A DNA stretch of 64,000 nt from contig JAUFOQ010000016.1 of assembly GCA_040285855.1 (NCBI GenBank), forward strand, positions 62,001 through 126,000, written 5' to 3'. The notes beneath the pieces were generated by a model. It was not told where the DNA came from. It worked only from the letters and a program-made list of their open reading frames with translations, and did not search any database. Origin of the DNA: Eukaryota sp. GEM-RC1. Taxonomy: Eukaryota. The translations under genes were made by a program, and so were the position numbers. Shown in pieces: positions 1-64,000 of the stretch. Position 1 is the first letter of the stretch. Every line of letters begins with the position of its first letter.

Positions 1-321
1 GTTTTTGAGGCTAAATCCTATTCTACACTACTTCTTCCTCATTTGAGAGGCAAGCGGATTCGGTAAGTAATTAGAAGTTTCTTCAGGTTGGACCATATTG
101 ATTCTATGTTTTCTTCTCTGTGGACAATTAGAAGCAATATGTCCACCTCCGTTGCACCTGAAGTAGACCTGGTATTTGACCCGTCATAACCCGACCTGAC
201 GGCTGACCTTTGCCGTTGACGTGACCCGACGGCTTCAATACTGCCGTCACCGTCCCGTCCGCCTGTCATCGACCCACTAGCGACGGATCGACGTCTTTCA
301 GAAACTCTTTTACAACCACTG
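1..321. mobile_element. Right end of a probable hAT-type element cut by the window edge
   Basis: Cluster of GACGG/CCGTC subterminal repeats at ~178-296. It ends in ...TTTTACAACCACTG (reverse complement CAGTGGTTGTAAAA), a CAG terminus like other hAT elements here. The other end and the TSD are not visible. Confidence 0.55.
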
Positions 322-2422
322 TGTAATTTTGGTGACAATTCACTTTTGCACAATTGATGTGACACATGGACGAACTAAAATGTTCTACATCACTATGAAG
401 TCATCCAATTTCCTGACTCTAATATCGCATCATATCATACTACAGTAGTACAGTCTAAATGCGCTCATTTTGGTACTCACTATATCCAGAAGCGCACTAT
501 ATAGAGCAGGGATTCCTAAAGTAGTCAACTTTTTCAGAATTAAAGTAAAGTAGTGTACACTACTTTACTTTACACTTTAACATACTTTAAGAATGTATAA
601 AGTGATGCTGCATCTTACAATTTTGTTCTTCAATTATCTCTTCATTTTTATGACATCTCTTCCTTCTGAGGAATGGAAAACTCTCTGCGAAGTAGTGGAA
701 GTAGTCTCTAGCACATGTGCCCGGTTCCGTTGTAAGCTGTGTGACGTCGTTCATTCTGTCAACAGGTGGACAATGGAAGGACATTTCTTACGTGACCTAC
801 CTAAAAAGCGTCCCATCTCGCTCTGTACCAACATTGGACCTCCTGGTTCACAAAATGCGCTCAATGTTGCTGCTCTTAGACGATACGTAGAGACTCATTC
901 CCGGGGGCGTAAGCGGAAGGCTTCTCAACAGTCTACACCTGAGACGAAACGAAATGACCTACAGCCCTTTCTTTCTCCCGTTCCTGAACCTCCTGTCGAT
1001 GAATCATCTACCGCGATTGTCATCTCTGAGTCTGATCCAAATACATCATCTCTTTCTCCGACTTCTGCTGTCACGGCTATTCCCCAGCCAACAATAGAAT
1101 CTACTATTCCCATTGCAATTTCCCCCAAGATCTGTAACTTAAAGCAGACAAAACTAAAGAAATTTTATCAAAAAAGTAGCAACCAAAATCTAGATGAAGT
1201 TTTTGCTCTCTATGCTCTAGGAGAAGGATTACCACTCACTAAAGTTTCTAAATCGACAAGGCTGCAAAATGTTATTGAAGGAGCTGTCGAGCATTATAAG
1301 CTGTACAACGAAGTTTTTGAATTACCATCTTATCAGAAATTGATGGACACAGTGGCTCCCAAAATTATTAAAAATGTTAAAAGACAAAGTACAGTCGACA
1401 TTGCTACCCTTTGCACTGGTTGGACTATAGTTATAGATGGATCAGAGATAAATTATAACAGTTTGATTAATTTCTGCCTTGTTGGTCCAAACAGGACAAT
1501 TTTTTACAAATGCATTGAATGCAATTATCAGTCAAAGACTGCAGAGTTCCTTAAAAATCTTTTTGTTTCAGTTCTCAACGAAATTGGTCCTGAATATGTA
1601 AATTTTATCATTACCGATGGAGCAGCAAATTATTTAAATGCAGCAACAGCTGTCCAAGATGTTTTCCCAGCCATCACAGGGATGCGGTGTAGCATTCACA
1701 CTCTCAATTTGTTTTTCAAGGACATTTGCTCGCCGACCTCAAATTACGTTGTGCCTTCAATTCGAAGTATTGTCGAAAAAGCCAACAAAGTACACCACTG
1801 ACCTTAATTAATGTCACTGACATTAATTCCGAACGAACTTTTTGGAAGCCCAAACCCAAATTAATGTCACTGACATTAATTAGGAAGTGACATTAATTAT
1901 GGTGTGTCCAAATTAATGTCACTGACATTAATTCAGAAAGTTCCAAAATAATGTCACTAGATTTTGTTGAATCAAATCTGTTGTCGACGAGCGACTTATA
2001 AAGAAAACATCAGGAATCAAAGTACTCTTTATAGTGTCCGATCTCATGGCACAATTGAATATTCTTCCTGTTCACTGTAGTTCAATTATCGAACTTGGAC
2101 ATACATCGTAAGGAGATATGATTCATTCGAATTGATAAAATCAAAACTGTATATCAACCAGTCGAAAACCGTGTTATTGATGTATTAGTAGAATTGCCGT
2201 TGTTATAAATCTTCTCTTCTTGACTTTCAGTACCGATCAGCAGCATCAACTGACAGGAATCTTGACCACCAGACTCCATCCCCAAACACACAAAAATTAT
2301 CTTATTACTCATCTCTAAAATTCTACAGTGCACAGTGTATCCAATATCCTCATTAACTTAGTTATTATTCGGAAGAACTCATAAGAAAAGGATAAAAACG
2401 ATTCGAAGTTGAAGGTAAGAGT

Positions 2423-4385
2423 TATAGATGGGAGCCGGCTCAAATTTTGCTCACGGCTCAGCTGCAGGTACTAGTTAGCCGGCTATGGCTTCCAACATTG
2501 TTTAGCCGGCTCAAGCCGGCTTAAGCCGGCTCAGCCGCAATGAGTTTGATGTAGATTTATTGTTTAACTGTTTTGTCAAAGCATATGCTTTCAGTGTCTT
2601 CTCTTTGATAGATTTGTTTTATGTGGTTCATTATTGTTATACATAAATTCTACCCTATTCTTCAATTATCGCTACTCTACTCATCGTCCTTCTGATCTTC
2701 TTCGTTCAAAAGCCAGCACCGCAAACACATTAATGCAGTTACCGTGGTGTCATCTAACCGGGAACGCTTCTTAGTTATTACGTTACCAGTTTGTGAAAAC
2801 AATCGTTCACTACTAACGGAGGTCGCTTGAACAGCTAACATATCCCTTGCAAATTTGCTCATCAGAGGAAAGTTTTCAGAGTTTACTCTCCACCAATCTA
2901 AGGGATTGTCATTCTCGGCCGAAAACATAGAAAGATACGTATCTAACTCCTTTTCAACTGATAGATCCTCAGAGTCAGAACGTTCATCTGTGGTACTGTT
3001 CTGGGACACAGATTCTTTGATGATCTTAAGCTTAGCTCTGAAGGATTTGGTCTTCTTTCTCACTTCTCTCTCTCCATTTTCACTGCTATACTCCTCCTGA
3101 AGGCGTGTTAACAGCAGATGTCTAACTTCCTGCAAGTTCACATGCGTTGGCCACATTAAAGGACTTAACTTGATAGACGGATCCATCACAGTTGCAATCT
3201 TGGTCGTGTCATTCAGTACATTGGCATCGTACTTAGCAATGATTTTCTTCATAAAGATGCTACAAAAACCGGTTACTTTGTTTGGATATACCTCACTCAA
3301 TTACTGCATCTTTTTGTGCAGATCTGACTTCCGGCGAATATTCTCCAATTCTGCCAAATTGCTGTTTAGCACTCCTTGGCCAAATTTGGCAATTTCAACA
3401 TCTAGCACTTCTTTTATGGTTTCCCAATACAGACCTGTATGGGAAATTGTCACGTCAGATGCAGATGAAAGATCGGTTGTGATATTGGTTTCAACAGTTT
3501 CAACAGCTTTGACAATGTTACTGTTTCAAAGTCAGATAATATTTGTTCAGTAATTTGCTCATTTTGTAAGAAGTAATTAATGATAGCCAACTGGTCGTGA
3601 TACGTTTTTAGCATGAGATATGTACTATTCCAGCGAGTAGGAACGTCAGAGGGAATTCTTTGAAATTTTTTGCCTGTGTCTTTGGCGCAAGTTTTGAGCT
3701 TTTCATTCATTGATCAGCAAGAATATGATCAACAATGAGAGGAATTACTCCACTTGGATCTTTTTTGAAGGAGCGTTCTGTTGGCTGAAGATATTCAGTT
3801 ATTTGTCGACTCTTTTTAAGGGGAGGAACTTCAGATTCATAGAGCTTATTATGGTGCTTTCTCACATGAGAACGCAAGTTACCTGTGGCTGTCGATGACT
3901 TGTAGCGCTTAAAGACACAAAATTTACATTCGATGGTTTCAGTACGCACTTCTATATCACCATTTGGGAGTTTCTTGGCCGCCTGTTGGAAGAAAGGAGC
4001 AATATCTTTGGGAAGAGGCTTGGGGAGTTCTAAGGAAACTATGTCGTTGGAAGAGTTGCTTTGAGATACTTCTATAGGTTCTTCATTGTCAGAGACCAAA
4101 GTAATGTCCATTGCAAATTGATGTGAAGAATGTAAACTGCTGATTATTGTGCTAATGTTGATAAAGATTATTTTTATAGAAATTCTTTAGTTTTAATATT
4201 TAATGTCCTGCAATGTTATGTTTGTATCAATTCATGAACGAATTATAAGTATTTCAGCTGTCAAAAATGAAATTTCAATAATCGGCTTGAGCCGGCCAAA
4301 AGTTATTTGAGCCAGCCGGCTTGCAGCTGGAAATATTTCCAATTTGGGACAGCCGGCTGGCTCGGCTAGCCGGCTCCCATCTCTA
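2423..4385 (-). mobile_element. hAT transposon (element C) nested in element B
   Basis: TIR TA(T/G)AGATGGGAGCCGGCT, perfect TSD GTAAGAGT (2415-2422, 4386-4393), AGCCGGCT subterminal repeats. Confidence 0.95.
2677..4111 (-). pseudogene. BED-finger hAT (Ac-like) transposase, internally deleted and frameshifted
   Basis: BED finger CKFC...TGNLRSHVRKHH, DVPTRWNSTYLML, PLDWW and ATSVSSERLFS. The catalytic N-terminal part of the DDE core is missing at the ~3710 junction. Confidence 0.9.
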
Positions 4386-5698
4386 GTAAGAGTACCATAT
4401 ACTGACCCGACCTTCAGGGCAACTATATTCAAATGTGTTTCTCATTCCCAACAATGTTTACTTGTAGTTGTACTGTATTTTAGCTTTAGTATTAAGAACA
4501 ATGGAGACTTAGAGTTGAAGAAATCATATACTGGAGATGTTTCTAAATTAATGTCACCTATTTTCCAGAATTGCTCAAACCTAAATTAATGTCACTGACA
4601 TTAATTGCGAAGTGACATTAATTTGGAAGTGACATTAATTAAGGTCAGCGGTGTAGTTGATTTTGTTGTTAACAAGCCTTTCATCCGGAAGCTTTTGAAA
4701 AAGTCAACCCAGAAGAAATTAAAACGAATTTGTTTGACACGGTTTTACACTCAATTCATCGTCATTGAAAGAGTACACGAATTGTACCAAAATGTGAATA
4801 ACACTCTCACGAATGAAGACTATATCACCTGGCTTGCTAAGCGACAACAATCTAGAATTAGAGAAGTATCTGCTGAGGTCAAGCTAATAGTTGCCGATGA
4901 TGATTTTTGGGTTCAGGTAAAATTATTAATTGACTTCTTACGACCAATCATTGACTTAATGCTTAAAATGGACGGTCTAACGCCAATTATGGGAAAATTG
5001 TGCCGATAGCTCGAATTGGAAGATCTGAGGTTATCGACAGCTCAGTTATCCATCCTAGAACTAGGTGAAATTGATAGCATAAGAAGTCGATTTCAGGTTC
5101 GAAAGAACCAATTAGCACATCCTTGTGTTAAAGCTGCATTCTGTTTGGATCCTGAAAACAGAAACATTGTCAGACTGAGTAGATACCTTGACTGTAGGAG
5201 CGCACTTTTTGGTCTCATTGAACAACGGTTCGGTGTGCGTAAGAAACCAGATGTTTTGCAACAGTGGAATGAGTACTAAGTTGGAACTGGGGAGTTTGAA
5301 CATGAAGCAATTTTTCTTAATGCAAGGAAGCAATCTGCTCATAACTGGTGGTATGCCAATGGAGGGGACCAAGAATTATCTCAATTGGCTGTAAAACTGC
5401 TAAGTAGTGTTGCCTCCAATTCAGAAGCTGAAAGAAACTGGTCTGACTTCAGTGTTGTCTGTACCAAAGAGCGATCCAGACTAACAAGTGAGAAAGCCAG
5501 TGACTTTGTGATGATCAAACACAACCTGAAGAGGGGAAAGATAATGAGTAGAAAGTTCTTTGACTGGATTGATGAAGAAGTTCTTGGTCCTGAGCTTGAC
5601 AATTTAGAGGTCACATATGATGAAGAAGTACAGCCTGTGGTGGAGGAGATATTGGTTCCTGAGTAACCTGTAGAAGAAGTGAAAACTTGAGTGCTCAC

Positions 5699-6212
5699 CA
5701 GTGTTCGAAATTTCCCACGTGTTTCTTAAAAGACACCGTGTCGGTGTTAACACGCGTGTCCACACGGTGTCTTTGATGTGTCTTTTGGGTGTTTTTGCGT
5801 GTTTTTTCGAAAAATAAATTCTCATCAACTATACAGAGTTTGACTATCAAAACATTCTTTTGGGCCAATTATTGCCTTTATCTGACATCCCATCACTGAA
5901 TCTTGGATTCTGTGGTTCTGTTGAGTTGAATTGTGTTCTAGGTTTGTTTGACAACGCATCATGTCAGTATTTTGGCCACTTTCTGTTGGCATTGCAGTCT
6001 ATTGTGGTATAACATATTGAAACACATTCAAGTCGAACAATATTGAGGGAAATAAAAGGGTACTTTCGAAGTTTTCTAGGATTTTTCCGGAAAAACACGT
6101 GTACACGCGGTGTCTTTTTGCGTGTTTTTTTGCGTGTTTTTGAAAAGACACCGTGTCCGTGTCCAAACGTGTCTGCGTGTCCAAACGTGTCCACGCGTGT
6201 CTTCGAACACTG
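5699..6212. mobile_element. Non-autonomous hAT MITE (element D) nested in element A
   Basis: TIR CAGTGTTCGAA, perfect TSD GTGCTCAC (5691-5698, 6213-6220), CGTGT subterminal repeats. Confidence 0.93.
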
Positions 6213-7087
6213 GTGCTCACCCACTCTTGATATGTATAGTTTAGATTTTGTAGTTTTTGGTGAGTTTCTACTTTATAAAAGATGCTTAAATTCTTACTTT
6301 CGAAAGGAATAGATGTATACGGGATGGCTGGAGCAACCCTAGCAATCAAGAAAGAAAGTGCTTAAGGTACTGAAAATATCTTAAAGTAAAGTAAAGTAAA
6401 GTAAAGTAAAGTGCTTAAAGTACTTTACTACTTTAAGAATCCCTGATATAGAGTAAAATGCTTGTGCACGTTGATGATTTTATTTATGGTCTTTATTGGT
6501 TATAGACTAGGTTCTCAGTACATTTGTCTAGAAGATGAGCAATGTCACGTTCTGGAACAAGACCGGGAGAAGTGCTACAACTCTCTTACAGAAGTTAACG
6601 GTTATTTTTACTCAATATACTCGTTTACCTCAAGGATTACTGAGCTTTTACAAGCACTTGTTGAGACGAAGTCTTATAGAGCTTGACACTGATGAAGAAT
6701 GTGACGCTATCGCAATCAATGTTTCTGAACTTCTTGTCCAATTCTTCAGTCAACTAGACTTTAAAGAAATTGGAATTGGATGATCTTTTTGAAAATTGAT
6801 ATGAGAGCTTTGTTTGATTCTAAACTGGGTTCTACTTTTTTCTTTTTCTATTACATATCGGTTGTAACTCGACTTTTTGCTTTCACTCATTGATCAAAAA
6901 CATTTGAACACTGGGCTATAAAAACAGCTATCGATTTATCAAGAAAGAATTTATTAAACGATTCAGAAGTAATTGCTCACAACAATGACCAACATGCAAT
7001 CATACTGGTGGATCACAATCACATGTGAACACACTGCCTTTTTTTCTGTGATCGCACCACTTGTGACTCAAATGTGATAGTTACTAG

Positions 7088-7110
7088 TAACCCTAACCCT
7101 AACCCTAACC
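7088..7110 (+). repeat. Interstitial telomere-type repeat (CCCTAA)3 plus partial units
   Basis: TAACCCTAACCCTAACCCTAACC read directly. Confidence 0.85.
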
Positions 7111-7520
7111 TATAAGAATGATACAAATACAAGGATGTACAATAATGTATATCCAATACGTGTTGGGATATAAATATATTGATGCAATGCTTGGTAATGA
7201 AAAAGCTGTAAGTTTACCTGTTCTATCTGATAGTTTAGAAAGTCCTGTTTGATCATTCCTTTTTGGAAGTGCTTTATTTAAATTGGTAGGAGTTGGTTCA
7301 TTGGCTAAAGTTGTAAAATTCAAAATAGGCAGATGTGGTTCAGATGTTCCAAATAAAATACTGCTTTTTCTTAGTTCTATAACCTATGGATTTGTGCTGT
7401 AATCTCTTACTTTATCTTGCCAAATTTCTGTTGATATACCTTCTTCATCTTCTTTTCTTTTATATCAGTCTCTATCTTCAAAAATTCTACTATGATCTAA
7501 AGCAGCTATTTTCTCGAAAA

Positions 7521-8136
7521 CAGGCTTGTTAAAAACGTTGTCCAAAAATAAAAACGACGTTTTTTATCGTCTTTTACGTTTTTTCGAAATAAATAAAAAC
7601 GTTCAGTTCTACTACCTATCTTCATTTTCTGAATTAGTGTGTATTAATTTATTGTTGCAAATAAACTCTAATAAATTCAGTTCAATTTTTCAACTTTTCA
7701 CTTGTTTCTCGCTTCATTTTCATCAACCAAATCTTTCACAGTTCGATCATTACAGCTATCTTCTTTTGAGATTGGAAGGAGAACACCGTGTAGATGAAGT
7801 ACAGTGCTCATCTAACGGTGATCACGTGGACAGGGCGGGAAGATAACATGGTATGTGCAACAAGAACACTGATCGAGTGTACCTGAAGGTCGTTTCACTC
7901 AGATACAGAACCAAAGAGCATACACTGTACGAGCAATGGTGTCACCAACAAATACTCTTGCCTTGTTTCGGTCAGAAACAACATAGCTGAAATAACACCT
8001 GTCAAATTAAGACAAAAGTGGAGTAGAAAGTTGCGTTTATTGTGTCAATCCAGAGTATATAGAACGATGACAAAAACAAAAAACGCGGTTTTTTTCAAAA
8101 TACGTTGTAAACGTTGTTTATCCACTGACAAGCATG
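7521..8136. mobile_element. Probable hAT MITE (second copy at ~14629-15244)
   Basis: Imperfect TIR CAGGCTTGTTA / CATGCTTGTCA, AAAACG/CGTTT subterminal repeats, TSD only approximate (CGAAAACA/CGATAACA). Confidence 0.55.
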
Positions 8137-8806
8137 CGATAACACCATCCAACACGTGTTTAGGTGACCCCGATCATGGCTCACAAGTTGACACCAAATA
8201 TCACAAAGTAAAAAATTTGTTTGATTTTGTGATGTGATTGATGTGACATGTAATATTTTTTAGATTTTACATTACCATGTGTTGATTACTTTCATAAACA
8301 ATGTTAAATCCAAGAATCGGTTCACCAACTTATGAGATAGAAGTAAATTTAACATTGGAACTGAAGAAGCAATTAATGTCAGTTTGTGTTGTATACAAAT
8401 TAAATGTCTTAACATTCCCCATCTATCTTAGATTCCATGGATGGACATAACTATCTGACATCCGCAAACTTCTTTGAGGAACTACCTTTGGGATGCAATT
8501 GGAGAGTTACGAAATCTGGTAGCCTGATTGGAAAGTCAATAAAGTGAAGCACTTTGATTTTATTATTCAAAGGTTGGATCTGGAATATTGTTGGACCTTA
8601 CTACTAAATACTGCAAAGAACTTCCACAGCTGGAAATTAAGCGTACGAACAAGACGTTTACTTCAGTTGTTACATTTCATTTACAAATTTTGTTCAATCA
8701 TTGTGATGTTGTGATGTTAAATCACAAATATCACAAAAATATTGCTTGTGATGTGATTGTCAATGGTTGTGACTCACAAAATCACATTCACAACTATGCT
8801 CCCAAC

Positions 8807-10180
8807 CAGGCTTCACTAAAGTAGTCCGAAATTCAAAATTAAAGTAAAGTAAAGTAGTTTACTTTACTTTAAGTGCTACTTTACTTTCACTTAAAGTTAC
8901 TTTAAGGCCAGTAAAGTACGCCCTGTCAGGGCTCCTCATAAATAAATATAAATTCTATTTATTTCTATTTATTTCTATTTATATTTATTTTTGAGCCTTT
9001 TTGGCGATTATGCAAATAAAACAAAATAAAACAAAATATAAATAAATATAAATAAAATCTCTTTCGTTTATCCATACACTTGAGGCCCTTTATACTCAAT
9101 CTAAGTGTAAAAACTCTCTTTTACATCATAGTCAAAATGAACGCGTGCCAACTGGCTGTCATAATCCTCAATATAAACGAACATTGTGCTCATTTCAATG
9201 AAACTTTCAATATTTCCTACAACGGATTAGTAGAAGTTGATGAAGCGGTTTTCTCATCCAATCCATCTTTTCTTTAGGAGTGAACGAAAGAAACTTTATA
9301 GCAACTAAAATGCTGTTCGATCTTCATGGGTCTCGATGAAATGACAATATTGGAGCAATCATAAGAAGAAAAAGGTCAGATTATCTATCACATCTATGAC
9401 TCAGATATGATTAGATGAGCCAAAAACTATCCAATGAACTGGTTTCCCTTACCATGACTTGAACTAAGACTTGTTTAATAATATTTTGCTTATATTTGTG
9501 TTTTATTTTGTTTTGATTATATTTATTTCACATTTATTTTTGGCACTTTTTGATGTTCAAATTATTTTAAATTATCTTATGAGAGGGCCTGCGCCCTGAT
9601 CTCAATCGTCTTTTCAATAGTTTTTGTAATAAATATTCGTGTTTAGTTTCCTCTTCGCATATATCCATGACTTCACTTCCTTCCGAAGAATGGAGGTCAG
9701 TCTGTCAAATTGTGGAAGTACTGTCACGAACTTGTGCTGGGTTTTACTGCAAGCTCTGTGGGACAACTCACGCGGTCAACAGATGGGCTATGGAGGGGCA
9801 CTATGTTCCAAATCTTGTACCCAAAAGATCCGTTAAGCTTTGCTCTGCCATCAACAACACGAAAATTTTGGCCAATATATCTGCCTTAACTTCCTACTTA
9901 ATAAGTCATGCCAAATCTAGAAAGAGACATTCCATGTTAATATTAAAAAATATTAAAAGACAAGCACTCACTTGCTTGGTCTTTAATTTTTGCAGTTTTT
10001 GGTGAGTTTCTACAATAAAGATGGAGTAATGATCGCTTTTTTTGGACATCTGTGATCACCAAACTAACATTGAAGTATTGTTACTTTATCCATTTTGGAC
10101 GTTTCAAGTAAAGTAAAGTAAAGTAAAGTGAGAAAGTAAAGTAAAGTGACTAAAGTACTTTCTCACTTTAGTGAAGCCTG
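8807..10180 (+). mobile_element. Internally deleted hAT element (element E), related to element A
   Basis: TIR CAGGCTTCACTAAAGT, perfect TSD CTCCCAAC (8799-8806, 10181-10188), empty site at 15908-15915, AAAGT repeats. ORF 9667-10005 (MTSLPSEEWRSVCQIVEV...) is homologous to the N-terminus of the element A transposase. Confidence 0.95.
8927..9591. mobile_element. hAT-type MITE (element F) nested in element E
   Basis: Imperfect TIR CAGGGCTCCTCATAA / CAGGCCCTCTCATAA, TSD CGCCCTG(T/A), AAATA repeats. A diverged, inverted relative lies at 44080-45224. Confidence 0.85.
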
Positions 10181-10229
10181 CTCCCAACCAATAATTCCTC
10201 ATTTCTAAAAATCTTCCACTCTCATCTCA

Positions 10230-11725
10230 ATGCAACATTCATCAAAGAATCACTTACTGTGCGAAGTATGTACAGAAATGATGAAGGACCCCTGTACTTT
10301 ACCATGTGGCCACTCTTTCTGTAGATCGTGTATTCTTACTTGGCTGAAGAAAACCCCATCGTGTCCAAACTGTCGTAGAGAAATAGAAACCCCAATCGAT
10401 ATCGAACAATTCTCTGTAAACATCAAACTGCGTGAAGCAATTGAAGCTCATGGATCATCGAGTCCTGATACTCTATGTCAAAGTTGTGAAGAAGCCGCTG
10501 CGGTAAAGTTCTGTGTTCAATGCGATAATCCCTTATGTGATGATTGCTGCTCTCTATTACACAAGGCCAAATTCATGCAGTCCCATTCCATTGTGTCTCT
10601 CAAAGAACGTAGAAAAGCTGAAATTAAGAAATGTTCCCTGCATCCTTCAAAGGAACTTGAGTATTTTTGCTCGCGTTGCTGTGTTGCTGTATGTATGAGT
10701 TGATGTCTCCTCAATGATCATTTCGAACATAAAAAAGCTCTCCGAGATATAGGCTCTGCCGAAAACGAAATGGAAGAAGTCGTGTTATCCATTAACAACC
10801 AATTAGCTCACACTGGGGAAGAGGTTTCTCGTTTGTCACAAGAACTTGCAACAAATATTGCAGATATTCCGCCACTCCTTCAGCAAGCTGTTAAATCGTC
10901 GTTACAAAGCTCTACTATTGATCTAGAAGCTACTCGTTCTCAATTCTTTGCTTGTAAGAAGGTTGTTGTTACATCTGCTTTAGATGGTGATGTGGATGGA
11001 TTGTTGGATCAAAGAATTACTGAATTAATCAATTTTGTATCAACTGCTAAAGAACAATTGACTTCTTCTCTTCATCAGTGTAGAAAGGCACTGTCTACCA
11101 CTTCTTTTGGTAATCCAGACTTGTTCGTAGAAAAGAGAGTGAAGAAATGATCGCCTCAAAGTCACTTGATTCATCCGATCCGAAACAGGAGTTGGAATGT
11201 ATACCTATCGAGTCTATTCCTGTTGTTGACGTTCGTCCAATTGATCTTGATCTCAAGTTTAGTGTTCTTAATAAGAATGATGGACTAGTGTTATCTGATA
11301 GGGCTCAAATGATTGTTAAAAAGAACGGCACTAAGTCCTGGCAAAGTGTTCTAGCGGATACTCCTTTGACTCACGGTCATGTTTATCGCTGGAAAGTTAG
11401 AAGAGATAGTTTCCAGAGTACAAAACGTAGATGTGTTGGAATAATCACTGAGCGGGTATTTGTTTGTAGAACAAGTCTCTTATCACATCCTAACGCTTTT
11501 CTGTTCTGTTCTACGGGAAACTTCAATAATGGAGAATATCTTGGAACTGAATGGGGATTAGGACAGGTCATTGAAGTTACAGCGGATCTAGTTAATTATC
11601 AATTGAGAATAACTGAATCAACAAATCTATTCGATTTTCTTATCAGTATTGACCGAAATGTTGATTGTTATTATCCTGTGTTCTCGTTACATGGATGTCC
11701 TGCGTCACTTGAACTTGTTAGTTAA
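10230..11725 (+). pseudogene. TRIM-like RING/B-box/B-box/coiled-coil/SPRY gene, chimeric and disrupted
   Basis: RING CEVC...PCGHSFCRSC...CPNC plus two B-boxes. TGC>TGA nonsense change at 10701-10703 relative to the paralog. Out-of-frame junction at ~11148 to a different SPRY-like 3' segment. Confidence 0.85.
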
Positions 11726-11856
11726 ATCGGTTTTTCATTGTACATATTGTAGACTTTTTTTAATTTTCTACATTTATAAATATATTGTCAACAAACATTT
11801 TCTTACATTTTCTGAATTAATATGTATTAATTTCATGTTGCAATAAGATACAACAC

Positions 11857-12599
11857 TTGGCTTAATTAATGTGGACCACACTAAGTTTAAGTACTTTTGT
11901 CAGCTCGTAGAAATTAGAATTAGTGGACACACTCATTATAATTTAATACAAATTGTATGGATTGAAATATTTTGTGGAAAGATGTTATAGTTTCATTGAT
12001 GTTGTGTATATTGTTGGAACAATATAGAAGTTCTTCAATAGTTTTTTATTTGCTTCCAATGTCAAATTTCTACTTCCTCTTACAACAAAACGTTCACTGC
12101 GTTGCTAAATTGATCTTGAAACTTTTTGTTAATTTCTTGAAGCTCTGATTTCAACTGTTTAATTTCCCAACGACCAGGTATGTTCAAGCTCAAACCACAA
12201 AAAAACATTGCTTTCTGAGCACATGAAATACCGTTATAGTCAACTTCTGCAGTAACTTCATTGTTACATTATTCAGCTAATCCAAGAAAGAGTTGTTTTC
12301 CGGGATTGGAAATCTTTTCCAAACTAAAAGAGTTGCGGTTGTTTATCAATTCCATTTTCTTAATGTTCCACTTCTTTAACCATTGCCTTGATTATTTCAA
12401 TAGAATCTGCGGGTTGTAGTAAACGAGTGGTGATGGAAGGTATACAAATCATTGTTGCACTCAAGTTTTCCTGTTTCTTCGTCAATTTCGCCACTTCTTC
12501 TGTGAGAAGGAACATTGTCACAAAAACTGAGTCTTGTTCTACCACTGCTGGTTCTACCGTATTAATAAAATGATAAAATCCACACTAATTAAGTCCAAA
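11857..12599 (-). mobile_element. Degenerate pogo/Tc1-like element remnant
   Basis: Imperfect inverted ends (TTGGCTTAATTAATGTGG / CCACACTAATTAAGTCCAA). ORF 12360-12545 has IPSITTRLLQPADSIEIIKA, resembling the pogo DDE_1 P..T..LQP.D motif. Confidence 0.5.
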
Positions 12600-12761
12600 A
12601 TTGACACTAAAAAAGCGAGCAAATAAAAATTAGTATGGATCACAGTAATTCTTTATCCACGCTAACTACTACAATTGCTGTGTATGTACATGTCTGTTGA
12701 TTGAACGGTAAAAAATTACATTAATTGATTTATTGAGGACTGTGATTAATAGAATTAAACG

Positions 12762-12971
12762 TTGCTGAGTGACTTGAGTTTGACTAACAATAACACTGAA
12801 GTTTATGGAATGCGTCGTTCTAACATTACCTCTCCTTGGCAAAATAGATCAATGCTTGTTGTGGATAATATTTCAGTTGATCCTTGCAAAGCTTTTAATG
12901 AACGATTTGCCGTGAATGATGAAAAGTCGCATTTAATTGAGGTTCAGAAATCCAGAATCTTGAAATATTAA
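12762..12971 (+). pseudogene. Possible pogo-like DDE transposase fragment
   Basis: PWQNRSMLVVDN resembles the DDE_1 'LL.lDN' motif, but the match is short and weak. Confidence 0.3.
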
Positions 12972-13109
12972 GGTGTGATGAAGAACTTAAAGAATAAGCA
13001 TCTTCCAAAAACAAACAATTTCAACACAGGTTGGATAGAATCTGAGCAGCACAGAATGACTCACTTTCAGATCAACCAACGGAAAAACAGATGTTTTGTT
13101 CACCCGAGC

Positions 13110-14024
13110 CAGGGGTCGCGAAAAACCAATTCAATTATATAATCTATTTGTTTATTGTACAAATTTGATAGAATAAATTTGCAACAATAAACTAGTACAT
13201 ACTAATTCAGAAAATGAAGGAAATTAAATTCCCCACATCAACACGAGAATTATCCCTATACAACTGGAAATAAATAAAACTTAAATAGTGGAGAACTCTT
13301 CTATAAAGAGCAAACATAATTCGGTTAATCCATACAGAACCATTAAAAACCTGGACATTAGAACAACATAAAAGACTAAAATAGCTGAGAAATTTTAAAC
13401 CTACTGGACCAATATTACCAAAAATTGAAATTGCAAGTGGAACAAATGAAAACTTAGAATATATATTTTCATTAAGAAAAACAATAAATATCTTTCAATT
13501 TAAATGAAAAATATGAGTTTTGTAATACGTTGGAGTTTGCAAGAAGTATTTAACAATTTTTTGTAAAACTCCACGAAATTTTACGTATTTTAGGTTCATC
13601 TAGAAGAAAAAATTCGTATACCATCCTCTGAAAATCATTTGAAAATGGCTGGTCATACCGGTATTCCTAACATCATAAGTTAGAACGCTCAACTATAAGA
13701 GTGAACTCCTGTTATTCTTTGTGAATATGTTGTTAAAACACAGCTGTTTCTAAATCCATTTACAACAACACAGTGTGGACTCAATTTTAGACCCATGTAT
13801 TACCCACACTGCCTTTATTCACCAAGAATTGTAAAAAGATCTGTGAAATAATTGGGATGTTGGAGTTACACGGTGAATTTCCTGAACCCCCATTTTTTTC
13901 TTCAAAAAAATACAGAATTGCAAAGAATTAAAATGCATATTTTTTGTCCACGTGTACAAACAATCTATATTTTGTAAGAAAAACACTTCAATACTACAAT
14001 AAAATTATTTTCTTCCAACCCCTG
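13110..14024. mobile_element. Non-autonomous hAT-type element
   Basis: TIR CAGGGGT(C/T)G, perfect 8-bp TSD ACCCGAGC (13102-13109, 14025-14032). Confidence 0.85.
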
Positions 14025-14215
14025 ACCCGAGCCAAGTTGATAAATTGGAACTGATTTTCAAAGATTCCAGAACTGATAAAATACGAGCTCACCAATAATC
14101 CATACATTTAAAGAAACTTTTGAGTAAACTCGATTTTTCTACCTTTAAACAATATAATTTTGTCGAGAACAATAGTAAGGTACACAAATTCATTGAAGTG
14201 ACTGGAGTGACATGA

Positions 14216-16875
14216 AAGAATGATACAAATACAAGGATGTACAATAATGTATATCCAACACGTGTTGGGATATAAATATATTGATGCAATGCTTGGTAAT
14301 GAAAAAGCTGTAAGTTTACCTTTAACTGTTCTATCTGATAGTTTAGAAAGTCCTGTTTGATCATTACTCTTTGGAAGTGCTTTATTTAAATTGGTAGGAG
14401 TTGGTTCATTGGCTAAAGTTGTAAAATTCAAAATAGGCAGATGTGGTTCAGATGTTCCAAATAAAATACTGCTTTTTCTTAGTTCTATAACCTATGGATT
14501 TGTGCTGTAATCTCTTACTTTATCTTGCCAAATTTCTGTTGATATACCTTCTTCATCTTCTTTTCTTTTATATCAGTCTCTATCTTCAAAAATTCTACTA
14601 TGATCTAAAGCAGCTATTTTCTCGAAAACAGGCTTGTTAAAAACGTTGTCCAAAAATAAAAACGACGTTTTTATCGTCTTTTACGTTTTTTCAAAATAAA
14701 TAAAAAACGTTCAGTTCTACTACCTATCTTCATTTTCTGAATTAGTGTGTATTAATTTATTGTTGCAAATAAACTCTAATAAATTCAGTTCAATTTTTCA
14801 ACTTTTCACTTGTTTCTCGCTTCATTTTCATCAACCAAATCTTTCACAGTTCGATCATTACAGCTATCTTCTTTTGAGATTGGAAGGAGAACACCGTGTA
14901 GATGAAGTACAGTGCTCATCTAACGGTGATCACGTGGACAGGGCGGGAAGATAACATGGTATGTGCAACAAGAACACTGATCGAGTGTACCTGAAGGTCG
15001 TTTCACTCAGATACAGAACCAAAGAGCATACACTGTACGAGCAATGGTGTCACCAACAAATACTCTTGCCTTGTTTCGGTCAGAAACAACATAGCTGAAA
15101 TAACACCTGTCAAATTAAGACAAAAGTGGAGTAGAAAGTTGCGTTTATTGTGTCAATCCAGAGTATATAGAACGATGACAAAAACAAAAAACGCGGTTTT
15201 TTTCAAAATACGTTGTAAACGTTGTTTATCCACTGACAAGCATGCGATAACACCATCCAACACGTGTTTAGGTGACCCCGATCATGGCTCACAAGTTGAC
15301 ACCAAATATCACAAAGTAAAAAATTTGTTTGATTTTGTGATGTGATTGATGTGACATGTAATATTTTTTTAGATTTTACATTACCATGTGTTGATTACTT
15401 TCATAAACAATGTTAAATCCAAGAATCGGTTCACCAACTTATGAGATAGAAGTAAATTTAACATTGGAACTGAAGAAGCAATTAATGTCAGTTTGTGTTT
15501 TATACAAATTAAATGTCTTAATATTCCCCATCTATCTTAGACTCCATGGATGGACATAACTATCTGACATCCGCAAACTTCTTTGAGGAACTACCTTTGG
15601 GATACAATTGGAGAGTTACGAAATCTGGTAGCCCGATTGGAAAGTCAATAAAGTGAAGCACTTTGATTTTATTATTCAAAGGTCGGATCTGGAATATTGT
15701 TGGACCTTACTACTAAATACTGCAAAGAACTTCCACAGCTGGAAATTAAGCGTACGAACAAGACGTTTACTTCAGTTGTTACATTTCATTTACAAATTTT
15801 GTTCAATCATTGTGATGTTGTGATGTTAAATCACAAATATCACAAAAATATTGCTTGTGATGTGATTGTCAATGGTTGTGACTCACAAAATCACATTCAC
15901 AACTATGCTCCCAACCAATAATTCCTCATTTCTAAAAATCTTTCACTCTTATCTCAATGCAACATTCATCAAAGAATCACTTACTGTGCGAAGTATGTAC
16001 AGAAATGATGAAGGACCCCTGTACTTTACCATGTGGCCACTCTTTCTGTAGATCGTGTATTCTTACTTGGCTGAAGAAAACCCCATCGTGTCCAAACTGT
16101 CGTAGAGAAATAGAAACCCCAATCGATATCGAACAATTCTCTGTAAACATCAAACTGCGTGAAGCAATTGAAGCTCATGGATCATCAAGTCCTGATACTC
16201 TATGTCAAAGTTGTGAAGAAGCCGCTGCGGTAAAGTTCTGTGTTCAATGCGATAATCCCTTATGTGATGATTGCTGCTCTCTATTACACAAGGCCAAATT
16301 CATGCAGTCCCATTCCATTGTGTCTCTCAAAGAACGTAGAAAAGCTGAAATTAAGAAATGTTCCCTGCATCCTTCAAAGGAACTTGAGTATTTTTGCTCG
16401 CGTTGCTGTGTTACTGTATGTATGAGTTGCTGTCTCCTCAATGATCATTTCGAACATAAAAAAGCTCTCCGAGATATAGGCTCTGCCGAAAACGAAATGG
16501 AAGAAGTCGTGTTATCCATTAACAACCAATTGGCTCACACTGGGGAAGAGGTTTCTCGTTTGTCACAAGAACTTGCAACAAATATTGCAGATATTCCGCC
16601 ACTCCTTCAGCAAGCTGTTAAATCGTCGTTACAAAGCTCTACTATTGATCTAGAAGCTACTCGTTCTCAATTCTTTACTTGTAAGAAGGTTGTTGTTACA
16701 TCTGCTTTAGATGGTGATGTGGATGGATTGTTGGATCAAAGAATTACTGAATTAATCAATTTTGTATCAACTGCTAAAGAACAATTGACTTCTTCTCTTC
16801 ATCAGTGTAAAAAGGCACTGTCTACCACTTCTTTTGGTAATCCAGACTTGTTCGTAGAAAAGAGAGTGAAGAAAT
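14216..16875 (+). repeat. Local segmental duplication, copy 2 (paralogous to 7114-11148)
   Basis: Direct sequence comparison. This copy holds the empty CTCCCAAC target site. Confidence 0.95.
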
Positions 16876-17463
16876 TGCTGACGCTTCCAATGAATCGGTG
16901 TCATTCAAACAGGAACAGATGATTAAGCCTTTGCCTGTCTATAGTGGAGCAGTTGAGGGTATGTTTCCAACAGATCTCGATCTTAAGTTTAGCACTCTCA
17001 ATAAGAGTGATGGTCTAATTTTTCTCAGTATGATCGTGTGGTCACGAGTACAAGTAGTACAAACAAATTTGGCTGGAACAATGTACTTGCTGACACTCCT
17101 TTGACAGTTGGTCATATTTATCGTTGGAAGGTTCGAAGAGATACTTTTGGCAGTGCGAAACGGCGATGTGTAGGAATCATAGGAAAGGGGTTGTTTAACA
17201 GTAGAGCAAGTCTCCTCAACAAGTCAAATTGTTTCCTATTTTGTTCCGCTGGATATTTCAATCAAGAAGATAATCTTGGAACTGAATGGGGACCAGGACA
17301 GGTCATTGAAGTGATTGCGGATCTAGTCAATTTTCACTTAAAGGTAACTGAATCCACTGATAATTCATTCGATTTTCTTATCAGTATTGACCGAAATGTT
17401 GATTGTTATTATCCTGTGTTTTCGTTACATGGGCGTTCTCTGTCACTTGAACTTGTTAGCTAA
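15957..17463 (+). CDS. TRIM-like E3 ligase (RING, two B-boxes, coiled coil, SPRY-like); two -1 frameshifts (~16890, ~17020)
   Basis: Zinc-ligand patterns are intact. C-terminal VLADTPL...YRWKV...CVGI...YYPVFSL is SPRY-like. Each frameshift is repaired by adding one base. Confidence 0.8.
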
Positions 17464-17636
17464 ATGAGTTTTAAATTGTACATATTGAGGAATGATTAAT
17501 AGAATAATTTTTACATGAAGACTGAAAAAGTGTATAAATATCGATTTCTAAAAGATACAGTTGTATGATTTGGAAAGGATTGTAAAATGACCCATCAGTT
17601 TTGATTGGTAATAGAATATACAACAGTCAAATACAT

Positions 17637-19282
17637 TCAAGGTAAATTTCCAGTTAAAAATTTTAATTGACTCCTAAAATCAGCCAACATTTTCCGATCA
17701 TTATCCAAGGTTTCTTGTTCCTTTTTCCTTATTGAGTTGAACTCATCTACTGGCTCTTCTTCATTTGATTCTTGAACTGGTGTGGAAGACTTGGCTGTGA
17801 CAGGTCTAGGTACTGAAGAATATAGAATTGGATTTGAAAAATTTAAATTTGATGTGGATGAATCAAGATCACTAATTAGAGAAGAAATAGTATCAGAAAA
17901 TGAAGCTTCAGGGGTATTTGATTTGTCCGAAATTTTAAAAATTTGAGGAATTAATGGCGGATCTGTAGGTTGGGAAAATTTGGTCAAATCATCACAGGCA
18001 AAATAGAAATGAAACTTTGACTTAAACTGATAAAGAACAAGTAAACTGTGGGATGATGGGAAATTATAAACTGGCAATTTTGTTGACATTTTAAAACCTT
18101 CAGGAAGAATCGCAGGATTAACCAAAATAGCAAGATCTTTCCCTAAAACAAAGAAATTGGAGAAAACATCAGGTTGTAGCCCATTATAAATCTCACAACA
18201 ATCATTTTTGATTGATGCAATAACGTCAGATTGCTGAGACTGAATCACGACACCATTCCAATCAACCATAACAGCCAAACTTTCCTTTTTGTTATCATAA
18301 AATGCATGTAAGACCCATCCTTCACTTTCCTCACACACTCTAATAGCTGTTCTACCATCTCTTCTTTTAGCTACGCCACTACCATCACTAAAAACAATGA
18401 CAGCTTGTTGTGAAGATGAATACCCCAGGGAAGAATGAATTGAAAGGGAAGGTGTAGATTTCTTTTGATTGGTTTCTTGCTTTTTGGTCTCGTTGAAGAA
18501 GCAGGACTGTGTTTGATCTCAGGAAGTAGTGACACTGCATCATTGATTGATGTTTGTTGGTGATCAAAATTGATTGATCGTTTAAAGAGTCGATTTCGTT
18601 CAACAGAAGTCTCAGGGCCAACCACGACAAGTCCACGAGAATTAGGAAAGAAATTCAGCTCAAGATCACCCACTTCAGAAGCTGAAGTGGAGTTGGATGA
18701 CGATGGACTGGGCTGAGGATTCCGAGAAGGAGAGGGCGTTGGTGGAGTAGACAGATTGAACTTTTTTAATGCAGACTTACCTTCTTTTGAAGATAGGTAA
18801 TTACGAGAAGAAAGCAATGACTGTGAAGATATCTGTTTACCATCTAGACAGATGAGTTGTGGAAAGAGGTTGTGTATGTAATCCTTGTAGATTCTATGTT
18901 TACAAGATGAAGACAGGTCAGAAGGAGCAAGAAGAAGAGTTTGGAGATGCAGATTAGATAGACAATTAAGAGCAGAAAGAGACGACATATGATTGCGGGC
19001 AAAAACCAACGTTTCCAGGTTTGAACAAGAAGAAAGTGGCGAAAGATCAATCACAGGGTTTGAAGATATGTTCAGAACTTTAAGCATGTGAAGGCTGGAT
19101 AGTGGAGAGAGATTCGTCAATTGATTGTGAGAGAGGTTGATAGATGAAAGTTGGGAAAGTTTTGAGATGTTGGAAATGTCAGAAAGAGTGTTGAATGATA
19201 CATTAAGCGAGACAATATCATTGGAAGAACTAATAGAGTCTAGAGAAGTGAGACCAGAGTCAGAAAGTTCGAGGGATGGCAT
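17637..19282 (-). CDS. N-terminal SDS22-like LRR protein; one -1 frameshift (~18465-18485)
   Basis: LxxLNLSHNQL repeats and LRRcap (LFPQLICLDG). The downstream frame is open from the A-runs through to 17637. Confidence 0.75.
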
Positions 19283-19476
19283 AAAACATTTTCTTTGAAC
19301 AATCAACCTACAATATAGACACTACTACATGTAGTAGCAGCTTACCTCAAATGCTTGCTGCTACTCCACTTATTCCTAGTGTACGATGTTCTGTAGTGAA
19401 GGACGGATGTTGGCTGACTGGAACTTTATTGAGAATTAAATAAGAAGCCAAAATGCTTGCAAGAGACAAAATATCT

Positions 19477-20715
19477 CTACTCTTGTTCTTCATAACTAGG
19501 TTTGAACTCTGGTGCATATAATTGACGATCGACAACAGAAGGAACGGGTTCAATGCAACATGATAGTTCTTGTTCAATCTTGTACAACATAAAGCGATCA
19601 TTGGGGGTGATAAATGAGATAGCAATACCGTAATGTCCGAACCTTCCGGCTCTTCCAACACGATGGAGAAAGGTTTCAGATGACTTAGGCATATCAAAGT
19701 TAACACAAACATTAACATCCTGACAATCAATACCTCTTGCCCAGACATCTGAGCAAACAAGGTTTCGACAGACACCATTTCTAAAGTCTGAAAAGACTCT
19801 GTTACGTTCTGATTGGTCCATCTGTGAGTGGACATAAAAACAGTCATAGCCAAGCTCTGTAAGTTTCTTAGCCAAGAGCTTTACACGATTAACGGAATTA
19901 CAGAAGATAATCGATTGGTTGATTTCCAGTTTCTTAAATAGTGTATGTAGACAGTGAACTTTCTGCCTTTCTTCTACGTATGCGTAAAACTGAGTGATAC
20001 CCTTCAATGTGAGTTCGTCCATGAGGTTTACTTCATGAGGAGCTCCTCTAGCAGTCATGTACTTGTCAACAAAAGACTTAACTGAAGAGGGAAAGGTGGC
20101 GGAACATAACATTATTTGCCTCTGTGGAGAGGTTTTGTCGACAAGACTGGAGATAGTGTCAATAAACTCCTTCGCTATTAGCTTATCAGCTTCATCCAGC
20201 ACAAACATCTTACAATGGCCCAAGTCTGCCACTTGTCTTTTCGCAAGGTCCAGGAGACGGCCAGGAGTAGCAACAATGACGTGTACCCCTTGTCGCATTC
20301 GGATGACGTCGTCTTTGACTAAAGACCCTCCGGTAGTGGTCATGATTTGAATACCTTCAATGTAAGTACCGAGTGTTCGGCACACTTCTGATGTTTGTAG
20401 GGCGAGTTCCCTGGAGGGAACCAGAACCACCGCTTGGGGACGTCGTATTGAGACATCGACTCTTTCTAATATTGGAATAAGGTAACTAGCGGATTTTCCT
20501 GTTCCATTTTTCGAGCGGACAAGGATATCCTTTCCCATGAGTGCGACGGGAATGGTGGATTCCTGCACAGGAGCAGGTTCGAGGAAACCTGCTTCAAATA
20601 TACCACGGAGAAGTTCATGACGTAAAGTATAATCTTCCCATGAGTGTCCCTTTCTATTGGTAACATCAGTTGTTTGGGGGCGTTGTTGTCTGGAAAGTGT
20701 AGGTGTAGAAGACAT
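19477..20715 (-). CDS. DDX6: DEAD-box RNA helicase DDX6/Dhh1
   Basis: [44 protein letters not shown] and [11 protein letters not shown] in an intact 412-aa ORF. Confidence 0.97.
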
Positions 20716-21141
20716 TGTTGAGGAATTTTTGTTTCATTATGTGTTTCCTCTTGTGTGAATTCTGCTTAATCCCAGTCTAGAATTCGAATTGCCAAATTTG
20801 ACTTCATGTACGTGTCTTCAAAAGACTGATCTAACTCAATAGCTTTCAAAAAAGTAGATTATTAACAATAAAGTATACTAAAAAGTGCTTTATTCTATAA
20901 ACTTTCATTATAGAAAATAAAATAGACCGGTAAAACTACCCCATCACACAACCTTCTCCACCACCAAACAAACTCTTCAAGATATCATCAAAGTAATTGT
21001 TCATAGAACGAAATACAGCAAAAACTAGACCATCTCTTCAAAACCACCGTTGAACTTTTTATCGAAATCATTACACAAATCCTGGAAACAAACATAAGAA
21101 TTAATTAACTGCAGTACCTAAATTACCAATCTTTTGAGAGT

Positions 21142-21869
21142 TTAATTTTTCAAAACAATCAGTGTATCGAAAAACTTTCTTGTTTTCAGCATGGTCAATG
21201 GCCGAAAATTCATCATTAAGTACTTTTTAGGTAAAAGTACAGTAGAATTACAAGAATCAACTGTAGTAAAGTCCAGTACAATTTCTTGAGAATTCCTCCA
21301 AGATCCAATAGAACCACCAAGACTTTTGTTCCGAATACCAGACTCAGAAAATGCAGATAAAAGAGGTTCAGCTTTACCATGGCAACCATTAGATCTGAAC
21401 ATAGATAAACACTGATCACGAACACTGTTGTGGATTACAGATCTCATATGAATGAATTTGCTACAATTAACAACATGATTGAACGTGCAATAAGATTTTT
21501 GAAATAAACCATTGGGCCAGAGACCGAATCTCAGTCGCATGTTAATCAGCCATTCATGATCTTTTAGATTAAAACAAAATTGCTGAGGATAACGTGTAAC
21601 TAGTGCTGAAGCAGAATCACTGGAAATAATATCCATCAAGAAAGCACAAAAAGCGGGACGATCAATTTTAGCCGAGCTAATACGATTTTTAAAGTGCAAG
21701 CTTTCGTGATAACTGATGAATTGTTGTTTACACACATTGGAAGAGAAAAAATACTTCTTTGAGGAATCTCACTTGAAGAAACAGGAAAAAATGACGACCA
21801 AACATCAGCGTCAAGACTTTCCACAAACTGTTGTAAACTCATCATCCAGTGACAAGTAGATCTTGACAA
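21142..21869 (-). mobile_element. Non-LTR retrotransposon remnant (CRE/SLACS-like zinc knuckle and restriction-like endonuclease region)
   Basis: MRLRFGL, HVVNC...IHNSVRD, AEPLL and LDFTTVD; frameshifted and truncated. Confidence 0.7.
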
Positions 21870-22170
21870 AAAAAGCCATTGATTCCAAAGGTCAATATAA
21901 CGACTACGAAGTTCAAAAAGAAATTATACTTGTCTTAAGAGGTAATAGGGGATAATGTATATTAACAGAACCCAAATCTGTTGGTTTGTGGAATCCTGTT
22001 CAGTATCTCTAATGAGGAGATACAGACTTATAGATCAATTGTCATCTAGATGATCGAACTAAAAACTAGGAAACGACATGATTTTATTTCGATGGAAAAC
22101 TGATGGCTGACAAATCAATACTAAAGCTCTAACATCTTAATAATTGAAGAAGTCGCATGTTGGAATTCTT

Positions 22171-25100
22171 CTATAGTGCAAATAATCGTGGACAATTGTT
22201 GAATATGAATAAAATGTTCACAAAATAACTTTTTGAAGAATTATAGAATGAATCAGGTACAAATTTGAACAATAAACATGCATAATTTGCAAACTCCTCA
22301 AGTGACGTTAACACCACAGATTTCTCCGAGCTAGAAGAACATATATACATTAAAGGTTTGACCAATAAAACTAATACGAGTTGAAAAGAGTGCTGACTAA
22401 AATCAGAAATATTTGACAGCAGACTTTCCATTAACACTGAATAGCAACTCAAAAGATGTGACGGATCCAAAAATTTGAAGAATTTGATAATTATATCACG
22501 GAGGGCAATTTGAGTGGTAGAAATAGCACAAGAAGTTGCTAAAATAGAGAGAAATCCTGATACTGATTCACAATCTTTGGTTTTAAAGACGGAAAAGTCA
22601 GAAAATTGTTCAACATATTTTGATATTTGGAATCCAGATGTTAATGATAGTGGTTTTAGAATAGATAATACTGGAAGAAGTATATCATTCTTGACTATAG
22701 CAGAAGAAAAGACAAGAGAAAGTAAAAATAACACAAAATCATCAAAATTTGAAGCTTGGAGATAGAATTGGGGATGAATGATGGAAATATTAGACAAACA
22801 ACGACAAAAAGTCCCGAAAAACTCAAAATAGTCATTATCTATAGCAACCTGAAGAAGTGATACAACGGATGAAATCAATTCTGGGGGAACATATCCAGGT
22901 CTATCTAAATTTAAAAGTTTCAAGAAATTAGTCTGGTAAGAGTAAGCCAAATCATGAGCTAAAACTAATGAGCAACGACTTCTAAAGCACTGTCCTGACA
23001 AATTCAAAAATAGAACAGAAATTTCAATATTGTGTTCCAACTTTTCAAAATGAGGAATGGCTTGGAACAGCGCATGTAAAAATTTCCAACTATTTTCAAT
23101 AAAATTTAGGTCTGAAGAAATGGCCATCTTAAAAGCCAAAATTAGACACAGTGACGGAGTTTCAGAGCAATTTTGTTTCCAAAGTAGTAAAGATCTTTGA
23201 AGAATTTGACTTCGATAACGATTGAAGAAACTTGATCTCTTCAGCCTCGGTAACAACGGGGTAGTCGTTAACCAAAAACAATTGACGACTTTGAGCGAAG
23301 TTGAAAAATTTTAAAATTGATGGCCATGAGTCATTAATACAATCCAAATGGTCTACTAAAAATCGAACCAATTCCTTTAAAACAAATTCCACTTCAGAGA
23401 TTGAAGCTACTGTTTTTCCGAAAAATGAACAACAAATCTTGTCTACTGTACTACACACGTTGTTTCTATCGATCTCTTTTAGGTTTGCAAGTCGTTGCAA
23501 AGCTAGGAAAAAGTAAGAATCAATCATTTTTGACTGCTGACAAGTAAGCAAGAAATCAACTAAAACACTCTCATAGTAGACAACCGAAATACGTGGATCA
23601 ACTAAGTACAATCGAGCTGTACGGTCGTCGTGAAGCCCAGCAACAGCAAACTTCCTATTCAAATCCATGTAAATTAAAGAATTGGTCTTTGATTTTGATT
23701 TAAAGAGATCAACTCTTGAAATCACTGGTGGAATGGGATGATTTTTGATTGAATCATACAAGAAGGAAAACAGATCACAATCAATGATAGAAGAGTGTTC
23801 ACCAATTGCCTCCTCCAATGATGCAGTAAATAAATCTTTCCCCATCTTATGCTGAACAGATTGATTGTGCAGGTCAGTATGAAGTAACATCGAAGCAAAA
23901 CAAACGTAATGTACGGATCCAGCTAGGGATTTAAAGTCGTCGAAATCTGGCAGATTTTCGATATGAAAGAGTCTTTGATTGTTGATAGAGATCACATGAT
24001 TGTATTCGGCAACAACCTGAGCAAAATAATCCAGAAGACGGTCAATCATTTGAGCCTCTCCGGGAACATTTGAAAGAGTCAAAATAAAAGCGGAAAGTAA
24101 CTGCCAAAAATCAATCAAATTGTTATCGGAAGAAAAAAGGTCAGATACTATGTGACCGATTAAGCCCTTAGAGACAGACTCAGCTTGGGAAGAATTTCCA
24201 GCAAGGAAGTCACCAAAGCTACAATCTTGTTGACAGAGAGACACGTGTGAAAGAACAAACTCACGATTTTGAAGTTCTTGTAAATGTTTAAAACTAGAAC
24301 ACAGTGAATCATATTGTTCGATCATTTCTGATAGATTTTTCGAAAGATACACTTTAGAGCTTAGTTCAGCACGTAACCTAGAAACATCTCGAGAAAAATC
24401 AGACGAACAACCGGACAATTTAAATGAAGACATTTTTTCAAATATATTAAAAAAGATTTTAACTACAGTATCAGTCCATTGATTCTTATCTCCCATTTGA
24501 TTGAATAGAAATGATGTCAGAGAGGATAAACAAGATGGTACTACAGGAACTAGCTCCAAAACTGATAGTTTTGGGAAAAAATAAGCATCTTTTGATAAGT
24601 GAAGTAACAGTTCAAAAACTTTAACAATAAGGAAATCATTTTGACCTTTGGCCGAAGGCAAAATGACATCATTAATGAAAACAATTGTTGATATCGGAAG
24701 AATATTAATCGAAAAACTCAATAGGTTAGACATTAGAGAAAAACACCGTATTGAGATGATTCTGTGAGCAATAGAATTAGACGAGCTGTGTAACATAAAG
24801 GTCCCGATATAATGAAGCAGTGTTCTGGAATTAGACTCAGAAAGAAGAGAAAAATCTGAAATCAAGGAGGAAAAATGGAAATAAAAGGCACAAATTTCTA
24901 AATTATTAAAAAACGTGTTGGAATCTATGTTATTAAAGCAATTCAGAACAGAATTAAGAAGAACAGAATTGGTAAAACAAGTAGTTGTGTGTAACAGCAG
25001 GTCTCTGGCAGTAATCCTTACTGAGTTGTAGACAGTGCTGTCAAGGAATGCTATCTGAACTAGGAAGGAAAAGTAAGAGGGAGGAAGTTCAACAGTACTA

Positions 25101-25447
25101 GATAACCGAGGGAAAAGAAGAAGGAAACGTGTGAGGAGAGTGGCGTCAACGTGGGGCTGCGAAGAAAAGTGAGCAGTGATGGTCTCCACAGTAGACTTGA
25201 GAGCATCAACAAGTTCAGGAGAAGTGACTGAGTGACTTAGAAAAGAATTGATGCAAGACAAAATGGATAGATTTGCAGGACCAGATGCTACTTGAAATAT
25301 TGATGAGCAAGTAGATAGAAACAGAGGATAGTTGGATGATTTGATAGCAGACGATAAAGAAGAAAAGTAAGAGGCATATACATGGTTATCCGGGTCGAAG
25401 CTTAGTGTGGTTTCAACTACTTGAGCATCAGATAGCAATGTTCCCAT
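22171..25447 (-). CDS. Sec7-domain ARF guanine-nucleotide exchange factor; one +1 frameshift (~23172)
   Basis: Sec7 motifs PGEAQMIDR and ASMLLHTDLHN. The first in-frame ATG is at 25447; the TTG-started extension to 25636 runs into the Fanzor element end. Confidence 0.85.
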
Positions 25448-25522
25448 ATGTGTTTCTGATGAAGAATCTGTGTTGCTTTTGAGATTGTAAAAGACTGGCT
25501 CAAGATTTGTTACTGTGGATTT

Positions 25523-25677
25523 TCCAAGAAATGCATACTTTACACTTTCAAAGAAAGCTTCTTCATACACACCCCTTTTGTGCGGAAGCACCACATTACG
25601 GCCTCCATTCAAGGTAACTTGAACTTCATCGGCCAATACATGAAATATTCTTCACTAACGTTCAGGTCTTCTGAACG
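25523..25677 (-). ncRNA. Candidate Fanzor omegaRNA (scaffold ~25677-25543 plus flank-derived guide ~25542-25523)
   Basis: Five stems found by eye, packed between the last codons of the ORF and the inferred element end. The position matches known TnpB/Fanzor omegaRNAs. No expression data. Confidence 0.6.
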
Positions 25678-27553
25678 CTTCAGGTCTAATCCCGAAGAAG
25701 AATTCGCTGATTGCGATCTCTAGTTGGTTTCGAGATGCTGAGATGTCTCGCGACCATTCTTGCAAACAAAGAGGACATGTGAACTTGGCATTGTTCACTC
25801 TCCTCTCGCCATTCACCATGTGATACAATTTTTGGTGGACAACCTTACAGCAGTTCACCTTTTTGAAGTATAAAACTCGTCTCCCATCACCACATTGTGC
25901 GATCTTTCTAGATAAGTCAAGAATCGCTTTCTAGGCGCTTTGACCTTTTGTCTTGATGGTCCATCTCCGCCTTTGCCAAACCAGATGCTAATTGGCCGGC
26001 CATCAGCTATAGTATTGATTTTCTGGTGTAATAAATCGAATCTTTTTGTCGTCTTATATAGAAATCGAAATTATTTCGTCGTAAAGATCGTCTGTTTCCT
26101 TCAATAAACCGTCTTTGTAGTATAGTTTTGCTCATCTGGGCATCCACAACGTGAGAAGCTAATTCGATGAGATACAGTTTAAAGTTCTCAACGATACAAG
26201 TATTCGCTGTTGTGTGAGTGAGAGCAGGGACATGGTTAATTTTTTCGGTTTTGGGGACAAACAAATCCCAGAGGCTTCAACTGGTCCATTAAGTGAACCC
26301 ACCGACCAACCACACAGATAGCTGTGGTTGGGGTCAATAGCCCAAAATAAAACACTTTCATCCAGAAGTGGTAATACTTCAGACACCTCAGATTTCTTCT
26401 TCTTCTTGGGAGGAGGACGGACAACCTTACTTTGAAGGTTCTTCTTTCGTTTTCTTGTCTTTGAAGGCCGTTGAGCAGGTTTCTCCACCAGCTCCAACTC
26501 GGCCTTTGTTCGCCTCTTTTAGTCTTTTTAGGCTTCATTGAGAAAGTGAATCTCAATGAGACTCCATCGGAGGAAATTGTGTAACTCTCAAATTTCTTCT
26601 TTCTAAAAACATCATGTGGATTTTTTTAATAAAACCTTTCGAGTAATATAATTTTGGAAATGTTTTTGAGTAGACTGGCTGAAGGGAAGAAAGCCAGGTG
26701 AATAAGATGCCATGGGCGTAAGAGCTTGCCGACGCATTCTGGTGGGCTCAACCCTCTCCAAGTGGAGGAGAAGATTAAATGCAACTTCAAAGATGAAGTT
26801 GACATTGGAAGGAGTTAAGTCAGTCATTGGAGTGGTCAAAAGGGCATCCACTCGTTCTGGGTCCATAACTTGATTGTTGAAGATGTCAACAATCTGGTGG
26901 TGCCAAGTGGTCCACCAAGGAAGAAGAGATTGCGGTGGCTCAGAGCCACGTAGAACAAGAGAAGCGTACTGCTTTGGAGAGGGACAAAGACAGTAGGTAG
27001 CTGTGGTTCGAAAGAAGTTTAGCTTCCAACTAACCAAGCCATCCGTCATCAGCTGCTGAAAGGCAGCTGCAAGCTGTTGTGCTCTTGCACTAAACAGGTC
27101 CGAGTATGCCCAGTTGATGGGACACCTCCGTTCCTTGCATGGGGGTTTGTCCCGGCCAATAGGAGGGAACGGCCAGCCTGGACGGTCTGTAGAATTTAAA
27201 AGAGCATTGAACACCTCAGTGTGCTCACTAAAAGGCTCCCGTACTGGTATCGTCTGGGAGGACGGATCCAGACAAACAAAGTCAAAACACTGGTACCAGT
27301 ACTGCTGTTCAGTCAGCCAGTACGCCAAGTGTTTGTGCTGGAGCACGAACAGTCGAGCAAGGAGGGTGCTCTGGACAGCAACTGTTCTGACGTGGCGGAA
27401 CTGCCGCTCCATGGCTTTTTGAGCTGGCACTCCGAAGAAACGGGAAATAGATGACGCGACAGTGGTTTTTTTGTCGACAGTCATCAAAGTTAAATAATTG
27501 AAGAATTTGATGTAATTTATGTAACCTCTATCACAATCGTTTGTTCTATAGTG
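25543..27553 (-). mobile_element. Candidate Fanzor-only (non-autonomous) transposon, ~2.0 kb
   Basis: Imperfect inverted termini TA|CACTATAGAACAAA and TA|CACTTTCAAAGAAA with TA on both flanks tightly enclose the Fanzor ORF and the structured 3' tail. Boundaries are inferred from a single copy. Confidence 0.55.
25655..27484 (-). CDS. Fanzor1-type (TnpB-derived) RNA-guided endonuclease, ~610 aa after repairing five single-base frameshifts
   Basis: Motifs in order: ISSDGVSLRF (TDGVS-like), FWAIDP (RuvC-I D, 26333-26335), IWFGKG, VVMGDEFYTSK (RuvC-II E, 25876-25878), NCC...CPLC zinc site, WSRDISASRN (RuvC-III D, 25745-25747), C-terminal RPEAFRRP. The repaired frame has no in-frame stop. Confidence 0.88.
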
Positions 27554-28514
27554 TATTTGTAAATTACCATCTGTGGACACCAGTTGCTGAGTAGTTGAGA
27601 CGGTTTTTAATTGCTAAGGTATGTCTTCCATGATCTCTCTTGATGAAGTTAAGAGAACCAAAAGTACTTACAAAATTTATGAAATATTGTGGATTATATT
27701 GTATTTCAACTACAGGTTACTTTCAGAAAAATATTTTACATCAATGATTAGAATCTTTTGGTAAATAAGTACAGTAGACTAGAGGTGGTTGTTCTCAGAA
27801 TTGTTTGTATGATCCCAATGGTCTCGCTAGATGAATGAATAAGATTTACGATGGGTCATCTTAACCATCTTAATTCAAACTTTGACTTAGTGGCACCATC
27901 TTTGTATATGGTAGCTACAGTATACAATCCCTGCTAGTGGAATTTGGGACTGACGGACTTTCTCCCCTTGACTTTTTTCATTCTGTGGGATGATTCCATC
28001 GTGGCGTTTCTCTCCTACTTTACATTCATGAATCTCTTTCTCAACATCCTGAAATTCCTGACATCACTAACAGTGATAAAACGGACGACGACTTTAGTAG
28101 AGACGTTTTGCTGGAGGAAGAAGGCACCAAGAACATTATATGAGCTTTCAGGGGTTAGAATATCCTTCGTCATGAAGGCAACCACAAGCTCTTCCCCTTC
28201 TGTGATGGATCAATAGCTCTCTACTTAACGTTCTCATCTGATTTCTGTTTTGAAATTCTTCCTTTGGGATGATGCTCCTTCAGTCATCACAGATGTACTT
28301 TCTGTCTTGTACACTTCATTCCTAGCTCTTATTTGTTCACTAAAACATCATGAATGATGTCAGATTTCTCATTGTGTACTTGAAACCCTTTCTCTCCTGC
28401 TTGATAAACAATGATAACCCACTAGTCTCATCAGTAGATGCACGTCAGTCATAGCTTTTATTTCACAAAACAATAAAGATCCGTCATCATCTGTTTACAT
28501 TGTATGGAACAAAC

Positions 28515-29127
28515 CAGTGTTACGCCATAACCAAAAATTAATTTGCCATACGCGTATGGGCGTATGGTAGAATGGCAGAATGGCTGACAATGGCCATCAA
28601 GCCATATCTATCCATATGCAGAATCTTACCAACACCACTTAACTTCGATCTCATACACTTCAATTTGTCATCAAATTAGTAAAACAAGTATGCTCTGTAG
28701 AATCGTGTGAAAGAGTTTGAGTACGTACTCATTCATTCACAACAAACGATGAAACAGACTTTTTGAAGTTTTTTTACTTTATAGAACAAAAATAGTGAGA
28801 TAAAAACAAAATCAAACTTATAAAGGAGCGCACAAAAAAATGGTTTCTATACAAATCAATGAAACTCAGATCAAAGACATCAAGCAATGGAAGCAGAGAT
28901 GGTATTCTGATGGTGCTAATTTTTCCTATGAGATGGATGATGTGGAGGTTTGGTTTCCAATAAAGTATATGTATCTACATTATGATAAAACCCGTCACAA
29001 AGTCTCTGTGTCGAAGAAGTTCAAATAAAGATACATGTAGTCAAAATGTGTATGGCAAAAACAGAAAATGCCATACGCGTATGGGCGTATGGACGTATGG
29101 GAGTCCATACGTGTATGGCAAACAATG
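28515..29127. mobile_element. Probable MITE with CCATA/TATGG subterminal repeats
   Basis: Ends CAGTGTTACGCCATA / TATGGCAAACAATG. GCCATACGCGTATGGGCGTATGG occurs near both ends. A relative lies at 53131-54060. No TSD found. Confidence 0.6.
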
Positions 29128-32100
29128 GCATCTCAACAAAGTGTGACACTTTAACAGAGGTTTCACTAACTCTCCAGGAATTGCTGTCCAGGATTTGCAG
29201 ACAACGAAGTGCCTATGTTGATGGCAGAATCAGTGATGCGGATATGGAACAGTTTATGGACACTTTCAAGGAAGAAAGGATAGCAGCTGAAGAATTATCC
29301 AGAATCAGACTTCAAATTTTTAGAAGTATTTCGCTGAGTTTTAATGGCACATGTAAGCTATGACTGAGAAATGTATCAACAATTCTGAAATTCTTGAGTA
29401 GTGAAAATTCCTTCCTCTACTGAATAGAATAACTGAAAATAATCAAGACGATCAGTACTCGTTGAGATGAATAAATGACCAATGAAAAGGTCTCTTTGAA
29501 TTTGAGGACAAACGTCAAAAGTTCGCAGATTTCAAAAGAAACACCACAGTCTGTGAGGTTTAAAAGATAGTTACCAAACCAGTAGTATCTCCCTCTACTC
29601 GTCAATAATATTTGATTATAATAATATTTGAAAAGACAATTGGGAGGTTTATGCATTCAAAACGAAATCCCCAGTAGACCAATTTCTTCAAAACCAATTT
29701 CTTCTTCGTCCTCCCTCAGAACCTGTTCCTTCCCCTGGAACTGAAGAAGCTCATTGTTCTTTTAATAAATTACCAAAATTAAGATTGCCAAAAGCATCCA
29801 GTGGTACTTGTGTTGAGAATCCATTGGATAAATTTGATTGGTATGAAGACATCAATTTTAAACGAGAGCTATTCAATCAATCAAAGAAAATGCTTTTAAT
29901 CTTAGAAAAAGAAAACAATACATTGAAACAGCAACATGTAGAATTGAAAAATGAATTGGATGGATTGAAGAAATGAACTATAATAAAATGATTATTTATT
30001 AATGAAAATGAACGTGACACTTTATAAAGAAGATTTTGTTAATATACCGTACTTTGGAATAACTATCATTTATCAAATTAGAAAAAACAGAGAAAGGTAG
30101 AGCAGGTAAAGCCCGCAAACCTAAAAAGCCCTTACCGCGAGCTCGAGTACCGGAGAAGTTAGTAGACGTGCTGTATTTATCGGAAGGTCTGTACCATTTC
30201 AATATTGGAGTCAGTTTGTCATTGTCTTTTATTTCTTTTTCTTATGTCTAAACGACATGCTTCAACAGAGGACGAACCTCAGAGCAAGATAACCAATGAT
30301 TTTGACGATGATTTTCTTCCTTTTGAGTATGAAGTCTTATCTGGCGATGCTGCTGCTTCTTTTCTCTCAGATCTTCCCGATCAACCTACCGAGACTCCTT
30401 CTACCTCAGAACCCTCCAACAGTGTCCGACTCGTAGTCCGACTCGCAGTCTCTAATGGAACCACTGATGGAGCCGAAAGATGCCGAACTGAACGCCAGAA
30501 GAGGTCATGGCGAATAAAAATCTGTTGAATCCTGTTTCTCGCTTTCTTTCGCAAAACAATGAAAAGAAGAATCAGAGATTCACGAAAAGTTCAGACGAAG
30601 ATAAGAACTTCACCGGATCAGATACGCATTTATTGAGATGAACAGCAGAGTATGTTCTACGAAAAGGATTGAGGCCGTCAGGTTCTAGATGAATGTTCCG
30701 TGTATAAAGATATAACAGCAAAACCATAGGAGATGTTAGATCGGTCTGAAGTCCCGATGTTAGAATCGTAATTTCATTTCATTTACACTTAAGGTTCATA
30801 GCAGTATCATACAGTAAGTAAGAATATACTCCCAAAAAGTCCATTAAATCCACTTTTTGGGGAGACTCTGTTTTCCACATGCTAAGTATGTCATTAAATA
30901 CCATAGTTGAGAATCTCAAATTTAATAAATACTAGAAATGACCATTAGAGTTCAGAATCGATGCTTGAACAATCAAATAAAACACACTAGTTTTCATGTT
31001 AACATGAGATGGTTTTAAAACGCTGCTACGGTCAAATTTGTATAACAGGGCTCGCCAAAGGGGTAATGACAAATATATATATTTGTAGTAGCATACAGAT
31101 CTGTATTTGAAATCCTCTTTTTGTCTGCAAAATCCAACAATCTGTAACATTCAGATTATCTGTACGCTTTCATCGGATAAATGTTTGTGTTTACAGTTTG
31201 ATTCTCTTTTAAAAACAGATCTTCTTGAAAATGAGACTACTTACTAAGTCATGTGCTGACTGAATAGGTGTCTCACTATTTCGGACGCCATAAAAATTGC
31301 CTGGCATATTCATTGGTATTAAAATTATGTTTTTGAACTGAATTAAGGAAAACGATAACTTAACCCGTCCCCTGAATTAATTCATAAATACATGGCCAAT
31401 AAACAACTTTAGAATCGTTGTAGTTGTTCCACTTGGATTTGGATCGAGTGTAACACACTACAAGGCTTCTAATTAAGCACCATAGCCAATCGCGCTGGAA
31501 ACAACCCTCTGATTCAATAACCCGCTTGTTCCATCATACAAATAATACAAATAATTGTAATTCATCACTTCCAAGTAATGAAAGATTAATGATTCATTCT
31601 TTACCAATTACGAAGGAAGTGGAAAAGAGCAATACAAAATCACTTTTGTACTGCAATCCCATTTAGTGTGTTTTCATCACCAGTTACTGACAGACACTTT
31701 ATAATAGCCTGATTATGGATTTCATGCATAAGTTGAACCCTTATTTAGTAATTTTAATTAATTAAAATTCTCGTCGAGTCGACTTACATGGTCCTTTTAT
31801 GCATTGCAGTCAAATTGTCACTAATGTCACAACATTAGATCCACGTGCTCAAACTTATGTCAACAGCTTAACTTCAGATGGTTTTAGTTAATCCTAGAAA
31901 CAGCCGAAAATCGTAAAATGTATTTGTATTCCAAAGATGTTGCTAAACTCAATCAAAATTTGGATTTCCAAATTTGCATTTGTTCCATTTGCTATTTCAC
32001 TTTTCGGCAGTTTCCGTGAAATGGCTTCTCAGTTTTTAACTGATTTTGGATCTATCTGTAGGTCTCAGATATAATTTATCAATTTGGAATATCCGTTTGA

Positions 32101-32292
32101 TTTGTTCTCTGTTCCGTTCGATGCCTAAGTTTATTAAATCAATTATCACGAAGTTGTATATGAACTGTGGTAGTGTTGACAAGAAATTGTCTGCATTATT
32201 ATTTATGTACAATGTAGCTTTAATTTTGATCAGATCATCTGTCTAAATTGTAACTCATTTTGTTGAAGTGTCACTTTATATAGTTAGGCATT

Positions 32293-33216
32293 ATGAGTAC
32301 ACGAAAGCGTCTTTTTGTCATGGCTGATTCAGATGATGATACAGACAATGATGTAGATGAGGCTCCTACAAAGAAGCTACCAACATTATCACCTTCTTCT
32401 TGCTCCTCATCTACAGTAGAGTCTTCTGACTCGGACAGTGATGGGTCCCCTGTAGCACCTTCAATATCTTTCTATGCTTCGGTCAACTTGACGTCTCCTT
32501 CTACTCAACTACAAATCCCAAACACTGAGTTTACAGAGTCATTCTTTGTTTTTCTTCAGTTTCTAGCATTTGTTTTGAAGTATCCTGATGAACTCGAAGC
32601 TCTTTCACCCAATTCTCTACAATACCTAGAAAGCCATACTAGACGTGTCCAAATAGAAGCCAAAACTATAGCATCATCTGCTTCCTCTAACTCATGGAAC
32701 CGTGTTTTTGTTGATCACACACAGTCTAGACCGTACATCACCATAAGACAAACCAGCTACAATCCTCTCAATGTTTGCTCTGCCTGTAATCGACCCTTGA
32801 TCAGTGAGAACCAATACAGAGTTGTTCTTTCAGGACCTTGCGTCTGGAAGGACGAAATTAGCGATAAGTCATATCTATCATGGTACTCGAACTGTCATGA
32901 ACTTTTGGAACGTGGATTTGAAGAAGATTTGTCTTTCAGCTTAGGAGAAACTTGTGTATATCGTCTCTTAAATCAACATCAGTTGTATCACTTTATTTTC
33001 ACTGCAGCAAACAAAATTGATAAAATGTCTCTTAAATTTGCCGAAATTGTGGATGGCTTTGCTCCAGAAACTTGCAGATTTGGAAGTTCTTTATTGAATC
33101 AATTCGAAAAATTAAAATCTAGAGTTAATCCACACAGAAAGAGATCAACTCACTTATTAAAACGAGGTTTTTCATTTTCCAATGCACCAGTAGAAGTTTA
33201 CACTGACTCTGAATAG
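32293..33216 (+). CDS. CCDC82/DUF4211-like protein with acidic N-terminus
   Basis: CSACNR...VVLSG...FSLGETC..R...HQLYH pattern in an intact 307-aa ORF. Confidence 0.65.
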   Translation: MSTRKRLFVMADSDDDTDNDVDEAPTKKLPTLSPSSCSSSTVESSDSDSDGSPVAPSISFYASVNLTSPSTQLQIPNTEFTESFFVFLQFLAFVLKYPDELEALSPNSLQYLESHTRRVQIEAKTIASSASSNSWNRVFVDHTQSRPYITIRQTSYNPLNVCSACNRPLISENQYRVVLSGPCVWKDEISDKSYLSWYSNCHELLERGFEEDLSFSLGETCVYRLLNQHQLYHFIFTAANKIDKMSLKFAEIVDGFAPETCRFGSSLLNQFEKLKSRVNPHRKRSTHLLKRGFSFSNAPVEVYTDSE

Positions 33217-33294
33217 TCAAAAAGAAAGTAATTTGAGGTTAATTGAGTTACAGTTTCAATAGTTGAACAGAAATTTAAAAAATGATAATTGACA

Positions 33295-34839
33295 TCATTG
33301 CAGAATTGGGATAACTCGATCGTTTTTCGAAATAAAGTTTCCTATATGTAGTTCTTTTAAATATTCCAGATATCCAGAAACGAGGAATCCGAATCCTTCA
33401 ATTCCATGTTTTGAGCACAGATTTTTTAAAAATTCCAAGAGAAATACATCATTTGCATTAGAGTTGGAATTTGTACAGTGTGGAACAAGTTCAACGACTT
33501 CACAATCAATTGTAGGTTTTTGTAGTTTTTGAATTAATTCAAAATTTGAAATACTGACACCTAAAATGTCCAATTGTGGTCGCCAATCAATATTGATAGC
33601 CATTTTCAAGACTGTTGACAAACCCTGTGGATACTTAATGTCCCAATCAACAATCAATCGTCCATCAATCAAATGGAACGTTTCAGTAATCAATCGAGCA
33701 TACTGCTGATTGGCCTTCCTCAGTTCAATTTTTTGAGGATTGATTAAACCATTAATATAAGAAATTACATCAAAATGCTCAATGAATGACTTTTCAATAA
33801 ATTGAGAAATTGAATTAAACGTTCCAATAGCGTTTGAATTCAGAGGTAGAATTCCTCCTAAACTTTGTAACCATGAAGGGAAGCGAAAAAGACCAAGCTT
33901 TGAGGGAATATTGGGATTGAAACGTAACAAATCCTGATTATCTGAAGACTTCAACAGAATTCCTAACACACTGTTGACAGGATCGACAAATTCTTTTCCT
34001 GAATATTTTTTAGATTCTAGTGGTAACATTCTGGTTCCAGAGACTACAAAGGCAAGAAAATTCAATTCTTCAAAATAGTAGATATACATGGAAATGAAAT
34101 CCTTCTCAGTTTTAAACGACAAACAGACACATTTTTGATAAATTCTGTAACTGAAACCTCGAATTACTTCAGAGTCAGCAGCTTCAACGGAAACAGAAAT
34201 GGTGCTGATCAATGCAGCTTTCATGTAGAGAGTAAAAAGAGGAAGAGGAAGATCTCGAATAGAAGGATGGAAAGCATAATCTTCAGAAAGAGAGATTTTG
34301 GATAGAGAAGACGCTACAAAGGTTCGAACCTTCTTGGCGGCAGTAGTAAGGCTAGCGTAATCCTCTTCAAGAGTTGCCTTCTTGAGGGTTAGGGACTCAA
34401 CGGAATCATTGAGTAGCCGTTGTTGTTCTAATAGATGTTCCCTGGTAGAGATTTCTTGATCCAAAATAGCAAACACCTCGGCTTTGTTCTCAATGGGGTG
34501 AAGTTCTGGTGGGATGAGATCAGGATAATCTTGAAAGGGATTAGAAATCTCACTAGCTAGACGGTCATGCTCACGTTGTAGAATGTTGGCCTGAATTCGG
34601 AGCGAAGACAACTGAGAGTGTACTTTACGAGCTACTCCTCCAAGTTCCTGGTATTCCAAGCCCAATTGAATTGCTTTAGCACAATCCTGCTGCAGAGGCC
34701 AAGTAACTCTATTGATTTGGTTCAAAAGTTGAAGGAATTCAGGAGAAGATGAATCTGGAAGATCTCCTGATTCAGTCCCCACAGTAGAAATAAGGTCAAT
34801 AAGTTTGTCATATTCAGTTTCTAAGGACTGCAGCGACAT
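33295..34839 (-). CDS. THOC5: THO complex subunit 5 (THOC5/FMIP)-like protein
   Basis: Coiled coil NILQREHDRLASEI, LDQEISTREHL and LPLPLFTLY in an intact 514-aa ORF. Confidence 0.6.
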   Translation of the reverse strand: MSLQSLETEYDKLIDLISTVGTESGDLPDSSSPEFLQLLNQINRVTWPLQQDCAKAIQLGLEYQELGGVARKVHSQLSSLRIQANILQREHDRLASEISNPFQDYPDLIPPELHPIENKAEVFAILDQEISTREHLLEQQRLLNDSVESLTLKKATLEEDYASLTTAAKKVRTFVASSLSKISLSEDYAFHPSIRDLPLPLFTLYMKAALISTISVSVEAADSEVIRGFSYRIYQKCVCLSFKTEKDFISMYIYYFEELNFLAFVVSGTRMLPLESKKYSGKEFVDPVNSVLGILLKSSDNQDLLRFNPNIPSKLGLFRFPSWLQSLGGILPLNSNAIGTFNSISQFIEKSFIEHFDVISYINGLINPQKIELRKANQQYARLITETFHLIDGRLIVDWDIKYPQGLSTVLKMAINIDWRPQLDILGVSISNFELIQKLQKPTIDCEVVELVPHCTNSNSNANDVFLLEFLKNLCSKHGIEGFGFLVSGYLEYLKELHIGNFISKNDRVIPILQ

Positions 34840-35314
34840 CTTTTAACAACTGAAGAAAACAGAAAGATTGTGAATTCGAATTCTTTAGAAAGGTCCATGT
34901 CCATTGTCCTGCCTTTTCTTTCTGTCTTCTCTTCATATTCAGAAGTTGTTGAAATACGGCGACTGTACACCAGTCCCAATCCTACATTTGAATACTAATG
35001 AGTTTATAAAAACTGGATAGGAAGTCAACAATTATATCCAGTATTGTGCAAAGAAATCATTGTCTTTGGTTTGACTCACTCTACATGTACTATGCGTCTT
35101 TCTAGATGACGAAAACGACGTATACGAGGTGTAATAAATGCAAATATATCTACTGCTGTAGATGTCTTTGGAGTGTATCTCTGGCCAAGAAAACCGTCTT
35201 CAATTTGACAATTAAACACAAAAATCCAAACACGTGATAAAGACAAAAATCTTGAAAAATCTAACCGAGTTTATTGGTGATTGAATTAAAAAAGTACAAC
35301 TCTAATTGCAAACA

Positions 35315-38300
35315 TTAAGAAGGTGAATAACTACCAGGAGAATAACTTAACGTTGGAGAATAAGCACCAGGAGTATATGAAGTACCAGGTGAATAATTTG
35401 GACTAGATGGTGAATAGGACGCATAACTGGGAGACGTAGGGTTTGCTCCATAGAGAGGACTACTAGGACTATAACCGCCAGCGGTATAACCAGAAAACCC
35501 AACTCCAGATGGCGATCCATAAGCAGGACTTGATGGACTATAACCAACTGAATATGAAGGAGAAGTTGGTAATGCTTGGTAAGTTGGTGATGAAGGACTA
35601 TAACCCATACTAGGATTATACCCACCACTATAACCAGCAAAGTATTGTCCAGGTGATGCAGACATAGGTGAAGAAGGAGAGAACCCAATTGTTGGTGGAA
35701 CAAAAGGAGACTGTGCTGGAACAAAAGGACTTTGAGGAACCCAATGAGGTGAAGGTTCTGATAAACTATATCCTGCACTTCTGATATGAGGTGAAGCAAC
35801 AGGAAGGAATGGCGAAGGAGCAATACCAGGGGAAGCTGGGTAATCAGTAGCAGCGATTGGTGATAGAGCAGGAGACCAAGCAACATTAGCATCAGCCATG
35901 AAACCACTGTTAAAGGTATTCTCTGTAAAAGCTCCTTCAACCATGGGAGTACTAGCTGAGGCAACTTCTTCCATAATCATTGTACTTTCACTGGATTTAC
36001 CATCAAAAACAGCAGAAACTGCTTCTTCTAACAAAGTTTCATTGATAAAACAGTCAATAACTCCAGATCCTAGTCTGGAATCCTGACCAAGCATAATAGA
36101 AGGAGTAGGTCCTTGAATAGGATCAGTTTCAGCATACATTGCTGCTTCAAACAACATATCCACAGTTTCTTCAAAGGAGCATCTGGTAAGAGCAGGCAAC
36201 TCAGTTCTATTGATACCTTGTCTAGAAACAGCCATAAGGTATCCTCTAGCAGTCATAACGTCAACAAGCATAGCTAAATGCCTGTAATTAATATAAGATC
36301 CATCAAATGAAATAACATGTCTAAGTTCATTTAAAAGAGACTTTCTTGCAGCTTCAATACCGAGCACGTCATTGATTTCATGAACGTGATTAGAAGCAGT
36401 TCTGACAGAATCAACTCCAGGTACAGACAACACAGAAAGCAAAGCAATACCTTCAGTATCCAAGATCCACTCTTTGGACTGTATGAAGGCTCCAGTTGTT
36501 TGATCAACTTTAGGAGTTTTAACTTCACGGAGATATACTTTGGTGACACCTTCATAACCACGAAGTTTAACATTATTCAAAATTTCAGATTCGATTTCCT
36601 TTAGAGTTCGAAGGGAATCTTCGGTAGTGATAACCAAACTTTCCTTATCTTCTTCTCTTGGAACAATTCTAATACGAATAACTTGGTTTTCTTCAAATTC
36701 ATTAGAAAACACAACATGAATATCACCAGGAAATTCATTAGAAATAGCAGCAGCCACATCGGCCACATTAAGTTTCTTGTCAATCATCAATTCACGATCT
36801 AACACAATTCTAAGAATCCAAGGATCAAAGAGTTCAGGACGTAAGTCACCATCTTCAGGCAATTCCCAATAGGTTTGGACCATTTCCTTATCTTCTTCAA
36901 TCAAAGTTGATTGATTGGTTTCCCTTACATTCAAGTGGATCATACCAAATCTCAGTTACAGCAGCTACATGTTTAACACAAGTAAATTCAATTTTACTCT
37001 TAATTCCATTAGCCTCATCGTCATCTTGAGATATGGCTTCGTCAAGATACACAGACATACTAGGAGTTTTGATATTCTTGGCAACATTGATCAGCTCCTG
37101 AAGTCTTGGCACACCTAATGTTACATTCTTTGAAGAAACACCAGCGTAATGGAAAGTATTCAAAGTCATTTGAGTTGCAGGTTCACCAATAGACTGTGCT
37201 GCAATGATACCAACCATCTCACCAGGAGTAATTAAGGCTCCATGGAACTTAGTCTCAACTTCACCTAAGAGCCACTCGAAGGCTTCTCTTGACAATCTGA
37301 ATTCATGAGTTATTGGTTTTGAAGCAAGCATTGCTTTGAGATGGATAACAAACAAAGACAAAGCATTGCGCTCTTCTTGTGAAGAAGTAGGAGAATGAGG
37401 AGCGATTACCCTCAAGCGATCAACAAGTTCTTGTACTTGACGGACAACAAATACAGGGGAAAGATCAGTAGGAAGTCTTGAATCAATGTTAAAAATAATA
37501 GTAGCATTGGTAATAATTCTGTCAACATGAACAGCAAGAGGCCATCTATCTTCACCAGATTTAAAAATACGTTCACGCAGATCAGTTCGATCATTTTCTA
37601 AAATATTAAATTCCTTTTCAAGTTCAGCTTCGCCTTCGACTGACCGACACTCTAAAATGATGTCCGGTTCCAGAATGTTCTTTCCATAATCGTGGTGATC
37701 AACATGATGGTAATACTTGTCAATGAAAGCATCATCTGTCAATTTGAGTGATGGAACTTTCTGTTTCTCAAGGAAAGCAGCATCCAAACCATCTTCACCA
37801 TAGAGAAACTGGATAATCATTCCAGTAGAATTTCTAACAGTACCATCATAATGCACCATAACATCTTCCATAGCCTTAATTAACCTTCGCTGAATGTATC
37901 CAGAAGTACTTGTCTTTACAGCGGTATCAATCAGACCTTCCCTTCCAGCCATTGCATGGAAAAAGAACTCTTGGGGAGTCAAACCTTCCATATATGACTT
38001 TTCAACAAAACCTCTTGAAGCAGGGCCAAGATCATCGTAGTCAAAATGAGGAAGAGTTCTGTGGTAGAAACCAAAGTTAATACGTTGTCCTTCAAGATTC
38101 TGTTGACCAACACAAGCCATGATTTGAGAAATATTAATAAAAGAACCCTTGGATCCAGCATCAGCCATGAGTTTCAAAGAATTACTAGCTTTTAATGAGT
38201 TTTGAGCAGTTTTTCCAGAGTCATCTCTAGCTTTGTTTAGAGATCCAGATACTTCACTTTCAAAAGCATCAGAAGCAGTTTGACCAGGTCTTGTTTTAAT

Positions 38301-40478
38301 GTTGTTGAGTAAAAGATCTTCCTGAAGGGATTCCACCTTGAGTTTAGCATCATCAATTGTTCTATTGATGGTACTCATAGTGGAAGAATCAGCAATAACA
38401 TCACTGATACCAATGGAGAAACCTCTTATTTGCATGAATTGATGTAAAACACGCTGAATTTGAGATAAAAATTGACGACTAGCAGCATATCCATGATCTT
38501 TGACTAGAATATGAATCAAAGACCCATCACTTCTACCTACCGTGTTCTTATCAACCATTCCCATCATAAGTTCTCCATTATGAATGACAACTCTAGTATC
38601 AGTGACAGATGCAAACTCTCGCTCTTCAGTCTGTGGAGCAGACGTGGAATGTTTAGAGAGAGAAATATTAGCATCATTAGGAATAGCTAAAGAAAATACT
38701 TGTTTACCAGTGTAAAGTCTCTTTGGCTTCAGTATTGCAGGATCAGGTAAATTGTAAGTTCCTTCGTAATTATCCAGCCACATTGCACACTGCATTGCTT
38801 CATGAACAGTTAGGAATACGTCTCTTTGAGTCAACAACCGGCAGGCCAGAAGAGCATCCTGTACCAAACCAATAACAGGTCTATTTGCTTGAGGAGAAAT
38901 GACTTGAGAAGGAACCATCATCAACTGTTGGACTTCAGCCTTAGCTTCAAGTGATTGAGGGACATGAAGATTCATTTCATCTCCATCAAAATCAGCATTG
39001 TAAGGAGTGGTAACCGAGAGATTGAGACGGAAAGTAGAATGAGGAAGAACACGTGCTTTGTGACCCATGATTGACATTTTATGCAATGTGGGTTGTCTGT
39101 TGAACATCACAGTATCTCCATCATTCAAATGACGATGAACGATATATCCATAGTTGAGATAGAAATCAGCAGTAGATGGAACAAATCTTAAATCGATTCG
39201 GTTACCATCTCTATCAACATAGTTAGCACCTGGATGGATATCAGGTCCATTAGAAACAAGTTTTCGAAGCTTTTCAATGTTGAAAGGAGTGACTACCTCG
39301 GGAAAAGTCAAATGCTTGGCAATAGTTTCAGGAATACCAACTTCATCGATACCAATAATAGGATCTCCAGTGATAACAGTTCTAGAACTAAAGTCTACAC
39401 GCTTTCCCATCAAATGTTGACGAACACGTCCTTCCTTACCCTTAAGTCGTTGAGAGATGGACTTTAGAGCCTTTTTACTACGATGAGTGGCAACGATGAA
39501 GTCTCTATTGGTATTATCCATAAGAGTACCAACGTGGTACTGTAGCAACTCAACTGTACCGCTGGTAACATGAGCAGAAGCACCAGTTCTACGATAATCC
39601 TTCAGAGCAATGTTGGCCTTTACTATTTCTACAATCTTGTAAGTGATATCATCCTCACTTTTTAGAGAGGAGTCAACGTTGACTGGAGGGCGAGCAGCAG
39701 GGGGAGGAACTGGGAAGACGGTGAGAATCATCCATTCAGGACGAACGAATTTGGGATTGAAGCCCATGAGTTCGGCATCAGCATCAGAAATTTTGGCAAG
39801 AATTTCATGTACACGCGCGGCAGTAAGTTCTTCAGACTTGGAGACGCTTCCGGACGTTTTCCACTCCGCAACCAAGCACTTCTTCCCTTGCCCCCATAGA
39901 GAGACGGTCGAGTTTGATTTGGGGAATTTCGGCACCGCAGCCAGTATCTGTTGTGTCGGGGTTTTCAGAGAGAGCGTCTTTGGAGGTGAGACCGGCGTTG
40001 CAAGTGGTGCATTTAGAGCATATAGAAGAGAGTTGGGCGAGACGTTTCTTCGGTCGTAGGAAGCGTTTGATGGAAGTAACGCGAGGGTCGTCGGGGGATA
40101 TACGCAGACGTGAGCATGTGAAGCAGACACATCTAAGAACTTTAACAACAGTAGAGATGAAGCCCATATGAAAGACTGGGGCAGCGAGGTCAATGAAGCC
40201 AAAATGACCAGGGCAAGAGAAAGAGGTGCCTTGGCAGTATCTGCAGAATTGTTTCATGTCAACAGGTCCCATGTCAGGATCATGAGGGCCTCCGCGAACT
40301 GGAACATTGCGGTCGTCATACAAGATTTCCTTATCAACTTCACAAACAGCCATTTTCCGCTGAAATCAACTAGAAGTCAGCGTAAACATACTATTACATC
40401 CGGAGAAAGAATTCCAAACTGGATCTGTTTGATGGTTTTGTATTGTCCAACATCTTCAAGAGGAGAATATTGGGCCAT
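35315..40478 (-). CDS. RPB1: RNA polymerase II largest subunit; one intron and two +1 frameshifts (~39893, ~36922)
   Basis: QFGILSP, CPGHFG, YNADFDGDEMN, EPATQMTLNTFH and a YSP-rich CTD. Confidence 0.98.
40360..40391 (-). other. 32-nt spliceosomal intron in RPB1
   Basis: GTATGTTTACGCTGACTTCTAGTTGATTTCAG has a GTATGT donor, a CTGAC branch-like motif and a CAG acceptor. Removal joins ILSPDVI-RKMAV in frame. Confidence 0.9.
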
Positions 40479-40950
40479 TAAAAGAGCATTAAGTTGAGAA
40501 GAAAGAGGGTAAAGGGGGTTGAGGAATTCTTTGCCAAAAAGATTGAGAACAAGATTCTGCTTGTGCCAAGGCTTCTGCTTCTCCTAGAACATGTCGTACT
40601 AGACTGTAGTTACAACAGAACACCTCCTCGTCCATCTTAACACTCAATCAGCATCACTCCTGAATACAACAGTCATATTTACTTTTATGGCTGAAAAGTA
40701 CTAGTATGAGTCATCTTCTTCCATGACACATTGTCCTTCTTTTCTTATCATACATCTGCTTGACATCACATCTGCAGTAAGTCCATTATCCAAATGTTGA
40801 ACATATCAGTTTATATGCATTCTCGGCATCTTTAGAAGGATAATTGGAGTATGTTGTTCTACCCATCTGATATGTAATACAATTACAAAAACAGATGTTC
40901 AACAATACTAAACCATGACTATAAAAACAAACTAATTAAAAAAACTAAAA

Positions 40951-42696
40951 CTAATTGAACCATATTCTGTTCACGTGTTTTCTTTTTGGAACACTGGCCC
41001 CTGCTCCTTCACAAGACAATGAAACATAATTAGAAGTAGACAACAGACAATCATAAGCTCCGGAAGAAGTAGAAAACAATATTTGGGGAAAACCAACTTG
41101 TACAGCTAATACATTACAATTACTCAATTCATCATTAAAAAGTGATGAAGCAACTAAAGAAATCTCACCAGAAAACGAGTCAAATGATCTAATCAAACCA
41201 ATCCCAATCAGCTTAGCTGAAGGTGATGGATGGCCATTGAAAAGCAAAGGCTTGGAGGTGGAAACTGAAGGATCATGGAAAAGAGAAACGAAGTAGCAAT
41301 TGATAGCGGAACCCAGTTTACGATGATATAATTCTTCACTTTTTCAGGTTTAAATAAATACTGAGGAACTAGAAGAGGAGGGCAGAAATAGATAGATTCA
41401 AATGAGGATAATTCAACAACGTATGGTTGTTGTTCAAAAACATTCTTGGCAAAATATTCTACAAAGTTCAACAACTTATATTTGTGTCCAAATTTGACCA
41501 CCCCTTCCTTTAACCAATCACCAAAGAGCTCAATATAATCAGAAACGTCAACACAATCCTTTAACAACCAAGCCAAAGTAGTCAAATCACGCAACAACTG
41601 AGGCTTCAACTTCCACGCGCTCAGATCAATTTCTCTCTTTTCATCCATTACTACTTTGCTATCCATTAATTCCTTAGAGTTCACACTAGGAATTAAAGAA
41701 TACGTGTACTCAATAGGTTGATCTACTTTCAAGGAAACAAGTGCTAGAACTGATTCAATCCAAACTGACCACTCAGAGGGGTTTTTGGAGAGAACTAGAG
41801 GAACAAAGGACATGAAAGAAGAGGATCGCAGAATTGAGATATAATCAGTGATCACGTCGACCATGAGCTCCTTTCCAAATCCAGAGGTCCAACCACACGT
41901 GTTGACTACTATGTGACACTTCTCAGAATAGGCAAGTGCACGTGTGAGAAGATCTCTACAGCATGATTGATAGTACGTTGGGTCAGATTGCGGAGTATTG
42001 CTACCATAGAATGAAGTATGAAGAACAGAAATGGCAGGGGAGTCCACAGAACTGAGGAAAACATTACCAAGTGGAGAAGAGGAAAGAATGTTGTTGACTT
42101 TAGATAGAGAGAGAATGTTGGGAGGGGATAGGAAGGTTTGACCACAATCAAGGTCAATCAATAAGACAGAATAACGTGATTGATTGAGATAGGACGAAAT
42201 GAAGGAGGTGAAAACAGACTTACCAGCTGATTGAGCTCCACAGACAAAAGAACATTTTTGGAGTTGATGATACATGAGATGAAGCAACAGAAGACCATTC
42301 AGGCGGAATTATCAATGGCAGATATGAGAATAATGTAGAATCAGTGATGGGATAGAAACGAGGGACACCCGATAGATTGACTAAGGGAAGTGATGTCAGT
42401 GAAGAAGTACTAGAGGAACCTAAAGGCTTGATAACTATAGAGCCTTCATGATCTAAGGTTTCTAGGGACATGATAGGACCTGAAGGAGACGAAAATACTG
42501 GAGTACATGGCTTAGTAATTCGTGTTCCATTTAAGAAAACAGATCCATTTAGAACTGTGATGGACGCAAATCCGAGAAAAGGAAGTCGTGAAAATGAAGG
42601 AATCGTTAAAGATGCATTGCATTCAGAAGAGATTGTTGAAGTTTTATCCCAATCGCAAGACCAAGTGCTGAATGTACTGGACGATTTGGGTTCCAT
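40951..42696 (-). CDS. NOL9: Polynucleotide 5'-kinase NOL9/Grc3 (Clp1 family); frameshifts at ~42255 (+1) and ~41342 (-1)
   Basis: P-loop CGAQSAGKS, IDLDCGQ, VVNTCGW and IGIGLIRS. Confidence 0.85.
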
Positions 42697-42732
42697 TATG
42701 AATTCTGGAAGAGGAGTGGATTTACAACTAAA

Positions 42733-43329
42733 ATGTCTTCTCAATTTTCGCAAGATCTAACTCAGGTCGTTAATAAGGTTTACCGCAAACATGCCAGAGA
42801 CCACCATCCTGACCGTAATCCATCTGCTTCTACTCAATCTTTCAATAGGCTAACTGAAGAAAAAGACCGAATTCTTCACGCAATAACCAATCCTTCTGGA
42901 GCAACAGTTCCGGTCCACCACCACAGTCTTTCGAATCATCAACAATTTCCTGTTTATAATACTAGGATACCCAAGGATGCGTTTCGGATTCCTTCTTTCC
43001 TTTTTATTAAGCGTTGTTTCTATGTGTGTATTCTATTTTTCCTCTTAATGTGTGTTTACCGAATGTTTGACCAGACTCAAGTACTTCCAGATTGCTATAT
43101 CCCAAGTCATAACATGTATTCACATTCAAAGTGTGGTGATTATGTGAAACCGATAGAAGTCCTTGTAGATAGACGCAAAGTTGTTGTATATGTCAAAAGT
43201 CATGGTTATACCCAGTTTATGGATAGTACAACCCTAGTTCCATTCGTGAGAAAATCACTCGATGATACTAAATACAACAGATATTATGTGCTTGCTTTTG
43301 TTTGGGCGTTGAATCGTGGAGCAAAATAA
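42733..43329 (+). CDS. DnaJ-domain membrane protein
   Basis: YRKHARDHHPDRN (HPD motif) and one hydrophobic segment. Confidence 0.75.
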   Translation: MSSQFSQDLTQVVNKVYRKHARDHHPDRNPSASTQSFNRLTEEKDRILHAITNPSGATVPVHHHSLSNHQQFPVYNTRIPKDAFRIPSFLFIKRCFYVCILFFLLMCVYRMFDQTQVLPDCYIPSHNMYSHSKCGDYVKPIEVLVDRRKVVVYVKSHGYTQFMDSTTLVPFVRKSLDDTKYNRYYVLAFVWALNRGAK

Positions 43330-43595
43330 GACATACCAACAGACATAACGGCGAACACAATTGAACTGTAAGGATTGGGTGTTTGGTGTGTTTTCCTTCT
43401 ATGAGCAAGAGATGTTATGGCGAAAAGAGCAGAAACCCATGCAGCCAAAGGAATTCGGAGAATAATGGCTATACTACTAAACATCATGGTAAAGATGGAA
43501 TAGAAATCGGCTTCTTCTGTTTGTAAAGGGCGAAAGGGCACTACTTTGGTATCATCTTTAAGTTCTTTAGTTGTTGTTTGACGAGATGGTCTCAT
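43284..43595 (-). CDS. Asterix/PAT10 (WDR83OS, UPF0139) membrane protein
   Basis: 103 aa with three hydrophobic helices; pattern D.YS.F.MMFS...I.LR...AAW.S...S.A. Confidence 0.75.
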   Translation of the reverse strand: MRPSRQTTTKELKDDTKVVPFRPLQTEEADFYSIFTMMFSSIAIILRIPLAAWVSALFAITSLAHRRKTHQTPNPYSSIVFAVMSVGMSYFAPRFNAQTKAST

Positions 43596-43923
43596 TTCAG
43601 GTTACAAGTTGGAGAATTCCAATTTTAATTGATGTCGTACTACATACCAGTAGCACAGTGCAGTGTCATCAAACACGTCTATGCATTGTGTTGATGATAA
43701 TTAACGTCTTTTACGTTGTGACATCTCCCAGCATCCACTGACACTTGGATTATTGTTATAGTTTTGCCTTAGAATGCTATTAACAGCTGATGCGTTATGG
43801 AAACGTAATCTTTTACCGGGTGGTGATGAAGTCGTTTGGATTTGATCTTAGTATTATTTGTTTGATTTTACAATTTCAGAGTTTTGTAGGAAGGTTACCT
43901 TATTGGGTGCCGAATAAACATCT

Positions 43924-44072
43924 CTCTAATTGCAAACACTAAGAAGGTGAATAACCACCAGGAGAATAACTTAACGTTGGCGAATAACCACCAGGAGAAT
44001 AACTTAACGTTGACGAATAAGCACCAGGAGTATATGAAGTACCAGGTGAATAATTTGGACTAGATGGTGAAT
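43924..44072 (-). pseudogene. Detached copy of the RPB1 CTD 3' end
   Basis: Matches 35300-35415, with an extra 33-nt tandem unit and the stop changed from TAA to TAG. Confidence 0.9.
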
Positions 44073-44079
44073 GGTAAAC

Positions 44080-45224
44080 TAGGCCCTCTCATAAGATAAT
44101 TTAAGATAATTTGAATATCGAAACATTACCAAAAATAAATTTGAGATACATATAATTGAAACAAAATACAAGTCAAATAGAAAACAAATATTTTTCTGCA
44201 GATCATAGTTCAAGTCATGGTAGGTGTTGTAGAAGTTGTAGGTGTGTAGACTAGACTTTGTTTAAAGGACTTTATAAATCTTCTTCCCTTGCCTTTAGGC
44301 AACAATAGAGGGAATCCCAATCCATTGAACAGTTTTTGGCTCGTCTCAACGTATCTGTCCTGTTTCTTCTTGTGGAGTGGTCCATTGTTGTCATTTTATC
44401 GAGACCCATGAAGACTCATCAGCGTTTTAATTGCTAAAAAGGGTTCTTCGTTCACTCTTACAGAATAGCTGGATTGGAAGAGAAAACAGCTTTACCAACA
44501 TCTACTAATCCGTTTCAGAAAATTTTGACAGTTTCTTTGAAATGAGTACAATGTACAGTTATGTTGATGATGGTGACCAAGACGTTTTGACACGCTTCAT
44601 TTGAGTATGATTTGAAAGAGAGTTTTGCACTTAGTTGAGTACATCACCCCACAAGTGAATGGATACATGAAAGAGATTTTGTTTATATATATATAAATTA
44701 TTTTGTTTTATTTTGTTTTATTTTGATTTACAGTGTATTTGCATGATCGTAAAAAAGTATCAAAAACAAATATTAAGATATCAAGATATAAAGTAAAATA
44801 TGAAATTGAAGCCCCTCCACGTAATAGTGGCCCCCACGCAATAGTGGCCGATTTTTGGATGGGGCTTATACGGAGAGGCCTCACCACGTAATAGTAGCCC
44901 CTGGTTATAAATAATTTATAAGTATCGATCTTCGAGGATTTGGCCATATTGTGTGAGTTAGAATTGGGTGAGTCACATGTGGAAGTTGTTGATGAGTAAC
45001 TGTTTTTATTGTTTTTGACAGTGAATCCACTACATGCGACACAACTGAGACTTCAGAACATGATTTGGTAAGGGGCTTATAGAGAGAAGCCCCACCACGT
45101 AATAGTAGCCCCCACGTAATAGTAGCCGATTTTAAGATGGGGCTTATACGGACAGGCCCCGGGGCTTCAATTTCATATTTTACTTTAAAAGACAGAAATT
45201 AGTATTTATTTGTGAGGAGCCCTG
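44080..45224. mobile_element. hAT-type MITE of the element F family, inverted, with a nested insertion
   Basis: Ends TAGGCCCTCTCATAAGATAA and TTTGTGAGGAGCCCTG, TSD TGGT(A/C)AAC, interior similar to the reverse complement of 8927-9591. Confidence 0.85.
44791..45185. mobile_element. TA-flanked MITE nested in 44080-45224
   Basis: Perfect 25-bp TIR AAGTAAAATATGAAATTGAAGCCCC with TA flanks and internal CCACGTAATAGT(A/G)GCC repeats. Confidence 0.8.
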
Positions 45225-45816
45225 TGGTCAACATAACTATGCGTGTTTGTAAAAGCATATTCTTTGTTTTTGTGCAATAACTATGTAAAAATATATCAAA
45301 TAACAGCATTTTCCTCCAACACTTCCATTTCTGAAAGGTGTGACGTTATTGGAGTGAAATCCAATTTTCAGTTAGTTTAAGAGCAAAGACTTGATTACGA
45401 GGATTTCAAAATTGGTCTAAAAGAGGACCAAATTGTGTTCTCATATTCGTGACTCAATTCAAAGAGACGTTTTACAATCGAATCAAAATGCTAAACATTG
45501 CTTTAAAAAGAGACCGTGACACCATTCCTCTCCACTGTCATTTTCACTCAAATTTTTACCATGCCGTTCACACCATTTTATGAAAGATATAGGAAATTTT
45601 GGTTCAAAAACGACCAATTTTCCATAAAGTGAAGTAAACACAGATAAATTCCACTTTAATGGAATACACTTCGGATACATTCTGAATACGTATTCTGGAT
45701 CTATGAAAAGTGTGATCGGTCTGACACACACTTTGTTGATATCGTTTCCAAGTTTCCCGTCTACAACATTTGGTTATTTTTGATTTTGAAACTGTTAATC
45801 AAAGTAGAATCCGTGG

Positions 45817-46536
45817 TAGAGCTGGGCATTCGACTAGACTAGTCTACTGACTACGGACTAGACTAAGCTTTTAGTCTAAATCGTAGTCTACTCACTTAGT
45901 CTTAGTCTAGTCCGTAGTCTGTTCATTAAGTCTGTAGTCTAGTCTGTAGTCTGTTCATTAAGTCTGTAGTCTAGTCTGTAGTCTACTCTCTTAGTCTTAG
46001 TCTAGTCCGTAGTCTGTTCATTAAGTCAGTAGTCTAGTCTGTAGTCTACTCTCTTAGTCTTAGTCTAGTCCGTAGTCTGATCATTCAATCTGTAGTTTAG
46101 TCTGTAGTCTGTTCATAATAAATTAGTGTAATCATTAGTCTATTTTTTAAACACAATGAATGAACCTCCTGAAAAACTGCACAGACTTTCTCTACAACCA
46201 TTGTCTCCAAAACAGAGTTGGAACGGTCATTAATTCTATAAGCCAGCAGCAAGTGGCAATCAGAAGCACTGCCTGCTTTGTGCTCCGGACGGTAAAACCA
46301 TCCAGCGCTTGTTTGTTTAAAATCTTGGACTGATGGTACCGTCGATGTATTTGACTTCTAGTGTTTCAGTAGAATTTTTTGTTATTAATTCATGTTTGGA
46401 CAAAACTATTTAGTCTACTATTTAGTATCTTTCTCTCGTCTAAGTCTAGTCCGTAGTCTAATGGTGTAGTGTTAGTCTAGTCGGTAGTCCGTTACTTTAG
46501 TCTTAGTCTAGTCTAGTCAGTCTGTGCCCAGCTCTA
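45817..46536. mobile_element. hAT MITE with TAGTC subterminal arrays
   Basis: TIR TAGAGCTGGGCA, perfect TSD ATCCGTGG (45809-45816, 46537-46544). Confidence 0.95.
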
Positions 46537-46668
46537 ATCCGTGGTACTGTGTGGTTTACATGATCACACACGGTAGCAAAACGCATCCACACGCGTGTTT
46601 GCACACTCTAGTTTCCAAACACTGCATTTCTCTCATCATCATCAAACACACTTCTCGTAACAGTCACA

Positions 46669-49539
46669 ATGACTAACACACAATCAGATCTCTGTGAGTG
46701 TTGTGTCGTTGGCAATTTTGTTCCCAATCAGTTCCATGATACTATCTGTAAACATTGTCTGCATGGTAGGGCTAAACATGTTACACTTGACTGTGACCAA
46801 CTAATAGATGTACAGACCTCTTCTATACAATGGCCCAATGTGGTCACCTTAAACGTCGATGGCATTAGCACCCTTAGCGCTTCTCATTTTGAATGTCAAT
46901 CAAGTGCTCTACATACCACCACCAAGTCTACCCTCTGTTCTGTCATTGGAGGACGCCGTCTTTGTCTTGATCTTCTAAATGAACTCACGGATTCATTAGG
47001 TGATGCTTACCAGGACTCAAGTGATGGTGAAGACTCTATCTCAGCTGCTTCAATTCACATACACTCTTCTCATGTCTCTGATACTACAAATTCTCTACTT
47101 CTAACCTCAGTAGAATCACATTTTCCTAATGCTGACGATCTTACAGACCTCTTCTCTTTAACCCCCACCCTGCTTAAAGTCTCTGGTTGTCCTTGGTACT
47201 GTTCAACTTCCCGCATCCCTCTCTTAGCTTCTGATATTGTTCTCTGCTGCTCTCCCTACCCTGTCTGCTCCACTGAAACCTTTTCTCTTGTGACAGATCT
47301 CTCTAAACTTCTCCTTCAGAATACCTCGTCTGGATTGACTCGATACCTTGTAATTGTTGGCGTTGGAGAGGAAAACACAGATTCAGAATTAGGTAGAAGG
47401 TTCTCAGTTTTATTTGATAAGGGGGATTCCCTTTCTGTTTGTTTTCATAGTGTTGATGCTCTACAACTACCAGATTATGACGACATGGATCCCCAGAACT
47501 TCGTTGACTTTTGCATTGACTTGAGAAGACTTTTGCAGAAGCTGATGTTACAGTGTAATCGCCAGCACGTCATCGCAGTACCTAATGTAAACGTTCCGTC
47601 TCCAAGTTTCTTCTCTTCTGCACTAACTATGATTAATTTATCTCAGTTCTTTATCCCAGTTGAAGGTTTACCAATCATTGTAGAGTTAGTGAGAGTGGCT
47701 TCATTGTATCTTGCCAGAATAGGAAGTCGTAGTGATTATTTGATTGGTAGCTCATTAATGAGTATGATTCAGATACTTAACTGTCAGTTAACTCCAATTA
47801 ATGAACCGGAAACTCTACAGTCGGTGCTCACATCAACTGTCACGTTCTTTTCAATCATGTCTGGCTATCACATCAACTTTCAGGGCGAGTCAATATGTAA
47901 AACTCTACTCAGAATTTTATTGGCTTTACTGCCCTGCTCCTTTTACAGCGATCAACTTAGTTGTTCTACTCCTTGTTTCTCTCATAAGTTCCACAGAGAC
48001 GCATTACTTTCTGTTGAGGAGAATAGCTCATTAAGATTCTCTCGATGGGAGTCAGGGTTTCCTATTCTGAAATCAGGTGATTGGGTTGATTCTGAGCTCT
48101 TTACGAATGATGTGCTTTTTGATTGCTACCGGGAAACCATCAATCAAATCATCGCAATTGATGACGTATTGATGACATCCTCTTTGATTGAGTTAGTTCA
48201 ACCCCTTCTTTTTGATCCTTCAACAGAAATCTACCATCCTTTAGTCTTTTGTCCTCCTACTTGTTGCTCTATTTGTTTTGAAGTGTTTACAACAACTCCT
48301 AATTATTTCAAATGTGGGCATGGATTTTGTGAAAATTGTACGGTTAATTGTTCTACCGCGGTTGAACCTTGTGAAACTTGTTTTGGCGGTGTTGTTGACG
48401 TCAACTTTTGCGTTGTGTGTGGTGAAGTTGTAGAGGTTTTGATTGAGGCAGAAGCTGATGACGTATTGGATGTCCTGATTGAAGATGAAAGTCAGGAGTT
48501 GCTATTGACTGTTGATTGGGAAACTGAACCATTGATTGAGGGTCAACAATCAGTTCTTAATGTGGTTGCTGAAGGTCTAACCTCCAAAGTCAAACTGAAT
48601 CTGTTCAAATATAAGGACGGGCGACAGTTCAAAAATATTCAATCTTTTTTGATTGAGAAGAGTTGCACGCTCACGTATACACCTTCCAATTCTGACGTTG
48701 GATTCTCAATTAAGGCAATAATAGAGCTCACTGATCAAGAATCTTCTGTTAGTTCCATTTCTTCCACAGTTTCACCAGCCTTACCTAGATATACTTCTAC
48801 TTCTCTTGAGAACGTGACTGGAGAAGGCAGAAGTGTCCATCATAATCATGAATTGACCTTTTACTATAACTATCAAGGAGGTAATCAAGGACCTTCAATC
48901 ATTTCATGGGTTAGAATCACTCCAAACAAGAGCTCAGTTCTTATCAAAAAAGGAAAGTTGAGCTCTATTGGTGACGATGATTCCGGCATTTTAAGCTACA
49001 AGTGCACGTCAGATGATATCACCTGTATAATCAAATTAGAAGCCACCCCTGTCAGATTTGATTCAATCAAAGGCCCAATGATTACCCTTGAATCCCCAAT
49101 GATCTCTGTTCTTCCAATGTACCTACGTCCTATTAGCTCAGCTCTTGATAAGGGTGGAGTTTCTTTTAAACTAAGACTCTGGAGCAAAGACACTGGGAGC
49201 TTGGAGATTATTGACACGATTGTGATTAGATTTGGGGAAGGTATTGGGATTTCAGACTCGTTCAATAACTTGTTGTGTGATTTTCCCTATTCAAAAGTGG
49301 ATTTATTTGAATGTGACGATCTTCCTAGAGGAATTCTGTTGACTTCTGTCAAGACTGATTTCAAAGATTTGATTTTGTCTACATTAAATTCAAAACAGCC
49401 TGCTGATTTAATAGTTTTGACCTTTAGAAAATTCCGGTCGACCGTCATGAATTATCCAGAAACTTATCATTATTCCCGTTATACACCAGAGTCACGTGAC
49501 ACCGTGATTGTTTCTAATCCATTACTTCGACGAAGGTAG
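46669..49539 (+). CDS. Multidomain protein: Cys/His-rich N-terminus, RING-like finger, two AIR9-type Ig-like (A9) repeats
   Basis: CSIC...CGHGFCENC, TYTPSNSDVGFSIKA and YQGGNQGPSIISWVR...YKCTSDDITCIIKLEATPV in an intact 956-aa ORF. Confidence 0.7.
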   Translation: MTNTQSDLCECCVVGNFVPNQFHDTICKHCLHGRAKHVTLDCDQLIDVQTSSIQWPNVVTLNVDGISTLSASHFECQSSALHTTTKSTLCSVIGGRRLCLDLLNELTDSLGDAYQDSSDGEDSISAASIHIHSSHVSDTTNSLLLTSVESHFPNADDLTDLFSLTPTLLKVSGCPWYCSTSRIPLLASDIVLCCSPYPVCSTETFSLVTDLSKLLLQNTSSGLTRYLVIVGVGEENTDSELGRRFSVLFDKGDSLSVCFHSVDALQLPDYDDMDPQNFVDFCIDLRRLLQKLMLQCNRQHVIAVPNVNVPSPSFFSSALTMINLSQFFIPVEGLPIIVELVRVASLYLARIGSRSDYLIGSSLMSMIQILNCQLTPINEPETLQSVLTSTVTFFSIMSGYHINFQGESICKTLLRILLALLPCSFYSDQLSCSTPCFSHKFHRDALLSVEENSSLRFSRWESGFPILKSGDWVDSELFTNDVLFDCYRETINQIIAIDDVLMTSSLIELVQPLLFDPSTEIYHPLVFCPPTCCSICFEVFTTTPNYFKCGHGFCENCTVNCSTAVEPCETCFGGVVDVNFCVVCGEVVEVLIEAEADDVLDVLIEDESQELLLTVDWETEPLIEGQQSVLNVVAEGLTSKVKLNLFKYKDGRQFKNIQSFLIEKSCTLTYTPSNSDVGFSIKAIIELTDQESSVSSISSTVSPALPRYTSTSLENVTGEGRSVHHNHELTFYYNYQGGNQGPSIISWVRITPNKSSVLIKKGKLSSIGDDDSGILSYKCTSDDITCIIKLEATPVRFDSIKGPMITLESPMISVLPMYLRPISSALDKGGVSFKLRLWSKDTGSLEIIDTIVIRFGEGIGISDSFNNLLCDFPYSKVDLFECDDLPRGILLTSVKTDFKDLILSTLNSKQPADLIVLTFRKFRSTVMNYPETYHYSRYTPESRDTVIVSNPLLRRR

Positions 49540-49835
49540 CTTTCTTAATCATTGTGCATTTGTATTATATATGTATTTATTGTTCTCAACTTATTTCATA
49601 AAGCAATCACATTCGTTTACTTGCCTTTTCCAGACAAATGCCAACTACACTGTTTCCAATAATTCTAGAATCATACGAATTAAGAAGGGCATTTCGAATG
49701 ACATCGAACAAGAATAAGTCTGCTTCAAACTAATTGTAGTTAAAACTCTTAACTTAAGACTGTAGTTCGTCGTTGTCGACTTTTGATTGTTAACGAATCG
49801 CTTCAATTCGCTTCAATTTCTTAATCAAGAAATTA

Positions 49836-50975
49836 ATGGCCTCTCAACATGTTGTGTTGTTCTACCTGTTGATCACCTTTGTTACTTGTCTTGAACACCT
49901 TCATGCCGACTCTCCATTGCTCTTAGACACAGATGCTGAAGTTCACATTCTGGTACATCCTGATACAGACCCACCGTTCAATTCTGTAATTCATGTCTCT
50001 TGTTCTATCTCTGTACATGTTTATGTAGCATTTGGACATATTCCAACATCCAATAGATACTCATATGTCTATCAAGGCGATGCTTTTTCGATTAATCTCG
50101 ATGCTTGTCTCTTCTACTCCGGGTTTGATACTCTAAACCATCTGTATTTATCTCTTTTGCCCTCTTCCAACGTCGAATGTTCTTTCTCTTACTATACTTC
50201 TTATGCGTCCTTTTCGAACCCTCCCAGTGAGTCTGTTACTCTTAATCTACCCAGTGGCCATAGATTTTACTACAAAGTTGATGCCCATCATCTACATTCC
50301 CTTACTCTGAAAGCCAATAATGTTAGTTCTCTAATGGTTGGACAGTCTTGTCCTTTACGATCCTGGACTTCCATCAGCCACTGCTCTTCCTCTCCTTGTG
50401 TCTTCTCCTTCAACGATGTGCAGTCTGTTTGGGTAGCTGTAGAATCTATTGAAAATTCTATACCTTCGTTTGATTTCAGTTCTGAAGGTGATTCTCCTGG
50501 TAACACTTGTTCGTTTCTTTTCCAGCTGAACTATGTGTTTGTTGTTATAATGTTTCTGTTTTGCTTAACTCCAACAAAATATTACCAGTACACTGCAACT
50601 GTGTTGTGTTTATTTATTATATATGGTTCTTTCATTTCAGGAGATCTTTTTACAATTCTCGTTCTTTTGTATATATTTTATAAGAGAATTGTATATTTTT
50701 TTACTTGGGATATTGAACTTCGGTATGACATTCATCGAGAATGTTTGAGAATAATAATTATTGCAATGGTGGTAACCGTTTTGAATATGATTGTAAGTTT
50801 TATTTTTGAATTTGGGTATTTGCTGAAATTTTTAAACTGGTCAGCAATTTGCTATGAATTTAATTGGTTTTTTGTCGGGACTTTTATCTTTGAATCTTTT
50901 TTCCTATCAAATTTGATTGGATTATCAAAGGAAGAGGATTTAGATGCACATTCAATTGTAAGAGTTAGAGATTAA
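49836..50975 (+). CDS. Hypothetical membrane protein (signal peptide, extracellular domain, several C-terminal TM helices)
   Basis: Intact 379-aa ORF with a hydrophobic N-terminus and C-terminal third. Confidence 0.7.
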   Translation: MASQHVVLFYLLITFVTCLEHLHADSPLLLDTDAEVHILVHPDTDPPFNSVIHVSCSISVHVYVAFGHIPTSNRYSYVYQGDAFSINLDACLFYSGFDTLNHLYLSLLPSSNVECSFSYYTSYASFSNPPSESVTLNLPSGHRFYYKVDAHHLHSLTLKANNVSSLMVGQSCPLRSWTSISHCSSSPCVFSFNDVQSVWVAVESIENSIPSFDFSSEGDSPGNTCSFLFQLNYVFVVIMFLFCLTPTKYYQYTATVLCLFIIYGSFISGDLFTILVLLYIFYKRIVYFFTWDIELRYDIHRECLRIIIIAMVVTVLNMIVSFIFEFGYLLKFLNWSAICYEFNWFFVGTFIFESFFLSNLIGLSKEEDLDAHSIVRVRD

Positions 50976-51074
50976 TCACTATTTTTCAATATTTACATTG
51001 TTTTCTTTCGAATGACTGTCAGAATTGAAAACTGACAAACTGTAGAATAATATTTTTGATAAATTGACGATCAA

Positions 51075-53075
51075 TTAATCATAAAAACCTGTTAGCATCG
51101 ATTCAACCATGTTATCATATTGAAAAACAAAAGTTTTAAATTTTCCTAGCTGTACCTCCAATTCATCTATTAAATCAACTAATTTGCTCTCAAATTGAGT
51201 CATGTCAGGAGATTCATTATCTGGCGGTTTGATTGGAGGATCTGAGCCATGTAATCGTGCTTGATTGCACTCACGAATCCAAGTTTGCTTTCTAACCTGT
51301 TTGTAGCTCTTTCTGAGCCCTTCTTTCCATTTTTGACCTAAGTAGACCACGTGATAGGCTGACCTTAGACCAACACAAGAGTCAACGAAGTCTGTAGAAG
51401 GATCTAAAAGGTATTCAATGATATCAAGACCAGAACTGGAAGGAAGATTTGGGAAAGAGTCATTTAAATTTCTAAAAAATTCAAAATTTGCAGCAATTTT
51501 GTGAGTTCTTTCAACCAAAACAGGAGAAAGACCAATACACCCAGAAGTGTCAAAAAGACCAGAATCAAGGATGTTTTTGACCTGGTCAAGAGAATTCTTG
51601 TGACTGGGACAATAGGATTGGGTATGACCACCTTGCCACATTCTGTATACTTTGGGAGAGTATAATCAGTTTGAGCATCAGAATTAACAAATATAACCAC
51701 TGACTTGGTGTCCATTCTAGAAATAGTTTTTGGAGAAATACCAGGAAGAAAAGTGGCAAAAAGGGTTCACCCAATAGAGAATTAAACGGATGTGGACCTC
51801 CCGTATTCTGGAAAGAGGGACGTGATGAAATTGTTGATTGAGAAGGGATCGTTCGGATTTGGAAAGTATATACAGATTATTCAGATAATTAAGCCCTCTG
51901 TTGAAGGTTTGACTAATCATGACAACAAAACAATGGAATTTAGCATCAAAAAGGGCAGGTTGACGTGGTGATAACGTGACCTGAGGAGAAAAAGGGGCAG
52001 GAGAACGCATTGGAGACGAAAGAAATGAGGAAGACAGGTTAGTATCGGAATACGAAGTATTGAGATATTTTAATAATTCTGTACACACGGCGATACACAA
52101 GGAACTCATTGAACGACTTTCAAACAACTCTACAAAGATATTTAAAATTTCAGAACTTTGAACACCGATGGGACACGCCTCTGTACACTCATTTACAATT
52201 AATTTTGCAAGTGCTGTTGAAAAGTCAATGAAATAACTGCTTGAAAATGAGCCATCAATAGCTTCAGATAAGAAAACTAGCATATTCGAAATACTGTCAA
52301 AACAATCAGTACCATGAGAGTCAATCACGATTCCAATCAATCGGCGAAATAGACTAGATGACGAGAAATCAACAGGAGACAATATTAAAGGAGATGTGAA
52401 TGACGAGGTTGGTTGGTCATCTGCATCGTCCACCCAAAATAATTGAAATAATAAATTAATTGAAAGATTTTCTAAATTCTTGAAAAGAAAATTTGAAATC
52501 TCAGTTAGTGTTACATTGTTGAAATGTTGTTGTTCATGTTCAGCAAGGAAATTGACAGGTCCCCCAAACTCAGCAATGATCTCCGTAGAAGACAGAATTG
52601 AAGGAGGTTTTGACGAAAGAAGTGCAGAGAAAAGGGAAAGGAAAAGAGAGATGAATGCAGACATACATTCAGTGGAAAGAGAGGAAAAGGAGCAACCAGA
52701 GGAGAAAACAATAGAGGAAGATTGGCAAAGAGAGTGAGCAAAATCTCTGAGAGCGGCGATAGAAAGAGAATCAGTGAGATCGATGGCTGTATTGAGATGT
52801 GACAGTAGCTTCTTGGAAGAAGGAAGTGCAGAGACTATTTTCTTGACTATATCATGAGACTGAAGGGCAGAGGCAGGAGGAGAAGGTGAGATAGGAAGAT
52901 TATCTAGAGACGACAGTTGGGGACTAGTGGGAACGCTCTGAAGTACTGACTTAGCTTCTGGACTGAAGTGGATACTGTCATTTTCAGGTTTAAGCCATCG
53001 AGTAGCTCTGGTTTTTGGTGAGTAGTAGTAGACTTTGGATGAATCTTGGTCAACAACAGCAACCCAATCAGGCAT
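51075..53075 (-). CDS. WW-domain protein with several frameshifts (~51600-51800)
   Basis: MPDWVAVVDQDSSKVYYYSPKTRATRWLKP is a WW domain. Overlapping ORFs continue to 51075. Confidence 0.7.
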
Positions 53076-53130
53076 TAGTAGCTTCACTGGGTTTAGGGTG
53101 ACTGTCAACTCGTTGGAGAACAAAATTTTC

Positions 53131-54060
53131 CAGTGTTATACCTAGGGTAGTAATTTGAGTCGAGTCGAGTCAACTCAAGTCTGAAATTCTTGACTCAACT
53201 CGACTCATGAGTTATATGAGTCGAGTCAGGCTGACTCGCCAAATACAAGAGAGACTCAACTCGACTTATGAGTCCAGCGAGTCGAGTCAGGCTGACTCAT
53301 CCAAAATTCGACTGACTCGACTCGACTCATGAATCTTTTGATTGTCCAGAATTAAAAACGGTTTTATTTAGTACCTACTAGTTGTAGAACTACTACTCAA
53401 AATCAATACTACTATTAACTTCAATCAAATTTTTGGAATACCATGACCGTAAACAAAGCAAATACCTTGCAGTATCATCACTTAAACGAGCACGCTTCTT
53501 GCTAATAATGTGATCCAGAACGAGGGGAAGTTAGAAATGAGATGATTCTAGGTTGAGCGTCGTCATCACTGATATAGTGGATTGGTTGGTTGGTCATGAA
53601 TGATGAAAGGAAAAACCACCTTTTCAGTCGCCATCTTCATCATTTCTTAAAATAAAAAAAAACACTTTAAAATATAAATGTATTAAAGACCTTCATATTT
53701 TGAATCTAAACTTCAATTCAACTAGGATAGCTATTGGTACTTTATGGGAAACACTATAGTATTGACTCACGAGTCAAATGAGTTGAGTCAACTCGAGTTG
53801 GAAATTCCTGACTCGACTCGACTCATGAGTCATATGAGTCGTGTCAGGCTGACTCCACGAAATACAAGGGCGACTCGACTTGACTTATGAGTCAAGCGAG
53901 TCGAGTCAGGCTGACTCAACTCGAAACTCGTGAGTTTGACTCGACTCAAATTACAACCCTAGTTATACCATAACCGAATTTTCAAATGCCATGCGCCTAT
54001 GGCCTATGGGTCATGGCTTTCAGACGCATGGCGCGAAAATACGCATGGCACACATTGGCA
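53131..54060. mobile_element. Short CCAT/ATGG-repeat MITE (relative of 28515-29127) interrupted by a hAT element
   Basis: Reconstructed end CAGTGTTATACCATAACC versus CAGTGTTACGCCATAACC, followed by ATGG repeats at 53985-54060. Confidence 0.55.
53143..53961 (-). mobile_element. Internally deleted hAT element with GAGTC subterminal arrays
   Basis: TIR TAGGGT(A/T)GTAATTTGAGTCGAGTC, perfect TSD GTTATACC (53135-53142, 53962-53969), minus-strand hATC remnant HIISKKRARLSDDTARYLLCLRSWY at ~53438-53512. Confidence 0.95.
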
Positions 54061-54715
54061 ATACATGTATTTTCGATATCCAACCAAGTTAGTAGATATT
54101 ACGTAAATGAACACATATCGATATATCCCAGTATGTATTATTGGTTTGTAATTGCAAATTTGTTCTCCTACAATTCATTTCACAATCAATTTGAATCGAG
54201 TTCTGATTTTGATGATTCTCTTACTCCTGCAACATGGTGGAAATCAAATGGTACTCTAACTCTATCTGGTGCTGTCTGTAGTACATCTTCTGAAGATCCG
54301 CATTAAGACGACAGAAATCCATCTCAGAATGGTTATAATGTTCATCATCATGTTCAGCATCTTCTATGTACTGTTCGAGTATTCCAATTTGTTCATACAA
54401 ATCATCTCGACTGAGATCAGGTTCGGAAAACACGCAAAGTTCAGATGCCATGAAGAGCTCCTCCTCAGCAGAAGATTCAGTAAGTGCATCAGAAGAGGGA
54501 AAAGTAGACGGTGTCATAGATACGAAATCCAAATTCTTCTGGATTTGAAATTGTTACTGTTCTACTCGACTCAACCCCAAAAACTGGTTCTCCAAAAAAT
54601 GGAATGAAGTGAATTAGGATTTAGGGTAGACATGTGTTGAAGCGTGATCAATGAATAAGTGATTTTTCTGGAGTAGCAAACTATTAAAACAAAAAACTGA
54701 ATACGTTTTTCGATG

Positions 54716-55132
54716 TCATACTGAAGAAGTTGTGTTGAGTTCTGAACCAATGTTTTCCAAGCAATTAGTTAACTCTTGAGAAATTTCAGGAACATTCCCA
54801 AGCCAACATCCTAGAAAACAGAAAGCGTCTTCAACATAATTGATAACGTGAATCTGAACTCCATTAATCAATGATTCTTGTGTAGATCTACCAATTAATA
54901 AACATTTGTCTGGCAGTGGTAAACCTAATGTTTCATAAATATCAGCAACTTCCTCGGCGACCTCTATAAACAAATCAAGGGGTCCAATAATAGGGAAATT
55001 ATCCATATAGCCAATTATTATAAAGCTGGAAAACCCTCTGTTCACGAAGGTGTGAGCTGCACAAATAAACGCTTTTAAAACTGCACTGTATATACTCATC
55101 ATTCGTAGAGTTTCTGCACTAGCAGCGTTCAT
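54716..55132 (-). mobile_element. Non-LTR retrotransposon reverse-transcriptase fragment (CRE-like)
   Basis: IIGYMDNFPIIGP (degenerate YxDD), LGL...DKCLLIG and FCFLGCWLGN. Confidence 0.65.
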
Positions 55133-56049
55133 TTTTGCAGTGTTGGCAAATAAACAACAACTGCAAATGATGTCAATGAAGGTTGAATAATATGAAGAAC
55201 TTTCGCAGAAATACGGGTTTTTAAAGTTCTTGAATAGACGTAGAAAATGATGATGCTTTCAAGTACAAATCAAGAAAAGTGGGACATTGAACAAATCTAA
55301 AACAGTATCAATGAACAAAAGCTGTTAAAAGAAGAACAAGGACTAGACCACAATCTCTGTTACAAGTAAGTAAAAAAACATAGATTTCTTTGGTACCCAA
55401 ATGTTAACATTACGACAAAGATATAAATATGAATTTGTAAAAGCAAACAAAAATACTAAAAGTTAAGCAAGTAGTGTAGCGTTGTACCACTATTTCTGAC
55501 AATTAATGTGTGTGGTAATGTCAAAATGATGGAGGAAGTAGGTTTTTAATGAAAGGCTGTACTGTTGTTAAAAACCTTCACATTATCATTTCCATAGCCG
55601 TACTAGCAGTGAGTTCAAACTACATGTATGAGGATTAAGCTTTGGTAAGATCAGATAGTTATTGGTCCTGTTTTAACGACATCAAATTATAGTCCAACAA
55701 TTAAAGTTGTGTGTTCAATTTATTGCATTTAGAAAATCCATGTTTATTTAAACAGTTTCACTATGATGTTTTAATGGTTGGTTATGATTGTTCGTAATGA
55801 CGTTAATTAAAGAACCAAAGAAATGAAGCGAAAACAGCTACCAGTACAACACGCTCAGTAAGACAGAGTTCCATAGGAACATCTATAACGTCTTCAGTGT
55901 TTAAACTTTAATATGCAAGTAAAACCAAACAGGTAAAAACAATGTTTTGCAAAATTAGGTGCAGGAAAAAGGAGACGTAGAACCGGGACGTCTATCGGAA
56001 TTGGAAACAAACCCGTTATGTACTGTATTTGTACAGCACTACCTAATAG

Positions 56050-57229
56050 TAGGGCTGTCAATTTCTCCCATTTCTCCCAACTCCCACCCAACTCCCATCT
56101 CCCATGACCCTTGGGAGTGGGAGTGGGAGCTTCAGTAGCAATTTTTGGGAGTGGGAGTGGGAGTGGGAGCTCTCCGTTGGGAGGTGGGAACTCCCAAAAC
56201 TCCCATCTCCCATTTACAGACACAACTCTAACTTCAATTTAAAACAGAAACAAACTAGCTAGACAAATACAGTTATAATTTTTCTAGAATATTAATAGGA
56301 CTAGGTGTATTACATTTTTACTGTCTTTGTTTTGTTTTGTTTTATTTATTTTCGTTTTATAAAGAGCGTGGTTGTTTATCTGTAAATTTCAACCAATGTC
56401 ATCGCTTGAATTATCTGAAGATCCTGAAAACTCTGGTCTGTTTAAACATCCTGATTTTATCGAATTTGTTTCCTCTCTTTCAGATTCATTCAAAATTCCA
56501 AAAAGAACCACGATAAGAAATGATATGTTGAATGTTTATGAGTTATTTAAAGGATACTTGATAGATAAATTCAAAAATGTGTGTAATTCTTCTAAAGTAT
56601 CTATTAGGATTGATAGATGGACATCGAATACAAACAAGCATTTTAATGGGGTAACAGTTCACTGTATTGAAGACTGGAATTTAAACATTTACAATGTACG
56701 TCCACGGTTTTAAGCACTTGAAAGAAAACCACACTGCCATCAACATTGCCGATGCTGTGGAAGAAATTATTACTGAATTTGGTTTAAAATACAAAATGTG
56801 TTGTGTTTCAACAGGTATTCACGACTATCCGCATACATTGTATGCTAAGAACTTTATGACAACACAAGCCTCATCAGTTCCAAGTGAACAGTTATTTTCT
56901 CAGGCAGGGTGTGTTGTTACGAAGTTACGAGCTTCCTTGAGTAGTGATTCTATTGAAGTAGTCCTTTGTTTGAAATCATGGTTCAAAGGTCGGGAGATGA
57001 GAGAGTTGTTCATGAATCAGAGATAGAGTTAGTGATTGTTATGTTTATAAAGTAAAGTGTCATTGTACTAGAAGATACAAAAATGGGAGTTGGGTGGGAG
57101 TTGGGAGAATTTGTTGGGAGTGGGAGGTGGGAGTGGGAGTCTCACCTATGACAAGTGGGAGGTGGGAGTGGTAGTGGGAGAACACGTGTTGGGAGTGGGA
57201 GAAACTCCCATCTCCCATTAACAGCCCTA
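56050..57229 (+). mobile_element. Internally deleted hAT element with GGGAG(T) subterminal arrays
   Basis: TIR TAGGGCTGT(C/T)AA, perfect TSD CCTAATAG (56042-56049, 57230-57237), transposase fragments IDRWTS...GVTVH, HTAINIA and ASSVPSEQLFS (56372-57026). Confidence 0.95.
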
Positions 57230-57275
57230 CCTAATAGACTGTTGTTCTACTGTCCCACCATTTTGCCCAAAATTT

Positions 57276-58521
57276 TTGATCTCTTCACCTCCTCCTATTA
57301 TGTTGGAAGACAATCTAGATTGTATGCGAGATGGCACTTCGCTCATCTTCTTTATGCCACCACCTGCAAAATATATCGTCATGGTGCCTACAAAGTTCGA
57401 AAACTTCTTCCGTAAATTCGACGACTCAATTATCCGGTTCCTACAGTCCTTCTTCAACACATTCTGGCTTGTATTTGATCTACTGATCACATTCTTCACC
57501 ACCGTCGAATTTGGTATGGTCTTCTCGTTCGTGTTACTTTTTGGCGGCCTTGATTCTCTTGAAGGTGAAACCACTTACATCGTCCTCATTGTGTGTCTCT
57601 TCTCTCAGATTCCTAAACGATTCCTCTGGAGAAGTAGACCGTTTATGGTTGGTCGATCCGCTCCTTATTCTAAGCCAAAAACCTCTTCTATTCCATCCCG
57701 AGCTGTAACGTGTGCCACTGTCTATGCTTGCTCCTTCATGTACTACCAAGGACTTTCCCCTGCTGGATATGTCTTCTCCTTCAAGTATTTAGCCTACCCA
57801 ATCATCTTCATCATCCTCTCTTCCCATTCTCGTATCCAACTGGGTTGTCACTATCCCTCTGATTGCCTGATTGGTGCCTTTAATGGGATAGTTTCAGCAA
57901 TCTTTGGATCGGCTCTTAACTTTATGTTAACATTGGGATGTGGTAGTTGTTTTGATGGAAGTTGCTACGCTCCCTCTCATGGGTCTAACACTATTACTTG
58001 GGCTAGACTTGATTTAGTTAATTGGAAATTCTTTTGGCTAGTATTTGGATTAGGAATCTTTTTAACTTTAATTTCAACAATCAAACCTATTAGATTTTTG
58101 GTGTAAGTGTCATTTGGTGTTTGGGTTTCTGTTGCCCTCGATTGCATTTGATTACTCATGTTTGTGCAAGCCTCTATCAAGTATCAAATCAGCTGTAGCG
58201 GAATTGGAAGGTGGTTTTCAACTACCAGACTTTCTGTTTGGACTAGCAATCGGTTCAGCAGTCATGGGAATTGGTATCTTTATTGGAAAGTTCATCAAGG
58301 ATCCAGCAAGTAGTTCTCGTAGAATAGTTGTAAGCCAAGAGGATGCTATTCTGACTAGTGATGGTACTTTTTCTGAGTCAGATGTGGATGAAACTGCTAG
58401 TTTGTTGAACAATGAAGGCGAAACAAAACCCTCCAGGTCGAAGTTACATAGAGAAAGTAAGGTGCTGAAGAAGAGGAAAAAGGAAAAGAAGAAAAAAGAA
58501 AATGTTTCCCGGACAAATTGA
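57276..58521 (+). CDS. PAP2-family membrane phosphatase; frameshift at ~58096, both ends uncertain
   Basis: PAP2 motifs KRFLWRSRP, SSIPSRAV and SRIQLGCHYPSD, with multiple TM helices. Confidence 0.8.
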
Positions 58522-58800
58522 AATATTGTCTGTTTTAGGATTCATATTTATGTTTTTAGTTCTGTTTTTTGCGTCTCTTTATTGGAGAACATCGGGTATT
58601 CGAAATCACTTTGTCGAACTCTGATCGTGATGACGTGTAGGTCATTCAACACGTGTCTTTGTTGTTAAGTTATTATTATGTGTATTATATTATATTTAGT
58701 TATTATAAATAGTGAAATGATAAACCTTCTGCGGATATATTTTTTTGGAAATTATTTCAAATTCAAAAACTGAGAACTGACTAAACCAACAATCCTTCCA

Positions 58801-59532
58801 TTACTCTTTAATTACATGTACAAAATTCCTACAATGATCAGCAAAAGTCATTCGACTTACTTGCCGACCCTCTTTTTTTGTTTTTTCTATTAATTCCATA
58901 GCCACATCATAATTAAACCCATGTTCAACTAAAACAGATATAATTTCTTCTATTTCGACTTCCCTGGTTATATTCTCATAGATCCAACCAAGCCACGCAT
59001 CCGGTAGTTTGTTGGTTAAAAAATCGTGTAAGTCTTGGAACGAAACTTTTTGATCATTGTTTGTGTCTAGAGACATAAGAAAAGAGATGGCTTGTAGTAC
59101 ATCCTCTTCTTTCCATCCATCCTTGGATAGAGTAATTTGTATGGAGAAAGGTGTGATGAAACCACGATGTAGATCATCCACATCAAACTTCTTGAATTCA
59201 GCAAGGATGTTGAGGTCTGAATTGCCGTGGTTAAGACGTAGTTTTCGAAAACTAGAGAATGTGAGTTTATCTTTGACTGGGGAGTCTAAACAAGCTTCTT
59301 TAAGTATCCTCTTGAGTTCAGTGTTGGTGGGATATAGGCCAAGAGATTGATAGGCAGTTTTCAAGTCAGTCAGCCTAATGACCCCATCATTGTCTACATC
59401 AAGTCTATCAAAGACCATCTTTGACATTGTGTCAGACTCAGGAGTGTCTAGAAGTATCATAAAGGATCTATGGGGTGGAGATGAAAATTTCCCGTTCTCC
59501 AATACAATATAACCAAATGTCGAAATCAACAT
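58801..59532 (-). CDS. EF-hand (calmodulin/centrin-like) protein; true start possibly at 59427
   Basis: EF-hand loops DVDNDGVI, FDVDD..GFI and DTNNDQKVSF. Confidence 0.8.
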   Translation of the reverse strand: MLISTFGYIVLENGKFSSPPHRSFMILLDTPESDTMSKMVFDRLDVDNDGVIRLTDLKTAYQSLGLYPTNTELKRILKEACLDSPVKDKLTFSSFRKLRLNHGNSDLNILAEFKKFDVDDLHRGFITPFSIQITLSKDGWKEEDVLQAISFLMSLDTNNDQKVSFQDLHDFLTNKLPDAWLGWIYENITREVEIEEIISVLVEHGFNYDVAMELIEKTKKEGRQVSRMTFADHCRNFVHVIKE

Positions 59533-59976
59533 TAGTCAGCGAGGCACTATAAAGCAAGGAATATTAAGACAAACCATCATAACATTTCCATTGATGTACT
59601 TTTACAGGTCAAAATACTGTAATGATGATCCTTTCGGCTTTTTAGAATATATCTAGATGGATTATTGAACAAATGGAATACTAGAATGTGAACAAAAACT
59701 CAATTTCAGTAAACCGAGTTTTACATCGTACACATTATGAATTAAGTCGTGTTATGACAGGGTTTTCTAGAAATGAATTCCCATATAAATTATGTTCAAT
59801 GTGTGTTCCTTCAAATACCACAAACGGAGAATTACGGAAATTAATTAGAGGAACATGACTTAACTACAATAGAAACACTACGAATCAATATACATTCCCT
59901 CTGTACCCTAAAAAAAATACAATATACAAGTTATAAAATACAGTTCAAACAATAAAAATCGACTTCAACTAACTAA

Positions 59977-60652
59977 CTACCTTGCAATAGCTTCATTCAG
60001 AACCATTTCAACATTTCTCAACTCATTAACAGGGAGCTTTACACTATTCAAGTCAAGATCTGGAACCCCCAGCTTCTCACAATCAGAGGCTTCAAAATCT
60101 TCGATAGAGCCACCTTTCAACTCACCTTCCACCCACATACCCAGGTACTTCCTTTTAGTTTTTACATTCCAACTGATACCTTCGCCATGTTTCAAGTCAT
60201 TTTCGAAAAGCCCCTCGAAGAGATTTCCATTTCCAAACTCGATTTTGCCTTTACCGTGTCGTTTACCATCAACAAATTCACCAACATAAATGTCTTGATC
60301 TTTAGTTGTGTAAGTTCCAAAACCAGATGGTTTGTTATCAAATAAATCTCCTTCAAAGACGTCACCATTGAGGGAAGAACCAGCGACCAAACCCACATGC
60401 AACATCCTTTGACCATTCACCTTCATATTGTTTGAACACAGTATTGTTCTTGGAGATCCAAAGAGTCCCAAAACCGTGGCGGAGATCGCTGTAAAACTGT
60501 CCTTCATATTTAGATCCGTCCACATAGACGAAGATTCCCTGTCCATGTTTTCGATTGTTTCGCCATTCTCCCACATAACTAGAACCATCAGGAAAATAAA
60601 TGGTTTGCCTAGCTCCAGTACGAGTAGCAAAAAGTTGTCTAGTAGAGTTCAT
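59977..60652 (-). CDS. MORN-repeat protein (MORN3-like); +1 frameshift at ~60372
   Basis: Repeated YxGEWxNxxxHGxG motifs across two overlapping ORFs. Confidence 0.85.
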
Positions 60653-60727
60653 AAGTGATAAAAAGGAAGTTGTAAGCTTTTGTGAAGTGGTGTTGAGAAA
60701 TTGTCTTCTACAATGTACATATAGCTC

Positions 60728-63605
60728 ATGTTGGTACAATCAAACCATCTTCAGATGCTTCTTCCTCGTTCTTTATTAGTATTGATCCATCATCATGTTA
60801 TCAGAAACCGTTTAAACCCATCGTGCACAGTCAATGGTGATGAAGATTCTCGTCAATCCCTACATTGTTTGATGGAACAACTACCTTCCGTCTTTCAGAG
60901 CTTTGGTTTTGTTAGCAAGCGATTCTTCGAATCTTGTTTCTCTGCTGTTAGATTGGTTTTTGAAAGAACCACGTTATTCACCCACTATGAACATCTTCCC
61001 CAACTTTTCACCTTGTCTGCTCTCTTTCAGGCTGAACTTAGATCCTTATCATTAGAGGCTCATCAGACATACGATGACCATCAGATCCATTCTTATTCTT
61101 GCAGAGTTTCTGAATTAGCTTTTGGTTCCGATTTCAACTATGAACAGCTGAATCTTATTTCTTCTTATCCTAATCTTCTACGTCTCACCACTCTTGTTCG
61201 ACATTCAGAAGATTTGCAGCATCTTTGTCATTGTTTAACGTTTAATTCCACTGTTGAGGAGTTGAATCTGTCCTTCAGATATTATTCTAGTGGGTCACAA
61301 ATAATTGAACTATCAAAACTCTTTTCTGGAAATTCCACCTTGAATATAGTTAAAATTTCCACTCCCAAATCTTCTCTTGATTCAGTCAAAGTACAACCAC
61401 TTTTAACAAGTCTATTTAACAACACTTTTGTCCAATCACTTGATCTATCTGAGCTTTGTTTTGATTGTTCTCTTGGTCATGATGTATTCTCAGAACTTAA
61501 AAACAATTCATCTCTAAAAGAACTTTACCTTGGGTTCCACAGTTTGAATAATTCTGCAGTGAAAGAACTGGTTGAAACTCTAGAATTTAATAATACTTTG
61601 AAAAAACTTCATTTACAAGGGTGCTCCTACTCATTATCACCCGTCTTTAAGTATCTTGCAACAAACACTTCTCTACTAGAGCTTGACATTGTCAAATCTG
61701 ATAGACAACGACTCAATCACCAAGAAGTTAAGGATCTCGTTGACATGATAGAGGGGAATTCTCATTTACTTGTATTAACTGTTGATGGTAAGCTCTTAAG
61801 TTCATATAGAGTCAAAACCATTCTTAAAGCACTGGAAAACAACTTAGTATTAAAGAAGGTTAGTTTTCCATCATTAGATATGAATGTATCTTTGTTAATG
61901 ACTGTTTTCGAGAGTTTGTCCCTTGTGACGTCTACTATAGATGTCTGGCCACACGCAGTCAATTTTAATAATGGTATATTTTGTTTGTCTTCCTGTTCTG
62001 GTGTTCAAATCAATGTTCAGGATGTCTCTGTTCTACAATCTCTTTTGTCTCGGTGTTCTATCAAAAACTTTACCATTAAAGGATGTAGGTTCACTGACCA
62101 GGCATTTGCAGATCTTTGTGATCTCATTGGGCTAAGTGATTCGTTGACTTTTGTTGACTTTAGTGACTGTCAACTTTCTGATAACAGTGTGTTAGCTATA
62201 CTTCGTGCAATTCATTCCAATACTTATTTAAAACAGATTAATCTCAATAATAGTGGATGTACACTCCTCAGTCTGTTTTCTGTTTTTGAGTTGTTTTCAG
62301 TTAACACATTACTTCCAAATATTGAAATATCTCCTCATTCAATTGACCTATCACGTGGCTGTATTCATTATGACAAAATGATTGAACATGTGGATTTAGT
62401 TTCACTACTCAAAGCTTTAAAATCCAATATCCCCATTAAAAGTTTAAAATTCTCTGGTTTAATTCCTCTGGATCTTAAAGGACTTTCTACTATATTTGAA
62501 ATCCTCACCATTAATAACTCAGTTTTAGATCTGGACATTACTCCACACGTAGCTAATGTTGAAAAGGGAATTCTTATCTTTTCTTCACACCGGTACTTTC
62601 ATGAAACTAGTAATGATGAACTTTCAACTCTAAAGTCAATCGTAAGTCGTTTTAAAGTTAAGGAGCTAGGCGTTACAGACTGTCGGTTCACCAAAAGTGG
62701 AATTAATATTCTATGTGATATCATTAGAACGACTTCATTGACTTCTGTTGATCTTAGCAGCTGTGCATTATCTGACTTCGATTTCTCTTTGCTTATTCGA
62801 GCAATTCAGAGCAATTCTTCTTTGAAAAGAGTCGATCTCAGTAATAATGCTCTTGGAATCCAAAAGTCTTTTGAAAGTTTTTGAACTCATTTCAAACGAC
62901 AAATTAGTTTCCGAGATTAATGTCTATATCCATACGGTTGATGTTTCTACTGGTTTGATTTCTTATCAAACTTCTGTCAAAAATGATGACATTATTGCAC
63001 TTTTACAAGCTTTAAGATCTAATATCCCCATCAAACGTCTTTATCATTTTGGATCTCAACATTTGACCTTTATAGGAGTTGTAGCTCTCTATGAAGTTCT
63101 TTCCATTAATCCGACAATAACAACTGATGAAGAAAACAGTCTCTACTATCATTGTGTTGACGTGATCAATGGAATATTTTCTTATACAGCAGGTAAACCC
63201 TTAAAAGTTAAGGCAAAAGAAGTTGAATCTCTCCATGCTTTGTTAAGAGGTTACAGTATCAGAGAGCTTACGCTTAAACGCTTTCGATTCTCCGTTGAAG
63301 CCATCAATGTTTTGTGTGATTTCTTTAGGGTCAATAACTCGTTGACTTTGGTTGACTTGAGTCAGTGCTTGTTATCTGATTCTGATGTTTTGAAATTAAT
63401 TCGTGCACTTGAACAAAACACTCGGTCAATACTTTCTTCTATTAATCTACAATCTAATCGTATTACTTCAGATGGAGCTAGATCTTTTACTAATGAGATG
63501 ATTAGGAATTCCATGAGTTTTGAGGTGGATTTCCGTTCCAACTCTATTGACTCAAAAACAAAACAATTCCTCAAAACGTTGCCAAATTGTAGGGTGTTGT
63601 GTTGA
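60728..63605 (+). CDS. Large ribonuclease-inhibitor-like LRR protein; +1 frameshift at ~62860
   Basis: Repeated N.SL..VDLS.C.LSD and 'ALKSNIPIK' super-repeats. Confidence 0.8.
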
Positions 63606-64000
63606 TTTTTCACTGACAGAAACAATACAATATCACTCAATCAACTGTACTTTATTTTGTATAAATGTTGTAACTTTACTCATATATCCTAGACATAGTC
63701 TTCAACGATCTTTTACATACCACTACTATGAATGTCTTGACTCCAAAGCTGGTGTAGTTTCCCTATTGATCTTCTGATTGTGCAGGTAGTGGAGCGCTGA
63801 CGTCATCACTACAATAATATTCTACTACAACATTACAGTCTTCAACAGTACGAAAAGAGTCTTCATTCATGTTAGACTCGGTCACAAAGTTAGAGTCGTC
63901 AACAGCATTTGGAAGAACACATAGATCTACCATGGAACATTCTGTAGGAAGTTCTGCTTGAACAGTCTTTTTTGGTTTGGAGACAGTGAAGTAGATAGCT

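Follow-up and report, generated by a model that had tools for sequence, protein, structure and literature searches.

A Fanzor1 gene interrupted by five one-base breaks in a Skoliomonas contig, and the divergent multi-copy family to which it belongs

Few Fanzor1 enzymes have been characterised, and three with solved structures turned up in the searches reported here. SpuFz1 is the Fanzor1 of Spizellomyces punctatus (PDB 8gkh, 9ceu-9cez; Saito 2023, PMC10432273), and its element is SPu-1 of Bao & Jurka 2013 (PMC3627910). The others are GtFz1 from Guillardia theta (PDB 9cer) and PpFz1 from Parasitella parasitica (PDB 9cf0/9cf1) (Cell 2024, PMC11423790). In the metamonads, Fanzors have already been tabulated for Aduncisulcus paluster (FZ1, GKT27103.1; Saito 2023 supplement, PMC10432273) and Carpediemonas membranifera (KAG9392881.1; Yoon 2023 supplement, PMC10711439), and hence the idea that the gene described here is the first from this group was rejected. 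That gene lies in a stretch of 64,000 nucleotides from contig JAUFOQ010000016.1 of Eukaryota sp. GEM-RC1, referred to here as the window. GEM-RC1, TZLM1-RC and TZLM3-RCL belong to Skoliomonas, which are metamonads that live without oxygen in alkaline hypersaline lakes (PMC11603281; 10.1101/2023.05.03.539051).

Judged from its sequence, the gene at 27484-25655 on the minus strand is confirmed as a Fanzor1. The reading that we prefer, with a probability of roughly 0.55, is that it is a young copy belonging to a multi-copy and likely non-autonomous transposon, that its product would be an RNA-guided nuclease, and that the breaks in A-runs which interrupt it are somewhat likelier to be errors in the consensus of a repeat than genuine lesions.

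The coding region (25655..27484) runs from an ATG at 27484, a start that agrees with the MTTTTSTVTCSL-type N-termini of its relatives, to a TAG at 25657-25655, and is made up of six stop-free stretches in shifting frames which, when five one-base breaks are read through, give 610 codons, within the 600-700 aa size of Fanzor1. Piece 1 (26627..27484, with 285 codons to 26630) covers the N-terminal WED strand and the REC lobe, and a search with it found two proteins among 2013 candidates, P0001 and P0002, both from TZLM1-RC and 47-48 % identical to it. Break 1, in an A7 run (26621..26627), has one base extra compared with the frame of the relatives and is followed by piece 2 (26521..26620), which includes the WED strands (ISSDGVSLRF) and is 68 % identical to P0012, an intact relative of 637 aa. 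Break 2 in an A4 run (26517..26520), break 3 in an A6 run (26240..26245, position uncertain by ~15 nt), break 4 in an A5 run (26043..26047) and break 5 in a further A5 run (25860..25864) are each short by one base. Piece 6 (25658..25861) contains the zinc finger (V-N-C-C ... C-P-L-C), D581 of RuvC-III and the C-terminal RP, is 68-69 % identical to intact relatives, and matches Pfam Cas12f1-like_TNB with an E value of 0.0066, under the cut-off of that family.

An earlier note on this DNA had proposed that five single-base edits in or near A-runs join short frames into a protein of ~610 aa free of nonsense codons, and this was reproduced independently in two ways. A frameshift-aware alignment to P0012 extends from 27475 to 25658 (308/591 identical, 52 %) with five one-base shifts, one extra and four missing, and zero stops. 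A profile of eight relatives, applied in fixed windows, placed the best-scoring breaks at 26626, 26520, 26248, 26042 and 25863, the third being the least sharp (26242 lies within 0.5 bit of 26248, and 26257-26236 within ~1 bit). Each break is therefore inside, or no more than 3 nt from, an A-run of 7, 4, 6, 5 and 5 bases, respectively. As only 7.7 % of positions are within 2 nt of an A-run of at least four, the chance of finding five of five breaks there is ~3e-6. With X at the breaks, the read-through protein scores 732 bits on the profile of eight relatives. The two key segments that had been noted as missing from the open reading frame track both fall outside the frames of at least 80 aa, and no second Fanzor copy was found inside the 64-kb window.

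The named close relatives are all eukaryotic. In blastp comparisons, full-length identity between the window copy and its Skoliomonas relatives reaches 48-49 %, and these relatives, which include KAL0205730.1, KAL0231362.1 and KAL0227877.1, are multi-copy and annotated only as 'hypothetical protein'. They have DPN, x-x-C-C and RDISAS motifs in common with the window copy, but many of their annotated frames are uninterrupted whereas the window copy is broken five times. A full phmmer scan for the family gave 56 matches at E <=0.001; ten were looked up, and five are from TZLM3-RCL or GEM-RC1 and five are environmental or unnamed records. Residues 300-637 of P0012 found 15 matches among 1795 candidates (14 TZLM1-RC, one GEM-RC1). 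At a threshold of at least 90 % identity, family members from the three Skoliomonas isolates form clusters of 28, 18, 17, 8, 14, 10 and 3 proteins, and clusters of this size point to recent amplification of several subfamilies. In the 28-member TZLM1-RC cluster that includes P0001 and P0002, three of the 15 members listed are uninterrupted (632-637 aa) and 12 of the 15 are shorter than 630 aa.

A quick tree of 35 C-terminal regions, built without a published Fanzor1 or Fanzor2 reference and with long branches that meet, placed the window copy within an 18-row clade (SH-aLRT 96, branch 1.83), as a subfamily of its own with an end branch of 0.49, while the subfamilies interleave between hosts. 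The 94-aa record P0095 is identical to the window copy at 84/95 positions (88 %), and this sister fragment indicates that the window subfamily has at least one further copy somewhere. It has lost two Trp kept in the window copy, one of them conserved in seven of eight relatives, and hence the window subfamily does decay. Two features of the relatives were seen in passing. P0045, P0048, P0049, P0056 and P0024, from one TZLM1-RC subfamily, have an N-terminal extension resembling a knuckle (CxxC-x4-H-x4-C) that is absent from the others. In all five full-length GEM-RC1 models (P0025, P0059, P0060, P0062 and P0063), one WED strand, the same each time, is 9-10 residues short, perhaps due to a mis-predicted intron.

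The surroundings of the gene are eukaryotic, with Rpb1 (including a short GT-AG intron), Sec7, DEAD-box, CLP1 and RING genes, and also hold hAT transposase remnants and small inverted-repeat elements. Rpb1 (35315-40480, minus strand) has two apparent frameshifts of a single base, one within a G5 run near 39890 and the other near 36920, its intron (GTATGT...CAG) near 40390-40360, and degenerate C-terminal heptads. Frame switches at 42252, 62860, 23167, 58076, 41285 and 18494, in the CLP1, LRR, Sec7, PAP2 and other genes, are probably assembly errors that fragment the gene models. The hAT-type remnants (1788-4658, 4605-5666 and 593-1801) include a BED finger, hAT dimerisation and DUF659 domains, and one is flanked by 31-nt inverted repeats with subterminal repeats. 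Non-coding MITE-like elements with inverted or subterminal repeats are at 28517-29140, which is 1 kb upstream of the Fanzor gene, and at 53134-53970, 44789-45187 and 56072-57109. A pair of RING/B-box genes is part of the local duplications (7114-8808 / 14216-15917, 98.9 % identical; 10179-11749 / 15906-17487, 88 %). The long frames at 27750-28320, between the Fanzor start and the nearest MITE-like element, are broken by stops on both strands and gave no Pfam match. The 30 nt just upstream of the Fanzor start (27494-27523) are 83 % complementary to 2640-2669 in a hAT element (blastn E 0.07), which may be chance.

The window copy would encode a working nuclease only if all five breaks are errors; any one real shift would make it a pseudogene. 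We lean slightly towards assembly error at all five, and rate an active enzyme from this copy a little below even. Though the same homopolymer breaks were claimed for essential genes nearby, and Rpb1, itself a host gene, does have two frameshifts of this type, each next to a short run and flanked by homology in both directions, breaks in host genes are sparser and mostly involve extra, not missing, bases. Applied to 26.5 kb of coding DNA from the other genes, a codon model found ten switches of frame, and setting aside three (one in a duplicated RING gene and two bracketing an in-frame stop) and adding the Rpb1 break at ~39890 leaves eight, of which three have homology support. Six of these eight are extra bases, whereas four of the five Fanzor breaks are missing ones, and the density of breaks, five in 1.83 kb of Fanzor against eight in 26.5 kb of host sequence, is about nine times higher. 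The argument that the gene may be intact in vivo thus stood insofar as host frameshifts exist, but the host rate alone predicts 0.55 breaks in 1.83 kb where five were seen (Poisson p 3e-4, or 5e-4 if nine host breaks are counted). Given this mismatch in density and direction, a second cause is needed, either a repeat that was left uncorrected or real slippage. The former would require the repeat to have escaped short-read correction, which may be expected from how polishing treats multi-copy DNA.

If instead at least one of the A-run breaks arose by real replication slippage, the window copy would be a recently dead Fanzor1 and any active copies would be elsewhere in the genome. This is the strongest competing explanation and a substantial one, though we hold it to fall short of even odds. 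The density and direction of the breaks, unlike those of host-gene errors, suit it, as do the 15 runs of at least six bases that cause no break within 22.4 kb of coding sequence in host genes, the decayed sister fragment P0095, and the dominance of truncated copies in the clusters of relatives, with three of the listed members of the 28-protein cluster ending at the A-rich spot of break 2. However, neutral decay would hardly produce five indels while creating neither a nonsense codon nor a longer indel and leaving invariant sites normally conserved. Of single changes, 4.7 % create a stop and the window copy has none, whereas two decayed hAT remnants nearby have two and one in-frame stops. At otherwise invariant positions, 69/76 residues are kept in the window copy, compared with 87-99 % in eight annotated relatives; one of the misses is an end artefact, and the non-conservative changes are P48K, N277I and Y427C (read-through numbering). 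A 1.7-kb duplicate in the window that is 98.9 % identical differs by ten substitutions, three one-base homopolymer indels and one 6-nt indel. Taken together, the five A-run breaks, the lack of stops, the retained invariant sites, the indels in Rpb1 and in the duplicate, and the stops in the hAT remnants favour error over decay. The relatives point neither way: three listed copies stop at the spot of break 2, and their assemblies were made from Nanopore data with Illumina correction (10.1101/2023.05.03.539051).

A bolder version of the preferred reading, in which the window copy is an intact and active member of an undescribed deep Fanzor1 lineage with a rewired x-x-C-C finger, amplification of several subfamilies in haloalkaliphilic anaerobic protists, an omegaRNA of ~160 nt as guide and an element lacking terminal inverted repeats (TIRs), is tentative and on balance unlikely. 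If it were true, the lineage could readily supply programmable nucleases that recognise new TAMs.

The catalytic residues bear on whether the family cleaves DNA at all. The earlier note had called the catalytic triad intact and this was upheld: the split RuvC triad, D at 26335, E at 25878 and D at 25747, occupies invariant or near-invariant columns that align with SpuFz1. The RuvC-I motif D-P-N (26327..26335, minus strand) would supply catalytic D384 and, by analogy to SpuFz1 D383/N385, an Mg-binding N. The Fanzor fingerprint at RuvC-I is described as near-exclusively DPG (Yoon 2023, PMC10711439), and active SpuFz1 has IDPN with N385 binding Mg (PMC10432273). The window copy likewise has IDPN and lacks a strict DPG, and an interpretation of DPN as a defect or a novelty was rejected on the grounds that active SpuFz1 has the same motif. 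Catalytic E537 of RuvC-II (DEFYTS; 25876..25878) is at the shifted position typical of Fanzors and in register with the DE..TS of canonical matches; it has the placement of Ealt, the glutamate of RuvC-II that precedes the zinc finger by six residues (Yoon 2023, PMC10711439). D581 of RuvC-III is at 25747-25745 in piece 6. In the distant matches, the canonical DPG, DE..TS, CxxC, RD..A..N and, for most of them, RP line up with the motifs of the family.

The order of motifs given in the earlier note was found as described, with the exception of CxxC. The motif of Bao & Jurka (PMC3627910) places a C4 zinc finger after the TS with RD within 5-50 residues, and the window copy has the RD and four cysteines, with V-N-C-C in place of CxxC as the first pair. 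Among the 57 family proteins with this region (P0027, which has one frameshifted tail, was set aside), 56 have x-x-C-C, one has V-A-C-H and none has CxxC, compared with CxxC in 22/23 distant matches; the remaining distant match has x-x-C-C, which is thus not unique to the family. The family-wide loss of the first zinc-finger cysteine weighs against taking the whole family as active, and hints that its members could bind RNA and DNA with cleavage lost or changed. We regard this as improbable, as all three triad residues persist in subfamilies that are only 32-50 % identical, the Mg-binding N of SpuFz1 is retained, and four cysteines remain in 56/57 proteins.

The Lys/Arg-rich insert between WED and RuvC-I (26393..26461, minus strand) is real, with 22 K/R in 65 residues, compared with 16-21 in nine relatives and 9-14 in three distant matches, and in the mixed-profile alignments described below, basic residues occur at this position in SpuFz1 and GtFz1 as well. 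Predicted nuclear localisation signals are reported for ~60 % of Fanzors (PMC10530073), and the insert is a candidate for one on composition; in the P0012 model, pLDDT is <50 at residues 367-388, in this region.

The assignment to Fanzor1 made in the earlier note was borne out by profile and fold searches with relatives, which rank solved Fanzor1 well above Fanzor2. A mixed profile of nine family rows and ten distant ones found SpuFz1 (9e-33), GtFz1 (6e-26) and PpFz1 (2e-17), with mimivirus Fanzor2 (4e-9) and TnpB ranking below all three; much of this ranking is driven by the distant rows, as the family-only profile found no Fanzor. Searches of PDB by sequence with single pieces, P0001 or the family-only profile likewise found none. 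The structural evidence comes from models of the relative P0012 (52 % identical), on which the enlarged REC lobe and the fold nearer to Fanzor1 were assessed. With a model built from 22 family rows (mean pLDDT 51), the top seven Foldseek rows were Fanzor1 chains, with Z scores of 14.6-16.0 over 287-307 residues compared with 7.4 for Fanzor2. A second model from the mixed alignment (pLDDT 80) gave E values of 1e-12 to 8e-8 for Fanzor1 and 1.4e-2 for Fanzor2. Residues 26-335 of the predicted P0012 model, its N-terminal WED/REC part, align with Fanzor1 structures. In the ESM Atlas, P0012 scored 0.98 to clusters in which 16-34 % of members belong to the TnpB zinc-finger family, and the N-terminal piece from the window had no usable match. 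Pfam and NCBIfam hardly register the family, with matches that stay under the curated cut-off. It is very improbable that the gene belongs to Fanzor2, comes from a virus or is a TnpB from a contaminating prokaryote, since, although the nearest ESM Atlas clusters are mostly giant-virus proteins and weak NCBIfam TnpB matches exist, it encodes 610 aa, ranks with Fanzor1, sits among eukaryotic genes and transposons, has named close relatives that are all eukaryotic, and had no relative confirmed in viral, metagenome or prokaryotic genome contigs by exact-pattern scans of low sensitivity.

Structured DNA follows the coding region. A folding scan found hairpins from within the last codons to ~25520 and none further, and the cluster at 25521..25680 (minus strand), which overlaps the last codons and the next ~135 nt, has a z of -4.5 with six of 199 other 160-nt windows lower. 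For 25505-25680, z is -4.3 and none of 200 shuffles was equally stable; as the region was picked after the scan, this support is moderate. The cluster at 25680-25521 is a good candidate for the omegaRNA scaffold and the right end of the element. Fanzor1 omegaRNAs of 75-150 nt have been reported (PMC11423790), and in mimivirus Fanzor2 the structured 3' region extends into the coding end (PMC10530073). Rfam gave a single chance match (E 0.83) over 25300-28600. Upstream of the first ATG of the Sec7 frame (25447, minus strand), 68 codons (25651-25447) are open and share sequence with the candidate omegaRNA. The true start may be an out-of-frame ATG at 25566, and the codon model starts the Sec7 gene at 25565. 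Hence, the right end could be anywhere from ~25580 to ~25520. A search for homologues of the Sec7 gene, which bears on whether the element splits this gene, found none among 7984 candidates. A comparison of 25300-25800 with 27480-30500 revealed no terminal inverted repeats (best score 10; 30 shuffles, 9-13), neither element ends nor a target-site duplication were found, and Pfam identified no adjacent transposase in four upstream frames. An association of Fanzor1 with hAT is common (PMC10530073), and the hAT remnants 20 kb from the Fanzor gene are no more than a lead to the mobilising transposase.

By analogy with SpuFz1, the 610-aa protein would bind an omegaRNA processed from the 3' end of the element, where the DNA is structured. 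The final ~15 nt of this RNA would be a guide supplied by the host DNA next to the element, which at this site is the 5' end of the Sec7-domain gene, and the REC and WED domains would read a short TAM. The RuvC centre D384/E537/D581 would then cut an empty site, and repair templated by the occupied copy could keep or spread the element by homing, while mobility would depend on a transposase encoded elsewhere.

A literature search found no paper joining Fanzor with metamonads. 'Fanzor' and 'TnpB' do not appear in the main text of the Skoliomonas genome preprint (10.1101/2023.05.03.539051) as far as it was accessible. The accessible supplements of three Fanzor surveys have no Skoliomonas entry (one scanned PMC10432273 file being unsearchable), and motif searches in two of the survey supplements found no row of the family among the rows shown. 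The family is thus apparently an undescribed, divergent Fanzor1 subfamily with an altered zinc finger, within a system of known kind. Public Skoliomonas proteomes hold dozens of near-identical copies, many of full length, which make the element ends, the omegaRNA and the TAM workable and allow the need for a canonical CxxC to be tested; unless intact, the window copy adds little beyond a pointer to this family.

Among known systems, SpuFz1 is similar in size (638 aa compared with 610), in the order WED-REC-RuvC-zinc finger, in DPN at RuvC-I, the shifted RuvC-II glutamate and the C-terminal RP, in its D-to-E spacing (158 compared with 153), in belonging to an element that is multi-copy (as judged for the window copy from its relatives) and apparently lacks a transposase of its own, and in having structured DNA directly after the stop. 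However, P0012 is only 9-13 % identical to it in structural alignments, and SpuFz1 has CxxC where the family has x-x-C-C, 30-nt TIRs where none were found at the window element, a basic N-terminal tail (MPPKKKQK) that the window protein lacks, and an omegaRNA of 90 nt compared with a candidate of ~160 nt. GtFz1 and PpFz1 are the best or near-best fold matches of the P0012 model (Z 16.0 and 14.6) despite low sequence identity. The 150-nt omegaRNA of GtFz1 is near the size of the hairpin cluster, but its third catalytic residue is N where the window copy has D (PMC11423790), and PpFz1 has a RuvC insertion of ~100 aa that is not found in the window protein. The Aduncisulcus and Carpediemonas Fanzors come from the Fornicata, the sister group of the hosts of this family, but, compared by their table entries, they have DPG and, where visible, CxxC.
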